This document shows, piece by piece, positions 1 to 64,000 of a stretch of 64,000 bases of DNA; the first letter of the stretch is position 1; each line of letters starts with the position of its first letter. Below the pieces are notes generated by a model, which was given only the letters and a program-made list of their open reading frames with translations, was not told the origin of the DNA and did not search any database. The DNA comes from a virus. Its lineage: Duplodnaviria > Caudoviricetes. The translations under genes and the position numbers were made by a program. The stretch covers positions 67,002 to 131,001 of IMG/VR virus record IMGVR_UViG_3300025163_000238, one strand, 5' to 3'.

Positions 1-219
1 CTGTATGAACTGCAGTCTCATCATCCGCTTCGTCCTTCCTCTGAACCGGATCTTCTGAACAGGACCTAGTGGCCACCTCGACTTGGAAGCCTTCGTTTCT
101 AAGGCCTCCTCAATCAGGTCAGCAAGGTCAGGTTCCATTGTAGGTGTAGGTTCCGGCTCGACGATTACTTTGAATTCTCTGCCGTCTTTCTTTCGAATTA
201 AGTATTCCTGGCGCTCCAT
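1..219 (-). CDS. Hypothetical protein, truncated at the window edge (MERQEYLIRKKDGREFKV...)
   Basis: Not in the ORF track; own translation. ATG at 219, AGGAGGTG SD at 228-235, frame open to position 1. Confidence 0.75.
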   Translation of the reverse strand, partial: MERQEYLIRKKDGREFKVIVEPEPTPTMEPDLADLIEEALETKASKSRWPLGPVQKIRFRGRTKRMMRLQFIQ

Positions 220-227
220 CCTTCTTT

Positions 228-274
228 CACCTCCTTTCTGGCCCTAGATTAGACCTCAATAGTCCTGGGCCAGT
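228..274 (-). repeat. Conserved hairpin+SD leader, copy 1
   Basis: cacctcctttctggccctagatt...cctgggccagt; arms CTGGCCC (238-244) and GGGCCAG (267-273) abut the SD. Confidence 0.85.
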
Positions 275-275
275 T

Positions 276-449
276 TCAGTCCTCTTTAGACTTTAACCAA
301 TCCAGTCTCAGTTCATAGACTGTAGTATCATTCTCCACTAGACAAGAACCTCCGTGAATGAACACGATTTCTCCTTCCACCCCATTATAGTGGTCATCAG
401 GGTGGCCTACAACAATAACCCTATCACCTACTTTAAAGCCTTCATTCAT
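276..449 (-). CDS. Small KOW/SH3-fold-like protein, 57 aa
   Basis: Own translation MNEGFKVGDRVIVVGHPDDHYNGVEGEIVFI...; KOW-like F-K-V-G-D-R-V...G..G.I pattern; GGAGG SD; overlaps the upstream stop. Confidence 0.7.
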   Translation of the reverse strand: MNEGFKVGDRVIVVGHPDDHYNGVEGEIVFIHGGSCLVENDTTVYELRLDWLKSKED

Positions 450-735
450 CTTCCTCCATCTCCTCCTCTTCTTCTATACCAGTCTCGATCCCGAACATTG
501 ACACAACCCAATCACGTGCTTCCAAGGACGCGCAGTCGAGATCACTAAGGCTCTTGACGCAAACTTTTGATGACTCAGTGGTTCTCTGATAGATCAGGTT
601 GTCGATTACGAAACCCTTCTTACCGAAGAAGAGCCGCGCGCTGATTCGCTCCCCTCGTGTGGTCTCGACACCTATATCTACGGCGTGAGTACCCTCGAAG
701 GGGCCATCACCCGCTTCTATGAACCTTAACATCAT
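442..735 (-). CDS. Hypothetical protein with acidic C-terminal tail
   Basis: 97-aa ORF with SD at 743-750. Confidence 0.75.
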   Translation of the reverse strand: MMLRFIEAGDGPFEGTHAVDIGVETTRGERISARLFFGKKGFVIDNLIYQRTTESSKVCVKSLSDLDCASLEARDWVVSMFGIETGIEEEEEMEEDE

Positions 736-742
736 CTTCCTC

Positions 743-788
743 CACCTCCTTTCTGGCCCTAGATTGGCCTGGATGGGCCTGGGCCAGT
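743..788 (-). repeat. Conserved hairpin+SD leader, copy 2
   Basis: First 23 nt identical to copy 1; arms at 753-759 and 781-787. Confidence 0.85.
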
Positions 789-835
789 CGCAATCCCCTT
801 TAACGGGTCATTCTTTGTTGGGCCCCTTTACCTTT

Positions 836-858
836 CCCCACCGGGGCCCGGGGTGGGG
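836..858. other. GC-rich stem-loop directly after the stop of 859..1158
   Basis: CCCCACC (836-842) pairs with GGTGGGG (852-858); no U-tract in the minus direction. Confidence 0.6.
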
Positions 859-1158
859 TTATTTGGCTCTAGTGTCTATCCAGATCTTGTTGACCTTGTC
901 GTACTGGAAGCCGTGGGAGTTCTTGTAGGCGTTTAACTGGCAGGCAAACTCATGAGAGTTGCCTACCTTCCCCACTAGGTCAGGGTGGACCGCTGCGAAG
1001 ATCATCTTAAACCCCACGGGGCGGAGTTGTCGGATGACCTCTCTGCCGTGCTCGCGCTCGATCTTAGCCAACAAGGCCCGCATGGCCGAAATGTGGCCTC
1101 CGCCTTGGCCTTGTTGCTGGTCGAGGGCCTGACTGATGAGTTCTTTCAGGTTTGACAT
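859..1158 (-). CDS. Hypothetical protein (MSNLKELIS...)
   Basis: Track ORF 859..1167; the SD at 1165-1172 places the start at ATG 1158. Confidence 0.75.
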   Translation of the reverse strand: MSNLKELISQALDQQQGQGGGHISAMRALLAKIEREHGREVIRQLRPVGFKMIFAAVHPDLVGKVGNSHEFACQLNAYKNSHGFQYDKVNKIWIDTRAK

Positions 1159-1164
1159 CTTCTT

Positions 1165-1216
1165 CACCTCCTTCCTGCCCTGATTGGCCTAGACTGAGAT
1201 CCAGGCCTGGGCTAGT
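1165..1216 (-). repeat. Conserved hairpin+SD leader, copy 3 (diverged)
   Basis: cacctccttcctgccctgattggcct...aggcctgggctagt. Confidence 0.7.
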
Positions 1217-1238
1217 CTGTCTCTTATCTGACTTCTTA

Positions 1239-1470
1239 CTTTTATATTTATTTTTATTTAATTTAATTTAATTTAATTTTAATATATTTTCGCTTAGTAC
1301 GCGTTAACCGAGCTGTTGGAAAAAGTCACGCTAAGGAACCAATACGCGTTAACCGATACGCGCTAAGAGAGCTGTTAGTCACGTTCGTGCATGAGCCTGT
1401 TACGCTCCATCAGCTAAGTCACGCCCAATAGTACGCTTATAAATAACAAATTGGTACGCTTAGAAACTAC
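1239..1470. other. AT-only tract followed by short direct repeats (candidate origin, genome end or control region)
   Basis: About 50 nt A/T-only tract with TTTAA repeats; TACGCGTTAACCGA at 1298 and 1343; AGTCACG three times; GTACGCTTA twice; lies between divergent gene blocks. Confidence 0.6.
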
Positions 1471-1628
1471 CAGTCACACAATTCCGTAACCAGGCAAAAA
1501 GCACGTTCACAATAAAATCAAGGGTTTGAGGTCGAATGGCGTCTATAAGGTTGGCCAACTTTTGAGTAGAAGCGGTTAAGCACGTAAAAATTCTATAAGG
1601 AGTAAGACTTGACATTGGGTATGAGTAA

Positions 1629-2651
1629 ATGGAAAAGTGTGGTATGGTTGTAAAGGTAAAGAACGAAGATAGGTTCTTTGATTCTCTAGCTAAATACCTG
1701 TTCTTCAAGGAGTTAAAAAGGGCATATGAGATCAAGGTTGATGAAAAAGGACGTCCTATTACATTTATTACTAAAAGAGTCAAAGGTAGGCTTAGACACA
1801 TTCCAATCCCGTTAGAAAGGTTAAGAGAGGAAAAGCTAAGTGATGCTGGTAAAAGATTGATTGAGATGAATACTATGAGATTGGTAGGACAAAGTGCTAA
1901 GATAAACGAGGGTGGGAAAAGCTTTCTCAGGATTGGAATGAAAGATTTAATAGGTGCGTTGAGTTATGAAGGAAAGATAGGGGCTAGGTTGAGTGAGGTC
2001 TGTAAAGCACCGGAAGCGATGGCGTGTGCTGCTAATATGATAGGACTGGATTCGTATGATGTGCGTAAGGTGGAATTAAAGAAGGGAGGTAATATAGATT
2101 TAGATGCCAAGATATGGAAAGGTGACGTTTCATTAGGTTTTGTAGGAAGTATTGAGAAGGAAAAAGATAAGTTGGTGATGTATCCTAGGAGGTTGGAGAA
2201 GGTTAGGGGTGGTGATGTGGATTGGGCTAAAAGAGTAGCACGGGTGTTTAAGAGGAGTGGAGTAGATGAGGTTAAGGTAGCTGCTAGGGGAAAGGCGGAT
2301 CATGTGTTATTTAGCATGCTGGGGGCGGAGTTTGAGAATCCAAGAGAGGCGAAGTTATTCACTGCGCTGGCTGTTAGTAAGTTAAAGGGAATGAAATTAG
2401 CCCGTGAGTGGCAAGTAAAGAAAATCATGATAACGCTATCGAAAGAACAAACGCAAAGTTTACCCAGGATTTTGGAAATATTTAGAGATACAATGTTCCC
2501 TAGAAGGCCGGGGTTCCCCACTACTGGAGAGGCGCCAGGTACTTATAAAGACTTCAAAAGGCTATTAGAGTTAATATTCGGCAAGGGAGTCAGTAAGTAC
2601 AGAATCCCTATGAAGGGAAATAGGCTATTAGACCTTTTAGTGAGGAGTTAA
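1629..2651 (+). CDS. Hypothetical protein, divergent GNAT-like fold, with degenerate tag motif
   Basis: SGVDEVKVAARGKADHVLFSMLGAEF resembles a GNAT C-terminal motif; N-terminal FITKRVKGRLRHIPI. Confidence 0.5.
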   Translation: MEKCGMVVKVKNEDRFFDSLAKYLFFKELKRAYEIKVDEKGRPITFITKRVKGRLRHIPIPLERLREEKLSDAGKRLIEMNTMRLVGQSAKINEGGKSFLRIGMKDLIGALSYEGKIGARLSEVCKAPEAMACAANMIGLDSYDVRKVELKKGGNIDLDAKIWKGDVSLGFVGSIEKEKDKLVMYPRRLEKVRGGDVDWAKRVARVFKRSGVDEVKVAARGKADHVLFSMLGAEFENPREAKLFTALAVSKLKGMKLAREWQVKKIMITLSKEQTQSLPRILEIFRDTMFPRRPGFPTTGEAPGTYKDFKRLLELIFGKGVSKYRIPMKGNRLLDLLVRS

Positions 2652-2652
2652 G

Positions 2653-3618
2653 GTGTTAGAATTCATCCCGCTTAGAAACAAACAAGGTAAACTATTCTGG
2701 GTGCATGTGTCGGAATTCCAACCATGGAGAATCAAAGATCCCAAGACATTACGCCACATTTTGGATTTGTATTTCAGTTCCATCGCAGTGGATAAGCTAG
2801 GAAGGTCTATGCTTACCAGTGATGGTTATGCTTTTTTAAAAGAAACCCTGCCTAGTTATCTTTGGAACGAAATAAAGCGTAAGAGGTACAAAAACACTAT
2901 TGAGATCTTTAGAGAAGCATCTCACTATCCAAAGGCTATAAATCAGGTCGCTAATGCAATGGGCGATGTTTCCTACTTATCTGACTTCGCGATTAGGAAG
3001 GACTACATATTTGCCGAAGGTGGGATGCGTAGGTTATATAAAGCAGGGATTAGAATCCCATTTGAACCTTTATCCCCAAAGTGGATGGTGAGTTCACAGG
3101 TCTCAAGAGTGCCAGTAGTCTTTGGACCTAGGATAGTTAGCAAAGATATATCAGGACAGCATCTACAAAAGATATATCACAATTTACTGGTTGAGAGTGG
3201 GCAGAAGGCTTTTATTGTCAGACCAGGTCCGAGTAGTTTTATCACATACGCAAAACTGGGTGCGAATTATCCAACTAAGAGCGGTAGGAAGTCGCTTGTA
3301 AAAGAGATGCAGAGATTAATCCCCTACATACGTAAGTCTGGGCAAGAAAGGGAAACTGATATGCTCATGCGTGTTTTAGAAAGATGGAGTGAAGGGGTGG
3401 ATAATCTACAAAAGCTATATAGGGACACTTTGGAGTTGGTCAAAAAGAAGGAAATACCAGTTAGTTTGTTCCAGAGGTTTTGGTACCGAATGAGCGCCTT
3501 TGACCGTGAACTAAAGTTAGAGATAACCCCCGCTGTAAAACGTATGTTAAAAGAGGGTACTGTTTCATTCAGTGTAAAACGTTGGTTACGCGCGCCATCT
3601 AGTACGCGGTTTCAATAG
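2653..3618 (+). CDS. Hypothetical protein, divergent GNAT-like fold
   Basis: SGQKAFIVRPGPSSFITYAKLGANY matches the same pattern as 1629 and 12075. Confidence 0.45.
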   Translation: MLEFIPLRNKQGKLFWVHVSEFQPWRIKDPKTLRHILDLYFSSIAVDKLGRSMLTSDGYAFLKETLPSYLWNEIKRKRYKNTIEIFREASHYPKAINQVANAMGDVSYLSDFAIRKDYIFAEGGMRRLYKAGIRIPFEPLSPKWMVSSQVSRVPVVFGPRIVSKDISGQHLQKIYHNLLVESGQKAFIVRPGPSSFITYAKLGANYPTKSGRKSLVKEMQRLIPYIRKSGQERETDMLMRVLERWSEGVDNLQKLYRDTLELVKKKEIPVSLFQRFWYRMSAFDRELKLEITPAVKRMLKEGTVSFSVKRWLRAPSSTRFQ

Positions 3619-4722
3619 CTTTCTAGGAATCCTCTTACGATATTTTATACAAATTTCAATAGTGTTCTTGATTTCTTCTTCAAGAGTAATTGAAGGCTTG
3701 TAACCAAGGCTGTCTAAGATTCCTTTCTCTACTTTGTATAAGTCGATGTCTTCTCTTTCAACTCTTGGATTGGGATAGTACTTCATCTTTGTGAAAATAC
3801 CGAATTCCTCCATTGAGATTCTTTTAACAGTTCTAGCCAAGTCTTCCAGCCTATAGACTTCCATTAACTGATTAACTAGCCTATACTCTCCACGTTTGGG
3901 TGGGTTCTCTAATAACAAACGAAGGCACTGAATGGAGTCTCTTAAGGGCAGGAAGCCTCTCTTTTGATTCCCCGAACCATAGACGGTTAATGAGACATCT
4001 TTAGTCGCAGCTTCGGCGCAGAGTCGATTGAGGTAAGTTCCGTGCAGTTCGTCTGCACTAAAACGGGTGAACAAAAGTTCGTCTTTACCATTTATTTCCT
4101 CAGTTAATATGCCAAAGACAACACCTTGCATCACGTCAGTCACTGTTAATCCCCAGCAGTTGCACGCTAACTCCAGATAAAGAGAGCCTAAGATTTTTGT
4201 ATCGTGGTAGAAAGAGATTCCTCTACGGGGGTATGGTAGGACTTCCTTAAACGGTCCGTAGCTGATTTCCAATCCTTTTTCTGAAATAGGGATGTTAGAC
4301 GCCGCGTACTCTCCCAAAGTTCCGATTACTATTACATGTACATCCATTTTTAATTCCCGTAGAGCCCAAACAAGGTTTAAAGGTCCAATAGTGTTGGTGA
4401 ACGTGGTTTCAAAGCAGCTATCACGGTCCTTCATTGAGTATGGTGCACTAGGTTGATGTGCTAAGTATACAATAGCGTCTGGATCGACTCTACGGAGTAC
4501 GTCTAAGAAGTGAGGCCAATCAGTTACGTCACAAACTTCGAAGCCAATTGATAAGGCGTGAACCCTGTCTTCTACTGACGCAATTGGGGTTATAGACGTC
4601 GCAACCTTCCTTTTGAAGAGGTTGTCAATACCATAGACCTCGAACCCGTGTGCTACTAAATTTTGCGCTAATGCAAATCCTATAAAACCATCTATACCTG
4701 CGATTAGAACCTTACCACGCAT
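3586..4722 (-). CDS. sqdB: UDP-sulfoquinovose synthase-like NAD-dependent epimerase (SQD1/SqdB/Agl3 family)
   Basis: GIDGFIG Rossmann motif, QPSAPYSM, GTLGEY, SFYHDTK (YxxxK), WGLTVTDVMQGVVFG, LTVYGSGNQKRGFL, NPRVE: family-diagnostic motifs. Confidence 0.88.
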   Translation of the reverse strand: MRGKVLIAGIDGFIGFALAQNLVAHGFEVYGIDNLFKRKVATSITPIASVEDRVHALSIGFEVCDVTDWPHFLDVLRRVDPDAIVYLAHQPSAPYSMKDRDSCFETTFTNTIGPLNLVWALRELKMDVHVIVIGTLGEYAASNIPISEKGLEISYGPFKEVLPYPRRGISFYHDTKILGSLYLELACNCWGLTVTDVMQGVVFGILTEEINGKDELLFTRFSADELHGTYLNRLCAEAATKDVSLTVYGSGNQKRGFLPLRDSIQCLRLLLENPPKRGEYRLVNQLMEVYRLEDLARTVKRISMEEFGIFTKMKYYPNPRVEREDIDLYKVEKGILDSLGYKPSITLEEEIKNTIEICIKYRKRIPRKLLKPRTRWRA

Positions 4723-4796
4723 TTTCCTATACCTCCTAGCGGGATCCCGCGCATATTGCTAAAATATGGCGCAATAACCATATGATATGAAGCATG

Positions 4797-6200
4797 TTAT
4801 AGCTCAATCACGGCGTATCCACCCCTCCCCATGCCCTCAAAGTAGAGTCGAATCGCTTCCCTTGTGAACCACCAGGCCATTACGCAGTCATCATAGGTGC
4901 TATAGGGATAACTTAGCACTTCACGTTTCCATGCGCAAAAAGAACACTCACAACCAGGGTCATGGCTCCAATAGGGGATGTGCCACATATTATTATCTAA
5001 TTCAACTCTTAAAGACGGGATGCCAACATTGACGTAGTGCTTTTGCGTACCTGTGTAATAAGACTTTATGGGGAGCTTCCTTAGTTCACCCACCCAATCA
5101 AATAGCATTTGCTGGGTAGCGTTGGATTCAACTAGGATCACTTCTGGTTTATACTTCTCGTACTCCCTGATCAGTAATCTCGCGACTTCAGGTGCGGCTG
5201 CTTTGACTCTTATTATGTTAATCGGCCACCGCATACGTGTTTCTGCGTGGACACCCGTCGTGAATAAAACTGAGTAGTCCTTACCATGACCACCAGAGAT
5301 GTCAACTCCCATGTATTTTCTGACATATGGTTCCGTAAGGCTTGTATACTCGGGTGGGTTGGAACCGGGAGTGAGAGGCCAATCATGTCTCTGTTTGAAG
5401 CACTCTCTAGAGAATAACACAGTCTCCACCCGAATGGGCTGCATCCGGAAACCTTTTTCAAACGCCAGTGGATCATCCTTCCACTTGTCGTACAGCTTCT
5501 CCCGTGGCCATACTTGAGGCCATAAAGGATCAAAGTTCTCATTTATCTTCCATATCTTACGACACCAACCTTTCTTTCTTAGAAGGTCAGCGTATACATC
5601 TTCCTCTGCCCATGTAGTGCCGATGACCACAACTTGGTGACCTTGTGGTTCTAGTGTGTTCATCCAAACGTCAAAGAACGCTTCTTTTACCTTTCTTATC
5701 ATACCTTTTGTAGCTGCTGTCCTGTTGTCACATATGTCATCGCAAATAAGGAGGTCACTTCTTCCTCCAGTACCAGTCGCAATTATCCCTTTACCTTCTA
5801 CTGTTGCATCTCTGAGCGCCAAGCTTCTCTCCACAAAGATTCTTTCTTTAGTCCAGTACCTAGCTTTAGATGGTCTTACATGAGGGAAAATAGCACGGTA
5901 CTTTGGTGAAAAAAGCAGTGTTTGAGTGATTGCTGATAAAAGTTCCTTCGCCTTTTCGTTTGAGTTCGCAACTATCTTGATCCTGATATTAGTGTTGAGT
6001 CCGATCCTCCAGCATGGGTAGGCTATGGAGACAACCGAACTTTTCCCGTGTGCTCTTGGGGAAAGGATGAGAATTTTCCGTTTAGTTTCCAAGAGTGTAC
6101 ACCATTGTTTATGGAGGTCCGCTAGGGGGAAGTCGAAGACGAAGGTTAGGAATGATGCGAAACTTTCGCGGCACAATCTCCGGAGTGTTTTGATGTTCAC
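4797..6200 (-). CDS. terL: Terminase large subunit
   Basis: Walker A PRAHGKS, Walker B LLICDD, motif III VIGT, RNase H-like nuclease GVDISGG...DYS...DDCVMA. Confidence 0.95.
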   Translation of the reverse strand: MNIKTLRRLCRESFASFLTFVFDFPLADLHKQWCTLLETKRKILILSPRAHGKSSVVSIAYPCWRIGLNTNIRIKIVANSNEKAKELLSAITQTLLFSPKYRAIFPHVRPSKARYWTKERIFVERSLALRDATVEGKGIIATGTGGRSDLLICDDICDNRTAATKGMIRKVKEAFFDVWMNTLEPQGHQVVVIGTTWAEEDVYADLLRKKGWCRKIWKINENFDPLWPQVWPREKLYDKWKDDPLAFEKGFRMQPIRVETVLFSRECFKQRHDWPLTPGSNPPEYTSLTEPYVRKYMGVDISGGHGKDYSVLFTTGVHAETRMRWPINIIRVKAAAPEVARLLIREYEKYKPEVILVESNATQQMLFDWVGELRKLPIKSYYTGTQKHYVNVGIPSLRVELDNNMWHIPYWSHDPGCECSFCAWKREVLSYPYSTYDDCVMAWWFTREAIRLYFEGMGRGGYAVIEL

Positions 6201-6466
6201 TTTTCAAAATCCTTCAACTTCTCCTCAAATAGTTCGATCACATCGTCGGGGTCGCCTTCGCCTTTATACTTGAGTAGAAGCTCCAGTCCTTTGACTACTT
6301 CCATCCACGTTTGTGGTTTCAAATTAGGGTTATTTAAGAGCGCTTCTTTTATTCTAGTAGCGACCACATCGACGGTGCTGCCAGTACTACTTTCTTCATC
6401 GTTTGTCGACTTCTTATGTGGTGCTGACGCCAAACCTAATTCTAAGACTTTCTTTTTTCTGCCCAT
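6197..6466 (-). CDS. Putative terminase small subunit
   Basis: Small helical ORF overlapping the terL start (GTGA); call rests on position only. Confidence 0.45.
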   Translation of the reverse strand: MGRKKKVLELGLASAPHKKSTNDEESSTGSTVDVVATRIKEALLNNPNLKPQTWMEVVKGLELLLKYKGEGDPDDVIELFEEKLKDFEK

Positions 6467-7023
6467 TTAAAGTACCTCATTGGTAAAAATGCATATGGTG
6501 TTGCTAAAGAAATTTCACCTAAACTTACAGGTTCTGACTTCTTTGCGCGCTCGGTTCTTGTTACACACCTAAGATTCCCAGCACTGGTCTCCGACACTTC
6601 AACTTCATTCGTCTCTATTGAGCCCTTAGGACGAACGCGTGATTTTATTTCACCTCCGGCATAGCACCATACATCTACAACCTTGTTATCTTTTGTAACA
6701 AGACCAACTAGGTTGTTTGAGGTAAGTTTAGCTTCTTGAGGTGGGAACTTTATAGCACCTTCTTCCATGTCCTCTTCCGCTACACACACGTAGTCAGGTG
6801 AAAGGGCTTCTGTCAGTTCAGCTAACGTTGCATTTGCTGGCTGAATGTAATCAGGTTCAGTGAACAACTTTCCACGGTATATAGTAGGTTTGGACCGGAG
6901 GATGCCCTTGCTTATTCGCCTCTTAACCGTGTCGTCAGGCGTCGACACGAATAAGCTGCCAAAGGTAATAGTCCATATTCCAACTACTCGGTTGGATTTT
7001 ACTTCAATAATGAAACCTCTCAT
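6442..7023 (-). CDS. Hypothetical protein with a two-fold internal repeat
   Basis: GFIIEVKSNRVVGIW versus GLVTKDNKVVDVW; coupled to the portal stop. Confidence 0.7.
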   Translation of the reverse strand: MRGFIIEVKSNRVVGIWTITFGSLFVSTPDDTVKRRISKGILRSKPTIYRGKLFTEPDYIQPANATLAELTEALSPDYVCVAEEDMEEGAIKFPPQEAKLTSNNLVGLVTKDNKVVDVWCYAGGEIKSRVRPKGSIETNEVEVSETSAGNLRCVTRTERAKKSEPVSLGEISLATPYAFLPMRYFKWAEKRKS

Positions 7024-10000
7024 TATTCACCCTCCTTCTTTAGGAGTTTGAGGAGGTATTGTTCTTCAGGACGGCGTTTTGGCGCCACCCAGACAATCCC
7101 CACCTCCTTCTTAAACCATTCAAACGCGGCTTCCCTCCATTTACCACCTAACACAATGCCTCTTAAGTGGCGCCACACGTTAAATTTTGCGTCTTCGCTC
7201 CACCCGTGCTTATTTAGGTAAGCAAAGATTTTGTTCGCAACCGGCACCTGCTGTTCTTCCGATGTCAGTTTTGTCACAAACTTGGCGACTAACTTACGAA
7301 AGTCTTTACCCTTTGCTGCTTCTTGGAATTTGATAAACCACTTTTCACGCTTAGCAGCTTCGATGACTTTCTTTTTCTTCTCCCATGGCCTTTTCAAAGT
7401 CCATTTGACTTTCATTTCTTCTTCGAACCATTTATACGCATCTTGTCTCGGTTTACCACCAGACTGAATGTTTTTCAGCCGCCGCCATACGTCGTACATT
7501 GCATCCTTACTCCAGCCTTGTCTGTCCAAGTAGGCGAAGATTTTGTTCACTATGGGCTCACACTGTTCCTCAGGCGCAAGTCTCGCTACGAACTCAACGA
7601 CTACGTTGTGAAAGTCCTTACCTTTAGTGTCCGCTAAGAACTCGAATAACCTCTTATATTTTTCTCTTTCGCGTTTTAGAATTGCAGCAGTAACGGGCCT
7701 CTTCCGTGCTTCCTCTAATGCTTTTAGCCTCGAAAACTCCGTCATTTTATTCAGTTGCTTACTAAATCCTTGCACGTCAATTACTCCCTCTTTCTCTAAC
7801 TCCAGTAATAAGCCCTTGTCACTCCTAGACGCGGCTATAATCCTACGAATCATCATGCCAACTGTATCCCAGTTCTGTGCTTCTGTGGATGCCATAACGG
7901 TCAAAGTGGCTTCTATTGCTTCCCTTATTTGATCAGGGTTGAGCTTCAGCTTTTTCATCGCTTCAACAAACTCTTTCCACATCCCTTCGGTCTTGAGCTT
8001 AGCGAGGGGTTTTACCGCTACTGCCTTCATTAGAGATAAGAAGTAATCGTAAAGTTCGGGTGAACTGTACCGCAAGATTGTGGGCTTGGTTACAAATGTC
8101 GCGAATAATTCAGCGAAGGATTCTGCTGGGTCTGAGATAGCGTACACCCGAAGAGGGATAGATAAGTTTTTCGTAATCTCAGGTAACCTGTCTTGGAGCG
8201 GTTTGATGAGAGTTTCGCGTATATACGACGAACTAGCTAGTAAAGCTGCTTGTAGTTGGCCCTTCTGTTCCTTCTCTACTAAGTACTCAAGAAAACCAAT
8301 TAATTTTGCTACTTCTTTTTCACTCTTTGCATATAAAGTAGCCCTTTCTACAAAGGGATACAGGATCCCATAGAGGTAGACCTGCCCGTAGGTGGACCCC
8401 AGTAATGTGTTGTACATAACATGGCGTTCGAAGATGTGGTGACCTAACTCATGAAGTATTTGGTAGAGGTTGGGAGTAGCCACAATAGACGAGTTGAATG
8501 ATTCCATAAACTTCTCATACCCGCGTCCCAAGATGTACGACGCGTTAAATGTTGAAGTAGTCTTACTAAATCCAATATAGTTGAGTCCTTCCCATATAGC
8601 TGGGACTCTTAAGAAGGGGTAGGTTTCCAATAAGGCTCGGATGTACGGTTCGATCTTTTCGTCGACGTAGGGAATTCTTTTCATAATCGCATCAACACTT
8701 GTTACAGCGGGCCAAGGCCGCCCTAGTCTCTCAAGTGACTTGCCAACCCATTTTTTGTAAGAACTTGGTGTCCAAAGCGTTGATGCTAGGAAGTCTTCAA
8801 ACGCTACTTTACCAGGTATTTCCCTATGAGGCGTGAAGACAACCGCGCGAAACATGTGTTTAAAGAACAACATCGGATCCACATACGCTTCTTTAGGAAA
8901 GTCGAGTGGTAAGGTGAACTTCTCAAAAGGCGCCAAGTTCCCAAACTTCCACGCCTCTTCTAATTTAATGTACGGTTCTTTGCCGAGTTCTATACCAACC
9001 TTTCTGAACACTTTCCACAAGCGAGTTTCCCACACATCCTCACGAGCCTTTTGCATTATAGCTGCAAGCTGGGCTGTGATGGGTGAGTATGGGTCGAGAA
9101 AGTTGTTCCTAAACATTAGGTTCTCAACAACTGCGTCAACAAACGCACTTCTTACTGTTGAATGTGTTGCTTTTGCGGGGATGTACAGCGTGTTTTCCAG
9201 CGGGTTATAATATGGTGTCTCAGCCGCTGTGGTTGTTATTTTGTTAAACAAAGCAAAGTAAGCGGGTTCACGTAACCGAGGTTCTTTTAGTAAAATATCC
9301 CGGATTTTCTTATCGACATGATCAAGCGCGCCTATTGCCAGCAGCTCGGACTTGGGTAAGTGTAGGCCTCTTACTGGGATGACTTTTTGGAGCCAATCTA
9401 CTTCAAACCTGGTCTCCTCTATATCGACAGGAATTAACACGCACCGACATTTACCGTTACATCTTACTCCCCTAGCTTTGTAAGGCTCACCACAGCCCGG
9501 CCACCTACCTATAAACTCAAGTTCAGTTTGCGAGAAGACTTTACCGTGCATCTCCCGACAGTCTTGACACATGTTCTCATCGCCAGTGCCAACCCATTTG
9601 TAATAGATAGTTTTGCCTTTTAGGGTAAAAAATCGAGTTACAGCCTGGAGAGGTAAGTGTGTAAGGTAACCAACGAACGCACCCGCCGCCAGGAAGCTTA
9701 AGAGTAACGTACGTAAGTCGTCTCTTACTTTATCCCAATCTCTCTTTTCTGCGTCTTTCTTGACTTCTTGATATTTTGAAGTCCACTGACGAGTCATATA
9801 GTCGTTAATCTTCTTTAATGAACGTACAGTTTCAGCGTCGACATAATCTTTGTCATAAGAAGGCCAGTACCTATCTACCCAGTAGTACCCTGTCTGGAGA
9901 GCGTCAGGGGTCACATCTTTCAAGGCGTTCTGTATTTGCGTGTAGAACCATTTGTCCAATGGATCGAGTGTAGGGGTAACGTCTGCTCTGACTAGCATGA

Positions 10001-11348
10001 ACTTTTCGCACAGTTTCTCTGTGAGCTCCTCATGTACTTTCCTGAGCTTTTTGGTTAGCTTCATTGAAAGAGTCATCCGCTTGGATACAAAGTCAGCTGT
10101 CTTAGGGTCACTAATCAGGTTCAAGTTACGTACGCTTTCTAGATATTCTAACTCGGCAGCCCTTTTTATCTCTTGAAACGGGTCCTCTGATTCAGCTCGA
10201 GCTGGGGTCACAACTATGGGTTCTTGGGTGGGGGGTTTTGCTTCCCCACTAGGAGGCTTCGTCCCACCAACAGGTGTGAGACCTTGTGGTTGTAAGATAG
10301 TGAGTGTGTCACCACCTTGAGCGGGCGGTAAGTGCAGGAATGCCCTTGCTTCGTTAGGTGAAATAAGCCCAGACCTCGCAGCTAGTAGCAACTCTGATAT
10401 AGTATGAGCGGGGGGTATTTTGAATCTTATATTGATGCCGTAAGGGCGGAGAAAGTGATTGAGTTGATCTTGGATAGCTGTTACAATATGGGGTGTGTAG
10501 GTCGAATACAACAAAGGTCGCGCGGTTTGCCTGCCTAAACTATCTCCAGGATTGGAGAAACCAAACGCTGAACGTACCAGCCAATCCATTCGGTCTAAGA
10601 AGGAGGTTATGAGTTGAACGTCTAGTTGTTTTACTATGTCAATCCACTCGCCTCTACCAGCACCCCAAAGAATTGGCACTTTAGTTGACTGTTCTTGAAC
10701 TAAGTTGGTTAAGTCTGCCTGTAGTTTTTCTATTACCTCCTTTCCTACGTCCTCTTGCACTACGAAAACACCAATTGGTGGCCTTCCTTTCTTGTGCATC
10801 CGCTGGAGTGAGTAAACCAAATTAGTGATCTCGTAAGTCAGAGACTCAATGATAGATAAGGATCCAATAGTGTAGGTCCTTTTGACCCCAGCTATAACAA
10901 TAACCTCATCTGGTTTGAATTCAAATTTTTTACCATTGACCTCCTGAATGTATCCTAAGAGAACCCCATCTTTTCTAAACACAGGCGCAAACGTGCCCGC
11001 GTCTCTTGCGGTAAAACTTTTTAGCTGAGATCCAAGCGTGAATACAGGTAATATAACACCTTTGTTGACGACAAGCATGTCAACAACACATGCTTGGAGA
11101 ACTTCCTTAAATGTCTCACCTGTGGGACCTACTCCCTCAAAAAGAGCGGAGATTACTCCCTTCTTAAATGGATGAGACACTTTCACTTCAAAAGGGAGCC
11201 CAGCGATCGTCGTCGCAATTTGGTCAACACACCTTCTTATTGTGTTAGTGTCCCTATATATCTGTCTCAAGACCGAAGCTTGTAAAGAAGTTGTGTATGA
11301 CCACTGGATTGATGTGTCAAAAGACGTCACTCCCTTCAACTTATCCAT
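7023..11348 (-). CDS. Portal protein fused to a MuF/gp7 head-morphogenesis domain, tandem zincin metallopeptidase domains and C-terminal repeats
   Basis: HK97-like portal N-part (IRRCVDQIATTIAGLP, FKPDEVI, ISPNEARAFL); MuF Cys motif KWVGTGDENMCQDC...CRCVLIP; HELGH at 8439-8453 with downstream ESFAELF. Confidence 0.88.
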   Translation of the reverse strand: MDKLKGVTSFDTSIQWSYTTSLQASVLRQIYRDTNTIRRCVDQIATTIAGLPFEVKVSHPFKKGVISALFEGVGPTGETFKEVLQACVVDMLVVNKGVILPVFTLGSQLKSFTARDAGTFAPVFRKDGVLLGYIQEVNGKKFEFKPDEVIVIAGVKRTYTIGSLSIIESLTYEITNLVYSLQRMHKKGRPPIGVFVVQEDVGKEVIEKLQADLTNLVQEQSTKVPILWGAGRGEWIDIVKQLDVQLITSFLDRMDWLVRSAFGFSNPGDSLGRQTARPLLYSTYTPHIVTAIQDQLNHFLRPYGINIRFKIPPAHTISELLLAARSGLISPNEARAFLHLPPAQGGDTLTILQPQGLTPVGGTKPPSGEAKPPTQEPIVVTPARAESEDPFQEIKRAAELEYLESVRNLNLISDPKTADFVSKRMTLSMKLTKKLRKVHEELTEKLCEKFMLVRADVTPTLDPLDKWFYTQIQNALKDVTPDALQTGYYWVDRYWPSYDKDYVDAETVRSLKKINDYMTRQWTSKYQEVKKDAEKRDWDKVRDDLRTLLLSFLAAGAFVGYLTHLPLQAVTRFFTLKGKTIYYKWVGTGDENMCQDCREMHGKVFSQTELEFIGRWPGCGEPYKARGVRCNGKCRCVLIPVDIEETRFEVDWLQKVIPVRGLHLPKSELLAIGALDHVDKKIRDILLKEPRLREPAYFALFNKITTTAAETPYYNPLENTLYIPAKATHSTVRSAFVDAVVENLMFRNNFLDPYSPITAQLAAIMQKAREDVWETRLWKVFRKVGIELGKEPYIKLEEAWKFGNLAPFEKFTLPLDFPKEAYVDPMLFFKHMFRAVVFTPHREIPGKVAFEDFLASTLWTPSSYKKWVGKSLERLGRPWPAVTSVDAIMKRIPYVDEKIEPYIRALLETYPFLRVPAIWEGLNYIGFSKTTSTFNASYILGRGYEKFMESFNSSIVATPNLYQILHELGHHIFERHVMYNTLLGSTYGQVYLYGILYPFVERATLYAKSEKEVAKLIGFLEYLVEKEQKGQLQAALLASSSYIRETLIKPLQDRLPEITKNLSIPLRVYAISDPAESFAELFATFVTKPTILRYSSPELYDYFLSLMKAVAVKPLAKLKTEGMWKEFVEAMKKLKLNPDQIREAIEATLTVMASTEAQNWDTVGMMIRRIIAASRSDKGLLLELEKEGVIDVQGFSKQLNKMTEFSRLKALEEARKRPVTAAILKREREKYKRLFEFLADTKGKDFHNVVVEFVARLAPEEQCEPIVNKIFAYLDRQGWSKDAMYDVWRRLKNIQSGGKPRQDAYKWFEEEMKVKWTLKRPWEKKKKVIEAAKREKWFIKFQEAAKGKDFRKLVAKFVTKLTSEEQQVPVANKIFAYLNKHGWSEDAKFNVWRHLRGIVLGGKWREAAFEWFKKEVGIVWVAPKRRPEEQYLLKLLKKEGE
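7089..7625 (-). repeat. Two 75-aa repeats at the portal-fusion C-terminus
   Basis: KGKDF...EEQ..P..NKIFAYL...GWS.DA...VWR.L..I..GGK.R..A..WF..E at 7401-7625 and 7089-7313. Confidence 0.9.
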
Positions 11349-11375
11349 ATAAATCTCCTGAAAAGTGTTTTCTTC

Positions 11376-11443
11376 TATCTACATGTGTAAGGGGGGTTAA
11401 GTCAAGGTCGCACCTTGACCTATTAAGTTAAGCGCTGTATAAG
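11376..11443. promoter_or_regulatory. Back-to-back divergent sigma70-like promoters
   Basis: + strand TTGACC-17-TATAAG (11415-11443); - strand TTGACT (11405-11400) with TAGATA 18 nt on; inverted repeat GTCAAGG/CCTTGAC. Confidence 0.65.
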
Positions 11444-11450
11444 CGAACAA

Positions 11451-12020
11451 ATGTTACCCTTTAAGATTAAGCGACCGTACATAGCTTTTGTGGGGTCAGC
11501 AGTGACCTCACTTGTCAGTCACGATCTAGATGTCATGTTTTTTACACTACAGCTTAAAGATGATGTGGTAGCACAAAAGTGCATCAAAATGCTATCGCGT
11601 TATCTTCCAACCCGAACTCATTACATCGAGGCTAGCTATATCACTCCTTTTTCGCCTTACGTCCCACTGTACGACCTTGTTGCTATGCCTTACGATTGGA
11701 CGCATAAACGTTACGCACCCCTCTACCCAAAGAGCGCAAAGGGCCCGTACATCTCTATCAGTACGCGTCATCTTCACCAAAAAGCACCTCGGCGGCTTGT
11801 AGTTTGGTTAGGGTGTGTGCGCTACTTGAAACCTAAGCATACTTTTTACGTACCAAAAGAGTTTAACATGTACTACTATGTCCCTCTGTACATCCGTCTA
11901 ACACGAATGTTTCCCATCAATAAAAGACCAGTTGTTTCAAAAGCAGATCCACCTCAAGGGGCACTCGCGGTGTACAATTTAGTGCTGGAAAAACAACCTT
12001 ACCGTAAGGTAGAGATGTAG
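11451..12020 (+). CDS. Minimal nucleotidyltransferase-like protein (Pol beta superfamily)
   Basis: hGS...DhD signature: FVGSAVTSLVSHDLDVMF; the C-half looks like a degenerate repeat (VPLYDLV / LAVYNLV). Confidence 0.55.
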   Translation: MLPFKIKRPYIAFVGSAVTSLVSHDLDVMFFTLQLKDDVVAQKCIKMLSRYLPTRTHYIEASYITPFSPYVPLYDLVAMPYDWTHKRYAPLYPKSAKGPYISISTRHLHQKAPRRLVVWLGCVRYLKPKHTFYVPKEFNMYYYVPLYIRLTRMFPINKRPVVSKADPPQGALAVYNLVLEKQPYRKVEM

Positions 12021-12074
12021 TGAACGCTTGAATAGACTTGACACCTCAAACAAGTGGGTACTAGTTAACCAATA

Positions 12075-13046
12075 ATGGAACGTGTTGTCTTCTTCGTGAC
12101 GCGAAAGCCCAAGTTTGCTCCCAGTCCTTTCTACCTAGAAGGACGTAGACCAACCGACAAGTACTTATGGGATCCAATCATTGACCTACTTGAACGTAAA
12201 GTCACTATTTGCCCCAACAAAAAACCAGGTCACTGGGTGACACTACCAGGAGGACGCAAAGTTTGTATCCCAGAGTCGTACTGGCGGAAAAGAGCACTTA
12301 TTGCGGGCGTAACTGCAGGTGCAATTACTACTGCAGTTACAGCTGCTACACTCGCAGCGTCGGCACGGGTTCGAGCTTTTGTTCGTGGTCTTCACTTCAC
12401 TCCAGAAGGATCGATACAGCCATTATTGGGGCGACGTGGTCTAAACTTTATACTAAAAAGCCCCGATGTTGTAAGTCGATCTTTTCGTGCCGCTGCTTTA
12501 ACTGGGTTTAAGGTACAGCGCTTCGGATATTATGAATACAGAGGTGTGAAGGGTTTGATGATCGATGGGTCACTGAAGAACTTTCCAGGGTCTAAGCTTA
12601 TGTACGCCGCAACAAAAGATCCAGATGTGATATGGGCCGGACTTATTCATATTCCAAAGGCATCTCGTAGAGCATCACGTGATCTCTTTAAAGGCGTCTT
12701 TGACTTGGCACACGCAAGTGGTGCGTCGAAGATTCGATTTTTAGCAGGACTTGAAAATGGATCATCAATGTGGGCACGCTTAGGTGGTAAGTGGATCAAT
12801 GAAGAAGTTGAACGCAGATTCAAGCAGGAGGTTTTGGCGAGGCGTAGAGGTTTTTTCCCTAAAGACCTAGACGAGATTATCATTAAAGCGCGGACCCCAA
12901 AGGAGTTGGTGGAGAAGTTAGACGCGAGGATAGGTAAATCAGGAACGCGTAAGCTCTTGGAGTATATTGAATGGTGGGGTGAGTTGGATTTAAAGGACCC
13001 TCAAGTTAGATCCTTCTTATCAAAGCTAGCGAGGCAAAAGTCGTGA
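12075..13046 (+). CDS. Tagged protein: WVTL..GRKVCI motif, hydrophobic helix, GNAT-like domain
   Basis: PGHWVTLPGGRKVCIP, then ALIAGVTAGAITTAVTAATLAA, then SGASKIRFLAGLENGSSMWARLGGKW. Confidence 0.6.
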   Translation: MERVVFFVTRKPKFAPSPFYLEGRRPTDKYLWDPIIDLLERKVTICPNKKPGHWVTLPGGRKVCIPESYWRKRALIAGVTAGAITTAVTAATLAASARVRAFVRGLHFTPEGSIQPLLGRRGLNFILKSPDVVSRSFRAAALTGFKVQRFGYYEYRGVKGLMIDGSLKNFPGSKLMYAATKDPDVIWAGLIHIPKASRRASRDLFKGVFDLAHASGASKIRFLAGLENGSSMWARLGGKWINEEVERRFKQEVLARRRGFFPKDLDEIIIKARTPKELVEKLDARIGKSGTRKLLEYIEWWGELDLKDPQVRSFLSKLARQKS

Positions 13047-13924
13047 ACGTACCAGAAGCACTGAAGAAATATGCGAGACCTTTCTTGGTTTGGTGTGAGG
13101 GGTCCTATCCTTACTGTCTGCACATACACCTCGCGAGTGTTTTTCATGGTGACCTTCGTATGAGGTGGTGTGGGCGTGACCTTATTGGTGTAACTTTATT
13201 CCTCTACCGCCCCGGGTCTGTGAAGCATAGACCAAATGGAAGAGAGGGCTGGGATGACTTCCTTAAGATTGTGAAGTACCCACGAAGATACTTTAAGCTG
13301 GACTATACAACAGGAGAGATTATTGGTCAGAGGAGCCTTCAAGCGACGATGAAGCTTCCGGAGGCTAGTGCGTGGATCAATGTTCGGAAGTTTATATCAC
13401 CACCCGGTTATATCGGAGCGCGTTATCTTAAGGACAAGTGGGGCTACATGACGCGTGTGGACACTGGGTTAGTGGAGCACCTTACACGCAAGCTAGATAT
13501 GTTTGAGTTTTACTTTACTAAAGGGAAGGCCTTTCGTGGTAGATACATCCTTCGACCTTTTGGGCGTGGTTTCCATTTTTACACTGCATCTGCTGACAAA
13601 CCACACGTAGTGGGTACAAAGTATGAGAAGTTAAAAGAGGGTAAGGAGTTAGGGGGTTTCCTGTGGATCAGAGCAAAGGATCAGACACCATACATTCTTT
13701 CATTGCGTGCGGTTGAAAAGCGTTTCGTTGCCCCTTTTGGCTACTCAGGTTTACCTACGCAATTAAAGAAGTTGATTCCTTCAAGATTTCAATACTGGAA
13801 GTTAAGGAGCGAGAAGGATCGTATAAGGGTAAGAGACGAGTTAAGGGATGCGCTTAAAAGGAAAGGACTGATGAAGTATCTGGAATCCGGTGTGTGGTCT
13901 TACGTGAAAAGTTTAGAGGCTTGA
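13043..13924 (+). CDS. Protein with a LigD phosphoesterase-like motif
   Basis: HIHLASVFHGDLRM resembles the H..A..HxDxR motif of the LigD PE domain; later FTKGKAFRGRYIL resembles the PE C-terminal strands. Confidence 0.45.
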   Translation: MNVPEALKKYARPFLVWCEGSYPYCLHIHLASVFHGDLRMRWCGRDLIGVTLFLYRPGSVKHRPNGREGWDDFLKIVKYPRRYFKLDYTTGEIIGQRSLQATMKLPEASAWINVRKFISPPGYIGARYLKDKWGYMTRVDTGLVEHLTRKLDMFEFYFTKGKAFRGRYILRPFGRGFHFYTASADKPHVVGTKYEKLKEGKELGGFLWIRAKDQTPYILSLRAVEKRFVAPFGYSGLPTQLKKLIPSRFQYWKLRSEKDRIRVRDELRDALKRKGLMKYLESGVWSYVKSLEA

Positions 13925-13974
13925 CCTTTTTTGGTAGACCCTAGTTTAAATTTGGAACAAAGGAGGTGAGAGCT

Positions 13975-15060
13975 ATGTCGTTTTCGCGGTTTGAAAATGG
14001 GTTATTCCAAGCAACAGGTCAGTTTATTGCATCGGCTGACACTAAACCGTTTAAGGACTTCGCGAAGCAAGGTGAGTTAATAGTTGCGGGTTACGCTACA
14101 ACTTTCGATATTGGACTGGAAGGAGCTGTCATCGCGAGGGACGCGTTAAATGAAGAGGATTTGAAGCAACGTCCAACTTTGCTGTTCAACCACGACCAGA
14201 ATCGCCCCATCGGGCGTGTTGTAAGCTCTAAGGTTGATGATAAAGGCCTTTTCATAGTTGGTGTTATTGATAGTACTGAAAAGGAACTTCAACAGAAAAT
14301 CATGTCTGGTACGCTTTCTCGTTTCTCAATCAGGGGTCGGATAATGCGTTCACATGCTGAGTGGAGGAAGGACCTTCAGAAGAATATAGACGTAATCGAT
14401 GAGTTAAAGACTTTAGAGGTGTCTGTTGTTTCGGTACCCGCTGTTGCAGAGGCCGAAATTCAAAAATGGTATCTGCAACGTAATTTTAACGAAGGAGGTG
14501 ATAGCATGAGCGAACAAAAAAAGGACGAGGCAAAAGATATCACACGTGAGAATGGCGCTCCAGAAGAGGATGAATTTGTACTTGAAGATGACGGAACAAT
14601 CGAGTTATTGCTGGGACTAGATGAGCGAGTTAATGACTTGGTTGATAAAATTAGTACTTTTGAAGCGGCTGCTAATGACCTCAAGGCAGTCATGGAGAAG
14701 TTGAGCGCAATCGATAAGAAGATTGATGAGGTACTCAAAAAGTTGGAGAAGTATCCATATCCATATCCAGCTAAGAGAGACGCCGAAGAGTCAGCTGATC
14801 AATCTGGACAGGGAGAACAGGGAGAAGGAGAACAGGAGAGACAAGAGTCCACTAATCCACTTGAGGAGATTCAAAAGTCTATCCAACGCTTGGCTGACGA
14901 AGTAAAGTCGATAAAGGAATCTCCTACTATAAAGGGGGAGAAGGAGGCTGGAAAGGAAGACGAAATAAAGAGATTCATAGAATCAGAGGAGTACAAGAGC
15001 GCACCCCCAACTGACAAGCTGAGGATGTTATACGACTTTTTGCAAAAAGGAGGTGAGTAG
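13975..15060 (+). CDS. HK97-type prohead protease fused to scaffold
   Basis: VAGYATTF, LLFNHDQNRPIG (His), RFSIRG (Ser), LEVSVVSVPA; acidic coiled-coil C-half; SD AGGAGGTG favours ATG 13975. Confidence 0.92.
   Translation: MSFSRFENGLFQATGQFIASADTKPFKDFAKQGELIVAGYATTFDIGLEGAVIARDALNEEDLKQRPTLLFNHDQNRPIGRVVSSKVDDKGLFIVGVIDSTEKELQQKIMSGTLSRFSIRGRIMRSHAEWRKDLQKNIDVIDELKTLEVSVVSVPAVAEAEIQKWYLQRNFNEGGDSMSEQKKDEAKDITRENGAPEEDEFVLEDDGTIELLLGLDERVNDLVDKISTFEAAANDLKAVMEKLSAIDKKIDEVLKKLEKYPYPYPAKRDAEESADQSGQGEQGEGEQERQESTNPLEEIQKSIQRLADEVKSIKESPTIKGEKEAGKEDEIKRFIESEEYKSAPPTDKLRMLYDFLQKGGE
14506..15060 (+). CDS. Nested in-frame scaffolding protein
   Basis: Internal AAGGAGGTG SD 5 nt before an in-frame ATG (MSEQKK) at the end of the protease domain. 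Confidence 0.7.
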   Translation: MSEQKKDEAKDITRENGAPEEDEFVLEDDGTIELLLGLDERVNDLVDKISTFEAAANDLKAVMEKLSAIDKKIDEVLKKLEKYPYPYPAKRDAEESADQSGQGEQGEGEQERQESTNPLEEIQKSIQRLADEVKSIKESPTIKGEKEAGKEDEIKRFIESEEYKSAPPTDKLRMLYDFLQKGGE

Positions 15061-15061
15061 G

Positions 15062-15991
15062 ATGCTAGATTTAAAGCGCGAATTAGTTAGAAGCTTAACC
15101 GAAAGTGATATTGCTTCGATCATCCCCAAGGAAGTAGATAAGATCATCGAGTCCATGGTTGAGCATAAGAATCCTCTTCGTCAGAATCTTCCTCGTAAAC
15201 CAGGCTCTGGCGCAGGAGTCCCCGTTAACCGGAGAGACGGCGCTTCAACAGAGCCCAAGTTCTATGGCGACACCGACTCATTCGATGAAAGCACAGGCAG
15301 TTACTCTCAGATTGTGTTTACATACAAGACCATTGGATGTCAGGGGAAGGTCACTCGTAAGGCACGCGCAATCGGAGCTAACTACGCTGACTTACTGGCC
15401 AATGAAATGGAGGAACGGTCCCAAGAGTTCCGTGACAAAGAAGAATGGGGATACTTTTGGGGCGATGCAACAGCAAATCCAAAACAGTTTGATGGGTTAG
15501 ATAAGTTAACCCACAGTGACAATAGATTTGCAGTCGGTGGAAGTGGTGGTGGCAACTTAACACTTGAGTTAATGGACCAAGCAATTGACGCAGTTCGTGG
15601 GACACCTGACATGATCGTGTGCAGTAAAAGAACACGTAGGAGAATACGTGCCTTACTTCAAACTCAACAGAGGTTCGTAAATACCACAAAAGTGAAGGGT
15701 GGCTTCGAACTCATGAGCTATAATGATATTCCTATCTACGTGTCTAACCAAATTCCTGACACTCTTAAGGTTGATACGGACGGGAAGACCATCACTAGCT
15801 TAACCGCTGGTACATTGTCAGCTCTCTTTATTTTGGACACTGAGAAAGTGTATGTGTCCGAGTTAACCCCCCTTACTATTAAACCTCTCGCCAAAACTAG
15901 CTCGCAGTTTGACCTCTTTGACATCTACGCTGACGAGGTTTTAGTAGTTCGTAATCCATACGCGTGTGCTGAGATTGTAGGAATTGTATAA
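15062..15991 (+). CDS. Major capsid protein (HK97 fold)
   Basis: Follows protease/scaffold; IIPKEVDKII, FWGDA...KQFDGL, DMIVCS, YNDIPI, VLVVRNP; SD favours ATG 15062. Confidence 0.9.
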   Translation: MLDLKRELVRSLTESDIASIIPKEVDKIIESMVEHKNPLRQNLPRKPGSGAGVPVNRRDGASTEPKFYGDTDSFDESTGSYSQIVFTYKTIGCQGKVTRKARAIGANYADLLANEMEERSQEFRDKEEWGYFWGDATANPKQFDGLDKLTHSDNRFAVGGSGGGNLTLELMDQAIDAVRGTPDMIVCSKRTRRRIRALLQTQQRFVNTTKVKGGFELMSYNDIPIYVSNQIPDTLKVDTDGKTITSLTAGTLSALFILDTEKVYVSELTPLTIKPLAKTSSQFDLFDIYADEVLVVRNPYACAEIVGIV

Positions 15992-16002
15992 TAAATCGGA
16001 GA

Positions 16003-16022
16003 GGGGGACTGTAAGGTCCCCC
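16003..16022 (+). terminator. Stem-loop after the capsid gene (attenuator or mRNA stabiliser)
   Basis: GGGGGAC-TGTAAG-GTCCCCC; no clear U-tract. Confidence 0.5.
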
Positions 16023-16046
16023 CGTAATGTTAGTGGGAGGTTACTT

Positions 16047-16448
16047 ATGTATAAAATGAAGTACTGTGGGCCGTTTAGTGGTCCAGAATGGACTCTTGCT
16101 ACTTACCGTGAGGTCATAACTGTAAAAAACGGGTACTGCACAGTTAAGTACCCGGAAACAGTTCAAACGCTACAGCTGCAAGGCTTCAAATTAGTAGAGC
16201 AAGACGACACCCCAAAGCCACCACCTCGTCAGAAGGAATCTATTAAACCAGTAGCAACACCTCCGCCGAGACAAAAGCCGGAGCTGTCTCAAGCTGAAAC
16301 GAAGATCCTTGAATTGCTTAAAAAAGGTGCAAACCTGGGTGCCATAGCAGTTGCTATTAAGTGGAAAAAGTCAAAGATAGAGAATTGGATACGAACTCAC
16401 AGCAAGCTAGTAGCTGAGGTAGTAAATGCGCCAAGTTCTGCCAAATAG
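16047..16448 (+). CDS. Hypothetical protein with Pro-rich linker and C-terminal HTH-like domain
   Basis: Start moved to ATG 16047 (GGAGG SD); LSQAETKILELLKKGANLGAIAVAIKWKKSKIENW is HTH-like. Confidence 0.65.
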   Translation: MYKMKYCGPFSGPEWTLATYREVITVKNGYCTVKYPETVQTLQLQGFKLVEQDDTPKPPPRQKESIKPVATPPPRQKPELSQAETKILELLKKGANLGAIAVAIKWKKSKIENWIRTHSKLVAEVVNAPSSAK

Positions 16449-17244
16449 CCCAATTTCGTTAGCATTTGATTTTGTCTACGCGGGTGTAACGGTTAGCGAT
16501 GTTGAGGACCCTGTGGTTGAAGTGTACTCCTTCGCTCAGGCGCTGATGACCGCTGCTGCCTTAACATGGGGTGGGGCTCATTATGAAGCACGTGTTCAAG
16601 CACCACAGGAGTTGGGTGTTTACGTAGCAGTAGCTCACGGTAGGTATAATGGTGACTATATAACAGCCGCCTCACACGAAGCTCTTGAAGTAGTTTCATA
16701 CGGAGTAGAAGCGCACCACGCACTTATAACTCTCAATGAAGTTAAAGAGTACTTGGAGTTAACAGACTTTAGCGAAGACGCGTTTCTGCGACTTCTTACC
16801 GAGGCGTGCATTAGCAGTGTGTTGAACTACCTTCACATTACAATCGGGCCGCAAACAACAAAGGAGACCTTTCCTGTGTCTGACTGTGCTTCTTGGAGCT
16901 TAAACTATTACCCCGTCATTTCAGTGGAACATATTAGTGTAGATGGTGTTGAGTTAAGCAGTACAGATTACACATTAAACGCTAATACGGGTACGATTTG
17001 GTTCAATGAGTTAGTAAGTGGGGTGCTAGAAGTTGAGTATACATACGGGCTCACATCTATACCATATGATATGAAGCTCGCGTGTCTCAAGCTAGCAGCT
17101 GTGCTTTACAACCTACGAAACACAGAAGGCTATTCATCTCGAAGGTTGTTAAGCGTCGCTGAGACATATTTAGCGAGCAGTAAGGCTGATGTCTTTCACG
17201 AGATACGTTCTTTACTTGCTCCCTATAAACGGGTATCACGTTAG
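16426..17244 (+). CDS. Head-tail adaptor (gp6/gp15-like) with an N-terminal extra domain
   Basis: LITLNEVKEYL...D..L, VEYTYG...IPYDMKLACLKL, LLAPYKR. Confidence 0.85.
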   Translation: MRQVLPNSPISLAFDFVYAGVTVSDVEDPVVEVYSFAQALMTAAALTWGGAHYEARVQAPQELGVYVAVAHGRYNGDYITAASHEALEVVSYGVEAHHALITLNEVKEYLELTDFSEDAFLRLLTEACISSVLNYLHITIGPQTTKETFPVSDCASWSLNYYPVISVEHISVDGVELSSTDYTLNANTGTIWFNELVSGVLEVEYTYGLTSIPYDMKLACLKLAAVLYNLRNTEGYSSRRLLSVAETYLASSKADVFHEIRSLLAPYKRVSR

Positions 17245-17994
17245 AAGTTGGTTTTGGTCAACATATCCCCAATTGCGTTGATACATTCTCCACTTTTCTC
17301 TCGGCCACCGGAGCATGTCATGAACAATAAGTCTCTTGGGGTTGACAAAAGTGCTAATGTTTGGATGATATAGGTGGTGAAGTGTTATATCTGCGGCTTC
17401 GACTCGGTACCCAAATGCTTCTAGTTTTATCCAAAACGCGTTATCTTCACCATACTTACCGTAAAAATCTTTCTCTGGCATCCCGCCCACGTGGTTCATT
17501 ATAGTCTTAGTGATCCACATAGCACCGCCAGCTGCACCCATCTTCTCTGGCGTGGTGCTGCGTATGTAAGGGCCTCCGAGTGACTCTGATTTAAGAAATC
17601 GTTCTGTTGCCTCTTTTGACATGTACAAAATACGATTCCACGCTGCAGCTGGAGGACGCGTCTGGGCCAATATGCTTTGATAATTGGGCGGGTAAATGAG
17701 ATCAGCGTCGGTGAGTAATACGTGTTCAAACGTGGCTAGCTCTTTCACACCTACGTTAAAGGCCCAAGCTCTGTTAAAGGGGTGAAAAGTGAAAACCTTT
17801 AGATACCGAAAGGGCTTACGGATCCATTCACGGAAGGCGTTAATGTGGTCATGAATGTACGCTGTGGGGCCTGTCTCAACGATACATACCTCACATTGAG
17901 CTGAACGGGCTAGGGATTTCACACAGAAAGTCAGGAGTGGAAGTCGTAGTGGGTGGTGTTCATATGGTATAACAATAGAGATTGGGATTGACAC
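17236..17994 (-). CDS. Glycosyltransferase, GT-A fold (GT2/GT7-like)
   Basis: ISIVIPY, FNRAWAFNVG, TDAD (DxD), GGMPE..YGKYGED, HLYH; SD favours GTG 17994. Confidence 0.88.
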   Translation of the reverse strand: MSIPISIVIPYEHHPLRLPLLTFCVKSLARSAQCEVCIVETGPTAYIHDHINAFREWIRKPFRYLKVFTFHPFNRAWAFNVGVKELATFEHVLLTDADLIYPPNYQSILAQTRPPAAAWNRILYMSKEATERFLKSESLGGPYIRSTTPEKMGAAGGAMWITKTIMNHVGGMPEKDFYGKYGEDNAFWIKLEAFGYRVEAADITLHHLYHPNISTFVNPKRLIVHDMLRWPREKWRMYQRNWGYVDQNQLLT

Positions 17995-18022
17995 GCTTCC
18001 TCCTTTGATATAGACTACACCT

Positions 18023-18051
18023 ATGATACCAAATTCGTAAGACATTGACAA
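18023..18051 (-). promoter_or_regulatory. sigma70-like promoter for the glycosyltransferase
   Basis: TTGTCA-17-TATCAT on the minus strand. Confidence 0.65.
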
Positions 18052-18069
18052 GTTTAGAAGACAAGGTTA

Positions 18070-18477
18070 ATGGCGACCACACAAGCTTTATTAAGTGAAA
18101 CAGACTTCCCACAAGCAACAGTCGATGTCTTTTATAGTAACGAGGTGCTTGAGAGATGGATATTTGTAGGTGTACAGCAGCAAGGGATCGCGTCTGTTCT
18201 GTGGTGGATTACAAGAGGTTACCATCAGTTCACTGTACTTCTTCCCCTTGCGCAATTGTACCTCCTACATCATATCAGAACGCTGCGAATCAGAGTACCC
18301 GCCCGACAAATCTGGACAATAAAGCGTGAACGTGGTATTACTATTTACCCCACTCTACAGTTCTACACGAGTGTGGGTAAGGTTGCTGAATTATGTGGAT
18401 GTGGATTTAACTTCCAAGAGTTGAGGAACATAATAGTTCACCACTTGACCCCGGGGGTGAGCTATGGGAACTACTAA
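18070..18477 (+). CDS. Hypothetical protein
   Basis: 135-aa ORF overlapping the holin start. Confidence 0.6.
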   Translation: MATTQALLSETDFPQATVDVFYSNEVLERWIFVGVQQQGIASVLWWITRGYHQFTVLLPLAQLYLLHHIRTLRIRVPARQIWTIKRERGITIYPTLQFYTSVGKVAELCGCGFNFQELRNIIVHHLTPGVSYGNY

Positions 18478-18949
18478 TAGTGTTCAGAAAAGGAGGTTCC
18501 CATTGTACAGTGTACTTTACTACAGAGGCCAGCTCACTGCGGATTTCACATTTAAGTCAGTTGCTTCAGGGCTTTTATATGCTCTTCTATGGTTGTTTGG
18601 TGATGTCAACGATGCTGTCATTGCTTTGCTAGCATTAATGACCCTCGACGTCGCGTTAGGCTTATCAGTCGCTATTAAATATCATGACGTCTCTTCAGAC
18701 AAACTACGGCAAGGTGCGGTAAAGTTTTTATTGTATTTTGTGTTGATCATAGCTGCTAACTGCGTTGACAAGGTTGTAGCTCTTGTACCACTTATGAGCC
18801 AAATAGTACAGATCAGGAGTTTCACCATGATTTATCTAGCGGTATCTGAAGGGATTAGTGTCCTTGAGAACCTTTCAGCACTTGGCGTGGCTGTGCCTAA
18901 AGTGATGCTCAAAAGACTCCGTCGGTTCAAGCAAAGCATGGAGAGGTAA
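18464..18949 (+). CDS. Phage holin (holin-4/TcdE-like)
   Basis: Several TM segments; SSDKLRQGAVK and EGISVLENLSALGVAVP signature. Confidence 0.88.
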   Translation: MGTTNSVQKRRFPLYSVLYYRGQLTADFTFKSVASGLLYALLWLFGDVNDAVIALLALMTLDVALGLSVAIKYHDVSSDKLRQGAVKFLLYFVLIIAANCVDKVVALVPLMSQIVQIRSFTMIYLAVSEGISVLENLSALGVAVPKVMLKRLRRFKQSMER

Positions 18950-20197
18950 ATGGCACGAATCATAATGTGCCCTGATGACAAGCCAGGGACGTGGATTACA
19001 TTAAAAACAGGGAGACGTGTCTGTATTCACTACATCAAGAAAAATGGTGGATGGGAAAAGATTTCGGCTGTCATACCAGCAGCGAAAGTTTTGGGTGGCG
19101 TTACAGTAGCAGCTATAGCTGCTGCGATCCTGCGGAGAAAGCCACCATTGATTAAAGACATTCGAAAAGTTGCTGTGATTCACGGAAGAACTGAGTTTGC
19201 ACTTAATAAGTGGTACCAGACTATAATGAGCGCGTGGATGGGGATGAAATCAATTCCTCCTGTAGTTTCTAGTGCAAAGCCACCAAAGTTACTAAAATCC
19301 GCGGCTTTAATATACACACCACACCCCGGGGCTATGGCAGTGAAGGCTGAGAAGATTATTGGCCATAGAGAAATGATGAAGCTGATTAGCGATAAGTTTA
19401 AGTTCTCACGGTTATTTCACAAGCATCCGGAACGTCATTTAGATACCTATTTAGCGTCTAACTTCAAGAATGTGGATGAGATGAGGAATTACTTCGCTTC
19501 ATCAGGTAAGTCTTTTATACTGAAACCAAGATTTGGGTCACTTGGGACTCTTAAAGACTTCCCTAACGGTGAGTGGTCAAACAAAGCAATCGAAAAGTAT
19601 ATCAAGTCTTACGGTGCTGATGACGTGGTTGTACAGGAACTGGTACCTATTGCAAACGAGTTTCGGGTGCATGTAGTAAACGGTAAGGTTTACGCTGTAA
19701 TGCACAGGTGGGGTCCTCCTGGAGGACTTGGGAAGGTATGGCGTGAAAACATTCCGTTTGGGAATGTTGTGTTCCCAGTATGGCATAAAGATGACATCGT
19801 AAAATTCACAGAGAAGGCAATTCAACCTTGGGGGAAGAAACTTCATGCTGGGCTGGATGTCATTCAACTCCCAGATGGGAGCTATAAAATCTTGGAAGCA
19901 AATCCTCTTCCTGCTTCTTTCTTACACCCCTATGTATCCAGAAAGTTCCACAGAGCGGTAACTGGTGTCTGGACCGCGGACATACAAGCACTAGCTGCAG
20001 TAGGGGGCGTGGTTGGCGCCTGGGCTACAATTTCAGGAACAAGGGAACTTGTGAACAAGAGGAAGAGGGATTATCCTGAAATAGTGACTTTCAAAGGGAA
20101 TAAAGGTTTTTGGGTAACATTAGAAACAGGCAAGAAAATCTTTATTCCTCTAAAGTACGTAAGCGATTACATCAGAGAGAGGTGGTTCACCTGGTGA
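18950..20197 (+). CDS. RimK-like ATP-grasp ligase flanked by two tag motifs and two hydrophobic helices
   Basis: DKFK, FILKPRFGSLG, VVQELV, EFRVHVVNGKV, GLDVI, ILEAN. Confidence 0.82.
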   Translation: MARIIMCPDDKPGTWITLKTGRRVCIHYIKKNGGWEKISAVIPAAKVLGGVTVAAIAAAILRRKPPLIKDIRKVAVIHGRTEFALNKWYQTIMSAWMGMKSIPPVVSSAKPPKLLKSAALIYTPHPGAMAVKAEKIIGHREMMKLISDKFKFSRLFHKHPERHLDTYLASNFKNVDEMRNYFASSGKSFILKPRFGSLGTLKDFPNGEWSNKAIEKYIKSYGADDVVVQELVPIANEFRVHVVNGKVYAVMHRWGPPGGLGKVWRENIPFGNVVFPVWHKDDIVKFTEKAIQPWGKKLHAGLDVIQLPDGSYKILEANPLPASFLHPYVSRKFHRAVTGVWTADIQALAAVGGVVGAWATISGTRELVNKRKRDYPEIVTFKGNKGFWVTLETGKKIFIPLKYVSDYIRERWFTW

Positions 20198-20274
20198 AGC
20201 GCTTTAAGTAGCCTTTTTTCAAGTCACGTACATACGCTTTACTAAGTCGTAAGGTCTGCCCTAACAGTACCTCA

Positions 20275-20679
20275 CTAGGAGCCTATTACCATTACTCTAA
20301 CACCTGTAAGGTTACTAAGATTGCAACCAGCAGCTACTTCTCGTGCTTTGCCCGCACGAACTGTTATTATGTCCCCATTAGCTGCGGTCGATGTAACTTG
20401 TACGTCACCACTATCCACAGACGCACCGCCATCATGAGTGCCTACCTTCTCACCGCCTTGGGGATATAAAACTTTAATTTTATTATTAGTATAGTCAAAT
20501 TCGAATATGTAACCGCCCTTACTAGGTGCATCGACAAAATCAAAATGCTGTAATCCCAAAGTTGAAGGTTTTAGCTCTTCCCCACCAGGATGATAAAAAA
20601 AACCGAAATCAACATCGAAAAATAACACTCTTTTGTTCCCAAAAACGGTGTACTTTTTATTTCTTATAGTGAGTGCCAC
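20275..20679 (-). CDS. Putative virion structural/decoration protein
   Basis: MALT start, beta-rich, Y.PGGE and EVAAG.NLS...VRVMVIG pattern recalled from small phage head proteins. Confidence 0.5.
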   Translation of the reverse strand: MALTIRNKKYTVFGNKRVLFFDVDFGFFYHPGGEELKPSTLGLQHFDFVDAPSKGGYIFEFDYTNNKIKVLYPQGGEKVGTHDGGASVDSGDVQVTSTAANGDIITVRAGKAREVAAGCNLSNLTGVRVMVIGS

Positions 20680-20715
20680 TTTTGCCCCCTGTTAGCCTAG
20701 TAATAATTTACCCCA

Positions 20716-22902
20716 TTACACTTTACCCTTATAAGTCACGTGTAGCTTCCCATCTGTCGATCCAACCCTTATCGCTTTGAAATTAGATATTTCAGTAGGA
20801 CTTGTTATCGTAATAGACTGACCAGAGTCTACATAGTGCCCCTCAGTAGAAGTAGGAGTTGACCCATCAACCCAGTACCGTATCGCACCCGCGTCTGGAT
20901 CCAAAGTACAGTAAGCTACCTTACAGTTCTTAATCTTATCAGGTGAGAACCCCACTGCTGTGGAGCCTACTGTGATGACTTCTTTGTCGTAAGCGACGTA
21001 TTCTTCACTTACGGGTGTCACAAGCAGTGCACCATTTCTTGCTTTCAAACGCCGCACTATCCCACACTTGTCCGCATCTTCGGCTATCAAACTTGGTCTG
21101 TAGTTCTTGTCTAATAAAGCGGTTTCGCTCACTACTTTTACTACTTTCGAATCCCAACTCAGGTCGTCGCTCTTATAGAATTTAACTGTAGTTCCATCCA
21201 TCCATACAAAGGCATATCCTGACTTCGGTCTATTTGTCTTTGCTCCGGAAATCGTGGGGTGGAGTGCCCAAATAGGAGATGGATATTGTTGTGTAATTGC
21301 AGCATCGGTAAGACCTTCCTGTGTCTGCCACCCCGACGGAGTTCTTTTTCGATACTGGACATTATAGTAGTCGGGGTTCGATCCCCAACCTTTTCCGGTC
21401 CAAATTACATGAACATTGTCTTGAGAATCTATAGCGATGGTTTGGTCGAACTGGTTGTAATTCACATCTGTTACCGCTTCTTGAGTTTGCCATCCCGATG
21501 AAGTTCTTTTTCTGTACTGGGTATTCGCATTTCCAGTGTTTGTCCCCCAACCCCAACCTTCCCAAACTATATGAATGTTATCTTGGGAATCTACTGCAAT
21601 TGAGGGGTAATATTGGTCATCGTCTTTATCTGTTACCGCTTCTTGTGCCTGCCAACCGGCACTGGTTCTTTTTCTGTATTGAATGTTGTAATAATCGGGG
21701 TTCGATCCCCAACCCCCACCTTCCCAAACTATATGAACATTGTCTTGGGAGTCTATAGCGATGGCGGGGTCGTATTGTTTATCGTCTTTATCCGTTAACG
21801 CTTCTTGTGCCTGCCAACCGGCACTGGTTCTTTTTCTGTATTGGATATTGTAGTAATTGGGGTTCGATCCCCAGCCCCCACCGTACCAAACTACATGAAC
21901 ATTGCCCTGGGAGTCTATAGCGATGGCAGGGTTATATTGAGTGCTGTCCTTGTCTGTTACCGCTTCTTGTGCCTGCCAACCAGAACTGGTCCTCTTTCTA
22001 TATTGAATATTGTTGTAGTTAGGGTTCGATCCCCAGCCTTTTCCGGTCCAAACTACATGAACATTGTCTTGGGAATCAACCGCAACCGAGGGGTAGTATT
22101 GGTGCCCTGACCCTGAGCTCACTTGTTCTTCAGTCCAAGTTTCACCATCAGGGGAGTAGGAAATATAGATCTGTTCGTACGTTCCATCTGAGCGACTATA
22201 AACACACCACAAAGTACCATCACTCGTTCTAGCCAGATTTCGTTGCGGTGTATAGGCTGTACTGTACTCAGACGCGCCTGTCTTTATCGTGTAAGATGGG
22301 TCAATGCTTATGGGGTAAGCAGCATTCTCAAGAAAAGCTTTATCGATCTTGATCGTTAGAGTTCCGTTTTTTAGTTCTACTTCCGCCTCAGTTGCTTGAC
22401 CAAGTCTGTCTTTTGCGATCACTGGGTTGAGATAAAGGATGTCTTCTTTTAAGACTTTTTTTCGGTTTCTTAACGCAAGGTGAGGTAACTCAACTTCACG
22501 GTAGAAGGCGTAGCCGCTACCCCGCCTTTCGCACTTTAGCCCCCTTATTTCGACACTGAAGGTCAGGATGTTATTTGGAGGCCTCTTCTTTAGAATGACT
22601 TCTTGCTCGAAAGACCATTCTTCAACGGGGTGTAATTGATTTCTCTCACAGTACCTTCTGTATCCCAAATCGTAGAGGTGTACTTCCTTCGAACTTTTGA
22701 TGAGTTTAATTTTCCCCTCTTCCTCTTTGAGCGCGAACGTACCTTCATCATCATCTAAAAACTTGAAGGAAGCACTTACACCCCGCCTCCTCACTTCCAC
22801 TTTTGGTTCAAGGCGGTTCTTCTCACCCGTGATAACTTCCCACTTTTCTCGTAGGTTGTTATTTTGAGTGTGTCTCCACGCTGAAGGACTTAGTTTCTCC
22901 AT
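20716..22902 (-). CDS. BNR-like beta-propeller repeat virion/adhesin protein
   Basis: YPISIDP domain boundary; five 54-aa repeats PAIAIDSQDNVHVVW; C-terminal IRYWVDGSTPT domain. Confidence 0.75.
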   Translation of the reverse strand: MEKLSPSAWRHTQNNNLREKWEVITGEKNRLEPKVEVRRRGVSASFKFLDDDEGTFALKEEEGKIKLIKSSKEVHLYDLGYRRYCERNQLHPVEEWSFEQEVILKKRPPNNILTFSVEIRGLKCERRGSGYAFYREVELPHLALRNRKKVLKEDILYLNPVIAKDRLGQATEAEVELKNGTLTIKIDKAFLENAAYPISIDPSYTIKTGASEYSTAYTPQRNLARTSDGTLWCVYSRSDGTYEQIYISYSPDGETWTEEQVSSGSGHQYYPSVAVDSQDNVHVVWTGKGWGSNPNYNNIQYRKRTSSGWQAQEAVTDKDSTQYNPAIAIDSQGNVHVVWYGGGWGSNPNYYNIQYRKRTSAGWQAQEALTDKDDKQYDPAIAIDSQDNVHIVWEGGGWGSNPDYYNIQYRKRTSAGWQAQEAVTDKDDDQYYPSIAVDSQDNIHIVWEGWGWGTNTGNANTQYRKRTSSGWQTQEAVTDVNYNQFDQTIAIDSQDNVHVIWTGKGWGSNPDYYNVQYRKRTPSGWQTQEGLTDAAITQQYPSPIWALHPTISGAKTNRPKSGYAFVWMDGTTVKFYKSDDLSWDSKVVKVVSETALLDKNYRPSLIAEDADKCGIVRRLKARNGALLVTPVSEEYVAYDKEVITVGSTAVGFSPDKIKNCKVAYCTLDPDAGAIRYWVDGSTPTSTEGHYVDSGQSITITSPTEISNFKAIRVGSTDGKLHVTYKGKV
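21300..22110 (-). repeat. Five tandem 162-bp coding repeats
   Basis: WQAQEAVTD...QY.PAIAIDSQDNVHVVW.G.GWGSNP.Y.NIQYRKRTS.G, near-identical at DNA level. Confidence 0.9.
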
Positions 22903-22904
22903 TC

Positions 22905-23426
22905 TTACCCCTTTATTTGTTCGTAAAGTTTGGTGCCTTTCTTAGCAAGCCCGACCTTGTCGGCACATGTCTCAAACACGATAAAACCAGTACGAGGATC
23001 AACAAGGTCTACCAAGATAAGCGCGGCCTTGTCTTTACTTTCGACAGGATTAAGCCTTACGTTCAAATAGGTCATATAAGGTTTTGGCTTCTTCATCCCT
23101 TTAGTTATATCCACAGGCTCCTCTTTTTTCATGAGTTGGATCAACTTTTTAAAAACAGTAGTGGTTCTAGGCTTAGCGGATTCACGCACTAAATATTGAG
23201 CGAAATTGGACTGTGCAAAGGCAACGTCACCCAACACCTGATGTGCAGCCGCTATTTTATCAACCGAGCCTTCGAACCGTAGTGCGGACAAAATAGCTTC
23301 TTTCAGTGAGTTGAAGCTTTTGGGGTGAGTTGCAACAGATACCAAACCAAGTCCACGAGTACCTAAGAAGACTGTAACACGTGGATTAGCCTTTTCAACA
23401 GCTAATACGACACCTTCTTTTTTCAT
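22905..23426 (-). CDS. Hypothetical protein
   Basis: 173-aa ORF coupled to its neighbours. Confidence 0.7.
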   Translation of the reverse strand: MKKEGVVLAVEKANPRVTVFLGTRGLGLVSVATHPKSFNSLKEAILSALRFEGSVDKIAAAHQVLGDVAFAQSNFAQYLVRESAKPRTTTVFKKLIQLMKKEEPVDITKGMKKPKPYMTYLNVRLNPVESKDKAALILVDLVDPRTGFIVFETCADKVGLAKKGTKLYEQIKG

Positions 23427-23746
23427 TCTTCCCTCTTGTACCTAGTTACTAAAGACACTCCTGCACCCGCGATTGCAATAATAACACCCGTCTTACTGAG
23501 TTTACTACCAAGCGTGCGATACCCAAACTTTGCAAAAGCAGTTCTACACCGTAACGTAAGTGATGCACCACTCCTAACGCCAACGGACGCTATAGCCGAT
23601 CCAACACCACTGACCCACCTGATAGCCCTTTTACTATTAGTCCATTTCTGATATGCTTTTATGTTCTTCTCTTCTATGAAGACACGTCTGCCTGTCCTTA
23701 ATGTGAACCAGGCGCCTCTCTTCCCCTTATAAGTAGTAATCCTCAT
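23423..23746 (-). CDS. Small tagged protein with two Gly/Ala-rich hydrophobic segments
   Basis: MRITTYKGKRGAWFTLRTGRRVFIE; start moved to ATG 23746 (GAGGGTG SD). Confidence 0.7.
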   Translation of the reverse strand: MRITTYKGKRGAWFTLRTGRRVFIEEKNIKAYQKWTNSKRAIRWVSGVGSAIASVGVRSGASLTLRCRTAFAKFGYRTLGSKLSKTGVIIAIAGAGVSLVTRYKREE

Positions 23747-23769
23747 GCTCTCACCCTCAGATCTTCTCC

Positions 23770-23798
23770 TTTCTAGCATCTGTTTAAAGAGTAGTCAA
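23770..23798 (-). promoter_or_regulatory. sigma70-like promoter
   Basis: TTGACT-17-TAGAAA with TG extension. Confidence 0.5.
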
Positions 23799-23799
23799 G

Positions 23800-26085
23800 T
23801 TACAAACGAGCCCTCACAAACAAGTGTGCTATCTTTCCGTGACTTGTTAATGGTGGTGACTCTATACACGCTTGTATTTCCCACCAACCTACTTTATCAA
23901 AGATGACACTCTTACGTCTTATCCTCGTAGGATCATCGTCAACGACAGCGTCCCACGCGCCTACTTGTCCGTCCGGTTTTCTGTATTTTATTTTCCACGC
24001 AGTTGCGGTAGATGTGTCACAGCCTACGTTCAGAATGACATCTACAACATCTCCCATAAACACACTAAGCATCCTACGAGCAGGTAACCCCTCCCCAGTG
24101 ATTGGACTGTCTAACACTAGTTCTCTTAGTGGCTCCGCGAGTAACCCAACCAACCACGCAACATCGATTTCTCTCGAAGTTAAGATCTTCCACACTATGT
24201 CACGTTCACATACTTTAGACAAAATAGCCCATAGTAGCTCTTTGTCTTTTTTGCTGAGAACTTTCCAAGATAGCTTCCTGCCCCCCTCGTTTAAGATCTT
24301 CCAAACAAAAGGAGTAGTTAGTTCCCTCAGTACTCGCCACGAAGCATCTTTATTCAACCAGTTAAGCAGTTTCCATGCCGCACCTAACTCGGTGCTAGTT
24401 AAAATCCTCCACTTGGAACTTAAATCATCTGTCGTAACTAACTTCCACATTAAGTCTCTTGATAAGGTGTATAGTAGAAGTATCTGCCAGGAGAGAGATT
24501 TGTCTTTAGTAGTAAGTAACTTCCAACTGCTCTGCCGACTAACTTCGGAAAGTAGCCTCCAAGCCGAAGTTGTATCTAAACTTGTCAATAGTTTCCAAGC
24601 AGTTGTTTTGTCTTTTGATACTAGTGATTTCCAAGACGTATCTCTCTTGGCCACGTTTAAGATTTTCCAAGTTGCATCTACGTCAAAGTATGTTACTAAC
24701 TTCCAAGCTATTAGTTTTGATACAATATTTGAAACTAATATTTGCCATGAAATATCCTTGCTCTTTGACAGAAGCAGTTTCCATGCCACCCCTTTGCCAA
24801 ATTCGTCCAGGATTTTCCATGCTGTAGCTTCATCGGACCGGGTCAGCAATTTCCACGATAAACTCAAGCCAAACTTATCTAAGATCTTCCATTGTGAGTT
24901 TGCTTCACTCGTATTGAGTAACTTCCAAGCCGGACTCATGTCCTGAGTGGTGAGCAGTTTCCACTCTATTACCCTTGAAATAGTTTTTGTAGCTAAGATC
25001 TGCCATGCAGTATCTTTGGTAAGTTCTTCAAAGATCTTCCATTGTGAGTTTAACTTTTCCTCGGTTAATAGTCTCCAAGATGAATATAAACTATAGACAT
25101 TTAATAACTTCCAAGCGGTAACTAAGTTAGAAGTAAGTTGGGTTATTTCTTCACTTCCGGCAGAACTAAAGGATGGTTCAGGACTCACAAACTTCCGTAA
25201 GGAAACTGAGTCAAGGTAATATCTCCCTTTGCGGTTATTACCACATGCGAAGCGCACTTTTTTGGTTATTACACTATTTACATAAAGTCCATAACTTCCC
25301 TTATCTATATCATCAATGTAGCATTTACAGGTATTATTCTCGTAGTCAACTTGCCATTCTATCTTATACCAAACGTGAGTTGATAGTGATTGTAGTGTGT
25401 GCCAAGATCCATCATAAACTCTGTAGTAATTAGCTTCTAACCGAGTATGAACTCTTTTACCATTAAAATCGAGGAATATATAAAATTCATTTTGATCTCC
25501 ATAAGGATTACTAGGAAATTTAAGCCAAAATGTCCATAAACAACTACATTCATCTATATTAGGATGATATATGTGGGGTGAATCTGTCACTACAGGGTCA
25601 TCAAATTCGACAGCATACTGCCCCTCTTGACTATCTGTAACAATACTAATTGAGCCTCCTTGAGGTTCAACTAACCATTTGTCTAAGTTACCACTTTCAA
25701 AGTCATCGAAGAAAATGAATGTATTGTCAGGATCACTTACATTACTCGCTTCAGAGTTTCCATAGTAACAGTAAATATCCGCATCACTATCTAGACTATC
25801 AGTAACTTTTACCCATATATGGGCTGTCCTATTAGGGCTTGTTCCTTCTACTTTTTCCACCCAAAAACTTAGTAGAGCAGTCCCATCATCATCAGTGAAT
25901 CTTAAATCTCCAGATTGATTCTTATCACTTGGGAAATTCGCTGAATGCCCCTCTACATGAAAATCACATCCAGAAGCACCAGAACTTTCACCTACTTTGA
26001 GAAGTACTTGATAATTAGTTCCAGCACCAGAGGAACCACTTATGGTTATTTTTTTTCTATACCGCCAACCAGTTAACCAACTCAT
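23800..26085 (-). CDS. DUF2341-like and lectin-like domains, Trp-periodic repeat stalk and C-terminal Ig-like domain (fibre/appendage protein)
   Basis: WLTGWRYRKKITI...NYQV, DLRFTD.DG..L.FWVE, YCYYGN, FIFFDDFE; about 27 W[KQR][IL]L repeats. Confidence 0.8.
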   Translation of the reverse strand: MSWLTGWRYRKKITISGSSGAGTNYQVLLKVGESSGASGCDFHVEGHSANFPSDKNQSGDLRFTDDDGTALLSFWVEKVEGTSPNRTAHIWVKVTDSLDSDADIYCYYGNSEASNVSDPDNTFIFFDDFESGNLDKWLVEPQGGSISIVTDSQEGQYAVEFDDPVVTDSPHIYHPNIDECSCLWTFWLKFPSNPYGDQNEFYIFLDFNGKRVHTRLEANYYRVYDGSWHTLQSLSTHVWYKIEWQVDYENNTCKCYIDDIDKGSYGLYVNSVITKKVRFACGNNRKGRYYLDSVSLRKFVSPEPSFSSAGSEEITQLTSNLVTAWKLLNVYSLYSSWRLLTEEKLNSQWKIFEELTKDTAWQILATKTISRVIEWKLLTTQDMSPAWKLLNTSEANSQWKILDKFGLSLSWKLLTRSDEATAWKILDEFGKGVAWKLLLSKSKDISWQILVSNIVSKLIAWKLVTYFDVDATWKILNVAKRDTSWKSLVSKDKTTAWKLLTSLDTTSAWRLLSEVSRQSSWKLLTTKDKSLSWQILLLYTLSRDLMWKLVTTDDLSSKWRILTSTELGAAWKLLNWLNKDASWRVLRELTTPFVWKILNEGGRKLSWKVLSKKDKELLWAILSKVCERDIVWKILTSREIDVAWLVGLLAEPLRELVLDSPITGEGLPARRMLSVFMGDVVDVILNVGCDTSTATAWKIKYRKPDGQVGAWDAVVDDDPTRIRRKSVIFDKVGWWEIQACIESPPLTSHGKIAHLFVRARL
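24145..25125 (-). repeat. About 27 twelve-residue W[KQR][IL]L repeats
   Basis: Counted directly in the translation. Confidence 0.9.
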
Positions 26086-26151
26086 TCTTAATCCTTAAGG
26101 TCTACTTTGAGTTCTCTTGAGTTGGACTTATAGACCTCAGTATAAAAGTTA

Positions 26152-26661
26152 TTAAGCATATTCTACTGTGAGAGTACCTTGGTCACTTGATGTATTTCCG
26201 GCACCTGCAGAAACAATCCGCTTCAGCCACACGCGTACTGCTTCACCAGGTGTGATGCCAGGAAGAGTTAACTTATTCGAGCTAGTGTAGTGACCAAACG
26301 AAATGTTCCCACCACCACTATCTGTAGGGGTGTCGCCTTCGTCAGTAATAGAAGGACCGTTCCAATCTGATGCGTGTGCCCCAACACTATCGTAGCCCAA
26401 ATCGATTTGGGTGTCAGGACTCGATGTTTCAATCGACATGTAAACCGCAACTTCAGTTGCGTAAGCATCCCCAGAGTTGTAGATGTCAATTGCCCTGTAT
26501 TCTACATCTCCTGCTTCAGCTTCGGCAGGAGACACGTTGTCAAATAGGTTGTTCATTGGAGTATCAGAGACTTCAGTGCTAGACATGACACCGCCCAACG
26601 AAGCGTTTGGGTCTGAATTCGTTGCTCCTCCTGTTAACCTAAACTCTAATGTAGCCGCCAT
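26152..26661 (-). CDS. Putative virion structural protein
   Basis: LTGGATNSDPNASLGG, NNLFDNVS..EA..GDVEYR, VWLKRIV; similar in plan to the ends of 39180..40583. Confidence 0.65.
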   Translation of the reverse strand: MAATLEFRLTGGATNSDPNASLGGVMSSTEVSDTPMNNLFDNVSPAEAEAGDVEYRAIDIYNSGDAYATEVAVYMSIETSSPDTQIDLGYDSVGAHASDWNGPSITDEGDTPTDSGGGNISFGHYTSSNKLTLPGITPGEAVRVWLKRIVSAGAGNTSSDQGTLTVEYA

Positions 26662-26697
26662 ACCTATCCCTCCTTTAAAGCTAGACTTCCTTCCTCG

Positions 26698-26726
26698 CTT
26701 GTAACTGTTATCAGCTATTCAGTCAA
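26698..26726 (-). promoter_or_regulatory. sigma70-like promoter
   Basis: TTGACT-17-TACAAG. Confidence 0.5.
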
Positions 26727-26738
26727 GTGGGGAACCAG

Positions 26739-27092
26739 TTATAAATGAGTCTTCACAAGTAGGTGGACTATTCGTCCATAGTTTTTCGCTATAGGTGTTT
26801 CTACACACGCCTGGATCTTCCACTGGCCCACTTCGTCGAAGACGACATTACTACATCTTATTTTTGTAGGATCATCGTCAAGGGTGGCGCTCCATTCACC
26901 TTTGCCCCCACTGGGTTTCTCGTACCTTATTTTCCACACAGTCGCGTTAGATACGTCACACCCTGTGTTTAGGATAACATCTACAACATCATCCACAAAA
27001 ACGTCACTTACCTCAAACTCTTCGCCTAAGCCTACCTCGTCGGTTATTCGACTCTCTAGCTCAAGCTTCCTCTTACAAAACGTTTCCGACAT
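26739..27092 (-). CDS. Stand-alone paralog of the C-terminal domain of 23800..26085
   Basis: DVVDVILNTGCDVSNATVWKIRYEKP versus DVVDVILNVGCDTSTATAWKIKYRKP; both have DDDPT.IR and W.IQAC.E. Confidence 0.85.
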   Translation of the reverse strand: MSETFCKRKLELESRITDEVGLGEEFEVSDVFVDDVVDVILNTGCDVSNATVWKIRYEKPSGGKGEWSATLDDDPTKIRCSNVVFDEVGQWKIQACVETPIAKNYGRIVHLLVKTHL

Positions 27093-27222
27093 TTAAGCGC
27101 TCCAAGCCTGGCTTCTTCTGTATTTCAATCTAGGCAATACTTAGACACTTCAAGCTCAAATTAAAGGGCTTACTTCTTGCCAGTGAAACCAAAATCATAG
27201 ATACTATCAGACGGAGGTAGCC

Positions 27223-29115
27223 ATGAAGACAACTATAATCACTTTTGATGAACAGAAGGGTGCTTTGATACAACACTTGTTGCAATGGAAAGACTTCCCC
27301 AAAATAGTGGCATGTGACGAATCCGATCGAACTTTGTACAGGGAGTTGGGGTGTGAAACAGTTCCACGTGGTATGAATTTCCTTGAAACGCTTAAGCGCC
27401 TTGTTTCAGCGGTTAACACTGACACATTTACTTTTATCTATCCGGGATGCTTTGTGAATCCTAATTACTTCATGGAAGCGGCTAACATTCTGAGGGCACC
27501 CAATGTAGGCTTATTAGCACCGAGTTTGGACGTTGCGGCCGGCCCACAAGCGACTAGCCAACATGTTCAGTTCAGACAGTCAGTAAGAGTAGCACCATGG
27601 TGTTTTAGTGGGCGTACCTCACAAATCAAGTCGAGCTTAAACACCAAACGTCTCTTACCAGGCTTCGATGTAGTCCCCCACATTTGTACTACTTTCGCTC
27701 TAGAAGGTTTGTTTCAGGTTGTGTGCTCCAAGTATATCCTTCAAGTGCCTGTAAGCTTGAAGGATCGTGTAAAAGAGGCTGATTTGGGACATTACTTACT
27801 AACCCAGCCGGTTAAGCCACTCAACCCTGTACTCGTTTACACGGGGCACAGTGGGGTCCCACCCCACGCGTCAACATTATTCTCAGAAGTAATAAAAGCA
27901 CCGCTTGAGTCAGTGGAGCTGCCACGTGACGCACTGGTGTTCGTATTAAATGAGGGAGAGGATTTTGACCCTTCAGTAACTAAAGAGAAGATCAAAAGAT
28001 TGTGTACACCCGTTGACCCAGCAACGCTTGCTTACTACGCGTGTGTCGTTAACGTGTGGAATGGGTACAAAGTTGGGAATCTTGATTGGTCTCTCAGAGC
28101 CTTCCGGGGTGGTACCTCAAGGTTGAACTCCATGGTACAATCAAACCCAGAATTAATACCTGAGGACGCAAAACGAACTTCGGGGATTGTCATTCACAGA
28201 AAGCTGAAGGACTTGCCAAGGGCGACACTAACAGTTCAGCCCCTTACCTCTTCCTCTCTCACAATAGCTACTATTATGAAGAACGAGAAGGATCGGCTTG
28301 CGGCTTATTTGAGTTTAACTCTCCCATTTGCTGACGAAGTACTATTGGTTGATACGGGCTCACAAGACAAGTCGGATAAGTACGCTAGAAAGTTCGGCGC
28401 AAGGGTTATAAACTTCAAGTTTAGAGATCACTTCGCTGAAGCACGAAACATGTATTTAAAGAAGTGTAAAACTAAATGGTTGCTCCACCTAGACGTAGAT
28501 GAGGTGACAGACTTCAAGAAAGTAATGAACTTAATTTTATCGAACCTTCCATCGGTAGATGGAGTTCAACTTCAGGTGTTGAACGTCATGAAACGTACTC
28601 GCTCGTATGTACATCAAGACGCGGTCCGCATCATCAAGAACCCGAACTCGTGGTACTATACAGGAAGAGTTCACGAAACTGTAGAAGAGTGCGCCGCAAA
28701 ACACTCTAAATCTTTAATCAGGGCATCTGGGTTAGTCATATATCATTTCGGTTACCTCTCCTCCAATGTCCCCAGCAAGTTAGAATACTATCGGAAGCTT
28801 AACGAATTACAAATGCAGGAAAACCCATACGACTGCCGACCTTACTTTAACCTCGCCCTACATGAGTTGAATCGCCAGGAGTTAACTGATGAACAAATTG
28901 ATAAAGTTATTAGGATGTTGAAGAGAAGTATAGAATTACACAGCACTTTCGTGCTCGCGAAATATGAGTTAAGCCGGTGTTACTGTTTAAAGGCTCTCCA
29001 ACTTATAGAGGACATCATGCAGCTTGCACCTCGTGATCATCCCTTATATAAAGAGGTGAGTGAGGTGTACGCTCTCTTGAAGAACTACACACGGCGTATT
29101 ATAGTTGAAGAATGA
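27223..29115 (+). CDS. GT2 glycosyltransferase with C-terminal TPR and degenerate N-terminal GT-like domains
   Basis: IATIMKNE, VDTGSQD, HFAEARN, LHLDVDE, GRVHE, IYHFGY, then TPR-like helices. Confidence 0.88.
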   Translation: MKTTIITFDEQKGALIQHLLQWKDFPKIVACDESDRTLYRELGCETVPRGMNFLETLKRLVSAVNTDTFTFIYPGCFVNPNYFMEAANILRAPNVGLLAPSLDVAAGPQATSQHVQFRQSVRVAPWCFSGRTSQIKSSLNTKRLLPGFDVVPHICTTFALEGLFQVVCSKYILQVPVSLKDRVKEADLGHYLLTQPVKPLNPVLVYTGHSGVPPHASTLFSEVIKAPLESVELPRDALVFVLNEGEDFDPSVTKEKIKRLCTPVDPATLAYYACVVNVWNGYKVGNLDWSLRAFRGGTSRLNSMVQSNPELIPEDAKRTSGIVIHRKLKDLPRATLTVQPLTSSSLTIATIMKNEKDRLAAYLSLTLPFADEVLLVDTGSQDKSDKYARKFGARVINFKFRDHFAEARNMYLKKCKTKWLLHLDVDEVTDFKKVMNLILSNLPSVDGVQLQVLNVMKRTRSYVHQDAVRIIKNPNSWYYTGRVHETVEECAAKHSKSLIRASGLVIYHFGYLSSNVPSKLEYYRKLNELQMQENPYDCRPYFNLALHELNRQELTDEQIDKVIRMLKRSIELHSTFVLAKYELSRCYCLKALQLIEDIMQLAPRDHPLYKEVSEVYALLKNYTRRIIVEE

Positions 29116-29711
29116 AGAATTTGTTACGTCATAACCCACTGTTTGAGCGGCGCTGTCAGGACTTTACTGTTCGTCGGTACACGCCCTGCATTTCACCCTC
29201 TCTCAAATGTCACAAAAATCGGCCCGTTAACATTTCAGCTACCATTAAACCTAAGTCGCAACTTAGGCTGATCCGTACTGATGATGGGGATAGAGTGAAG
29301 TGTAGTGTAGTAGGAAGCACAACAGAGACGTTGATTCTAGAAACCCAAGTACCATCTACAACAAGCGCCGAATACTCCTACCTGGACTACATTCAGTGTG
29401 GTACAGATTGCCAAGTAAGCTGCTATGTAAACAGACCTGAGGTGCAACTGCAGTTGGGCACTATAAAGGGGGCACTTGTTGACGCCAAAAGGGCGTTAGG
29501 GATGGACGAACTTGGCAGACTGGTTTTTATCAACACACAAGTGTTAGTGTGCTTACCCTCTGTGTTTTCGATCATGGCAGGTGATACAGTCGAATCCTCA
29601 AGCGGCATTTACGAAGTTAAGTCAGTGAACCCCGCTTACAGCCCACGTGGCGAACTCGAATTCTTAGAGTGTGATGTAACACAATTGTTCGACCCCGGAG
29701 CACGCTCATGA
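29112..29711 (+). CDS. Putative head-closure (stopper) protein
   Basis: Position; IMAGDTV...YEVKSV...LEC C-terminus. Confidence 0.55.
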   Translation: MKNLLRHNPLFERRCQDFTVRRYTPCISPSLKCHKNRPVNISATIKPKSQLRLIRTDDGDRVKCSVVGSTTETLILETQVPSTTSAEYSYLDYIQCGTDCQVSCYVNRPEVQLQLGTIKGALVDAKRALGMDELGRLVFINTQVLVCLPSVFSIMAGDTVESSSGIYEVKSVNPAYSPRGELEFLECDVTQLFDPGARS

Positions 29712-30088
29712 AGCTTACAATTAAGATATCAGGCCTAGAAGATATACACGCTGATCTGGAGCAAAGAAAAAAACGCACAATAGAAGTGATTTACAACGAG
29801 ATTCTGAAGCTTGTTTCAGCTAGGCCTATAAGTAGGGAGGAACTGCGCTTTTCTGGACATCCATATGCTCGCCGACATGGACTCAAGTACATTGAACCTG
29901 TTGTACACTTAAACACGGGGCGCTTGAAGAGCGCAATTAAAGTAAGGCGTGACGGGGTTGTGTTCGACCTCAGTGATTGTCCTTACATAGAATATGTCCG
30001 AAAAGGGACACGGATGATGTTACCTCGTTGGTTCGTGAAAAAGGCAATAGAAAACATGCAGGGCGAGTTAAGGAGAATTTGGTCATAA
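29708..30088 (+). CDS. HK97 gp10-like neck protein
   Basis: IKISGLE, TGRLKSAI, YIEYVRKGTRMMLPRWF. Confidence 0.8.
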   Translation: MKLTIKISGLEDIHADLEQRKKRTIEVIYNEILKLVSARPISREELRFSGHPYARRHGLKYIEPVVHLNTGRLKSAIKVRRDGVVFDLSDCPYIEYVRKGTRMMLPRWFVKKAIENMQGELRRIWS

Positions 30089-30504
30089 TGAGATATACAG
30101 TTGAAGTGTTGCACTACCTAAAGGAGATTTACGAACACGTCCTCCAATCCTTGAATCGAGGGTACCAACTAAACCTAGTGAGATCCCCGGTCATTACTAC
30201 ATCACTCCCTACTCCACACACCGCTCCTGCTAGCTTTGTCAAGTACGAAGTACAAAAGACTTCACTTTATGGGTTCTTTGACCTCAAGGTCGAGTTTGTA
30301 CTCACTGTCGCTATTGAGCACGATGTGGGAGGGTTAGCAGAGAGACTCGTCGCTGAAATGAAGCAACAACTCAGCGGACGCCTTTTTACTCCACACGTCT
30401 ACTTCGTAAGAACATCTCTAATGATTGCTGAGTCCTTAAATACATCAGAAAAAACGCGGACTTATACACTTACTTGCATATTCCAGGGGTTTGAAAAAGA
30501 ATGA
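30088..30504 (+). CDS. Putative tail terminator
   Basis: Position between gp10-like gene and tail tube; ATG 30088 overlaps the upstream stop. Confidence 0.55.
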   Translation: MRYTVEVLHYLKEIYEHVLQSLNRGYQLNLVRSPVITTSLPTPHTAPASFVKYEVQKTSLYGFFDLKVEFVLTVAIEHDVGGLAERLVAEMKQQLSGRLFTPHVYFVRTSLMIAESLNTSEKTRTYTLTCIFQGFEKE

Positions 30505-30695
30505 AGCAAAATCCACAAACATGGCGGTGTGACAAATGTGGTGCGCTTTTAGGTTTTGTTGACCTTCCTGACGTCTTACGAATTAAATACAAAGACGCGT
30601 ACACCCTAATAAATGTTGTCACAGGAAAAACCGAAGTAAAAGTCGTTTGCCGGAAGTGTGGCTTCATCAACACCAAGATACTCAAGCTCGCTTGA
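30501..30695 (+). CDS. Mu Com-like zinc-ribbon protein
   Basis: WRCDKCGALLG...VVCRKCGFIN. Confidence 0.7.
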   Translation: MKQNPQTWRCDKCGALLGFVDLPDVLRIKYKDAYTLINVVTGKTEVKVVCRKCGFINTKILKLA

Positions 30696-30775
30696 CTTTT
30701 AAGTCACACTGGTCCATTCAATGTTAGTCTAGGCAGTGACGCTTAGAAACTAATTTCAAGGAGGTGAAATGTAGT

Positions 30776-31324
30776 ATGAACGTTCCCGAGTACACTACCA
30801 AACGTTTATCGTTCGGCCCTGGTGTGTTATATCTTGGCGCAGCGGGGGCAACTCCTTCCAGTGATATTGGTGCGGTAAAAACAGGAGCTGTACTAACCAT
30901 CACTAGAGACAAGTTAGAGGTGAAACAGGGGTCACCCGCACAGCTGATCCAGCAGTGGGTTATCAGTGAGTCTGTAAAATTAGAGGTTCATGGGATGGAA
31001 TGGAACCTTGAGAACCTGAAGTACGCGATTGGAGCTGGGATCATCAAAACTGTATCGGGCGGTAAGACATTAGAGTTGGGTGGTACTATGAGCATCGAGG
31101 AATGCGCGCTCGAATTCGTACACCAGATGCCCGCCGGTGGTACAGTCATAGTTGACATTTGGAAAGCACAAGCGGGTGGTGAAATCGCAATCACCTTCGG
31201 TGATGACCCTCACGAGTTCCCTTATGTGTTCATGGGTTTAAATGCCACTACTGATTGGGCTGGGAACCCATTAGAGTCAGGAGCACAATTATGTAAAATC
31301 ACTTTATTAGGTGACTTTACTTAA
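30776..31324 (+). CDS. Major tail tube protein
   Basis: LSFGPGVLY, DIGAVKTG; upstream of chaperones and tape measure; SD favours ATG 30776. Confidence 0.82.
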   Translation: MNVPEYTTKRLSFGPGVLYLGAAGATPSSDIGAVKTGAVLTITRDKLEVKQGSPAQLIQQWVISESVKLEVHGMEWNLENLKYAIGAGIIKTVSGGKTLELGGTMSIEECALEFVHQMPAGGTVIVDIWKAQAGGEIAITFGDDPHEFPYVFMGLNATTDWAGNPLESGAQLCKITLLGDFT

Positions 31325-31363
31325 TAGCAATATAAATCCAAAATGACGCCCAGGAGGTGCAAT

Positions 31364-31768
31364 ATGGGACAAAAACCATTCGAGGAGTATTTAGAAGGTA
31401 ACAGGAAAGTTAAGCTCTCTTCCGGTAAGGAGGTAGAAGTACCGCCCCTTACTTGGGGAAGAGAGCTTAAAATCTACAAAGCATTGACTGAGGTTCTCAA
31501 GAAGCTCGCCGCGCCTGTAGACACTAAAACAGGTGAAGTATCGACAGTCACTTCCGATCAAATGTACTCATTTCTGTTGACTTTCGTGGACGAGGCTACT
31601 AACATCGCGGCTCTTGTGTTTGATCAGGATGCTCAATGGGTAACGGAAAACCTCACATCAAGTGATATGACCGAGTTTGTCCTCCCTTTATCACTAAACA
31701 TTTTCAACAAGCTCAGCAAGGGTATGACCGACGCTTTCACCGCTCTGTCGACACTGGAGAAGAAGTAG
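31364..31768 (+). CDS. Tail assembly chaperone (G-like)
   Basis: Position between tube and tape measure; AGGAGGTG SD. Confidence 0.75.
   Translation: MGQKPFEEYLEGNRKVKLSSGKEVEVPPLTWGRELKIYKALTEVLKKLAAPVDTKTGEVSTVTSDQMYSFLLTFVDEATNIAALVFDQDAQWVTENLTSSDMTEFVLPLSLNIFNKLSKGMTDAFTALSTLEKK
31684..31690 (+). other. -1 programmed frameshift slippery site C CCT TTA
   Basis: X XXY YYZ heptamer in the correct phase; the -1 frame is open from 31666 to 32013. Confidence 0.7.
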
Positions 31769-32013
31769 AAAAGACAATCGCTGCTATTGTTGACTTCATG
31801 TGTTCTGAATATGGCTGGACACCGAACCAGGTCTTCAACTTGACACGAGCCACAGTTTCCGCTCTATTAGAATCGGCTATGAAAAGGAAGAAGGAGGAAT
31901 ATAAATTTTATGCAAGCTGTGCGGGGGCTAAGTTACAAGAGGAGATTTCTACTTCTGAGGATTTACTACGCCAAGTGAAGCAGTCAGGGATACCGTTTGA
32001 GGTGAAGAAGTAA
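31690..32013 (+). CDS. Tail assembly chaperone frameshift extension (T-like)
   Basis: -1 frame ORF containing EYGWTPNQVFNLT; ATG 31798 lacks a good SD. Confidence 0.7.
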   Translation: MTKHFQQAQQGYDRRFHRSVDTGEEVEKTIAAIVDFMCSEYGWTPNQVFNLTRATVSALLESAMKRKKEEYKFYASCAGAKLQEEISTSEDLLRQVKQSGIPFEVKK

Positions 32014-35000
32014 TGCCGGAAGAGTACGTCGTTGAAGTAAGATTAGAGAACAAAGAGAGCTTAGATGTTCTTGCACACTCACTCAGTGAAGTTTATGGTG
32101 AGTTAAGACGTCTCAACACCTCACTTAACCAATTTCAAAAAGATGCTCTTACTACAGCACGCGCCGTCCAGGAATGCACGGAATCTATGCGAGATATAAC
32201 TCAGGAAATCGCTGAGAGTACAAAAGTACTAAAAACCCAAAATATTGTAACTCAAAAGTCAACAAAACAGACCACCCAACTAGCGTCGGCGAATCAGCGT
32301 ACAACCGCTGAGGTTAAGAAACAAGCAACGGCTCTAACTCAATTAAGAGGAGTAATGTTGGGTGTCGCGGCTGCGGTAGCTGTTGCCGTTGTCGCTTACA
32401 CAAAACAAGAAAAGATCCTAAAAGCTGTGAACATGCTTGAGCACCGTAAGCTTACTCTTGCGGTGCTCCTTAAAAAGGCGGTTGAAAAGAATCTCATCAC
32501 TTGGGGTACTGCTGCAAAAGTACTAGTAGGGTATGGTACGGGACTTAAGTCAGCCAGCTGGGCCGCAAACACCCTCACTAAATCAATGACAAAGACAGCG
32601 TTCGCTGCGGTGGTCAACACTAAGCAATTTCAAGAAGTGGCACGCGTCTTATCTCAGTTCACGACTACATCAAACATTGCAAGCGCTGCTGTAGAAGGAG
32701 TGAAGCAAGGACTAATTGAGTCAGCTAGAAGCTCTGAAGAGACCAAAGCGGCACTAGTTGGGATCTACTCTGTGCTGAAAACAATCGACGCCGCCAGTAA
32801 CGCATATCAACGGCTGACTACTACTCAAGAGATGAACAGGCGGAGCGCTCTGGAATTGACAGAACAAATTCTGAAGACAATTAACGCGAGTCAACAAGAA
32901 ACCGAGGAAATAGACAGAGAAGCTAAGGTAACCAGACACGCTACTATGGAAGCTGAGAGGCGAACAACGGTTCTAACATGGATGAAGCGGGCGTTAATCG
33001 GAGTCGCAGCAGCGGTAGCAGCGGTTACGATCTCACAACGTCAGCGGGAAAGAATTGAAAGTATTCTTTACAAGCTCGATCAGCGAAGGCACGTTATGGC
33101 GTTATCACTCGCTGCACGCCTCGCTGAGTACGAAGCGCAACACAGAACCACTGCGCGTGTTCTCGCATCGTTTGGTTCTGTTGTGTCGAGTTTAATAAGG
33201 ACCACTTACAACTACGCACGAGGCTCATATGATGCCCGTGTAGCTGTTAATGCGTTTACGAAAACAGTAAAGACCGCAATTACTACTACAGTCACCGAAT
33301 TACGCCGAGCCCCTACCGAATGGCTTAGACTAGTTAAATCCAGTTTTCTGGAAGCATCAAGGCTGATCGATGTTTATTTAGCATCCGCTACGGGAAGGAC
33401 GACCAGAGCGTTGGGTTTTCTCCTTGTTATGATTCCTAAGAACGTGGCTATAGCTTTAGTTTCGGCCTTGTCCGGCATTGTAAGTAAAGTTCTACCTACG
33501 TTCGTAAGGGAGCTGGGGGGCGCGCTACTAAGCGTTCGGGAGAATTTTGCTGAGGCCGCAAAAGGCTCTACAGCGCTTAAGGCAGCTCTCGTGTCGCTAA
33601 AGTCTTTGGCTAGAGATGTAGGAGTAGCCTTTATAAATCTCGGTAAAGGAGTACACACCGCGATCTTAACTGGTGTTGTTGCTACCACAACGCTGTCGAA
33701 ATCCGTTATGGATGAGGCGGCCAAATCAGCTACAACCTTTGGTGAAACCATGAAGGGTGTCGCAAAAGCATTAATCGCACCAGTCGCCGCTATCGTCACA
33801 CCCTTTACTGACCTCCCTGGTGTTTTAATCCCAAAGCTAAGGGAAGTGATGACTACCTTCAAGCAGTTTGAAGTTTCAACCTGGAGTCTGGCTCGCACCA
33901 CCTACGAGGCCACTAGAGAGTCAGCTTCTGCGTTAAGAAGCTTCGCCGCCGCGTCCAAAGTTTTCTTAGTTGCTCATTTAGACGCTGTGAAAGACGTTAT
34001 AGGAGCGTCGGTAAAGCATTTTAAAATTTGGCTAGCTACGTTGAGAGTCAGTGAGAAACAGATTCCTCTCTTGTTGAAACCCTTTACTCTATTACTTGGT
34101 TCCTTAGCGATTCTGTCAGGGAGGTTGCTGAAACTCTCCCCGTCATTCAAATCCTTTGGTACTACTATAGAAAGCGCCGGTTGGGCCCTGAACAGAGCTA
34201 GTTCGTTCACTCGAGTTTTCAGCGCTGTCACAACTAATCTTGATCGTGGATTAACTGAGATAACAGGCACTAGCAAGTCAGTAACAAGAGGATTCGGTGA
34301 GGTAGCAAAGGCAGCCGGGCTGCAAAAAGAATCAATTTTGGGTTTGCTTGGTGGTCTTGGTAAGTTAGTGGTCCACTACCTTTTGGTATATAAGTGGCAT
34401 TTGACTGTTGCGCACGGACTCGAAGCACTTTCCCACCTTATAGCAAATATTGGGAGAACTTGGGTCGCATCGCTTCACCACGCGTTTGAAGTTAGTGTTG
34501 AATTCCTTCGCACCGAGTTAGATTTAATCCGCGCGACTCAACGGTACCAGGAACTCACTAAGGATGCAACTAGAACAACAGCAGAGTGGGTGGATTGGAC
34601 GGACAAGCTCGCTATCTCCCTCGGTAAGGATATCGCTCCAATGAGACGCGTCACTGGTGTGTTGCTCGATTACGCTGCTGTGTATGGTTTAACTAGGAGT
34701 GAAACTGAACGGTTTATAAAACTGATGATTGATGTGTCTACGTATTTAGGAACTGATGTATTTATGGCACTACGCCACGTTCGTGGTGCCCTAGCTGGGC
34801 TCAGTTTGTCTGCTATGTATTTAGGCATCCAAGTAGAGGCGCTGAAAGACAGAACTAAACATTACGAGGAGCAGTTACGGAAGACCGGCGTCGCAGCGGG
34901 TGTCGATATAAAACAGAAAGCCAGATTGTTGGCTTTAATGGATGAGTTGAACTATCTGCAAGGAATGACCAATAAGTTGATGGATACAGGGTACGGTGCT

Positions 35001-38000
35001 GTTCATAGATACAAAGTTGCCCAGCAGGCACTTGCTAATGCGATTGGTGAAGCCGCCGCGCCCGCGATGAGTTCCTTATACAACATAATGACGAAGGTTA
35101 TTGGAGGTATACTTGGGTTGGGTCGCGGCTTTATGAGAGCGTATGTTGGTGTAAAGGCCTTCTTAGGTGTCGCGTTACAGTTCGCTGGATCTATAGGGGT
35201 CTTAGCTGCTAAGGTGTTAATCTTAATGGAAACCTTACATATGTTAGAAGTAGTTCTTACGTTCGTCAACAAGTCTCTCTACTCACTACCTATAGCCTCC
35301 GTTCCATTTTTACGTTCTATTTTACGAATGGAAGGTGAAGCAGTTAAGTTTAAGGATATCTGGACCGTCGCCGGTAACACAATACGCTTTGGAGCCCGTT
35401 TGGCGCTCCGTGAAATAAAAGATCTCGTGGTTAGTGGGGTCTCAATGCTGTCCAAACTCGCAGCCTCAGCTACCGCCGCTTCGAAAGCGTTCTTGACTAT
35501 AAGGGTTCCCACGTTCGCGGTCGCGACTCTTTACGGTGAACGCTTCGCTCGCGCTATTGCCAAGCAAGATACGGTTGCTTCAAGGTTAACCGAAACTTTG
35601 AGATCAGTAGGAAGGGCCAATCTTGAGACTGGTGTCCATATGGCCGCGTGTGCAACAAGCTTTATGTGGCTTAGACACAATGTAGTCTTATGCACTAAGA
35701 AGATCCTAGATTTCGGGAAAGCGATAGTGCAAATGGGGAGGTTGATTTTATTTGTACGTATCCCCGAACTCATTAAAAATTTCAAAGACTTAGCTATAAC
35801 AATAGCAGGCGCTGGTGTCGCTGTGGTTCAGTGGATGTCTAAAGCTCGTACGCCCGCAACAAAATACGCAGACACGATAGCTGAAACCGTGAGACGTACA
35901 CATGGAATGGAAGCAGCAACGCGCGCTTGGGGTGGTGCCTTTTTACAAGCGATAGGCCTTGTAAAGCTATCAGAAACAAGGTTCGCTGGTTTGTTAGGGA
36001 GGTTTCGTGGGCTAATAACTTTCATCTCAAATATTGGGATTGGTACGCTTGGTGTTCTCGGTGAGAAGTTTAAGCTTCTTTGGTCAATAGTTCGTACTGT
36101 AGGAGTAAGGTTCTCCCTCATTGCTATGGCTGTCCTTGGTGCCTTCAGGGCTTTTGAAAATCTGATTAATGCGATCTCGGAGACATTTGGCGTGACCATC
36201 AAGCTAACCACGGTGATCAAAGCAGTTGGTACTATCTTATACGACATTGTAAAACCCATCGTTTGGTTAGGGAAATTGGCAGTCGATGTTATTGCTGGTG
36301 TATTAACAGAGGCGTTTGCTGGGTTGTCTCTAACGTTAGGGCTTACCCTCAAGCTTTTAGAAAGGTTCCCTTGGATTGGGGGTAAAGTAAAAGGCTTAGG
36401 AGATAAATTCGTTGAGCTATCATTCCGGTTAGATGAGATGGCAAAAGGATCGAAGACATCAGTAAAAGCGACGCGTGATCTCCGAACTGAAATAGAGAAT
36501 TTGATTAAAACCCTGGAAACCCGCGAAAGGGAGAGAGGGTTAAACTTAGCTGTTGCTGAGTCTTATAAGGTACTAATTGAAAGAGCGATCGACTACAAAT
36601 ACGCGCTAGAAGCTGAACAGAAGCTGAGAAGGGATCTGGAAGAAACAAAGAAAAGTGGCATCCTGTCCGAGAGGGCACTACGGGCACAAAGAGAGCACCT
36701 CCAAAAAGTTACTTTAGAGGCGAATTCAGCAGAGAATAAGTTTAAGAAAGCTATTGAAGAGACAACAAAAGCTACAAAGACCGAGATCGATCAGGTAAAG
36801 AACTTAGGCGACGCCTACATAGAACATCTCCGTACCCACAGGGGGCTAGAACCAGCTTTAAAGGACCAGGCTACGCTGTATGGATTGATCAGTAAGGTTC
36901 AGGAAGATCAGGCTCGCTTAATGGTGGGGAGCGCGTCGGCCGCACAAGATCTCGCAAGCGACTTTGACCAGTTAGCGGATCTGTTCTCCAAATGGGCAGA
37001 GACAGCCGACGCTGAAGCGAAACCCGCGTTAGAAGCACAAGCAAAACACTTAAAGAAATTAGCAGAGGAGTTACGAGAGGTAGGAGGAAATTTAGAGGAA
37101 CACCCTGAGTTATTAGATAAACTCACAGATGCTTACACAAAAAGTGCCGCGGCAACTGCAGTATTCTCTTCTGAGACCAAAAAACTAAAATTACAACAAG
37201 ACCTACTAAGAGCCGCCATAGAAGCAGCGGCCAAGGCACCTCCTTTAAAACCAGAGACTCCAGAAGAGTTTAAAAAGCGACTCGCAGAGGTTGTCGCTAT
37301 AGAAAAGGAGCTCCGGAGAATCCGTGAGGAAGGATACAAAAAGCTTCAGATTCAAGCAGCACTGGGTGTAGACACACTTGATGAACAGATCAAACGTGAG
37401 GTAGCGCTCACCAGGAAGATTCGGGAGAAGCTCAACGCCTTAAGAGAAGGTTCCGAGGTGTATGAGGAGACTTTCCGTCAGTATCGCTCACATATCGAGA
37501 AAGTGGTTTCATTACAGACTCAGTTCATCAGCCAGGTCGCTAAATCATCAGAGGCATACCTTAGCGGAGTGAAAAGCGCGCGCGACTTTGAGGCACAGCG
37601 GCTTGAATTACTAAGAAGGGGCTCAGCAGAGTACGAGGCGGCTCATGCTAGAAGAAAGGCGTTAGACGCGGATTATGTAGGGAGCCTCGAACGAATAATT
37701 AGTGCTTACGAGAAGCTCGCAACGTCTGCTGTTGTAGCACCTCGCGCGAGACAAGCTGCATTAGAGCAACTTCGTTCAATACATACTAATCTCATTCAAC
37801 AGGTTCGCACCTTGCAGCTAGAGTATCTCAGAGCACAGAAGAATGTAGAAAAAATGCGAGACGCACTTGATGTCATGCGGATGGAGTTCAGACACGCTGA
37901 GGAAGATATGGTAAACGTTCACAAGTCAGCGGAGGATAGGAAGCGCGAGGCTTCCGAACGAGCAGAAGAGTATATGTCGAAAGCGTGGGACCGCTACTAC

Positions 38001-38786
38001 AAAGGGAATTACGAAGCCGCAGAGAATCTCGCTCGGAAAGCTATACCTTTGTATAAGCAGATGGCCGAAGCAGCAGCTGAAAAAGCAAAAGAAATGTGGA
38101 AGGGCGCAGGCCCAGAAATAGCTGAGTTTATGGCGAAGCAAGCACGTGAAGAGGGTGCCCGTAAGGTAAAAGAGGTTCATGATTTCATACTAATGCTCGC
38201 TGACAAACGCATCGAGAAGGAAAAAGAGGAAGCTGCAAATATAAAAGAGACGATGGAAAAGATGACCAAACTATTAGAAGACCATAAAGCCGCTTTTGAG
38301 GCATCAGAGGAGTGGGCAACTCGGTATTACACTAAGTTAGAAGAAAGAATATCTTCATTGATCAAGAAGCTGAAAGAACTGCCCAGAGAGATACATGTGA
38401 GGATTATTGTTGAAGAAAGCCGTCACGTGGGTGGACTTATTGGTAAATATCTACGTCGCCAGTTTGGTGGGTTGGTTCCTGGCACAGGCAAAGGAGATAT
38501 TGTGCCTGCATTGTTAGAACCAGGAGAGTATGTAATACCAACACGTGTAGTGGAAAGATTGGGGGTGTCCTTCTTCGAATCATTACGTAAGAACACCCCC
38601 TTAACTCCTCCCCCAGTCGTTCGGATGCAAGAAGGAGGACTTGTACCAGAACCTGCGGCTGAACGAGTAGTACGACTCGACTTTAGAGTAGGTTCTGAAA
38701 CGTATCCGCTTAGGGGGAGGCCAGATGTGGTCGACGGTTTAGTTAAAGCGTTGAAAAGGAAAGCGTTAGTAGGTGCAAACGCATGA
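32013..38786 (+). CDS. Tape measure protein, 2257 aa
   Basis: Long Ala/Leu-rich helical protein after the chaperones; C-terminal GGLVPGTGKGDIVPALLEPGEYVIP. Confidence 0.93.
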   Translation: MPEEYVVEVRLENKESLDVLAHSLSEVYGELRRLNTSLNQFQKDALTTARAVQECTESMRDITQEIAESTKVLKTQNIVTQKSTKQTTQLASANQRTTAEVKKQATALTQLRGVMLGVAAAVAVAVVAYTKQEKILKAVNMLEHRKLTLAVLLKKAVEKNLITWGTAAKVLVGYGTGLKSASWAANTLTKSMTKTAFAAVVNTKQFQEVARVLSQFTTTSNIASAAVEGVKQGLIESARSSEETKAALVGIYSVLKTIDAASNAYQRLTTTQEMNRRSALELTEQILKTINASQQETEEIDREAKVTRHATMEAERRTTVLTWMKRALIGVAAAVAAVTISQRQRERIESILYKLDQRRHVMALSLAARLAEYEAQHRTTARVLASFGSVVSSLIRTTYNYARGSYDARVAVNAFTKTVKTAITTTVTELRRAPTEWLRLVKSSFLEASRLIDVYLASATGRTTRALGFLLVMIPKNVAIALVSALSGIVSKVLPTFVRELGGALLSVRENFAEAAKGSTALKAALVSLKSLARDVGVAFINLGKGVHTAILTGVVATTTLSKSVMDEAAKSATTFGETMKGVAKALIAPVAAIVTPFTDLPGVLIPKLREVMTTFKQFEVSTWSLARTTYEATRESASALRSFAAASKVFLVAHLDAVKDVIGASVKHFKIWLATLRVSEKQIPLLLKPFTLLLGSLAILSGRLLKLSPSFKSFGTTIESAGWALNRASSFTRVFSAVTTNLDRGLTEITGTSKSVTRGFGEVAKAAGLQKESILGLLGGLGKLVVHYLLVYKWHLTVAHGLEALSHLIANIGRTWVASLHHAFEVSVEFLRTELDLIRATQRYQELTKDATRTTAEWVDWTDKLAISLGKDIAPMRRVTGVLLDYAAVYGLTRSETERFIKLMIDVSTYLGTDVFMALRHVRGALAGLSLSAMYLGIQVEALKDRTKHYEEQLRKTGVAAGVDIKQKARLLALMDELNYLQGMTNKLMDTGYGAVHRYKVAQQALANAIGEAAAPAMSSLYNIMTKVIGGILGLGRGFMRAYVGVKAFLGVALQFAGSIGVLAAKVLILMETLHMLEVVLTFVNKSLYSLPIASVPFLRSILRMEGEAVKFKDIWTVAGNTIRFGARLALREIKDLVVSGVSMLSKLAASATAASKAFLTIRVPTFAVATLYGERFARAIAKQDTVASRLTETLRSVGRANLETGVHMAACATSFMWLRHNVVLCTKKILDFGKAIVQMGRLILFVRIPELIKNFKDLAITIAGAGVAVVQWMSKARTPATKYADTIAETVRRTHGMEAATRAWGGAFLQAIGLVKLSETRFAGLLGRFRGLITFISNIGIGTLGVLGEKFKLLWSIVRTVGVRFSLIAMAVLGAFRAFENLINAISETFGVTIKLTTVIKAVGTILYDIVKPIVWLGKLAVDVIAGVLTEAFAGLSLTLGLTLKLLERFPWIGGKVKGLGDKFVELSFRLDEMAKGSKTSVKATRDLRTEIENLIKTLETRERERGLNLAVAESYKVLIERAIDYKYALEAEQKLRRDLEETKKSGILSERALRAQREHLQKVTLEANSAENKFKKAIEETTKATKTEIDQVKNLGDAYIEHLRTHRGLEPALKDQATLYGLISKVQEDQARLMVGSASAAQDLASDFDQLADLFSKWAETADAEAKPALEAQAKHLKKLAEELREVGGNLEEHPELLDKLTDAYTKSAAATAVFSSETKKLKLQQDLLRAAIEAAAKAPPLKPETPEEFKKRLAEVVAIEKELRRIREEGYKKLQIQAALGVDTLDEQIKREVALTRKIREKLNALREGSEVYEETFRQYRSHIEKVVSLQTQFISQVAKSSEAYLSGVKSARDFEAQRLELLRRGSAEYEAAHARRKALDADYVGSLERIISAYEKLATSAVVAPRARQAALEQLRSIHTNLIQQVRTLQLEYLRAQKNVEKMRDALDVMRMEFRHAEEDMVNVHKSAEDRKREASERAEEYMSKAWDRYYKGNYEAAENLARKAIPLYKQMAEAAAEKAKEMWKGAGPEIAEFMAKQAREEGARKVKEVHDFILMLADKRIEKEKEEAANIKETMEKMTKLLEDHKAAFEASEEWATRYYTKLEERISSLIKKLKELPREIHVRIIVEESRHVGGLIGKYLRRQFGGLVPGTGKGDIVPALLEPGEYVIPTRVVERLGVSFFESLRKNTPLTPPPVVRMQEGGLVPEPAAERVVRLDFRVGSETYPLRGRPDVVDGLVKALKRKALVGANA

Positions 38787-39169
38787 GTTTAAAGTTTAAG
38801 TTAGCAGGAATTGAGTTACCTGACATGCTTTGGGTTGATGAAAAACTAGTTAGTGAAGTAACAGGATCTGTAGATAGGACTTTGGGGGGCACAGAAATCG
38901 TGTGGGAACATACTTTGATCGGCGGAAGGCCAATCACACTAACTACAAAATTAGGTGAATGGAGGCTGTCAACATTTACCGAAGATCAACTTGATGAGGT
39001 CCTCGAATTGGCACGGGTCCCCAACGCAACCTACAACTTAACCCATGATGGGAGTACTTACAGGGTCCGTTTTGCCCACGAAGACCCTCCATGTATTGAG
39101 ATGAACCAAATTTACCCTAGTGGGCTGTACGACGTTGTACTAAAACTACGTGAAGTAAAGCAGCTTTAG
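38783..39169 (+). CDS. Putative distal tail protein
   Basis: Directly after tape measure; LPDMLWVDE, RTLGG, GRPITL, VRFAHE. Confidence 0.65.
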   Translation: MSLKFKLAGIELPDMLWVDEKLVSEVTGSVDRTLGGTEIVWEHTLIGGRPITLTTKLGEWRLSTFTEDQLDEVLELARVPNATYNLTHDGSTYRVRFAHEDPPCIEMNQIYPSGLYDVVLKLREVKQL

Positions 39170-39179
39170 GAGGTGAAAT

Positions 39180-40583
39180 ATGGCTGTAACAAGAGACGAT
39201 TTGGCATTTGTGAAAAGCGCAACTGTTACGGACACAGACAACAACGGTGGGCGAAAAAGTTACATCGAGGTACCAAACCGTACTCGGTTTAATCTATTCC
39301 CTCGCGTAACACGTCCTGAGAGGATGAATGGTAAAACTAGATACCGTAAAGAGTTTCTATGGAACAAAAACGCAGCAAATGAAGTTGCATATGGTGTGTT
39401 AGCTTACATCTTATACCCCAGTCCGGCGGGTGACAGGTTTTATCTAGCTGAGGGGACACAGACAGACACTCAAGGGGATATTGATGACAGCTATAAATGG
39501 TATGGTGGAGGCGCACTACACTCAGACGTAACTGCTGGTGCAACTCAAATCTCGATCGAGTTTGAAAGTGATGACTACCATATTGCAAACGGGATGACTA
39601 TCGCAATCAACAGTCACTTCTTGGTTGGCCAAACAATCATGGCTGGTGTGAGAGCGTTTGACGCGGTGAAATTCGATTCTGTACAAGGTATGTGGGTAAA
39701 GGAATCTGCACCTGACGCGGACTCTGAAGACGTATACCCATATGGAACGTATTTAGGAAACAATAAAGTATTCAGCTACAATGACAACGGAGAACTAGAG
39801 TACCTCACTGTTGCAAATGACAAATATGAGAATGAAGTAATTGGAACTGGAGATGGGAACACAACTAACTTCACTGATACATTAGAACACCCTCCTGTGG
39901 AGCCGAACACAGTAGTAGTTTACTATACTATCGGAGGAGCTACTTATACTGGGTTTGCTGATGAAAACGGAAATATCACGGGGACAAACATTTCATCCGG
40001 TTCTGTAAACTCGGATGGACTTATTAACCTTACCTTCACCGCGGCTCCTGATTCTGGAACACAAATAACGTGTGACTACACTAAACGAGCTTACTCTTGG
40101 AGTGGGTATGTTTGTACTATAGACTTAGCGGAACCTGTTGCGAATGATTACCTCGCTGCGAACACTTTTGTAGGTATATGCGTCCCTATTGGGGATATAG
40201 AACCGAGTCACTCCGATGTAGTGGTCAATTCAGCAAACGGGACTTTCAACCACGCATTGATGACCGAAGATAACCAAGGCACAGTAGAGGATGACTGGAC
40301 TATAACATTCACTAGCGCGACCGAGTTCACTTGCTCTGGTGCTAACGAAGGAAGTGTCGGTACTGGAAATATCACCTCGAGCTTTAGCCCAATAAACTCA
40401 AACACAGGTCAGCCTTACTTTACGATTCCTCCTTCCGCTTGGGGAGGTGCTTGGGTGTCGGGTGATACTATTACTTTTAAAACTCACCCCGCAGCTGCAC
40501 CACTGTGGTGGAAGGAAGTAGTTCCGGCTGGGATTGGCCCATACAGTGATAATGGTGTGATGTTGGAAATCTATGTCGAATAA
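39180..40583 (+). CDS. Tail/baseplate structural protein
   Basis: NGGR, NLFPRVT..ER..GKTRYRK.F; beta-rich; tail module position. Confidence 0.75.
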   Translation: MAVTRDDLAFVKSATVTDTDNNGGRKSYIEVPNRTRFNLFPRVTRPERMNGKTRYRKEFLWNKNAANEVAYGVLAYILYPSPAGDRFYLAEGTQTDTQGDIDDSYKWYGGGALHSDVTAGATQISIEFESDDYHIANGMTIAINSHFLVGQTIMAGVRAFDAVKFDSVQGMWVKESAPDADSEDVYPYGTYLGNNKVFSYNDNGELEYLTVANDKYENEVIGTGDGNTTNFTDTLEHPPVEPNTVVVYYTIGGATYTGFADENGNITGTNISSGSVNSDGLINLTFTAAPDSGTQITCDYTKRAYSWSGYVCTIDLAEPVANDYLAANTFVGICVPIGDIEPSHSDVVVNSANGTFNHALMTEDNQGTVEDDWTITFTSATEFTCSGANEGSVGTGNITSSFSPINSNTGQPYFTIPPSAWGGAWVSGDTITFKTHPAAAPLWWKEVVPAGIGPYSDNGVMLEIYVE

Positions 40584-40595
40584 GGGAGTGCTCAA

Positions 40596-42764
40596 GTGCC
40601 CGTTGTACTTTTCGGCCAAACGACAGGCAAGGCCTTCGTTCAAACACGTAGCGGAATTCTAACCAATTCAGGAGGACAATACTTACAGTTATCCCTTCTG
40701 AGGGAAGCACATATCCCTTGGTATCTAATAACTAGTTCAGGAAGCGTGCTGAACCAGTTCCAAGCTCAACCACTAATATGGCTGATGCGTCAATGGGGAT
40801 TAATCGAGTTCCCACCACCAAAGAACATAACTCGGTTTTTAAAGAACACAGTTACAAAACTCAACATACCTCTACGGAGTTATCCTGTAACTCAAATCAT
40901 TGATGGCGCTGCGCAACAGCTGAAAAACACAATCGTGAAATACAACACTCCATCACACATCTACCATGTGAACCAGATTACTGATGGGATCGCGCAGCAG
41001 CTGAAGAGCCTAATCTCTAGTGACCCAACGCAAAGAAGCCAATTCCTACGTAACGTTTTGACCACATTTACATTGACTGCTGAGCATTATCTACGATCGT
41101 CAGTTGGTGGCGCCCCGAGCGATCTGGTGGGTTTTGGTGACGGGGTGAGTACGATGTTCACCAGCACCTTGACTTATGTACCACACATATCTTCTGTCGT
41201 TATCCATTACACCATCAATGGTGTTTCATACGAAGGTGTTGCTGATGAGAACGGGACTATAACAGGTACCTACATAGCTAGTGGGGCCATTGATCTTAAC
41301 GGTCATCTAACACTTACGTTCACAAACGCACCGGATATAGGTTCGTCAATCTTAGCTTCATATACTCGCAGGATGGTTGACTGGTCTTTAAAGGTTGATG
41401 GAGTTGATTTCAGTACGGTCGTGAGCGAAGTTCACGTTAGCCAAAGAGAGAGCGAAAAGATCAATCACATTGAGGTTACTGTGAAAGACCCTAGTAAATT
41501 CACAATGTGTGACCCCGCCCACAACTGGGGTGCAGAAAGGATTCAATTAACTGTTGGTGACACTACCTACTCTTTTCTTCTTGAGTCACGCGAAGGTTCA
41601 GAAGTAGAGTTCACAATTTGGGGAAGGGCTAAAGCAGCACTCTTAACAGAACCCTTCGCGGAGAAAGTCGACAAAGAGTGGATGGACCTAAATGCGTCGT
41701 CGATAGCATCAGAGTTAGCCGGCAGTGTGCCTCTAGACTGGGAAGCAGTGGACTACTATATTCCCTATGGTAGTTTTGAAGGTTACCCCTTAGATATAAT
41801 AGGAAGGTTAGCTGAAACAGTAGGTGCTGTTGTCCGTACTAGACCAGATGGGAGCTTAGTAGTCAGACCGAAATTCACTGTTCGCCCGAAAGACTTGTCA
41901 GAGGTAACGGAAACACGTCGTTACGATCGTTATACCAACCTAGTTTCGTTGGATTACAGTGAAGAACTTCCTACCTGTAATGCTGTGGTTGTAAAAGGCG
42001 AGCCCACAGGTCATGAAGTTTCTTTTACACTGGAGATGGATGATGGTGAACCATGCTACGAAGCTGGCGTTGATAGCGCTTATATTCGCGTGTACTCGAA
42101 TCCGGTTGGTTTTCCATACGAGGTCGTTTCAACAGGAACCGTGACAAAAGTACATGGTGCGAAAACGGAAGAGGTGGAGGAGACGATAACTATCACGAAC
42201 GAGAGCGGCTCCCTTAGACGACCAGTTTACGGGGATTTTTCCTACACATGGGTAGGCAAGTGCCAGGGAAACGTGGTACGAACTGGGAAAACGCTTCATA
42301 TTTCGGGCTGTAAGTGTGGTGTACTTCGTGTGAAATACACAACAAAGTATGATGTCTATAAAGTGTCGTGTGGAAAACTCGCACCTGATGAAAAGGAACG
42401 TCCCGTCCTAGTATGTGTTGTTGTCCCTGAAGAAGCCGCTGCTGTCTCAGTGAAGGTAGTCATGGGTAAAGGTGATAAGGAGTGTGATCCTATAGATGAT
42501 GATCTAATATCAACGGACTCTGTTGCTGTAACTCGTGGGAAGTCATTCTTGGATGATAACTACTACCTTAAGAGAAAGTTCACCTTCCGGGTCCCGTATG
42601 AAGGTGCTGTCGATGGCGAAGTTGCTGACCTGGAAGACGATGTGCACAACTTGTACGGGCGCGGCTTGATACGGCAGGCTAATATTGTGATAAATCTTAG
42701 TGGAAGTACACGTAAAATTTGGCAAGATTTGGAGGTTGTTTGCTTTGAAAATCCACCTTCTTGA
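40596..42764 (+). CDS. Putative tail hub (Tal-like) protein
   Basis: PLDIIGRLAETVGAVV..RPDGSLVVRP, NAVVVKG, AVTRGKSFL. Confidence 0.65.
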   Translation: MPVVLFGQTTGKAFVQTRSGILTNSGGQYLQLSLLREAHIPWYLITSSGSVLNQFQAQPLIWLMRQWGLIEFPPPKNITRFLKNTVTKLNIPLRSYPVTQIIDGAAQQLKNTIVKYNTPSHIYHVNQITDGIAQQLKSLISSDPTQRSQFLRNVLTTFTLTAEHYLRSSVGGAPSDLVGFGDGVSTMFTSTLTYVPHISSVVIHYTINGVSYEGVADENGTITGTYIASGAIDLNGHLTLTFTNAPDIGSSILASYTRRMVDWSLKVDGVDFSTVVSEVHVSQRESEKINHIEVTVKDPSKFTMCDPAHNWGAERIQLTVGDTTYSFLLESREGSEVEFTIWGRAKAALLTEPFAEKVDKEWMDLNASSIASELAGSVPLDWEAVDYYIPYGSFEGYPLDIIGRLAETVGAVVRTRPDGSLVVRPKFTVRPKDLSEVTETRRYDRYTNLVSLDYSEELPTCNAVVVKGEPTGHEVSFTLEMDDGEPCYEAGVDSAYIRVYSNPVGFPYEVVSTGTVTKVHGAKTEEVEETITITNESGSLRRPVYGDFSYTWVGKCQGNVVRTGKTLHISGCKCGVLRVKYTTKYDVYKVSCGKLAPDEKERPVLVCVVVPEEAAAVSVKVVMGKGDKECDPIDDDLISTDSVAVTRGKSFLDDNYYLKRKFTFRVPYEGAVDGEVADLEDDVHNLYGRGLIRQANIVINLSGSTRKIWQDLEVVCFENPPS

Positions 42765-42978
42765 AGCCAGTGAAGAGCTTAAGACTGGTGTGGTTACAGG
42801 ATTCCGTGAAGGCTTGTACATAGTAAAGGTTGGGGCTTCAACCATAAGAGCTACATCAAGTCACTCGTTCACAGTAGGCGATCGAGTTGTTGTGGGAAGA
42901 GCAGGAACACAATACGTTGTCATTGGGAAGAGAAAAGGAACCCCGCGCGAACCAAAGGTAGTCAGAGCTGATGTTTAG
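42745..42978 (+). CDS. Small OB-fold-like tail protein
   Basis: TGVVTG...Y.VKVG...FTVGDRVVV...VIG; GGAGG SD before TTG 42745. Confidence 0.55.
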   Translation: MKIHLLEASEELKTGVVTGFREGLYIVKVGASTIRATSSHSFTVGDRVVVGRAGTQYVVIGKRKGTPREPKVVRADV

Positions 42979-42988
42979 GAGCTGAAGG

Positions 42989-43489
42989 ATGGCAGAAGTC
43001 ACAAAAGGTAGCATCACTGTAACGTTTAAGGCACTGTGTGTTGCTGAACCAGGACATGGGATCACAGCCGAGTTAGATGCTGAGCGTAATGAAGGGAAGA
43101 ACTGCTTCACATATGGAGAAAAAGTATATTTTAGGGTGTATACATACCCTCATGATATGCGGATCACACTGACGTCAAGTGACGGATCGATCAACGCGGA
43201 AGGAAGCAGTACAGAAACCATCGAAGATGAGATATTAACATTCGCTGACACAAAAGAAGCCTCAACACATCGATACATCCGGGCTCTCGTCTCATACGAC
43301 TGGTTTGGGACGAGTTTGGGTCAGGTCACCTGTATTGGGGGTTCAACAATTGTGGCCGCTAAAGAAGGGTGCGCGGTACTACAACTGACATACACGAGCT
43401 TTTACCGTGTCTATAGCATAACTGTACCTCCTAGAGACTATGAGACCTACTTGGTTCTCATCCTTATTAAGGAAGTAGAGGAGAAGTAA
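42989..43489 (+). CDS. Tail protein (paralogous to 43489 and to part of 40596)
   Basis: ELDAERNEGKNCF.YGEKVYFRVY. Confidence 0.7.
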   Translation: MAEVTKGSITVTFKALCVAEPGHGITAELDAERNEGKNCFTYGEKVYFRVYTYPHDMRITLTSSDGSINAEGSSTETIEDEILTFADTKEASTHRYIRALVSYDWFGTSLGQVTCIGGSTIVAAKEGCAVLQLTYTSFYRVYSITVPPRDYETYLVLILIKEVEEK

Positions 43490-44214
43490 TGCCTGCTAGA
43501 AGTCAAATCCAAGTTGGGATCTCAAAGACTTGTGCTGGGGTTGAAGTAAAGTCCTTCACGCTTGAGTTAGACTCGGAAAAAAACAGAGGTCAATCCACAT
43601 TCCCGCCTGGGGAATTCGCTTATGTTCGGTGCTTTCCTGCGCTGCTCAAACCAGAGTTAAGAGTAAGTATGGGCACTGCGAGACTTGAAGCGGAAGGCTT
43701 ACCATTATCACAGGAAGACGAGATCACTTTCGCGCGGAGCAAGAGTGCTAATTTACGGTACCCTTATCACTCCAACTTTGAATGGGAGTGGGTAGGACGT
43801 GAAGGGCCCCCACCAAAAGTAACTACTGAGGGTACGATCTTATTAAGCGAAGAGTTTTCAGGAATCCTTAAAGTTAAATATCAGACCTTATTCGATCGAA
43901 TTGAAGTGCATTGTACAGAAGAAGCGTCGGTGCTCTTAGAAGCTATAAAGGAAGATAGATACGGCCACATCACCCTAAGGTGGAAGCCAGAAACCCGCGA
44001 AGTGTACCTGACCGTGAGAGATGCTTGCACTCGTACAATAATCCCAAGTGTCTTTGTGTGGGTTGATGGTAAGTACATAGGAACAACAGACTTACAAGGA
44101 AGGATTTATTTGGGGAAGTTAAAGGTTGGGACACATTCGTTAAAAATGTCAAAGTATGGATACCAGGACAGCGACTCAGACACAATTGCGAATGACTCTT
44201 TTACTGTGTCATGA
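43489..44214 (+). CDS. Tail protein with C-terminal PEGA/carboxypeptidase-regulatory-like domain
   Basis: ELDSEKNRGQSTF; VWVDGKYIGTT...GTHSLKMSKYGY. Confidence 0.7.
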   Translation: MPARSQIQVGISKTCAGVEVKSFTLELDSEKNRGQSTFPPGEFAYVRCFPALLKPELRVSMGTARLEAEGLPLSQEDEITFARSKSANLRYPYHSNFEWEWVGREGPPPKVTTEGTILLSEEFSGILKVKYQTLFDRIEVHCTEEASVLLEAIKEDRYGHITLRWKPETREVYLTVRDACTRTIIPSVFVWVDGKYIGTTDLQGRIYLGKLKVGTHSLKMSKYGYQDSDSDTIANDSFTVS

Positions 44215-45821
44215 CGGAACTAATTGCATACTTATGCCCACACCCTTGGAGACCACGTGGGTTGTGTAATCCCACGAACGTCAAAGCTTCTACGTCTTCT
44301 AGGACAGAAGGTGATAAAACCGAAGTTGAAACCTTCCTATGCCCTGAAGGTTTCGAGTGCAACCGAACCGAAGTGAAAGCATATTTACTTCCAAAAGATA
44401 GAAACGCAATTGACTGCCTACTCTGCGTTCCTACGTGTACTGACTCAGATGTTGAACCAACACCAGAAATCGCGAACGAAAGCTTTTGTATGAAGATGTT
44501 GGATTTACACAATGACGCTAGAGTGACACACCCAGATGAATGCCCCCCTGCCGAGTGTAGGCACTTGGAGTTAGATAAAGCCTTGTGTGAGATAGCGTTC
44601 TGGCACGCGCGCGACATGGTCGAAAATGACTACTTCCGGCACACTGATAGTTTTGGCAGGGATCATACTGCGAGACTAGAGTATTTCGGATATAAAAAAG
44701 TACCCACAAGCGAGAATATAGCCTGTAAGGAATATGTCAACACATTCAAAGGAACTTCCGCTGTTGCTATAGACTTGTTTGAGGGGTGGATGTCTAGCTC
44801 TGGACATCGTGGTAATATTATGAACCCGGCGTTTAATAGGGTAGGTTTCGGAATAGCGTATTGGATGTGGACAGATAACGTAGGAAATGTATATAAGAAG
44901 TATATAGCCGTCGCGATCTTCGCGAGTGATGATGGTCCATTCGAGAGCGCGGTTGTAGCTAAGCCGGAGCTACCATGTACAGGCGAATGTGTCGAAAAGA
45001 TTCACTGGCATCAGGATTATAAATTGGTTAAAGTATGGTATGAAGACGAATGGATCGAGTACAAAGAACCCAAACCGGTAATTATCACTCAGATAAAGCT
45101 CCCTCAAATTTGTGCTCTCTACAAAATACGGTTTCAATTCGAGCTAGGACCATGTTACGTTGAGTACTATCTAGACCAAGAAAAGAGCCCCATCCCAAGT
45201 GATAATAGGTTGGAGTTTGCGTGGAATAACAAAGAAGCGATAGGCAACTCATATATACAGGATAGGGTGTGGACAATACGTTGGAATTTCGCTGACAGTC
45301 AGCATTGCTTCTATCCTGGGAGCTATATGATAGTTTATGGGTGGCTAAAAGACTATGAGGACGAATGCAATCCTTTCATAATAGGATTTGGTTGGTTTGA
45401 GACCCACTGCTGGACGAGTGGTATAATACGAGGATGTGGCTTGCTGGACTCAGATGGTAACGTAATAGAAGGCGGTATAGGAGTGACAATGAAGGATCGC
45501 TGGGTTGGGGACTCGCGTTTGCATTGGTTAGTGGACTTCAAAGGGAGCTACTTCTGGTTAAGATGTAGTGACTCTTATAGGTATAACATAGGCGAACGTG
45601 GGGTTATCCTAAAGGGTGGCACTAGCAAGTCCTTAGACCAAAAAGGGAACCTTGTGTTAGAACCAGCGTGTCGTGGTCCAGTTCCGTGGGGTGCAGACTA
45701 CCCGTTCGTCTACAAAGCACCTGACGGAAGAATGTTTTTCGACCCAATAAGTGATAGCAACGTAGCGTACACTTTGGATCGTGGGTCAGATATATTACTT
45801 CCCGTAAGATTCTGGTGGTAA
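44211..45821 (+). CDS. Cys-rich protein with a CAP/SCP domain
   Basis: HNDAR, A.WHARDM...DYFRH, SENIA, WMSSSGHRGNIMNP...VGFG. Confidence 0.85.
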   Translation: MTELIAYLCPHPWRPRGLCNPTNVKASTSSRTEGDKTEVETFLCPEGFECNRTEVKAYLLPKDRNAIDCLLCVPTCTDSDVEPTPEIANESFCMKMLDLHNDARVTHPDECPPAECRHLELDKALCEIAFWHARDMVENDYFRHTDSFGRDHTARLEYFGYKKVPTSENIACKEYVNTFKGTSAVAIDLFEGWMSSSGHRGNIMNPAFNRVGFGIAYWMWTDNVGNVYKKYIAVAIFASDDGPFESAVVAKPELPCTGECVEKIHWHQDYKLVKVWYEDEWIEYKEPKPVIITQIKLPQICALYKIRFQFELGPCYVEYYLDQEKSPIPSDNRLEFAWNNKEAIGNSYIQDRVWTIRWNFADSQHCFYPGSYMIVYGWLKDYEDECNPFIIGFGWFETHCWTSGIIRGCGLLDSDGNVIEGGIGVTMKDRWVGDSRLHWLVDFKGSYFWLRCSDSYRYNIGERGVILKGGTSKSLDQKGNLVLEPACRGPVPWGADYPFVYKAPDGRMFFDPISDSNVAYTLDRGSDILLPVRFWW

Positions 45822-45822
45822 G

Positions 45823-47421
45823 ATGTCAGAGTATAATATAACAAACGCAGACAGTATGGTTGGTAGGTTCCATAAATGGGCGAGGATCCTCAGCCTGTGT
45901 GAGCCCGGTGATAAAGCGAAAGTGGAAATCCTGGACGGTGGGCTTAACCCAACAGGTGAAATTTACGATAATGTTTTGTTTCATTATCATTGCACACCCA
46001 CTACCTTAGAAATAGGTGGAACGTCCGAGCACGCCGCTTCAGCGTTTGACATTGGAGATATAGTTGTATTACGGTTTGACGAAGGCACTCCCAGGATAGT
46101 CTCTAGGAAGTTTGGTTTAGCTGAATGTTCCGAAATAAGTGGCTTTCTGGAAGTAAGACGTGGTGGACTACCAACACGCTGTGTAAAGCCCGTATTCCTT
46201 CTAGGCTATTACTATGGCAACCCGCGGTTTTTACTGTACGACATCTACAACGAAAGCTTAGAGGATCGGGAGGCACAAATAGTCGCGGTGAGTCATCACG
46301 CAGCTGTAATGCATAAGGGTCTGATGTACGTTTTAGGTGGATCAACATCAAGTGGTGTAACGAGTACTTACTACGCATATAACCCCCAAACAGACATTTG
46401 GCGGATTTTGGGATTTATGCCAGGTGTACGGTTCAACCACTCAGCGGCTGTGTGGGGGAATAGTATATACGTTCTAGGTGGAACATGCCCTAACCCCAAC
46501 CCACCACCAACTTACTTGGTCAACAACACATTCTGGCGATGCAGACTTGACAATATAGCGGTAGAACATTTCACGCTTCACAACCCCATCTTCACAACTT
46601 ATCTACAACATTCTCCCATTATTCCAAGAACTTTAACCGTCAAATACACTAGAAGTGACAGAACATACACGCTTTGGGACACTGGTGAGGGGTTAAGTGA
46701 CACTCGAACTGATTCCTCAATTCAGACCTCTATAGACTTAGTTACCGCGGGGGGTTCAACGAAGCTCACTTCATATGGATGGTATTCCGATGAACGAGCA
46801 GGTGCTGGATGGGTTCGGAATTATGACAGGGAGTTTTACCTCAATTTATTCTACACCCCTAAACCGGTCGACATCGAAGTGAAATACGAGTACGCAACGT
46901 GGTCCAGCATGCCAAATGCACCTTTTTGTGTCACAGGCCACACAGCAGTAGTGATAGGGGACAAAATGTACGTGTACGGTGGTGAGCGGGAAGACGCTCC
47001 TTGTGGTGAAGGTAACCCACCAGTACGTGACAACAAACTATATTCGTTTGATTTCCTCACTAACACATGGGCTCAACTACAAGACTGCCCGTTCCACCCA
47101 AACGGTTGCGTAGGCCATATAGGACTAACTGACGGTGAGAGAATGTACATCTTCGGGGGATACGATGGTTCCAGTTGTAGAGATGAACTTCTCATGTACG
47201 ATGGAAGCTGGCACCTTATTAGCCACGGGCCTCGCGGTCTTTCAGACGCTGCTGGCGTAATTTACGGGAGTAAAATCTACATCTTCGGCGGAATCTATCA
47301 AGAAGGCGGTTCTTACTTAGTGAGTGACAAAATGTACGTCTACGACCTTGAGTCCGGTACTTGGTCTACTTATGACTTTACAGATATGTGCTATCACACA
47401 GCCGCTGTACGCGCCGCTTGA
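45823..47421 (+). CDS. Kelch-repeat beta-propeller tail protein
   Basis: Repeated H.A...G.MY[VI][LF]GG...Y.Y...W units. Confidence 0.88.
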   Translation: MSEYNITNADSMVGRFHKWARILSLCEPGDKAKVEILDGGLNPTGEIYDNVLFHYHCTPTTLEIGGTSEHAASAFDIGDIVVLRFDEGTPRIVSRKFGLAECSEISGFLEVRRGGLPTRCVKPVFLLGYYYGNPRFLLYDIYNESLEDREAQIVAVSHHAAVMHKGLMYVLGGSTSSGVTSTYYAYNPQTDIWRILGFMPGVRFNHSAAVWGNSIYVLGGTCPNPNPPPTYLVNNTFWRCRLDNIAVEHFTLHNPIFTTYLQHSPIIPRTLTVKYTRSDRTYTLWDTGEGLSDTRTDSSIQTSIDLVTAGGSTKLTSYGWYSDERAGAGWVRNYDREFYLNLFYTPKPVDIEVKYEYATWSSMPNAPFCVTGHTAVVIGDKMYVYGGEREDAPCGEGNPPVRDNKLYSFDFLTNTWAQLQDCPFHPNGCVGHIGLTDGERMYIFGGYDGSSCRDELLMYDGSWHLISHGPRGLSDAAGVIYGSKIYIFGGIYQEGGSYLVSDKMYVYDLESGTWSTYDFTDMCYHTAAVRAA

Positions 47422-47446
47422 CTATTCACTTCCTCAGAAATATGAT
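47418..47446 (+). promoter_or_regulatory. sigma70-like promoter
   Basis: TTGACT-17-TATGAT. Confidence 0.75.
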
Positions 47447-47472
47447 GGTGTGTAGCTACGGAGAGGTTGGAT

Positions 47473-48651
47473 ATGGCTTTTACTTGGTCTAGCGAAGACG
47501 CAGCAGGTGGTACTGCCTGGCCATGGCCTGGGATGACCCGTCAAGAAGCTATTAGATGCGCAGCGTTAGAGAAGCTAAGAAGGCTTAGAGAAGCCGCGAA
47601 GAGGGAGCGTCGCGGCCTTTTCCCGGAAGAAGAGCCACGCTCTGAAGAAGAAGCTGAACGCTACTTTGGACCGTCGTACTTAGGTGATTGGAATGATTTA
47701 CTACAGCAAGAGGATATACCCGCGTGGTTGGCGAGTTGGCTTTACTTAAATTACGGAGAACACCCAGAGACATACTGGTATTCGGGTGGGTCTACGGGTG
47801 ATCCAAGGAGAGCGTGTCCCCACTGTAACAGCTCAACAGAGCCTGAGCCAGAACCGGAGCCTGAACCAGAACCACCTCCTCCGCCCCCTCCTGAGCCTGA
47901 AGAAGAGGAACCGCCAACGGACCTAAACGGGTATAAACTACCTGGCTTCAGTTCGGGAGACCTTGTGCTCAATAAAGATCACTGCTTTGTGACGTGCATC
48001 GCGAGGGGGTACAACTCGAAGCTGTGTGTGCTAAAGTCACCCGATCTCTACCATTGGTCCATACATCAAGCGGACGCGCAACCATCACTAGTACGCGCTG
48101 TAACTCTCTCCCAAAATGATGTACGAGTGTATGGTAACTACGGCTCTATGCACGTAAAAGGATCTCGCTTCCATTCTGACACCAATTCGTTTGATGACCC
48201 TGGCTTTGCGCACATGCGGCGCCTGACAAGTAACGATGAGTTGGAACAAGACGCTGCGGGCGAGGTCTTTTTTAGCTCCGAAGAAGGCTATGCACGGTCC
48301 GCATCTCCAAAGGGTGGATACCATGAAATTCGTAGCGCTTCTGATGGTGTCTACTACAGACAGAAGGGAGCTTCAAGTGAAGAAAAGATCTTTGATATAA
48401 ATAACGCCCTTATATGTTGCGACTGTACACCTGCTGATGAATTGTATGTGGTCGCCTATGATCCAAGTACGAAAAAGATCCACCTTCGTGTGAAGACCAC
48501 AACTGGGTGGAGTGACGCATCAACATATACACTCTCTCAAGATGTTAACGCTATCGACGTTGCAACCAATTCAAAAGGCGAAGTGTATTTACTCACACAA
48601 ATCGAGCGAGATGAAGACGTCTTGATCAAAATCTATCAAGTTGAATTGTGA
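47473..48651 (+). CDS. Protein with (EP)n/poly-Pro linker and probable C-terminal propeller
   Basis: CPHC, then EPEPEPEPEPEPPPPPPPEP at about 47839-47915. Confidence 0.7.
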   Translation: MAFTWSSEDAAGGTAWPWPGMTRQEAIRCAALEKLRRLREAAKRERRGLFPEEEPRSEEEAERYFGPSYLGDWNDLLQQEDIPAWLASWLYLNYGEHPETYWYSGGSTGDPRRACPHCNSSTEPEPEPEPEPEPPPPPPPEPEEEEPPTDLNGYKLPGFSSGDLVLNKDHCFVTCIARGYNSKLCVLKSPDLYHWSIHQADAQPSLVRAVTLSQNDVRVYGNYGSMHVKGSRFHSDTNSFDDPGFAHMRRLTSNDELEQDAAGEVFFSSEEGYARSASPKGGYHEIRSASDGVYYRQKGASSEEKIFDINNALICCDCTPADELYVVAYDPSTKKIHLRVKTTTGWSDASTYTLSQDVNAIDVATNSKGEVYLLTQIERDEDVLIKIYQVEL

Positions 48652-48662
48652 GGTGAGACGAA

Positions 48663-51600
48663 GTGTACACCGAGATAGTTCCAAGTGACGACTTGGCTTG
48701 GGGAGGCTACTTCATTGTCAACTCATCTGCTGGGCCTGGTGGGTCAATCAACCCCAGTGGTTCGTTCTCTGTCCCAGCAGGATCAGAAGTCACATTCACT
48801 CTAACACCAGATCCTGGCTACGCAGTTAAGAGCCTCCAAGTCAACGGTGTGGTAGTAAGCAGAAAACAAACCTATACATTGACTGTTTACCAAGATTCAG
48901 AAGTCGTCGCAACATTTGCCCCCCTTCCCGTGATTTCGGCTTCCGCGGGTGATCACGGCACTATCATTCCTAAAGGAGACATAATTGTACCTCTTTATTC
49001 AGACGCGATGTTCTGGATCATCCCCGAGCCTAACTACAGAATCCAAGAGGTCACAGTTGATGGAGAGACTATAGGTGCAGTGGGTTTTTATGTTTTTGAG
49101 GGTGTGACAACAGATCACACAATCCATGCTGAATTTACTGTTGGTGCTGGTACACACACCATAACCGCAACTGCTGGCACACATGGTTACATTGTGCCAA
49201 GCGGGGTTATAGAAGTAACAGATGGTCAATCAATCAGCTTCGATATATGGCCTGATGATGGGTACCATATAGATTATGTTTTAGTTGACGGGGTGTCCGT
49301 TGGGGCATGCTCAACATATACATTCACAAACGTAACATCGGATCATACCATTCACGTCGAGTTCGCTGAAGAGGGTACATACACTATAACCGCAACTGCT
49401 GGCACACACGGTGTTATCATACCTTCAGGTGTTGTAACCGTTAAGGCGAACTCAAACATTAGCTTCTCCATTGCCCCTGATGAGGACTACTGTGTCAGTA
49501 ACATAGTAGTTGATGGAGTAAGTGTAGGGGCCGCACAAGCGTATAGCTTCATAAATGTAACATCAGATCACACAATCCATGCCGAGTTTACTCTGTGCGT
49601 ACCTGGTGAGACAGTCATAGAAGACCTACGGGTCTATCCTGGTAACCTTGTGAGGTGGGAAACAGGACAACTATGGTGTGTTGCTGTTCATGAACAGGAT
49701 GACAGAACCCCAAAGCTAATTTTAGCTACATCAACAGACAATGGGCATAGTTGGACTCACGTTCCATTATCCGCAGCTATAGAAGGAGAACAGTTCAGGC
49801 CTGACATAGCCATTGACTCACAAGGAACCCTCCATCTTGTTTGGGAGAACAGGGGAAGTGGCGCTAATCCAGAATACTCCAACATCCAATACATCTCAAG
49901 GACCTTAAGTGGTGAGTGGTCAACGCTCGAATGGCTGTCGAGTGAGCTATTTGATCAAGACCACCCACATATCGCGGTTGACGCAAATGACGCTGTTCAT
50001 GTTATATGGACGGGGAAAACCACAGATTACCCCGATAAGAAAGTAATTCAACACCGGGTGCTAGTTGGAGGAACATGGAGCACAACTGAGGTTATTTACC
50101 ACGACGATACTTATGACGGACTCACCCCAGATCTCGCAATTTCTGGCTTAACTGTTTTAGCCACATGGGTTGCTGGTATAGATAACCAACGGTTGTTGTA
50201 TGCACGTAAGTACACCGATAGTTGGGGTGAAGCTACTCAGATTACTGGCAAAGGGTACGCTTATGACCCTGACGTAATGTATGGTGCTGATGGTGCCACA
50301 GTAGGCATCGTGTGCGTTGACAGTGAGACTTCAGCATACCATGTCTACAAGTCATTAAATTTAAACCCACTCGTCCGGGTAGACGCGCCTGCAGCGGATG
50401 AATATACAAATGCTTGGCCTTCTCTTTCAATAGGTATAAGTTATGGCTGTCATATTTTCTGGGCAGGTAAAGGTTGGGGTGCTCATCCAGATAGCTACAA
50501 CATAATTCATGGGATTGATGGAGTCACTGCCCCTATCACGAATGATATGTATTCGAGTTATGGGCCAAACCCTTTGTGTAAAGACGCCCCGATTGTTAAT
50601 TCAGCTCGAGTTGACCGCCCCTTACAAGGGTTCGCGCTCGTGTGGGTTTACAACCAAACTGAGCTAAGGTATTACCAAAGTCCAGATTTGAGGTGGGAAC
50701 ACCCTGTAGGATACTACGAAATAATTGCAACTTCTGAGGGTGGTGGTGACGTAATCCCACCCGGTGCTAGTTATGTTGCAGAAGGGGGCTCACTAACCTA
50801 CTCCATTGTACCCCACCCACACCACAAGATCGATGATGTACAAGTTGACAGCACGTCCGTTGGGATAACTACGTGCTACACTTTCGCAGGCGTTACACAG
50901 GATCATACTATTCACGCCAAATTTAGCCCCATTTACCACACAATCCTTGCAACCGCAGGTGAGCACGGGTCCATAAACCCAATGACCGTATTCCTGACAG
51001 GTATGGTTATAGGCTCCTACGGCACTGGTAACGATCAATTCAAGTATCCACGTGACATCACTTGCGATGACACTTATATCTACGTTGCTGACGAATCCAA
51101 TCACCGTGTGGTCAAAAGGTTAAAGTCTGATTTAAGCTTCGTAGCCGCAGTTGGAACTCAAGGGTCTGGTAATGATCAGTTTGATACGCCACGTGGTATC
51201 GCTTGTGATGACACTTATATTTACATTACTGATACTTACAATCAACGTGTGGTTAAAAGACTTAAATCAGACCTAAGCTATGTATCACAAGTAGGTTCCT
51301 ACGGCTCTGGCAATGATCAATTTGCTGACCCAGAAGGGATAGCTTGTGATGACACTTATATTTACATTACTGATACTTACAATCACCGTGTGGTCAAAAG
51401 GTTAAAGTCTGATTTAAGCTTCGTAGCCGCAATCGGGTCTTCGGGTTCAGGGGACGACCAATTCTACGAACCGCGCGGAATAGCTTGTGACGACACTTAT
51501 ATCTACATCACCGATTACGGCAATTGTCGTGTGGTTAAAAGACTTAAATCAGACCTAAGCTATGTATCACAAGTAGGTTCCTACGGCTCTGGCAATGATC

Positions 51601-53810
51601 AATTTGGTAACCCAAAGGGAATAGCTTGTGATGACACTTATATTTACATTACTGACACTGGAAACAATCGGGTGGTCATAAGGAAAAAATCCGACTTAAG
51701 TTATGTATCACAAATTACCTCTTACGATGATGACAAACAGTTTGATAGCCCACAAGGCGTGGCTTGTGACGACCTCTACCTTTACATTGACGACACTAAT
51801 AACTGCTGTGTGGTTAAAGAGCCAAAGTCGGACGAACCAATCTCAGAAGTAAAAGTAATAGACGGAGCGTGTATTTCGTTTGACATCATGCCCGATGAAG
51901 GATATCAGATTGACTACCTTTTAGTTGACGGAGTAACTATTGCACCAACTCCTACTTACATGTTCGAAAACGTAACGTCCGATCACACTATTCACGCCGA
52001 GTTCACCGAAGGTGGCCCGTACACAATTACCGCAACCGCTGGTACACATGGTATCATCGTACCTAGCGGGACTGTCACAGTCGCCGCAAACGCGAGTGCG
52101 TCCTTCCAAATGGTCCCAGAATTCGGCTACTGTGTGAGTCAAGTACTCGTAGATGGAAACGATGTTGAACCCACGCTGAATTACACATTTCACAATGTTC
52201 TTGCAAATCATACAATTCATGTTAACTTTGATAAAGGTACGCTTCCGATCCCTATAGTGATCGACAAAGAAGCAGCTTTCGGCCGGTTCTACTCGGCGCG
52301 TTCTTCATCAGGCGTCCTATGGGTGACCTACACCAAACGAGTAGACAACGTCAACCAGATTTTCGTGGCACAATCTTACGATCGTGGAGCTACTTGGTCA
52401 GTAGAAGCCATAACTGACTCATCATACGATCAAACAGACCCTGTTATGGTAATCGACTCCAGCGACATTGTATATGTTGTTTGGCGAGGTAAAGGTTGGG
52501 GGAACAACCCTGACAAATTCAACTTAGTTTGCCGAAGGAACGTACGGGGTGTTTGGGAAGACGCCATAGCTTTAACAGACATGCCGCATAATCAATGGGA
52601 TCCTAATATTTCACTCGATGGTGACGATAGAGTGTTTGTGGTTTGGAGTGGTAAGGGATATGGCACACATTCAACCACCTCAAACATCTACATGATAACA
52701 TATAGTGAGGGCTCCTGGAGTGATGTTGAATTAGTCACTGACGTGAGTCATTTTCAAGACAACCCACAAATAACAGTGGATCCTAATGGAAATGTATACG
52801 TGGTGTGGTCTGGGTATGGTTGGGGGGCATATCCCAACGACCTCAACGTGAAGCTACGAATTAAAAACAAGGACACTGGTTGGGGTAGTGTCCTAAACGT
52901 TACAGATGATGAAGGTTATTGGTTCGGTAGCAGTATAGTGTCAGACCTTGCAGGCACTGTTCACCTAGCGTGGTATGGCGGTTCCAGTGACTTCAACATT
53001 TACTACCGCACGTACTCAAAAGCATCTGGATTGAGCACTGTGGAAGCCGTTACTAGTAAAGAAGCGGGTGCACCACAGGTTGACCCCACATTAGGTGTAG
53101 ACGCAGATAATAAAGTCTACCTCTTCTGGACGGGTCTGGGTTGGCCTGCGTGTGATTTTGCGTACAACTTGCGGAGTAAGGTGAAGTTGGGGGGCACGTG
53201 GTCTGATTTCCTGACCACAGATCTAATGAGTAATCAACGTAAGCCGCATCTTTTGTCAAACGTGTTCCCTACTGTAAGAAACGCTAAGACAAACTTCCCA
53301 AAGACAGGATTATTTATAACTTGGTATGGTAGCTTAAATGGATATAATGGGGCTACGTGGGATGAACCTGAACTCGAATTAGATCACCTCCACATTCAAG
53401 ACGCTAGTACAAGGAAACCTAAGCCCGTGACAGGAATCACAGAAATTGACGAAGAATATGTCCAAACAGTCGCTCTTCAATTTTATCCTCTTCGCTACCT
53501 GCTTAAGGGTGCGAACTTATCCGCGGGTCAAAAATCTGAGTTTATAACAACAACACGTATGAATTACGGTTTAATCACTCTAGCATTTTCAGATGCTGGC
53601 GCGTCGGCGAGCATCCGCTTAGTACGGCGTGACCAAAGTGGAGTTGAGTCCTATTCAGACTTGATTACCATAAGCGCTCTTAATATTACATCTGGTGGTA
53701 AGTACAAGGGAGTAGAAAGAGTAGAAAAGCTTTATGGTGCACACTCAATCGCGGTTTATGTAGAGTCAATAACGTCTGGCACTGTGGATGTTTGGTTAGC
53801 TGCTGCGTAG
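48663..53810 (+). CDS. Giant modular adhesin/tail fibre: InlB-B-like repeats, two BNR-like propellers and an NHL propeller
   Basis: About seven ITATAG.HG.I.PSG...YTF.NVT.DHTIHAEF units; six F..P.GIACDDTYIYITD..N.RVVKR repeats; DS....HLVW repeats. Confidence 0.85.
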   Translation: MYTEIVPSDDLAWGGYFIVNSSAGPGGSINPSGSFSVPAGSEVTFTLTPDPGYAVKSLQVNGVVVSRKQTYTLTVYQDSEVVATFAPLPVISASAGDHGTIIPKGDIIVPLYSDAMFWIIPEPNYRIQEVTVDGETIGAVGFYVFEGVTTDHTIHAEFTVGAGTHTITATAGTHGYIVPSGVIEVTDGQSISFDIWPDDGYHIDYVLVDGVSVGACSTYTFTNVTSDHTIHVEFAEEGTYTITATAGTHGVIIPSGVVTVKANSNISFSIAPDEDYCVSNIVVDGVSVGAAQAYSFINVTSDHTIHAEFTLCVPGETVIEDLRVYPGNLVRWETGQLWCVAVHEQDDRTPKLILATSTDNGHSWTHVPLSAAIEGEQFRPDIAIDSQGTLHLVWENRGSGANPEYSNIQYISRTLSGEWSTLEWLSSELFDQDHPHIAVDANDAVHVIWTGKTTDYPDKKVIQHRVLVGGTWSTTEVIYHDDTYDGLTPDLAISGLTVLATWVAGIDNQRLLYARKYTDSWGEATQITGKGYAYDPDVMYGADGATVGIVCVDSETSAYHVYKSLNLNPLVRVDAPAADEYTNAWPSLSIGISYGCHIFWAGKGWGAHPDSYNIIHGIDGVTAPITNDMYSSYGPNPLCKDAPIVNSARVDRPLQGFALVWVYNQTELRYYQSPDLRWEHPVGYYEIIATSEGGGDVIPPGASYVAEGGSLTYSIVPHPHHKIDDVQVDSTSVGITTCYTFAGVTQDHTIHAKFSPIYHTILATAGEHGSINPMTVFLTGMVIGSYGTGNDQFKYPRDITCDDTYIYVADESNHRVVKRLKSDLSFVAAVGTQGSGNDQFDTPRGIACDDTYIYITDTYNQRVVKRLKSDLSYVSQVGSYGSGNDQFADPEGIACDDTYIYITDTYNHRVVKRLKSDLSFVAAIGSSGSGDDQFYEPRGIACDDTYIYITDYGNCRVVKRLKSDLSYVSQVGSYGSGNDQFGNPKGIACDDTYIYITDTGNNRVVIRKKSDLSYVSQITSYDDDKQFDSPQGVACDDLYLYIDDTNNCCVVKEPKSDEPISEVKVIDGACISFDIMPDEGYQIDYLLVDGVTIAPTPTYMFENVTSDHTIHAEFTEGGPYTITATAGTHGIIVPSGTVTVAANASASFQMVPEFGYCVSQVLVDGNDVEPTLNYTFHNVLANHTIHVNFDKGTLPIPIVIDKEAAFGRFYSARSSSGVLWVTYTKRVDNVNQIFVAQSYDRGATWSVEAITDSSYDQTDPVMVIDSSDIVYVVWRGKGWGNNPDKFNLVCRRNVRGVWEDAIALTDMPHNQWDPNISLDGDDRVFVVWSGKGYGTHSTTSNIYMITYSEGSWSDVELVTDVSHFQDNPQITVDPNGNVYVVWSGYGWGAYPNDLNVKLRIKNKDTGWGSVLNVTDDEGYWFGSSIVSDLAGTVHLAWYGGSSDFNIYYRTYSKASGLSTVEAVTSKEAGAPQVDPTLGVDADNKVYLFWTGLGWPACDFAYNLRSKVKLGGTWSDFLTTDLMSNQRKPHLLSNVFPTVRNAKTNFPKTGLFITWYGSLNGYNGATWDEPELELDHLHIQDASTRKPKPVTGITEIDEEYVQTVALQFYPLRYLLKGANLSAGQKSEFITTTRMNYGLITLAFSDAGASASIRLVRRDQSGVESYSDLITISALNITSGGKYKGVERVEKLYGAHSIAVYVESITSGTVDVWLAAA
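51000..51820 (+). repeat. Six 47-aa NHL repeats
   Basis: 141-bp period with long stretches of exact DNA identity between alternate copies. Confidence 0.9.
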
Positions 53811-53820
53811 GAGGAAGTAC

Positions 53821-54606
53821 ATGAAATTAAAGCTAAAAGAAAGTATTACTGTAGAAAAAGGCGCGGTATACCAGCCTGGGAACCTAATTTATGGTACCTC
53901 CACTACTAGCGGTGCAAACGAAATCCGTAGATGTAAAGGCTTTTCCTCCACTGTGACTGATCTTGTCACTTCCATTGAACAAGTGTATGGACTTGGCTGG
54001 GATGGAGAGCACCTTCTTAACTACGTCCATATATACGGTTGGGTCGAGAAGCGACAAGGTTTTTCGTCAACTATTATCGACACTATCACTCCTGCACACA
54101 GTGGGTACGACATCACATGGGGAGATGGCAACTTATATACAGCAACAAGTGATGAGATTTGGAAGTACAAAGGCTTTTCTGGTGAAGCAGATAGATGTAT
54201 TTATAGTGGAAGTGGTGTGTATGGCCTTGCTTTTGATGGGAAAAACCTCTATAGTACCTGCTCCGTGAGTGGAGTGACTAAAATCAACAAACATAAAGGG
54301 TGTACTGGCACGATAACTGACAGTTTTGACTACCCCTACACGATGCCTCACGGGCTCGCTTGGGATGGGGAAAACATTTGCATCTCCGACCACTTTGAAC
54401 TGTTGATCAGCCAGCAAGAAGGGTTTTCGGCTACTACAAAGTATGCTTTTCACGTTTCAGGCGTCGGCTACGTGGGTGGGCTGGCTTGGGAGTACTTCAT
54501 GGGTGCACCCCGTGCGAGATTTATCTCTAGACTATTCCCCGTGCAAGATGGCGCGAGGTGTAGTTATCCTAGATCTGGATACTGTGTGATAATTAGTCTT
54601 GACTAG
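53821..54606 (+). CDS. Beta-propeller repeat protein
   Basis: Repeats GFS.T...GL[AG]WDG.NL. Confidence 0.7.
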   Translation: MKLKLKESITVEKGAVYQPGNLIYGTSTTSGANEIRRCKGFSSTVTDLVTSIEQVYGLGWDGEHLLNYVHIYGWVEKRQGFSSTIIDTITPAHSGYDITWGDGNLYTATSDEIWKYKGFSGEADRCIYSGSGVYGLAFDGKNLYSTCSVSGVTKINKHKGCTGTITDSFDYPYTMPHGLAWDGENICISDHFELLISQQEGFSATTKYAFHVSGVGYVGGLAWEYFMGAPRARFISRLFPVQDGARCSYPRSGYCVIISLD

Positions 54607-54617
54607 GAGGTAATTAA

Positions 54618-55073
54618 ATGAAGTTTTTATTGGTCAAAATCAAAAGAACACAAATACCGGGCGGGAGGCATTACGATTATCCTGCGGAATACAACGCCCA
54701 TAAAGTGTGGTTTGGACCTGTTTACGAAAGCACACTACCCGAAAACGAGAAGAAGATACTGGCACGTGGAGGCAAAGACGAATACTGCCTTATTGGGGTG
54801 AAAGACGAGGACGCTCCTAGCTTCCTAAAGAGTGGTGATATCACTGAAGTCACAGAAGAAGAAGCAAGAAAAATCGGAAACAAATGGACGAAACAGTTTG
54901 TTACTGTAGTGGACGCTAGAAAGGTTATGATGATAACCGCAAAAGCAGCGCTTGGGAAAACCCTAACGAAAGCAGAAAAAAACGCACTAGACCCAGACAA
55001 GCCTGAGATAGGGATCAACAAAACGAAATCCTTTGATGAGGTGCTCGATGAGTTCCTAGCCTCAGCTAAGTAA
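54618..55073 (+). CDS. Hypothetical protein (possible fibre assembly chaperone)
   Basis: AGGAGG SD; follows the fibre genes; function inferred from position only. Confidence 0.7.
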   Translation: MKFLLVKIKRTQIPGGRHYDYPAEYNAHKVWFGPVYESTLPENEKKILARGGKDEYCLIGVKDEDAPSFLKSGDITEVTEEEARKIGNKWTKQFVTVVDARKVMMITAKAALGKTLTKAEKNALDPDKPEIGINKTKSFDEVLDEFLASAK

Positions 55074-55074
55074 G

Positions 55075-55230
55075 ATGAACAGAAAGGCTATCAAACCACC
55101 CCTAAAACTACCTCCACCCCGTGTTGTCAGACCTGAGGTTAAGGAAGTGAAGCAGTTGAAGGGGGAAACGCCTCAAACACCTTTAGGAGGTATTATTTAC
55201 AAAACACCGCAAGAAAGGAGCGGTCTCTAG
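55075..55230 (+). CDS. Possible 51-aa Pro-rich protein
   Basis: Own translation MNRKAIKPPLKLPPPR...; starts 1 nt after the upstream stop. Confidence 0.35.
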   Translation: MNRKAIKPPLKLPPPRVVRPEVKEVKQLKGETPQTPLGGIIYKTPQERSGL

Positions 55231-55651
55231 TCTCACTGTGGCATAAATAAATGTTGGCACCACGAAGCTTGAAGTCTTCGGGTGTCCAAAGTAAGACACC
55301 CCTCCCATACCACTCCAAGAGGGATAGTATGATCACCAAGCGGCGTGCTTTCGCTCGAATCATTTCAAGCACAGTAGCACCAGTTTGTTTATCGTACTCC
55401 CAGCTATGATGGAAGATTACATCATACTTTGACTTAAAAACTTGTCTCAAGATGTCGCCGTCATAAATGGTGTTATAGAGGCGTGCGTAATCGATTGAAT
55501 AGGGTGTAACACAATCAAGGTGTATGTTAGGGAAGTAGGTACGGATACAGTACCCAATAAGTGCATTTTCGTTGTGCACCTCCAAAACGGATTTAGGAGG
55601 ATTCTTCGTTAAAAGCGTAATCAAGGTAGTCAGAACTTGTGGGTTAATCAT
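55193..55651 (-). CDS. Degenerate class I SAM methyltransferase-like protein
   Basis: PKSVLEV (motif I lacking glycines), GDI, KYDVIF, WTPEDF. Confidence 0.5.
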   Translation of the reverse strand: MINPQVLTTLITLLTKNPPKSVLEVHNENALIGYCIRTYFPNIHLDCVTPYSIDYARLYNTIYDGDILRQVFKSKYDVIFHHSWEYDKQTGATVLEMIRAKARRLVIILSLLEWYGRGVLLWTPEDFKLRGANIYLCHSETRDRSFLAVFCK

Positions 55652-55935
55652 CTCCGACTACACTCTAAACTCTCCTTTATTAGCCGCTTTGGTAACGTTA
55701 AATCCAAACTATCTCTCATGTGATGGCAGAAACCAATCTCAAACAGCTTTTCCACAATAAGTTTATGACGTTTCGCGACTAATTCTTTAGTCACCTTCTC
55801 CCCTGACTTCAGTTTCATTCTTCTGCCTTTCTTTAACATAGACCACCACGCATGACAAATCCTATGATCGTCAAGTAACTGCTTTTTCCGCAAGACAGAC
55901 AGCTTCTTCAGCTTTAAAAGCTTTGAGAGCGGCAT
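55648..55935 (-). CDS. Small basic His-rich helical protein
   Basis: QLLDDHRICHAWW...RHKLIVEKL...HH..DSLD. Confidence 0.7.
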   Translation of the reverse strand: MPLSKLLKLKKLSVLRKKQLLDDHRICHAWWSMLKKGRRMKLKSGEKVTKELVAKRHKLIVEKLFEIGFCHHMRDSLDLTLPKRLIKESLECSRR

Positions 55936-55942
55936 CCCTTAC

Positions 55943-55971
55943 ATAATACCTACTAGTTCACTCGGCGTCAA
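55943..55971 (-). promoter_or_regulatory. sigma70-like promoter
   Basis: TTGACG-17-TATTAT; a divergent TTGAAA-17-TATGGA lies at 55987-56015. Confidence 0.7.
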
Positions 55972-56034
55972 GTAACCCTCTGCAGCTTGAAATAGTTTCA
56001 GCAAAACGTTATGGAGCAATTAAGGGGGGTGAAA

Positions 56035-56682
56035 ATGAAGAAGATAATTGCTTGTAGTGACCTTCACATCCCCTACACAAGCCGCTACTTTATCACGTTC
56101 GCAAACTACGCGTGTGAAGCAGATATTGTTGTGTTTAACGGCGACATCCTCGACTTGGTAAGATGTAATGTAAAGGAGATAAAGAACAGTAAAACGGGGA
56201 GAGAGCTATTAGACGCTTTGAAGAAAGTGATCCTAAAGACAAAGACGGTCTTCGTCGAGGGTAACCACGACCCAGAACTAGGAAAATCGCTAACTGAACT
56301 ACTAGGGTTCGAGGTTGAATCAGTGCCTTCCTACCGTTTAGGCAGAATGGGTTTCATACACGGTCACCAACTCGATCCAGCATGCAAACACTGGAACTGG
56401 AAACTCCTAACTAAGGTTGCGCCTTTCTTCTTCCGTCCACCCAGTGGGTGGAAGAAACGGAACCGGGAAAAGTGGAAGAAGAAAATAGGACTCATCTACA
56501 CAAACGCGTTTACCTTTCTTGAAGAGAATCCGTGGTGTACCCTACTGGTAATCGGACATACTCATTACCCTAGTCTCCACGAACTAGAAACAGAACAGTG
56601 GTTAGCAGACTGCGGGGATATGACGGACTCTATAAGTGGAGTAAAAATAGAAAATGGAAAGGCTAAAATAATAACATTGTAG
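56035..56682 (+). CDS. Calcineurin-like metallophosphoesterase
   Basis: SDLH, GDILD, GNHD, HGH, GHTH. Confidence 0.93.
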   Translation: MKKIIACSDLHIPYTSRYFITFANYACEADIVVFNGDILDLVRCNVKEIKNSKTGRELLDALKKVILKTKTVFVEGNHDPELGKSLTELLGFEVESVPSYRLGRMGFIHGHQLDPACKHWNWKLLTKVAPFFFRPPSGWKKRNREKWKKKIGLIYTNAFTFLEENPWCTLLVIGHTHYPSLHELETEQWLADCGDMTDSISGVKIENGKAKIITL

Positions 56683-56703
56683 GCAAGAATGGGGGTGTGT
56701 AAG

Positions 56704-57087
56704 ATGAAAAGAAGATTAGTAGTCCTCTTTTTACTATGTTCAATTGTGTGGGGATGTGCAGGAGGAAGCTTAAAAAAGTGGGGTAAGAGTTACAACAAAT
56801 TCATGAAGCAAGCAGAAGCGTTGGCGGAAGTATTGTGTGAGCACAGTGAGTTCTCAAGTTGCTACTGGAAGGCGGTTCTCGGTAACGACATAAACAAACT
56901 ACCCGCTGAGGCGTTAACCATCTTAAACGAAATAGAACAAATCACAAAGGGCAGAAGCGCTGAGGACTTGACAGAGTGTGAGAAAGGAAGACTCTTTGGA
57001 CTTTGGAAGCGGTTCGCTTATTTAGTAGGTAAGGATGTCATAAAACGAGTCGTCCCGTTTATGATCAAATTTGCAGGTATGATATAA
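56704..57087 (+). CDS. Putative lipoprotein
   Basis: MKRRLVVLFLLCSIVWGC signal peptide with a lipobox-like end. Confidence 0.65.
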   Translation: MKRRLVVLFLLCSIVWGCAGGSLKKWGKSYNKFMKQAEALAEVLCEHSEFSSCYWKAVLGNDINKLPAEALTILNEIEQITKGRSAEDLTECEKGRLFGLWKRFAYLVGKDVIKRVVPFMIKFAGMI

Positions 57088-57578
57088 TGGTTAGATTTTT
57101 AGCCTACCAAGGGACTGATTGGATCGCGAGGGTCATCAAATACCAAACTCAATCAGTCTACTCCCATATAGCATACCTCTGGAATGACAAATATGTGATA
57201 GAGTGCTGGCCCGAGCACTGGTACCAGCTGCTGAACGTGAGATGGAACAAACGTCCCCTTTTCAAAGGGTATAAAAAGGGGGACAAGTACGAGATCTGGG
57301 GCTTAGAAGTCAGCGAAGCACACAAGACGTTCATCCACAACTTCTTCTTAGGGCTAGTAAAGACGAGAGCTAAATTCGACTACGTCGCTGGCTTCGGGCT
57401 ATTCACCAAGTGGAGAAAGGAAAAGAAGGGTCAGTATTTTTGTTCTGAGGGGTGTATAGCCCCGTTGGTTAAGGTCTTTGAGTGGGATCACATAGCTCCT
57501 TGGAAGGTGACACCTGAAGCATTCGTTCAGATAATTCAAGCAGCGGGAGGAATACTAATAAAATCAGGAAGGGTGTAA
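57087..57578 (+). CDS. Permuted papain-like NlpC/P60 (YiiX/YebB-like) enzyme
   Basis: YSHIA (His) precedes KFDY and YFCSE (Cys); VTP. Confidence 0.82.
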   Translation: MVRFLAYQGTDWIARVIKYQTQSVYSHIAYLWNDKYVIECWPEHWYQLLNVRWNKRPLFKGYKKGDKYEIWGLEVSEAHKTFIHNFFLGLVKTRAKFDYVAGFGLFTKWRKEKKGQYFCSEGCIAPLVKVFEWDHIAPWKVTPEAFVQIIQAAGGILIKSGRV

Positions 57579-57844
57579 TGGGAAATTTACAAGGACGTTG
57601 GGAGGTTTACATTGCTGGGATACACATCTTGACGAAGGAAATAAAAGGAAAAGAAGGAAAAAATTACTTCCCATGGGGAAGCGAAGCGGTTTTGTTGGAC
57701 TTTGAGGTTAAAGGAATGGAGTTACACTATAAGTATTTACCTATCAAGGACATTTTGGAAGAGGAAAGCGAACACGCCCTTAAGGGAACAATGTACATTA
57801 AAAATAAAAAGTGGTTCGAATTTATCATGCTCAGAACAAGTTAG
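57578..57844 (+). CDS. Hypothetical protein
   Basis: Translationally coupled ORF. Confidence 0.65.
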   Translation: MGNLQGRWEVYIAGIHILTKEIKGKEGKNYFPWGSEAVLLDFEVKGMELHYKYLPIKDILEEESEHALKGTMYIKNKKWFEFIMLRTS

Positions 57845-57853
57845 GAGGGTACG

Positions 57854-58180
57854 ATGGAAAGTAACCTTATAGCACAAAACCAGAATTGGCGTGTTCGCCA
57901 GTGTTTGCAACCCGGTGGGGAAGAGTACGCCATCACCAAAAGATCGGGGAGATACACTCTCTACCTACACGGGACAGAGGAGAAGCTGGCCTTCTATAAT
58001 AAGCTTCGCTCACTCCTTGAATCCTATAAGGAGGGGGAGGAAGATCTATGGATGATATGTTTCGGTAGTCCACATTTGACCCCAGAGTTCTGCGTAGCAC
58101 TAACTATTGAAGATGTTAGATTTCTCCTCGATGCAATACCAACTACGGAAACTATATACCCAACAAGGAGGACACAATGA
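57854..58180 (+). CDS. Hypothetical protein
   Basis: AGGAGG SD; coupled to the next gene. Confidence 0.65.
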   Translation: MESNLIAQNQNWRVRQCLQPGGEEYAITKRSGRYTLYLHGTEEKLAFYNKLRSLLESYKEGEEDLWMICFGSPHLTPEFCVALTIEDVRFLLDAIPTTETIYPTRRTQ

Positions 58181-60180
58181 TAGACGAAAAAACATTAAAA
58201 CAGCTTTACAAGAAGTTAAGAGGTAAACGTGGTTTTGTTGGCTTTTCAAGAGTAGAGCAGCCAGTCTTAGCCGAAGGTGTGGAAACAGGTGAGACAGGTA
58301 TCAGGGTGTACGTTAGGAAGAAACTGCCCGTGAACTTACTCAGGGAGCAGGACATCATCCCATCTGAATTTAAAGGAAAGAGGGTTGATGTGGTTGAAGT
58401 GGGCGACGTTAAGGCCCTAAAAGTTGACAAAACAAAGGAGTTCAGACCAGTCGAAATCGGTGTATCTGTGGGACACATAAACATTACAGCCTGCAGCTTG
58501 GGTTTCTACCCTATTTACAAAGACGGTGTAGTCCTTGTAGGAGGTAACGCTCACTGCTATACTCCTGATGCGAGTTTAAGCCCGGAACAGATAAGGGAGA
58601 AGCGGATAGTCCAACCCGGAAGGTATCACGACAAAAACTCAGGCATAGTGGGTGAATATTTTTGGCATGAGAGGGTCGTCCCAGTAGATGAAGGGTGCCC
58701 GATTGGTAAAGCTGTTGTGAGTGTCCTCAACTTCTTGGCCAAATTAGTTGGGAGCGGAACAAGACTCACCCTAGAAAGAGATAACGTAAACCACATCGAC
58801 TTCGCCGTGTACGTTCCTACTGTCGAACACATTAACAAGATAGCTGATGATAGTATTGATGAGTCGGCGCCTATGGTAGGCTTTCTCTTCGCGGGGAGCG
58901 ATCAAGTGGGAGTAATATGCAAGGCTAGATACATTGTTGAAAAAGGCTTCACTTTCAATGTCCCTGTAGCTGAAGTACATAATGGTGACAGAGTGAAAGG
59001 TTGTTCCTTTTGGTGTATGCCCCCCGACACTCTCGTCATGGGAAATCCAACCCCTACTACTATAGCAAACGTCACTTCGGTGCTAGAAGCCGGAGGTGAG
59101 TTTAGTAAAGTCCTCACCCACTTCTCACGAGATTACGAAGGAGACCTATGTGATCTAACTGTCAAAGGTTATCGGGTTTCATTAACCCCCGAGCACCCAG
59201 TGCTGACAGCTCGCCCTTCTAACAAATATCATAAACAACAAGCAAAGGCGTTACTAAAATGGAAACCTGCTGGAGAAGTAACAACAGATGACTACGTCGC
59301 TATCCCAAAGATAAAAACACGTAACCACACTAAGGAGTACCATCTGGTCAGAACAAAATTTTCTCAGAAAAGAGTCCCACCTGTATTAGAGGTCAACGAA
59401 GATCTCGCGTGGATCATAGGGTTGTATATAGCAGAAGGCTCGTGCAGCCCCCAAGGTCTCATTCGGTGGACGCTGGGAGAACATGAGACGCACTTAATTC
59501 AGAAACTCAAACAAAAATTGGCTTCTGTATTTGGGCTCCGAATCAAAGAATACAAAGGTACAGGTACGCGATACATCGACATATATTGCTCGGACTTAAT
59601 TGAAATGTTCAAACAATGTGGGAAAAACGCTCACGAGAAAGTAATCCCCTCTTTCATCCTTCGAGGACCTAAAGAAGTCTGGCGTTCGTGCATACAAGGG
59701 ATTCAAGACGGTGATGGTTGTGAACTAAAGGCCTGGAACAAAATAAGCACCACATCCAAAAAGTTAATGTTTCAATTGATGATTTTGTGTGCCAGCCTTG
59801 GATATGGATTCACCACAACTTCGTTCTTTAATGGTGGTTTTGGACGCTCTATTATGATGCACCAAATCTCGATCCGAACTACAAAAAAGCGTGACTCGGG
59901 TTTTGAGGACGAAAATTTTCTCTACCTTCCTATCAAGAAAGCCACAACACGGTTTTACAAAGGGAAGGTGTACAACGTAGAAACACCTGGCAACACTTAT
60001 TGTGTACCTTTTGTAGTTCACAACTGCAATTACGAAACAACAGTAACCGATGAGTCGGCTTCCATCCAAGTTAACTACGGTAACTTCACTGCTTTGTTTA
60101 ATGATGTTATTCTTATAAGGAATGAAAACAACACAATCAAAGGAGGATGGAGCGGGAGTGGGTGGCGGAAAGTGACTTAA
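58177..60180 (+). CDS. Trypsin-like serine protease with prodomain, interrupted by an intein
   Basis: IRVYVRKK...DVVEVG prodomain, RPVEIGVSVGH, GNAHC (His), HIDFA (Asp), GWSGS (Ser). Confidence 0.82.
   Translation: MIDEKTLKQLYKKLRGKRGFVGFSRVEQPVLAEGVETGETGIRVYVRKKLPVNLLREQDIIPSEFKGKRVDVVEVGDVKALKVDKTKEFRPVEIGVSVGHINITACSLGFYPIYKDGVVLVGGNAHCYTPDASLSPEQIREKRIVQPGRYHDKNSGIVGEYFWHERVVPVDEGCPIGKAVVSVLNFLAKLVGSGTRLTLERDNVNHIDFAVYVPTVEHINKIADDSIDESAPMVGFLFAGSDQVGVICKARYIVEKGFTFNVPVAEVHNGDRVKGCSFWCMPPDTLVMGNPTPTTIANVTSVLEAGGEFSKVLTHFSRDYEGDLCDLTVKGYRVSLTPEHPVLTARPSNKYHKQQAKALLKWKPAGEVTTDDYVAIPKIKTRNHTKEYHLVRTKFSQKRVPPVLEVNEDLAWIIGLYIAEGSCSPQGLIRWTLGEHETHLIQKLKQKLASVFGLRIKEYKGTGTRYIDIYCSDLIEMFKQCGKNAHEKVIPSFILRGPKEVWRSCIQGIQDGDGCELKAWNKISTTSKKLMFQLMILCASLGYGFTTTSFFNGGFGRSIMMHQISIRTTKKRDSGFEDENFLYLPIKKATTRFYKGKVYNVETPGNTYCVPFVVHNCNYETTVTDESASIQVNYGNFTALFNDVILIRNENNTIKGGWSGSGWRKVT
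59014..60024 (+). mobile_element. Intein with LAGLIDADG homing endonuclease, 337 aa
   Basis: N-terminal CMPPDTLV, block B LTPEHPVL, IGLYIAEGS and IQGIQDGDG, block F VYNVET, C-terminal VHN followed by Cys+1. Confidence 0.95.
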
Positions 60181-60344
60181 AGCAAAAAGCAGAACTACGA
60201 GGTTTTGTAACCATAGCTAAAGTTTGGGTTTTGGAACATAAGACCAGATGCAACGAGACGGAAGATCCTGACGAGTGTAAGAGGATTATGAAAAGACTCC
60301 TGGAGTTATTTAAGAAACTTGAAAACCTACTTAGGTTGATATGA
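60147..60344 (+). CDS. Small hypothetical protein
   Basis: Overlaps the protease end; the start could be GTG 60162, which is better spaced from a purine-rich SD. Confidence 0.5.
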   Translation: MEREWVAESDLKQKAELRGFVTIAKVWVLEHKTRCNETEDPDECKRIMKRLLELFKKLENLLRLI

Positions 60345-60348
60345 GTCC

Positions 60349-60879
60349 TTACGCACCTTGCTTCTCTATCTCCAGAATTCTACGCGCAACAGATTCAGCC
60401 GTCTCATCAGGCTTACCCTCAATCACCTGAACCTCTTCATAAGGTAACGAAAAACGCTTCAACACCTCAGCCACAGCATTAGTCACCTCAGCGTCTTCTC
60501 GTTTACTCCGCACGAAAAAGGTGTAAAGACTCACGTCATAAAAGCTCAACAATGACATTGTGTTTAGTGGCGATCCTACACAAAGCCTGTAAGCGCAGTT
60601 GTCCACTATACTTCTGTCAGCCACTATCACTTTGTCCCTGTAAACTAAGTAACTAGCAACAGTAACAAAGTCCAACGCTGTCTCAAAATAGTCATAAGCC
60701 TCAGCGTCGCGTTGGATCGTTTCCTTCCAAGCGTCTCTGATGTCCATTTGTTTCAGTAGGCAATCAGCGAACTCACCTACAAAGGCGAACCTGTATGAAC
60801 GCAAGAGCCTCTTAAGCCGAGTAAAAATCGTCGTTTTACCGACGTCGTGGCTCCCTGATAAAGCGTAAACTCTAATCAT
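60349..60879 (-). CDS. P-loop nucleotide kinase/AAA_28-like ATPase
   Basis: GSHDVGKTT Walker A; IVADRS..D as in thymidylate-kinase/NadR-type proteins. Confidence 0.8.
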   Translation of the reverse strand: MIRVYALSGSHDVGKTTIFTRLKRLLRSYRFAFVGEFADCLLKQMDIRDAWKETIQRDAEAYDYFETALDFVTVASYLVYRDKVIVADRSIVDNCAYRLCVGSPLNTMSLLSFYDVSLYTFFVRSKREDAEVTNAVAEVLKRFSLPYEEVQVIEGKPDETAESVARRILEIEKQGA

Positions 60880-61222
60880 GATTCACACCCTTTAAAAGAA
60901 GCTTTTTTAATTTCAAAAAGCACTCTCTTATTTGCCCCGCTTTAAACGAAGCGATATAGTCATACTTAGTCTCACCAGCATAAGGAAGGTCTCCCGCCCA
61001 GCCTGTCCAATTTCTCTTCCCGTTAATGATAATGTCATCTGAGTTTCTGTGCTCATATACACAGTAGGTCATATTGTCATTTAAGTTTCCAAAAGTTAGT
61101 CCCATTTCTCTACCGTTCTGGAAGCAGTTGACACAAATCTTGTAGTCCTTTAAATCCTTATCTTTTTTGATTAAATTGAGAATTTTGAATGACACGTTAA
61201 GTCCCTCATTAAGCAGTACCAT
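60872..61222 (-). CDS. Hypothetical protein
   Basis: GGAGG SD; part of the minus-strand run. Confidence 0.7.
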   Translation of the reverse strand: MVLLNEGLNVSFKILNLIKKDKDLKDYKICVNCFQNGREMGLTFGNLNDNMTYCVYEHRNSDDIIINGKRNWTGWAGDLPYAGETKYDYIASFKAGQIRECFLKLKKLLLKGVNHD

Positions 61223-61235
61223 AGTGACCTCCCCT

Positions 61236-61481
61236 TCACTTTATTTGCTGCGCCGCTCTGCTGCTTTTCCACTTCTCTAGGATCACCTTAAAGCCGTCAC
61301 AAATCTCCCTGTAGGTACCTTGTCTTAAGTAACAGTCGCTCTCTCTTAAAGCAAGCTCTTTATACTGAGTAGCTATGTGCTCAACAACAGCGGGTGTTAG
61401 ACTAACTACAATCTTATCTTTAAAGTAGCACCCCTCTACTTCAGGGCGTAACTCCACCTTCACGAATTCAATCTTCGCCAT
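61236..61481 (-). CDS. Hypothetical protein
   Basis: AGGAGG SD. Confidence 0.7.
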   Translation of the reverse strand: MAKIEFVKVELRPEVEGCYFKDKIVVSLTPAVVEHIATQYKELALRESDCYLRQGTYREICDGFKVILEKWKSSRAAQQIK

Positions 61482-61491
61482 TTCATACCTC

Positions 61492-61857
61492 CTAGTATAC
61501 CCACATCACAGGATGTGGTAAACTAATATCCATGTCAACATGAATGAAGTTCTTACTCACTCCAATTCTAATCGCTCCCCACCGTAATAAGACTCTGAGC
61601 AACCGATACCGATACTCCGAACCATATGCTCTAATATCTGCTGCCATGCCTCTCAAGTGTGCACTATTTGGTGCGCCCCCCACTTCCTTATTGTGACGAG
61701 CACACCTAAACCCTGAGTCAATCACAATAGGAGACCCTAAATCCGACCTTACTTGATCGAGCCACTTCACGAAATCTTCCTTCATCTCACACGCACCACA
61801 ACACGGGCAAGCGAATTCTTTAGGACTAAAGTGATCGACCTCCTCCCACCAGCTCAC
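61492..61857 (-). CDS. Peptidase M15 (YcbK/M15_3-like), candidate endolysin
   Basis: HFSPKEFACPCCG, SGFRC..HN..VGG...SAH..G.AADI, FIHVD. Confidence 0.92.
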   Translation of the reverse strand: MSWWEEVDHFSPKEFACPCCGACEMKEDFVKWLDQVRSDLGSPIVIDSGFRCARHNKEVGGAPNSAHLRGMAADIRAYGSEYRYRLLRVLLRWGAIRIGVSKNFIHVDMDISLPHPVMWVY

Positions 61858-61875
61858 TCCGTCTTCCTCCCTTAC

Positions 61876-62049
61876 TTAAGTACTTCTCACCTTTCTCTTT
61901 ACATCCTCGAATTTACAGCCACCCGTTACTCCTGTTTCAATATCTACAAACCATACAGGATACATATAGCTTTCGTCTCTCACTTTCAGAATCCTTACTA
62001 TCCTTCCGTCCTTAAGTTCAACTACATCATCTACACGTAGTTTATTCAT
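61876..62049 (-). CDS. Small SH3-fold-like protein, 57 aa
   Basis: Own translation MNKLRVDDVVELKDGRIVRILKV...; fills the gap between two minus-strand genes. Confidence 0.65.
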   Translation of the reverse strand: MNKLRVDDVVELKDGRIVRILKVRDESYMYPVWFVDIETGVTGGCKFEDVKRKVRST

Positions 62050-62055
62050 CTTCCT

Positions 62056-62580
62056 TCACCTCCTTTCTTTCCACTTTCCCTCACTACGATCGTAAAAATA
62101 ACCACTTCTATGGAGGTACTCTCCTAAGTTACAAGACGATACCTTGCAAACCTTACTAAACTCCAGCATCGAACTAAATGACGCTAACACTTTCTTTATC
62201 CCTCCATAACGTTTAAACGCCTCTTCTGCCAGCCCATGGGGTGCGTTGTTGTACACCCTGGGCTTAGTTTTAATTCCTACTCTTTTTAAGCCTTCTAAAA
62301 CGACGTTATATCTGAATCCCCAATAGGAACCCATTCCCATTGTTCCCTTCTCATTATACTGTCTACTCAGTTCGCGTTTCACTACCTCTACATCACACCC
62401 ATAGTGCATAAACACATTCCAAAGAAACGAGTTCTTACGGCAGCCAGATATGGTAGCCGCAATCGCGCTTTTGAACCTTACAGCAAGATCAGGGCTAAGC
62501 TTATCGGCTACCTTAAATAACTCTTTACCATCTGCGTCTGAAATGACTAAAGTGAGCCGTTTCTCGCGTTGACTACTCAT
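62056..62580 (-). CDS. Hypothetical protein, possibly DNA-binding
   Basis: Basic; HTH-like segments. Confidence 0.65.
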   Translation of the reverse strand: MSSQREKRLTLVISDADGKELFKVADKLSPDLAVRFKSAIAATISGCRKNSFLWNVFMHYGCDVEVVKRELSRQYNEKGTMGMGSYWGFRYNVVLEGLKRVGIKTKPRVYNNAPHGLAEEAFKRYGGIKKVLASFSSMLEFSKVCKVSSCNLGEYLHRSGYFYDRSEGKWKERR

Positions 62581-62812
62581 CGCAAGTTGGTTTTAAGTAA
62601 TCTCCAAAGTCTCGGGGCATCAGCACTTGCCATGTGTCATCATAGCCCAACAACGTTTCGGGGCGTCTTATGTCCGCTAACCTAACGTTTGGAGCACGGG
62701 GATCCAGTCCATACAGCTCACACAATTTGCGTGCTGATATGAAATGAACTTCTCCATCGTTTGGGCTTACTACATAACCGCCAATCACTAAAAACTTCAC
62801 CTGCTTAATCAA
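62573..62812 (-). CDS. Hypothetical phage protein
   Basis: GYVVSPNDGEVHFISARKLCELYG; overlaps its neighbours. Confidence 0.7.
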   Translation of the reverse strand: MIKQVKFLVIGGYVVSPNDGEVHFISARKLCELYGLDPRAPNVRLADIRRPETLLGYDDTWQVLMPRDFGDYLKPTCDE

Positions 62813-63020
62813 AGAGCTTCCTCCCCACTATCAACAGAACAATTAGAGCTAAAACGCAACTACAATCCGCCGAATAGCCAAGCAGACCTCTACCAGGTAT
62901 CTGTGTGAGTCCTAAAAGGAAGCAATACCCAATTATGAACGCACCAGGTAGAAGTGCCCACCCCTTCCAACCTTGCCTGTACGCTAGTATCGTTAACACA
63001 ATCTCTAAAATTAACATCAC
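62805..63020 (-). CDS. Small membrane protein
   Basis: Three hydrophobic segments; GGAGG SD. Confidence 0.7.
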   Translation of the reverse strand: MMLILEIVLTILAYRQGWKGWALLPGAFIIGYCFLLGLTQIPGRGLLGYSADCSCVLALIVLLIVGRKLFD

Positions 63021-63021
63021 T

Positions 63022-63468
63022 TTAACCTCCCTTAATCTCGGGCAGTTGAAATACCTTATCTGAAATAAAAAGCCCGTGACCGAACACTATCCACATATAA
63101 TCTTTTTTGTAAAACCGTGCTCTAACCAGCAACGAGCTATACTCAGCTTCGGCTTCCGCAACTCGGCGTAAATAATCACTCAACTTTGAGGACTGTTGTA
63201 AGTTCGTCAAACTCCCACCGACCAAATCTCCTGGCTGCTCTGGGTAAACAGCGGCTCTAATATCGTCAATTCTTTGTTGAAGCACTTTTATTTCATGCAA
63301 CTGCCCTACTAGTTGGGGATAAGTCGTTATACCTTTGGGTACAAACGCTGCCAAAAGTATGACAGACAAAAGAGCACTTACAAGACCAGAAAACACAAGG
63401 TGGTCCTTTCCTCGTTTCCCAAAATATACAACTGAAATTAGACCGACTAAAAGTAGAAGTATCCAAAT
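63022..63468 (-). CDS. Membrane protein with two N-terminal TM helices
   Basis: MIWILLLLVGLISVV...; GGAGG SD favours ATG 63468. Confidence 0.7.
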   Translation of the reverse strand: MWILLLLVGLISVVYFGKRGKDHLVFSGLVSALLSVILLAAFVPKGITTYPQLVGQLHEIKVLQQRIDDIRAAVYPEQPGDLVGGSLTNLQQSSKLSDYLRRVAEAEAEYSSLLVRARFYKKDYMWIVFGHGLFISDKVFQLPEIKGG

Positions 63469-63493
63469 CATTTCAGCCTCCTCCCACAACCTC

Positions 63494-63733
63494 TTACTCT
63501 ACCGTGCGGGGTTTTCTCTGTAAGTCTATCGGCAGCTTATAAGAACGAGGAGGAAACTCGTCATCCTCGTAGACCACCCTCCCTGATAGACTGTGCGTGT
63601 GCTGTCTTAGTTTTTGTAACCTTAACACTTCCTCTACCATAGAAGATAAATGACTTCTCAAAACCTCGACTTTCTCGTCAAGAGTCATCTCATCCCAATA
63701 CTTTGGCCTAGCTTCACCAATACAACTTTCCAT
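63494..63733 (-). CDS. Hypothetical protein
   Basis: AGGAGG SD. Confidence 0.7.
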   Translation of the reverse strand: MESCIGEARPKYWDEMTLDEKVEVLRSHLSSMVEEVLRLQKLRQHTHSLSGRVVYEDDEFPPRSYKLPIDLQRKPRTVE

Positions 63734-63778
63734 CTCTTACCTCCTTTCTACATTATTCCCATATAAGCAAACAAAGCT

Positions 63779-64000
63779 TCATCTTTCTTCCCATAACTTC
63801 CTCATAACAACTCCAGCATCTAAATTGCCCCACCTAATTAAGTCAACATACCCTGCAAGGTCTGCAAAACACTCCAGACACAAAGTTTTCGTGGGATTCC
63901 AACCACACTTCTTACAGACTCGGTTCCACAACTCATCACTAACTCTCCACACCACATTTTGCACTCTCCCACACCTCTTACATGTTTGAGGAGTAGCCAA
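63779..64000 (-). CDS. Small Zn-finger-like protein, possibly truncated at the window edge
   Basis: CKRC...CKKC...LCLEC. Confidence 0.65.
   Translation of the reverse strand: MATPQTCKRCGRVQNVVWRVSDELWNRVCKKCGWNPTKTLCLECFADLAGYVDLIRWGNLDAGVVMRKLWEER

Follow-up and report, generated by a model that had tools for sequence, protein, structure and literature searches.

Sulfoquinovose is known from the lipid headgroups of phototrophs and from the N-glycans of Sulfolobus. An open reading frame (ORF) with the motifs of UDP-sulfoquinovose synthase follows the terminase large-subunit gene (terL) of a virus of the Caudoviricetes (IMG/VR record IMGVR_UViG_3300025163_000238), which raises the questions of whether the encoded protein is a genuine member of the SQD1/SqdB/Agl3 family and what a phage would do with its product. 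The window analyzed here is a stretch of 64,000 nucleotides (positions 67,002 to 131,001 of that record).

Position of the Synthase Gene

The portal-to-synthase region contains the following features.

3586..4722, minus strand: SQD1/SqdB/Agl3-family short-chain dehydrogenase/reductase (SDR), putative UDP-sulfoquinovose synthase, 378 aa
4723..4796, minus strand: terL–synthase spacer of 74 nt; its ribosome-binding site, AGGAGG, precedes the synthase ATG by about 8 nt
4797..6200, minus strand: terL (phrog_38, E 4e-62; NF033889, E 6e-28, below the NF033889 cut-off)
6197..7023, minus strand: two small genes, of 89 and 193 aa, that separate portal and terL and overlap their neighbours
7023..11348, minus strand: portal fusion of 1441 aa (portal, Mu F-like part and long extension; phrog_12, E 3e-22; phrog_2662, E 4e-15; PF04233)

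The coordinates given in the initial annotation (3586..4722) are exact, and the strand, which it had overlooked, is minus; the plus-strand reading has stops throughout. Since terL occupies 4797–6200 on the same strand, the synthase gene is directly downstream of terL, as had been claimed, and neither a promoter-like nor a terminator-like site is listed for the gap by a consensus scan. The portal fusion is the first gene of this leftward block and the synthase gene is the last. The viral origin assigned to the synthase gene is supported. The terL–synthase junction is spanned by contigs in three of four runs, and an identical TerL protein is present on 13 contigs. The 89-aa and 193-aa genes have no family match in profile searches and are conserved at 97–99% in L087, a locus with a closely related synthase (see below). 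The immediate neighbours of the synthase gene are terL and two unannotated genes.

Family Membership of the Phage Synthase

The phage protein is a true member of the SQD1/SqdB/Agl3 family, as initially proposed. In phmmer searches it matches SQD1 over residues 4–377 (E 5e-75), whereas the next solved SDR is matched at 1.7e-8, and its sole strong NCBIfam match is NF041015 (385.6 bits vs. 50 for the next family). The NF041015 score is under the equivalog cut-off of 575 bits, which named cyanobacterial and Chloroflexi proteins also fail (540–551 bits) and only Sulfolobales proteins pass (677–684 bits); it is the lowest of the 13 proteins scored, the nearest relatives reaching 435–438 bits. PHROGs labels the protein only as a “nucleotide-sugar epimerase.”

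In a tree from a quick search (LG+G4, no bootstrap, five ordinary SDR outgroups), the phage protein does not group with ordinary epimerases and is monophyletic with the SQD1 family (SH-aLRT 100, stem 1.44). Within the family it is basal, on a long branch outside all sampled cellular clades, a placement that may reflect long-branch attraction in a search of this kind. The predicted structure (pLDDT 88.5) superimposes on SQD1 (PDB 1qrr) with TM 0.94/0.91 and an rmsd of 1.8 Å over 385 columns at 35% identity, and has the C-terminal UDP-sugar domain and the family-specific insertions of the SQD1 fold; the best non-SQD1 fold matches reach TM 0.67–0.70 (GalE, 0.67). An ordinary nucleotide-sugar epimerase is made very improbable by the 10^67-fold gap in E-value, the branch support and this difference in TM.

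Active-Site Residues and Selection

Thr145, Tyr182, His183, and Lys186 of SQD1 (1qrr numbering) align in phmmer with T135, Y172, H173, and K176 of the phage synthase, so that the catalytic motifs read from the sequence at the outset, GTLGEY (residues 134–139) and FYHDTK (residues 171–176 of the minus-strand translation), are present at the SQD1 positions. The GxxGxxG NAD site reads GIDGFIG. Other residues that are kept are E138, Y139, S170, and T175, and the catalytic Tyr, His, and Lys of the Tyr-His-x-x-Lys motif are invariant in all 28 other aligned family members.

Alanine mutants of Sulfolobus acidocaldarius Agl3 that are described as inactive or impaired include those of Glu147, Tyr148, Ser180, and Thr185, and those of His95, the EQR Arg, and Met145 are described as inactive (Zolghadr et al., 2015; PMC4388408). 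The equivalents of the first four residues are kept in the phage synthase, whereas those of the last three are changed. The His95 column has Tyr (Y86; His in 25 and Asn in three of the 28 other members), the EQR Arg column has Pro (22 Pro, four Arg, two Ala), and the Met145 column has Leu (L136; Met in 26/28, Leu in 2/28). Since 24 of these 28 members lack the EQR Arg, not every residue that is essential in Agl3 defines the family. Leu at the Met145 column is common to the phage synthase and its nearest relatives (P0006 and P0008), in both of which Asn occupies the His95 column.

The phage synthase also departs from the family at columns in which the other 28 members do not vary (Y13F, N109T, F234L, H327D) and at near-invariant positions (GTP loop to AAS, P147S, G242D, P244S); the altered loops are low-confidence parts of the model (pLDDT 59–66). 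Two residues, S222 and H227, are private to the copy in the window, the sister variant and the family having Asp and Phe at these positions.

Comparison with the 94%-identical copy in L087 (53 synonymous and 12 nonsynonymous differences) gives a dN/dS of 0.06, and the phage synthase is thus under strong purifying selection. The synthase sequences in contigs of four runs differ only by substitutions and one in-frame 30-nt skip, with no frameshifting indel listed, and GC content and codon usage of the gene resemble those of the rest of the phage. The dN/dS value and the intact frame in these runs make a decaying pseudogene very improbable.

Comparison with Cellular and Viral Systems

Arabidopsis SQD1 (PDB 1qrr, 1i24, 1i2b), which acts in plastid sulfolipid synthesis, shares with the phage protein full-length homology, the fold, the GxxGxxG site, the catalytic Thr, and the Tyr-His-x-x-Lys motif. 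The phage differs in having no SQD2/SqdX partner, and its protein differs in lacking the Arg of EQRSAP, in having Leu as the Met146 equivalent and in the altered GTP loop. The usual partner of a bacterial sqdB gene is a lipid transferase, SqdX or SqdD. The SqdB proteins of cyanobacteria, Chloroflexota, and others are 42–45% identical to the phage protein over 99% of its length and resemble it at the EQR Arg column, where Pro is the most frequent residue, but the phage record is without SqdX and SqdD and the phage protein lies outside the sampled cellular clades. Agl3 belongs to the same family, with E147/Y148, S180, Y182, T185, and K186 having equivalents in the phage protein, and its sugar serves protein glycosylation rather than lipid synthesis, the kind of use that we infer for the phage (Zolghadr et al., 2015; PMC4388408). 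The two differ at the His95, EQR Arg, and Met145 columns described above and in NF041015 score (677–684 bits for Sulfolobales vs. 386 for the phage protein).

A virus-borne synthase as such is already known, and the gene described here is a further, divergent member: a viral UDP-sulfoquinovose synthase gene was described in a Mu-like virus from the Cariaco Basin (Mara et al., 2020; PMC7785012). Published viral copies had been overlooked in the initial annotation. An alignment-based scan of IMG/VR finds synthase copies on 109 contigs; such a scan is needed, as a single-protein scan returned only a 22%-identical SDR. None of 80 fetched viral copies is more than 44% identical to the phage synthase. 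Among the 50,697 phage records of INPHARED there is no SQD1-type gene, and only three partial SDR matches, in Sulfolobus filamentous viruses.

The Cariaco and IMG/VR copies belong to the same family and, like this one, come from anoxic, sulfidic settings. Viral copies lie in distinct contexts (sugar operons, sulfite-supply cassettes, replication modules), whereas the present gene is behind terL. One viral genome with direct terminal repeats and a terminase (L035) carries APS kinase, a 148-aa ORF, the synthase, PAPS reductase, and a GT2 glycosyltransferase, and in another locus (L059) PAPS reductase adjoins the synthase. PAPS-reductase-like ORFs are present in the flanks of only three of 80 viral and none of 80 genome loci (BLAST), and linkage to sulfite supply is therefore an exception. 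With regard to the proposed co-occurrence of viral synthases with glycosyltransferases, a glycosyltransferase is within three genes of the synthase in 12 of 27 sampled viral loci. In this phage, 12.5 and 22.5 kb separate the synthase from the two glycosyltransferases. Cellular homologues, of which there are at least 592, occur widely among sediment Chloroflexota, Thermodesulfobacteriota, and archaea.

Candidate Sugar Users, Sulfite Supply and Host

The window contains two glycosyltransferases, which had escaped notice in the initial annotation; both are in the structural module.

17236..18051, minus strand: GT271, soluble GT2/Glyco_transf_7C glycosyltransferase of 271 aa (PF02709, PF00535; no membrane segment)
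27223..29115, plus strand: GT630, protein of 630 aa carrying a GT2 domain at its C terminus (PF00535, E 1e-10; no membrane segment)

Of the two, GT271 is the stronger candidate for using the sugar donor. It is 32% identical (E 3e-33) to the glycosyltransferase encoded directly after the synthase in viral contigs L061 and L064; its family is phage-typical and common in phages without a synthase. GT630, the second candidate, resembles protein and peptide glycosyltransferases (GmaR, E 4.5e-17; SunS, 1e-6; ThuS-like, 6.5e-5). The absence of SqdX and SqdD noted for the window extends to the whole 131-kb record (about 91% complete), in which neither SqdX/SQD2 GT4-type (PF00534) nor SqdD GT8-type (PF01501) proteins are matched; in positive controls, PF00534 was found in 14 of 14 genomes and PF01501 in five of 14. 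No PAPS reductase or other sulfite-supply gene was found in the 131-kb record, and the synthase gene is not adjoined by a sulfite-supply gene and a glycosyltransferase as in the L035 cassette.

The DNA is listed in 22 runs, none of them RNA, and the runs containing it are labelled vent or sediment metagenomes. IMG/VR classes the record as “provirus”; a search of all 131 kb for a tyrosine integrase was negative. TerL and the major capsid protein are at most 29% identical to those of isolated phages, whose hosts are mixed. TerL has 34 homologues at E ≤ 1e-20. An archaeal host, suggested by the binning of L087 in an “uncultured archaeon” MAG, is discounted because the phage has lysis genes. PADLOC gave no match for the synthase, GT271, GT630, an ATP-grasp-like protein, or two convergent genes, and an atlas search with a convergent 321-aa protein gave only sub-0.9 matches to unnamed clusters.

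Proposed Function of the Phage Synthase

The gene probably encodes a functional, NAD-dependent enzyme of the UDP-sulfoquinovose synthase family that acts late in infection and feeds the phage GT2 proteins for glycosylation of a cytoplasmic target. By analogy with SQD1 and Agl3, UDP-glucose would be oxidized at C4 and water eliminated to give a 4-keto-5,6-ene, to which sulfite would be added at C6 before C4 is reduced again, yielding UDP-sulfoquinovose. The synthase would probably be produced late, along with the packaging proteins. As the phage encodes no sulfite-supply gene, UDP-glucose and sulfite would come from the host, presumably an anaerobic, peptidoglycan-bearing bacterium of vents or marine sediment. 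One or both of the soluble GT2 proteins would then use the donor to glycosylate a target in the cytoplasm, virion proteins being the likeliest. Late-stage glycosylation, which the initial annotation had suggested, would fit the operon position of the gene and the two soluble GT2 proteins elsewhere in the structural module. Wider support for the view that viral copies may make a sulfo-sugar comes from the gene orders of L035 and L059 and from the 12 loci with a nearby glycosyltransferase.

Several observations weigh against this proposal: the divergence of the protein from all other family members scored, its changes at Agl3-essential and otherwise invariant or near-invariant positions, the private residues S222 and H227, the lack of a sulfite-supply gene in the record, the distance to the two glycosyltransferases, and the occurrence of the GT271 family in many phages that have no synthase.

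In a different, unlikely reading, the oxidation and dehydration steps of the SDR are kept and a different 6-modified sugar nucleotide is made; the end point might be the 4-keto-5,6-ene or a 4-keto-6-deoxy sugar, or the place of sulfite might be taken by a different sulfur nucleophile present in sulfidic sediment. The substitutions at the Agl3-essential His95 and Met145 positions and in the active-site loop, the lowest NF041015 score, and the basal long branch are consistent with such a change, as are the reported formation of the 5,6-ene by Agl3 without sulfite (Zolghadr et al., 2015; PMC4388408), the lack of a sulfite-supply gene in the record, and the vent or sediment labels of the runs. However, nothing has changed in the Y-H-x-x-K motif with its family-specific His, in the E-Y pair, or at S170 and T175; the exchange of Met for Leu is a conservative one that the nearest relatives show too; the EQR Arg is missing in most other members as well; and the fold is almost superimposable on that of SQD1.

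Less probable again is an auxiliary metabolic role, in which extra UDP-sulfoquinovose would go to host transferases that act in the synthesis of sulfolipid or of S-layer or wall-polymer glycans; exclusion of superinfecting phages and a fitter host are examples of possible benefits. A similar role was proposed for the viral copy of Mara et al. (2020; PMC7785012); the wide distribution of cellular homologues in sediment lineages, the “provirus” class of the record, and the lack of a dedicated transferase adjoining the synthase also point this way. This role is opposed by the location of the gene in the packaging block rather than in a lysogeny or moron position, the lack of a tyrosine integrase and of SqdX/SqdD-type genes in the record, and the two soluble GT2 proteins, one of a type encoded directly after the synthase in other viruses. 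A decayed or inactive passenger, or an ordinary epimerase or dehydratase mislabelled by its motif, is very improbable: the sub-cut-off NCBIfam score, the PHROGs label, and the private non-conservative changes S222 and H227 speak for it, whereas purifying selection, an intact frame, family monophyly, and the E-value and TM gaps to ordinary SDRs speak against it.

Possible Implications for Viral Surface Chemistry

The proposed glycosylation role for the phage synthase has a model in mycobacteriophages Che8 and Rita, in which phage GT2-type transferases decorate capsid proteins (Freeman et al., 2023, as cited in PMC11256854). In the present phage, the corresponding acceptor is a presumed one. To our knowledge, neither synthesis of a sugar donor nor use of a sulfonated sugar has been described for the Che8 and Rita phages, and we know of no virus particle that carries a sulfoquinovose-type sugar. 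It is possible, though we propose it tentatively, that capsid or tail proteins of this phage are covered with sulfoquinovose, the donor being made by its divergent synthase and transferred by its soluble GT2 proteins of the protein-glycosylating type. More speculatively, the changes in the active-site loop might permit the use of a reduced sulfur nucleophile present in sulfidic sediment. Such a coat would give a particle with a permanently anionic, carbon-sulfonated glycan.

Viral use of sulfoquinovose has been inferred only from metagenomes. Viral synthase copies are fairly common, as the 109 IMG/VR contigs indicate, and this phage adds a selected, divergent copy that is linked to packaging genes. 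If the particle or the host is really decorated with a sulfonated sugar, this would be a new viral surface chemistry, and viruses would contribute in a small way to the organosulfur cycle of anoxic sediments.

Position and Strand of the Synthase Gene

The synthase gene and its upstream neighbor lie as follows:

3586–4722, minus strand: putative UDP-sulfoquinovose synthase, 378 aa; translation with GTLGEY and FYHDTK
4797–6200, minus strand: terL (phrog_38, E 4e-62; NF033889, E 6e-28, under the NF033889 cut-off)

The initial annotation gave exact coordinates for the synthase and erred only in the strand, which is minus; the plus-strand reading of this interval has many stops. Both motifs that it named are present in the minus-strand translation, and its description of a co-oriented gene right behind terL also holds, since terL is on the same strand and the synthase follows it after 74 nt. 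The synthase has its own ribosome-binding site (AGGAGG, about 8 nt ahead of the ATG), and for the 74-nt gap a consensus scan listed neither a promoter-like nor a terminator-like site. On the upstream side, in the same orientation, are a 1441-aa portal fusion and two small unannotated genes, and two unannotated convergent genes lie downstream, one of which overlaps the synthase 3′ end by 33 nt; the synthase therefore closes a leftward portal-to-terL block as its last gene. The portal fusion (7023–11348, minus strand) combines a portal, a Mu F-like domain and an extension of about 800 aa without a family match.

Family Membership

Assignment to the SQD1/SqdB/Agl3 family proved right. In a phmmer search of the PDB, SQD1 was matched across residues 4–377 (E 5e-75; next SDR, 1.7e-8), and the sole strong NCBIfam match was the UDP-sulfoquinovose synthase model NF041015 (385.6 bits; next family, 50 bits). 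An AlphaFold2 model built from a 30-sequence alignment (pLDDT 88.5, pTM 0.90) superposes on Arabidopsis SQD1 (PDB 1qrr) with TM 0.94/0.91, an rmsd of 1.8 Å and 35% identity, and the best other fold is a UDP-glucose 4-epimerase (TM 0.67). The phylogeny started from the query, 13 database proteins, every one of the 80 genome loci and 78 of the 80 viral loci (L028 and L081 lacked a qualifying ORF), 172 sequences in all. Reduced at 80% identity, the set came to 112 sequences; with five ordinary SDRs from genome-locus flanks as outgroup, the tree has 117 rows. All family members fall into one clade (SH-aLRT 100, stem 1.44) that includes the phage protein, and grouping with ordinary epimerases was not seen against these five outgroups; an ordinary epimerase is very unlikely. 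Within the clade, the phage protein is basal, beside database proteins P0006 and P0007/P0009 and viral locus L040, a placement that may reflect long-branch attraction because the tree came from a quick LG+G4 search without bootstrap.

Divergence and Active-Site Residues

The phage protein scores lowest (386 bits) of 13 proteins scored with NF041015; its 98% twin reaches 393 bits, and its nearest relatives, P0006 and P0008, 435–438 bits. The cut-off of 575 bits is tuned to Sulfolobales proteins (677–684 bits) and is likewise missed by named cyanobacterial and Chloroflexi proteins (540–551 bits), so a score below it is not disqualifying. Among 5.8 billion proteins, the closest non-self relatives are merely 46–48% identical.

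In Agl3, the mutants H95A, R101A, M145A, Y182A and K186A are reported as inactive, S180A, T185A, E147A and Y148A as impaired, and T144A as active (Zolghadr et al., 2015, PMC4388408). Of the Agl3 residues, T, E, Y, S, Y, H, T and K recur at the aligned positions of the phage protein. This protein differs from Agl3 at His95, replaced by Tyr86 (His in 25 and Asn in 3 of the 28 other aligned proteins); at the Arg of EQR, replaced by Pro91 (22 Pro, 4 Arg, 2 Ala); and at Met145, replaced by Leu136 (26 Met, 2 Leu). Columns invariant in the other 28 proteins are changed by Y13F, N109T, F234L and H327D, and further departures affect the near-invariant GTP loop behind GEY (AAS in the phage protein), P147S, G242D and P244S; the model has its low-confidence blocks in these departing loops (pLDDT 59–66). 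Private to the window's copy are S222 and H227, where the family and the 94%-identical sister variant (in genome-contig locus L087, and also P0005) have Asp and Phe; codons 222 and 227 (window 4059/4044 region) are five codons apart, and each change requires at least two base changes. Because the enzyme is so divergent, a changed product is conceivable; UDP-sulfoquinovose as the product, and its use by the phage, is plausible.

Residence and Selection in the Phage

In locus L087 the same phage block recurs with 91–99% protein identity; it comprises portal, two small genes, terL, synthase and two convergent genes. Between the window and L087, the synthase has 53 synonymous and 12 nonsynonymous differences (dN/dS 0.06), terL 36.5 and 3.5 (0.02), and the convergent 321-aa gene 63.5 and 31.5 (0.11). 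Contigs from four runs differ across 3400–6400 by substitutions only, apart from one contig with an in-frame 30-nt skip, and the terL–synthase junction is spanned by contigs in three of the four. The synthase has a GC content of 0.424 (phage, 0.449 ± 0.019) and phage-like codon usage, the 8th closest to the mean among 27 genes. It is a long-resident gene under selection. The L087 block sits on a 29.9-kb contig in a MAG titled 'uncultured archaeon', probably by mis-binning, because a holin, an M15 endolysin and an SLT gene speak for a bacterium as host.

Viral Relatives and Their Gene Contexts

An alignment-based scan found relatives encoded on 109 IMG/VR contigs, the best 80 of which were fetched (34–44% identity). 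Twenty-seven of these 80 loci were picked across the tree and three genes on each side were scanned (150 proteins). At 12 of the 27, a glycosyltransferase lies within three genes of the synthase.

In L035, a 41-kb viral genome with direct terminal repeats (DTR), the order at 9200–12487 is APS kinase, a 148-aa ORF, synthase, PAPS reductase and GT2, and this virus seems to carry a sulfite supply of its own for a sulfo-sugar. A PAPS reductase also adjoins the synthase in L059; BLAST of the fetched flanks picked up PAPS-reductase-like ORFs at only 3 of 80 viral loci and at none of the 80 genome loci. UDP-glucose dehydrogenase, GT1 and sulfotransferase genes are near the synthase in L084, and in L056 it lies within a NeuB/NeuC/cytidylyltransferase set. 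In a viral-only clade of 28 rows, five of seven sampled members (L020, L029, L033, L038, L051) have the synthase, at about 10001–11150 or near, amid replication genes (PolA–UDG-like fusion, ParB–DNA methylase, dCMP deaminase, AAA_24, DUF3987), and the three genes to either side include no glycosyltransferase; a nucleic-acid-related use of this homolog is conceivable. Direct terminal repeats are present in three of five records checked (L035, L040, L059), and the L035 record includes a terminase. Two larger records, L007 and L008 (241 and 173 kb), share the protease–capsid–adaptor block with the window's phage (43%, 46% and 24% identity), and their synthase, of a different clade, lies about 5 kb upstream of that block.

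Candidate Users of the Sugar and the Source of Sulfite

The absence of SqdX/SqdD, first noted for the window, holds for the whole record, in which neither a GT4-type (SqdX/SQD2) nor a GT8-type (SqdD) transferase was found, nor a PAPS reductase; this excludes a sulfolipid pathway complete in itself, and the host must provide the sulfite. Two GT2 transferases, overlooked at first reading, are encoded in the window:

17236–18051, minus strand: GT271, between the adaptor and holin genes; Glyco_transf_7C and GT2 matches
27223–29115: GT630; GT2 domain nearest GmaR (E 4.5e-17), SunS and a ThuS-like protein

GmaR, SunS and ThuS-like proteins glycosylate flagellin and peptides. GT271 shares 32% identity (E 3e-33) with the transferase that viral contigs L061 and L064 encode immediately 3′ of their synthase, and its family is common across phages generally. 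A hydropathy scan, in which the holin control gave many membrane segments, gave none for GT271 or GT630, which favors a cytoplasmic acceptor such as virion proteins; for the window's phage, we infer the acceptor. In mycobacteriophages, phage-encoded glycosyltransferases are described as glycosylating capsid proteins (Freeman, 2023, as cited in PMC11256854).

The Phage, Its Host and Its Occurrence

The window makes up the second half of a record of 131,001 bp, which is classed in IMG/VR as 'provirus' and estimated as 91% complete; no tyrosine integrase is present in the whole record, and no host flank was seen. The window holds a full structural and lysis set for a tailed phage: prohead protease, HK97-type capsid protein, adaptor, 2257-aa tape measure, tail proteins, a Phage_holin_4_1 holin and a Peptidase_M15 endolysin. 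Of the 134 ORFs of the first half, the larger ones (47) were scanned. They include genes for replication and nucleotide metabolism, among them anaerobic ribonucleotide reductase NrdD and its activase; also encoded are Ku, a sigma-70 region-4 protein, an SLT transglycosylase and a QueD/radical-SAM pair. NrdD and the lysis genes indicate that the host is an anaerobic bacterium with peptidoglycan.

The terL–synthase stretch occurs in 20 listed metagenome runs (none RNA) labeled hydrothermal vent, sediment or marine; as these are mostly from one year they may represent a single campaign, and one may itself be the source sample of the record. A protein identical to the window's TerL is encoded on 13 contigs, the longest of 152,866 bp.

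Several other genes are of note. In the first half (pieces L003 and L004), a QueD-like 6-pyruvoyl-tetrahydropterin synthase (L003:18449–19771, minus strand) is interrupted by a LAGLIDADG endonuclease domain, which hints at an intein or homing element, and with a radical-SAM protein (L004:828–1502, minus strand) it hints at a 7-deazaguanine DNA-modification pathway. A 192-aa SIS-domain sugar-phosphate isomerase-like protein (L004:1514–2092, minus strand), in the early region, is another phage sugar-metabolism gene product. A 446-aa protein (L003:16895–18235, minus strand) resembles a phage metallopeptidase; its matches to zinc-metallopeptidase families (ATLF domain, Peptidase_M90) are weak and sub-cut-off. 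In the window, the N-terminus of a 667-aa protein (58177–60180, plus strand) is phage protease-like (phrog_20754), and its residues 309–616 give a weak match to an intein splicing domain. Unusual virion-associated domains are found in an ATP-grasp-like 415-aa protein directly behind the holin (18950–20197, plus strand) and, in the tail region, in CAP-domain and Kelch-repeat proteins (44211–47421, plus strand) and a 1715-aa protein with NHL/InlB-B repeats (48663–53810, plus strand).

Prior Reports and Significance

No SQD1-type gene was found among 50,697 GenBank phage records. A putative UDP-sulfoquinovose synthase has been described in a Mu-like virus from euxinic water, with a proposed role in host N-glycosylation (Mara et al., 2020, PMC7785012); our literature search returned no further report of a viral enzyme of this kind and no experimental work on one. 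The window's synthase is a divergent addition to already known viral copies. Its interest is mainly that neither production nor use of sulfoquinovose has so far been demonstrated for any virus, and that this enzyme is directly testable.

What the first reader, a model, noticed from the sequence alone, without database searches (positions are those of the whole stretch)
12207..23746. Shared short tag on unrelated, scattered proteins: candidate virion cargo-sorting and delivery system
Seen: the motif G-x-W-[VIF]-T-L-x-[TG]-G-[RK]-[RK]-[VI]-[CF]-I occurs four times. The copies are 12207-12272 (ICPNKKPGHWVTLPGGRKVCIP, GNAT-like protein), 18965-19030 (MCPDDKPGTWITLKTGRRVCIH) and 20081-20149 (IVTFKGNKGFWVTLETGKKIFIP) at the two ends of the ATP-grasp protein, and 23672-23746 (MRITTYKGKRGAWFTLRTGRRVFIE). 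Two subtypes are visible: CP..KPG...VC with paired cysteines, and T[FY]KG.[KR]G...FI. Every copy lies next to a Gly/Ala/Val-rich hydrophobic helix. Weaker versions occur at 1746-1811 (FITKRVKGRLRHIPI) and at the start of 2653 (FIPLRNKQGKLFWV). The carriers are otherwise dissimilar, lie on both strands and are interleaved with head genes. Inference: a modular beta-hairpin address that loads interchangeable enzymes into the capsid, analogous to the T4 capsid-targeting sequence, with the helix aiding ejection or membrane insertion.
Basis: partly seen in the sequence, partly recalled or inferred. Interest (0 to 1): 0.9.

Follow-up and report, generated by a model that had tools for sequence, protein, structure and literature searches.

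The report
Portable hairpin tag on phage proteins
Three unrelated proteins of this uncultured 131-kb phage carry the same roughly 30-residue beta-hairpin peptide, a widespread but apparently unnamed module that in other phages sits in front of enzymes fused to head proteins, so it probably marks proteins carried in the capsid, although its binding partner and function are untested.

Summary
The four strong copies are real and sit at the stated coordinates. A fifth lies outside the window, on a small protein in the replication gene block. The two "weaker versions" are not supported. The motif is not private to this virus. A profile of the copies found 40 protein clusters among 1.84 billion, about 33 of them convincing. 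A DNA pattern found 22 of 25 viral and 25 of 31 genome stretches above a pattern-only control. In all I counted 112 copies in 89 distinct proteins: 43 N-terminal, 16 C-terminal, 53 internal. Carriers include proteins with portal or DUF2213 domains and ADP-ribosyltransferase, metallopeptidase-like, transglycosylase, lipase and kinase-type modules. This is the repertoire of head-packaged "polyvalent" proteins. No Pfam, NCBIfam, PHROGs or PDB entry covers the tag in the proteins I tested. The papers I read do not mention it; their supplements were closed. Best reading, confidence 0.5: a portable docking handle for virion cargo. The adjacent Gly/Ala-rich helix is specific to this lineage (22 of 112 copies). 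No partner was identified. This scan had already noted the same kind of tag in at least seven other genomes.

The parts
12075..13046 (+). Carrier 1: 323-aa protein of unknown family, built as tag, hydrophobic helix, then a roughly 225-aa C-terminal region
   Evidence: Translation. No Pfam, PHROGs or NCBIfam family. Close homologues P0013, P0052 and L002 keep the tag.
12195..12296 (+). Tag copy 1, Cys subtype (core 12228-12269, CP..KPGxWVTL..GRKVC)
   Evidence: Profile score 51.8 bits. AlphaFold2 model of residues 37-76 with 36 aligned copies: mean pLDDT 72.7, blocks 11-30 at 83-86, strands 15-20 and 26-30, helix 31-37.
12294..12359 (+). Gly/Ala/Thr/Val-rich hydrophobic segment after tag 1 (residues 74-95)
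   Evidence: 19-residue Kyte-Doolittle mean up to 1.66.
18950..20197 (+). Carrier 2: 415-aa ATP-grasp-like protein, built as tag, helix, ATP-grasp, helix, tag; it starts at the stop of the holin gene
   Evidence: R2K_3 and R2K_2 at E 3.2e-4, below the cut-off. rimK_fam E 1.3e-9 and MptN E 1e-10, both far below their cut-offs. Holin PF05105 at 18464-18949. The 39%-identical relative P0056 has a TF-type N-terminal tag instead of the Cys type, keeps both helices and lacks the C-terminal tag.
18953..19054 (+). Tag copy 2, Cys subtype, at the N-terminus of the ATP-grasp protein (core 18986-19027)
   Evidence: 46.8 bits.
19058..19135 (+). Hydrophobic segment after tag 2 (residues 37-62)
   Evidence: Kyte-Doolittle mean up to 1.87.
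19982..20038 (+). Hydrophobic segment before tag 3 (residues 345-363)
   Evidence: Kyte-Doolittle mean 1.42.
20072..20173 (+). Tag copy 3, T[FY]KG subtype, at the C-terminus of the ATP-grasp protein (core 20105-20146), followed by a short helix
   Evidence: 54.5 bits. A weak, sub-threshold DUF2442 hit lies over it (E 0.15).
23423..23779 (-). Carrier 3: small protein (118 aa from the first ATG; probably starts at MRITTYKG) consisting of the tag plus Gly/Ala-rich helices
   Evidence: Homologues P0007-P0011, P0017 and P0018. Tandem paralogues in L030 and L047. In 11 distinct family members the tag core (0.82) and the helix after it (0.95) are the best conserved parts, against 0.69-0.72 elsewhere.
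23648..23749 (-). Tag copy 4, T[FY]KG subtype (core 23675-23716)
   Evidence: 59.1 bits.
23444..23503 (-). C-terminal hydrophobic segment of carrier 3 (residues 93-112)
   Evidence: Kyte-Doolittle mean 1.63.
7023..11348 (-). Context: 1441-aa portal-MuF protein with an HELGH site read in its C-terminal part; it carries no tag copy
   Evidence: Phage_portal E 3.3e-6 and Phage_Mu_F E 1.7e-4, both below their cut-offs. HELGH read. No profile hit in this ORF.
13966..15991 (+). Context: prohead protease (13966-15060) and major capsid protein (15053-15991), downstream of carrier 1 on the same strand
   Evidence: Peptidase_S78 E 2.4e-15. SU10_MCP E 8.9e-13 and Phage_capsid E 2.6e-8.

Best explanation
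The copies are instances of a small, portable, autonomous module of about 30 residues. Its layout is: a short strand, a G-[KR]-x-G turn, the strand x-W-[VI]-T-[LT], an x-x-G turn, the strand [RK]-[RK]-[VI]-[FC]-I, and often a short helix.

It is shared by otherwise unrelated proteins of uncultured tailed viruses. It stands at N-termini, at C-termini and at the junctions between enzyme modules of large 'polyvalent' head proteins.

Most likely it is a docking handle. It would bind a conserved component of the assembling head and so recruit or hold different proteins inside the capsid, from which they leave with the DNA. In this virus lineage the handle is coupled to a Gly/Ala-rich hydrophobic helix. 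That helix may let the cargo associate with a membrane or with itself after delivery.

Shown here: the motif is real, conserved, modular and exchangeable; it is linked to head genes and has very diverse partners. Inferred: packaging into the virion, the identity of the receptor, ejection, and the role of the helix.
For: Reality and conservation: 5 copies at 46.8-59.1 bits against 6.7 for the next best segment, and 0 matches in 200 shuffles. The tag and the helix after it are the best conserved parts of the carrier-3 family.

Breadth: 40 clusters at E<=1e-3 in 1.84 billion representatives, about 33 of them convincing. 22 of 25 viral and 25 of 31 genome pattern matches score 20 bits or more; peptides carrying only the pattern residues average 9.6 bits, 95th percentile 20.7. 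In all, 112 copies in 89 distinct proteins.

Modularity: 43 N-terminal, 16 C-terminal, 53 internal. There are up to 4 copies per protein, each ahead of a module (P0015, P0025, P0031, P0039). The ATP-grasp relative P0056 swaps the Cys subtype for the TF subtype and lacks the C-terminal copy.

Partners: ADPrib_exo_Tox (P0015, P0048), ATLF-like peptidase (P0036, P0043; below cut-off), QueC, thymidylate kinase and a PI3/PI4-kinase-like domain. Also SLT, Lipase_3/Mbeg1 and DUF6973, and zeta-toxin and radical-SAM precomputed labels. HExxH occurs in 15 of 89 carriers against 10 of 652 other ORFs of at least 100 aa.

Link to head genes:
- tag in a portal-domain protein: L004 (portal E 3.2e-29, tag 23.8 bits);
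- tag in DUF2213 proteins: L020, L029, L046;
- L025: tag plus metalloprotease plus head-morphogenesis phrog_758, with MuF (E 1e-18) directly downstream;
- the complete 70-kb virus G001 has four consecutive tagged genes between terminase/HNH and a scaffold gene;
- in G009 the tag lies 1 kb after a MuF-like match;
- in this window carrier 1 lies between portal-MuF and the protease/capsid genes.

Literature: such portal- or MuF-linked enzyme repertoires are predicted to be packaged and injected (passages of PMC5512222, and of PMC9503650).

Fold: a hairpin plus short helix, pLDDT 83-86 over the core.
Against: There is no direct evidence that any carrier is in a virion. No partner was identified.

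The fifth copy is on an 86-aa protein among Mre11/Rad50-like, sigma-factor and NrdD genes, not head genes. Carrier 2 follows a holin, and carrier 3 lies among fibre-like genes.

Tag-only proteins exist. They include P0028 (54 aa) and P0020 (95 aa, two copies), and three 30-aa ORFs in bacterial MAG contigs without obvious phage neighbours. A pure address with no cargo is hard to explain.

Tags also occur in proteins that already contain a portal domain, where an address seems redundant. That would make sense only if modules are cut apart before loading.

The portal-MuF protein of this virus has no tag. Cultured-phage records gave no match to the queries I tried, so nothing can be tied to a proteome.

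The sample of carriers was found with profiles and patterns and is not a census.
Confidence: 0.5

Rival explanations
1. The hairpin is a general protein-protein or self-association module, for example a dimerising or beta-sheet-extending element, with no specific role in capsid loading. In this virus it would assemble small membrane-associated complexes (ATP-grasp ligase, 118-aa helix protein, 323-aa protein) that act on the host envelope, in lysis or in glycosylation during infection.
For: Hydrophobic residues alternate on both faces of both strands (alignment), so the hairpin should need a partner surface. Several carriers have two or more copies: P0020, the ATP-grasp protein, P0025, P0031 and P0039. 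Tag-only proteins and a tagged protein in the replication block exist. The paired-Cys subtype could bridge two chains. Carriers 2 and 3 sit beside a holin, glycosyltransferases and fibre-like genes.
Against: It does not explain why the partners are so consistently the portal/MuF-linked effector repertoire, nor why tagged genes cluster in head modules. The hydrophobic helices are only moderately hydrophobic (1.4-1.9). With two of them, the basic tags and the ATP-dependent domain would lie on opposite sides of a membrane.
Confidence: 0.2
2. The hairpin is a recognition or cutting signal for the zincin-like metallopeptidases of polyvalent proteins, or for the prohead protease. It would mark where multi-module head proteins are cut into units.
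For: The tag stands at module junctions in multi-module proteins. HExxH is enriched in carriers, 15 of 89 against 10 of 652. 'Tag then HExxH' is a recurrent solo architecture: L008, L022, L025, L012 and L016. Iyer et al. propose processing of polyvalent proteins by their metallopeptidase domains (PMC5512222, passages). This virus has an HELGH site in its portal-MuF protein.
Against: In many solo proteins the tag starts within the first 5 residues (P0048, L022, L008 genes), so nothing would be removed upstream. 16 of 112 tags end the protein. Tag-only proteins would be substrates with no product. No cleavage-site residue is conserved outside the hairpin in the alignment.
Confidence: 0.15
3. The hairpin is a small nucleic-acid-binding element that tethers proteins to the packaged genome.
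For: Most copies are basic, with a mean net charge of +2.5 over the 18-residue core, and all have an invariant Trp. The fifth copy lies among DNA-metabolism genes.
Against: The charge is not conserved. It ranges from -4 to +6, and 15 of 110 cores are net negative. The invariant positions are Gly, Trp and Thr plus hydrophobic positions, not basic ones. No DNA-binding fold or family matched.
Confidence: 0.05

Closest known systems
Phage-type polyvalent proteins and portal- or MuF-fused effectors (Iyer, Burroughs, Anand, de Souza, Aravind 2017, PMC5512222; abstract and passages read)
   Same: The partner repertoire is the same: ADP-ribosyltransferase, zincin-like peptidase, kinases, zeta-toxin-like, portal and MuF. 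So is the position in head-gene blocks. The tag separates the modules of such proteins (P0015, P0031, P0036).
   Different: The window's carriers are single-module proteins without portal or MuF. The passages I retrieved from the main text do not mention this hairpin. None of the Pfam LPD families matched any carrier tested. The paper's supplementary alignments of LPD1-40 could not be seen and might contain it.
Capsid targeting sequence of phage T4 internal proteins and Alt (recalled; only search listings and abstracts seen)
   Same: The idea is the same: a short shared peptide on unrelated proteins that loads them into the prohead for injection.
   Different: As I recall it, the T4 signal is about 10 residues, strictly N-terminal, and removed by the prohead protease. 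This tag is about 30 residues, predicted to fold as a hairpin, and occurs N-terminally, C-terminally and internally (43, 16 and 53 of 112). No cleavage or loading has been shown.
Cargo-loading peptides of encapsulins (recalled; no call)
   Same: Short portable peptides at either end of unrelated enzymes that dock to the inner face of an HK97-fold shell. The capsid protein here also matches the HK97-type Phage_capsid family (PF05065).
   Different: I know of no sequence likeness, and no binding test gave an answer here. Encapsulin peptides are extended and unstructured rather than a hairpin (recalled).
MuF polymorphic toxins of temperate phages (Jamet et al. 2017, PMC5576092, term search only; PMC11699363, passages)
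   Same: Variable toxin-like enzymes encoded in head-morphogenesis regions. [quoted passage not shown]
   Different: There the proposed address is the roughly 300-aa MuF domain on the same chain. Here a 30-residue hairpin is carried by proteins without MuF. The six terms I searched in PMC5576092 (linker, motif, hairpin and others) gave no hit.

Membership tests
The unnamed hairpin-tag family itself (profile built here, A3) | G-x-W-[VI]-T ... G-[RK]-[RK]-[VI]-[FC]-I core scoring well above pattern-only controls | tested here: met
   The window copies score 46.8-59.1 bits. Peptides carrying only the pattern residues average 9.6 bits, maximum 29.8.
Phage-type polyvalent proteins (Iyer et al. 2017) | Two or more effector domains in one polypeptide | tested here: not met
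   Carriers 1-3 have at most one recognisable domain. Relatives that share the tag do meet it (P0015, P0031, P0036).
Phage-type polyvalent proteins (Iyer et al. 2017) | Encoded with, or fused to, portal/MuF head genes | tested here: met
   Carrier 1 lies between portal-MuF and protease/capsid. Tag-bearing relatives contain portal or DUF2213 domains or neighbour MuF.
T4 capsid targeting sequence | Strictly N-terminal position on the cargo (feature recalled) | tested here: not met
   43 N-terminal, 16 C-terminal and 53 internal of 112 copies. In the window, one copy is C-terminal.
T4 capsid targeting sequence | Removal by the prohead protease and presence of the cargo in virions | not testable with these tools
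   Needs proteomics of particles. No cultured relative was found.
Encapsulin-type cargo-loading peptide | Binding to the inner surface of the HK97-fold shell protein | not tested
No tag-capsid fold was run.
Pfam DUF2442 (PF10387) | Score above the gathering cut-off (23.9 bits) | tested here: not met
   12.7 bits, E 0.15, over residues 379-404 of carrier 2 only.
RimK / R2K ATP-grasp ligases (carrier 2) | Profile match above the curated cut-off | tested here: inconclusive
   R2K_3 21.3 bits against 26.3 and R2K_2 21.0 against 26.2. rimK_fam 37.9 against 143.4 and MptN 41.2 against 350. It is ATP-grasp-like, but the subfamily is unassigned.
   0 families in Pfam at E<=1, PHROGs at E<=0.1 and NCBIfam at E<=1.

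The most novel reading that the evidence does not exclude
The hairpin is a general, sequence-defined capsid-loading signal of tailed viruses. It would be the phage counterpart of the encapsulin cargo peptide, docking any protein that carries it to a conserved head component. In this lineage the signal would be paired with a Gly/Ala-rich helix that inserts the delivered enzymes, including an ATP-grasp ligase tagged at both ends, into the host membrane. The paired-cysteine subtype would be a locked or metal-bridged version.
Probability: 0.25. Interest if true: 0.85.

Novelty: new variant of a known kind. Interest (0 to 1): 0.6.

Why it matters
How tailed phages choose which proteins to enclose and inject is understood for only a few model phages. 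A short, recognisable tag shared by many unrelated enzymes would help in three ways. Virion cargo and early-acting anti-host effectors could be predicted from sequence in uncultured phages. There would be a direct experiment to run: tag-reporter fusions, point mutants of the invariant Gly/Trp/Thr, and pull-downs. It could also serve as a handle for loading foreign proteins into phage particles.

The local features are new details that could point to the mechanism. These are the tag-plus-helix unit, a ligase tagged at both ends, the covarying cysteine pair, and tag-only mini-proteins. The finding is not unique to this window: the scan noted the same kind of tag in at least seven other genomes.

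Tried and rejected
Self-association of the tag. Complex prediction was run with two copies of the 46-residue C-terminal tag and the 33-row alignment. The verdict was 'no answer' (score 0.02, mark 0.42), so it counts neither for nor against.

Full-length model of carrier 2 with 4 aligned sequences. Mean pLDDT was 32.9, which is unusable. It only repeats strand-strand(-helix) at both tags.

Fold search of the 40-residue tag model against the PDB. No match at E<=0.001; the best was E 1.7, and chemokine hairpins appeared only as superficial likenesses.

Sequence profiles against the PDB. The best hits were E 0.26 and E 0.087, all chance-level 10-16-residue hairpins.

Cultured phages by tblastn. 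No match for the 37-aa tag at E<=10 or for a tag-peptidase protein. For L024 there were 6 weak hits, to a part of the protein away from the tags.

DUF2442: sub-threshold.

DNA-binding reading: rejected as the general role because the charge is not conserved.

Conserved gene pair for the 30-aa mini-ORFs: their upstream genes are not similar.

A single portal family as receptor: PF04860 matched in only 1 of 5 near-complete tag-bearing viruses, and below the cut-off. Divergent portals may simply be missed.

Chance or one-family explanation: rejected.

Papers. PMC5512222: abstract and found passages only. PMC5576092: term search with no hits. PMC11699363 and PMC9503650: found passages. The other items were seen as listings and abstracts only. 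Supplements were closed, so the LPD1-40 alignments of PMC5512222 were not seen. The statement that the tag is undescribed rests on these searches alone.

Full report
**The observation**

The window belongs to a 131,001-bp single-contig virus record. All four quoted peptides translate exactly as written.

- A strict regular expression finds these four and nothing else in the six frames of the window.
- It finds five in the whole record and none in 200 shuffles.
- A profile of 33 copies, run against all 2,811 six-frame segments of the genome, gives the five copies 46.8-59.1 bits. The next best segment scores 6.7 bits.

The protein at 1629 gives no match. The one at 2653 scores -2.8 bits, within the range of its own shuffles.

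The fifth copy (genome 5856-5957, minus strand, outside the window) ends an 86-aa protein. That protein has no hydrophobic segment. It lies among Metallophos (Mre11-like), SMC_N/AAA_23 (Rad50-like), Sigma70_r4 and NRDD genes, a DNA-metabolism block and not a head block.

**The carriers and their setting**

- Carrier 1 (12075-13046) has no family in Pfam, PHROGs or NCBIfam, so "GNAT-like" is unsupported. It lies between a 1441-aa portal-MuF protein on the other strand and, on its own strand, a 293-aa ORF (13043-13924) followed by the S78 prohead protease and the capsid gene.
- Carrier 2 (18950-20197) is ATP-grasp-like, but every match is below the curated cut-offs. It starts where a holin gene ends.
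- Carrier 3 (23423-23779) is little more than the tag plus Gly/Ala-rich helices. It lies between a DUF2341 fibre-like gene and a repeat protein.

Moderately hydrophobic Gly/Ala/Val-rich segments (Kyte-Doolittle 1.4-1.9) accompany all four window copies. In carrier 3 the only segment above the threshold lies about 57 residues from the tag.

**The tag elsewhere**

A profile of seven copies, searched against 1.84 billion cluster representatives, gave 40 proteins at E<=1e-3. Looking at the matched stretches:

- about 33 carry the same module;
- P0016 and P0027 are a different repeat;
- P0022, P0034 and P0050 are doubtful;
- P0024 and P0035 carry a shortened variant.

A degenerate DNA pattern of mine found 25 stretches in viral contigs and 31 matches in 29 stretches of genome contigs. 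Peptides carrying only the pattern residues average 9.6 bits with a 95th percentile of 20.7. Against that control, 22 of 25 viral and 25 of 31 genome matches score 20 bits or more. The low scorers (L009/L018, L033, L038, L040, L043, L048) look like chance. L006/L039 are borderline at 19.1 bits.

Over all fetched loci and proteins the profile recognises 112 copies in 89 distinct proteins of 46-1697 residues: 43 N-terminal, 16 C-terminal and 53 internal. Only 22 lie within 60 residues of a hydrophobic segment, and most of these are relatives of this window's proteins. The helix is therefore a feature of this lineage, not of the module.

**Modularity**

Multi-module proteins carry a copy ahead of each module: P0015 three, P0031 four, P0039 three, P0025 two or more.

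The only distant relative of carrier 2 (P0056, 39% identical) has a T[FY]KG-type tag where the window protein has the Cys type. It keeps both helices and has no C-terminal tag. So the subtypes are interchangeable and copies come and go.

In the carrier-3 family (11 distinct sequences) the tag core and the helix after it are the most conserved parts: 0.82 and 0.95, against 0.69-0.72 elsewhere.

The two cysteines covary. 9 of 9 copies with Cys in the last strand have one upstream, against 1 of 101 without. These 9 come from about six independent families. This points to a contact, a disulfide or a shared metal, but I could not measure it.

**Partners and neighbourhoods**

Same-chain partners:

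- ADP-ribosyltransferase (P0015, P0048);
- ATLF-like peptidase (P0036, P0043; sub-threshold);
- QueC-like domain, thymidylate kinase and a PI3/PI4-kinase-like domain;
- portal (L004; L006 with a borderline tag), DUF2213 (L020, L029, L046) and a DRAT-like domain (L017);
- SLT transglycosylase, Lipase_3/Mbeg1 and DUF6973;
- zeta-toxin and radical-SAM labels precomputed by the database.

HExxH occurs in 15 of 89 carriers against 10 of 652 other ORFs of at least 100 aa.

Neighbourhoods:

- The complete 70-kb virus G001 has four consecutive tagged genes between terminase/HNH and a scaffold gene.
- L025 is tag plus metalloprotease plus head-morphogenesis phrog_758, with a MuF match (E 1e-18) directly downstream.
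- In G009 the tag lies 1 kb after a MuF-like match and 5 kb after a portal-like match, both below cut-off.

This is the repertoire and setting of the phage-type polyvalent proteins, which Iyer et al. predict to be packaged and injected (PMC5512222, passages; PMC9503650).

**What the tag looks like**

With 36 aligned copies AlphaFold2 gives a hairpin (strands 15-20 and 26-30 of the 40-residue query) followed by a short helix. Mean pLDDT is 72.7, and 83-86 over the core.

The invariant or nearly invariant positions are two glycines, Trp, Thr and an Ile, with hydrophobic residues on both faces of both strands. So the hairpin probably needs another surface to pack on.

Net charge of the core varies from -4 to +6. 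That argues against nucleic-acid binding as the conserved role.

**Known or not**

No Pfam, NCBIfam or PHROGs family covers the tag in any carrier I scanned. No PDB sequence or fold matched. The retrieved passages of the polyvalent-protein paper and the term search in the MuF-toxin paper do not mention it. Supplements were closed, so it may be hidden among LPD1-40.

Earlier notes of this scan describe the same kind of hairpin tag in at least seven other genomes, with the partner still unknown. I reached the polyvalent-protein link before reading them. They are not independent evidence.

**Interpretation**

The reading that explains most facts is a portable docking handle for proteins carried in the head. 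I give it 0.5.

It is weakened by several facts: the tagged protein in the replication block, tag-only proteins of 30-95 aa, tags in portal-domain proteins, and the complete lack of virion data.

The rivals are:

- a general association module, which in this virus would build membrane-linked complexes (0.2);
- a processing or recognition signal for the peptidase domains (0.15);
- nucleic-acid binding (0.05).

**Host**

A Sigma70_r4 gene and a Phage_holin_4_1 holin point to a bacterial host. Near-identical genes nevertheless sit in MAGs labelled "uncultured archaeon" and Candidatus Shapirobacteria.

Noticed in passing
L031:5920-6012, L037:6946-7038, L045:1453-1545: Three 30-residue ORFs that are nothing but the tag (MP..K..D.DG..GHWVTL.DGR..FI..), in Hydrogenedentota and other bacterial MAG contigs without obvious phage neighbours. 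The upstream genes of L031 and L045 are not similar to each other.
   Followed up: partly
genome 5832-6092 (-), outside the window (L001:5832-6092): The fifth tag copy ends an 86-aa protein among Mre11-like, Rad50-like, sigma-factor and anaerobic ribonucleotide reductase genes, so not all tagged genes are in the structural block.
   Followed up: yes
window 7023-11348 (-): The 1441-aa portal-MuF protein has an HELGH site and two C-terminal repeats but no tag copy. I did not test this.
   Followed up: no
L058:7725-11337 (G001:C1:15724-19336): A complete 70-kb virus has four consecutive genes that each start with the tag. They lie between terminase/HNH and a 629-aa gene with no Pfam hit (probably the portal), followed by a scaffold gene.
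   Followed up: yes
L030, L051 and L047 (genome contigs): Genes nearly identical to this virus's carriers sit in MAGs labelled 'uncultured archaeon' and Candidatus Shapirobacteria, while the virus itself has a Sigma70_r4 gene and a bacterial-type holin. This is probably a binning artefact or a hint to the host. L047 and L030 hold two or three tandem paralogues of carrier 3.
   Followed up: partly
G007:C1:35823-35918 (+) and 114513-114608 (-): A 150-kb viral record classed as having inverted terminal repeats holds mirror-image copies of a tag-plus-helix gene of the P0021 type. This could be a real large inverted duplication or an assembly artefact.
   Followed up: no
window 3586-4722 (-), 17236-18051 (-), 27223-29115 (+): An NAD-dependent epimerase/dehydratase and two family-2 glycosyltransferases lie within the structural gene block, next to the tagged genes.
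   Followed up: no
L035:855-1634 (-), L049:877-1740 (+), L050, L056: Several proteins (SLT transglycosylase, DUF6973) end exactly at or within a few residues of the tag (...FIKD stop), so a C-terminal tag is a recurrent arrangement.
   Followed up: partly
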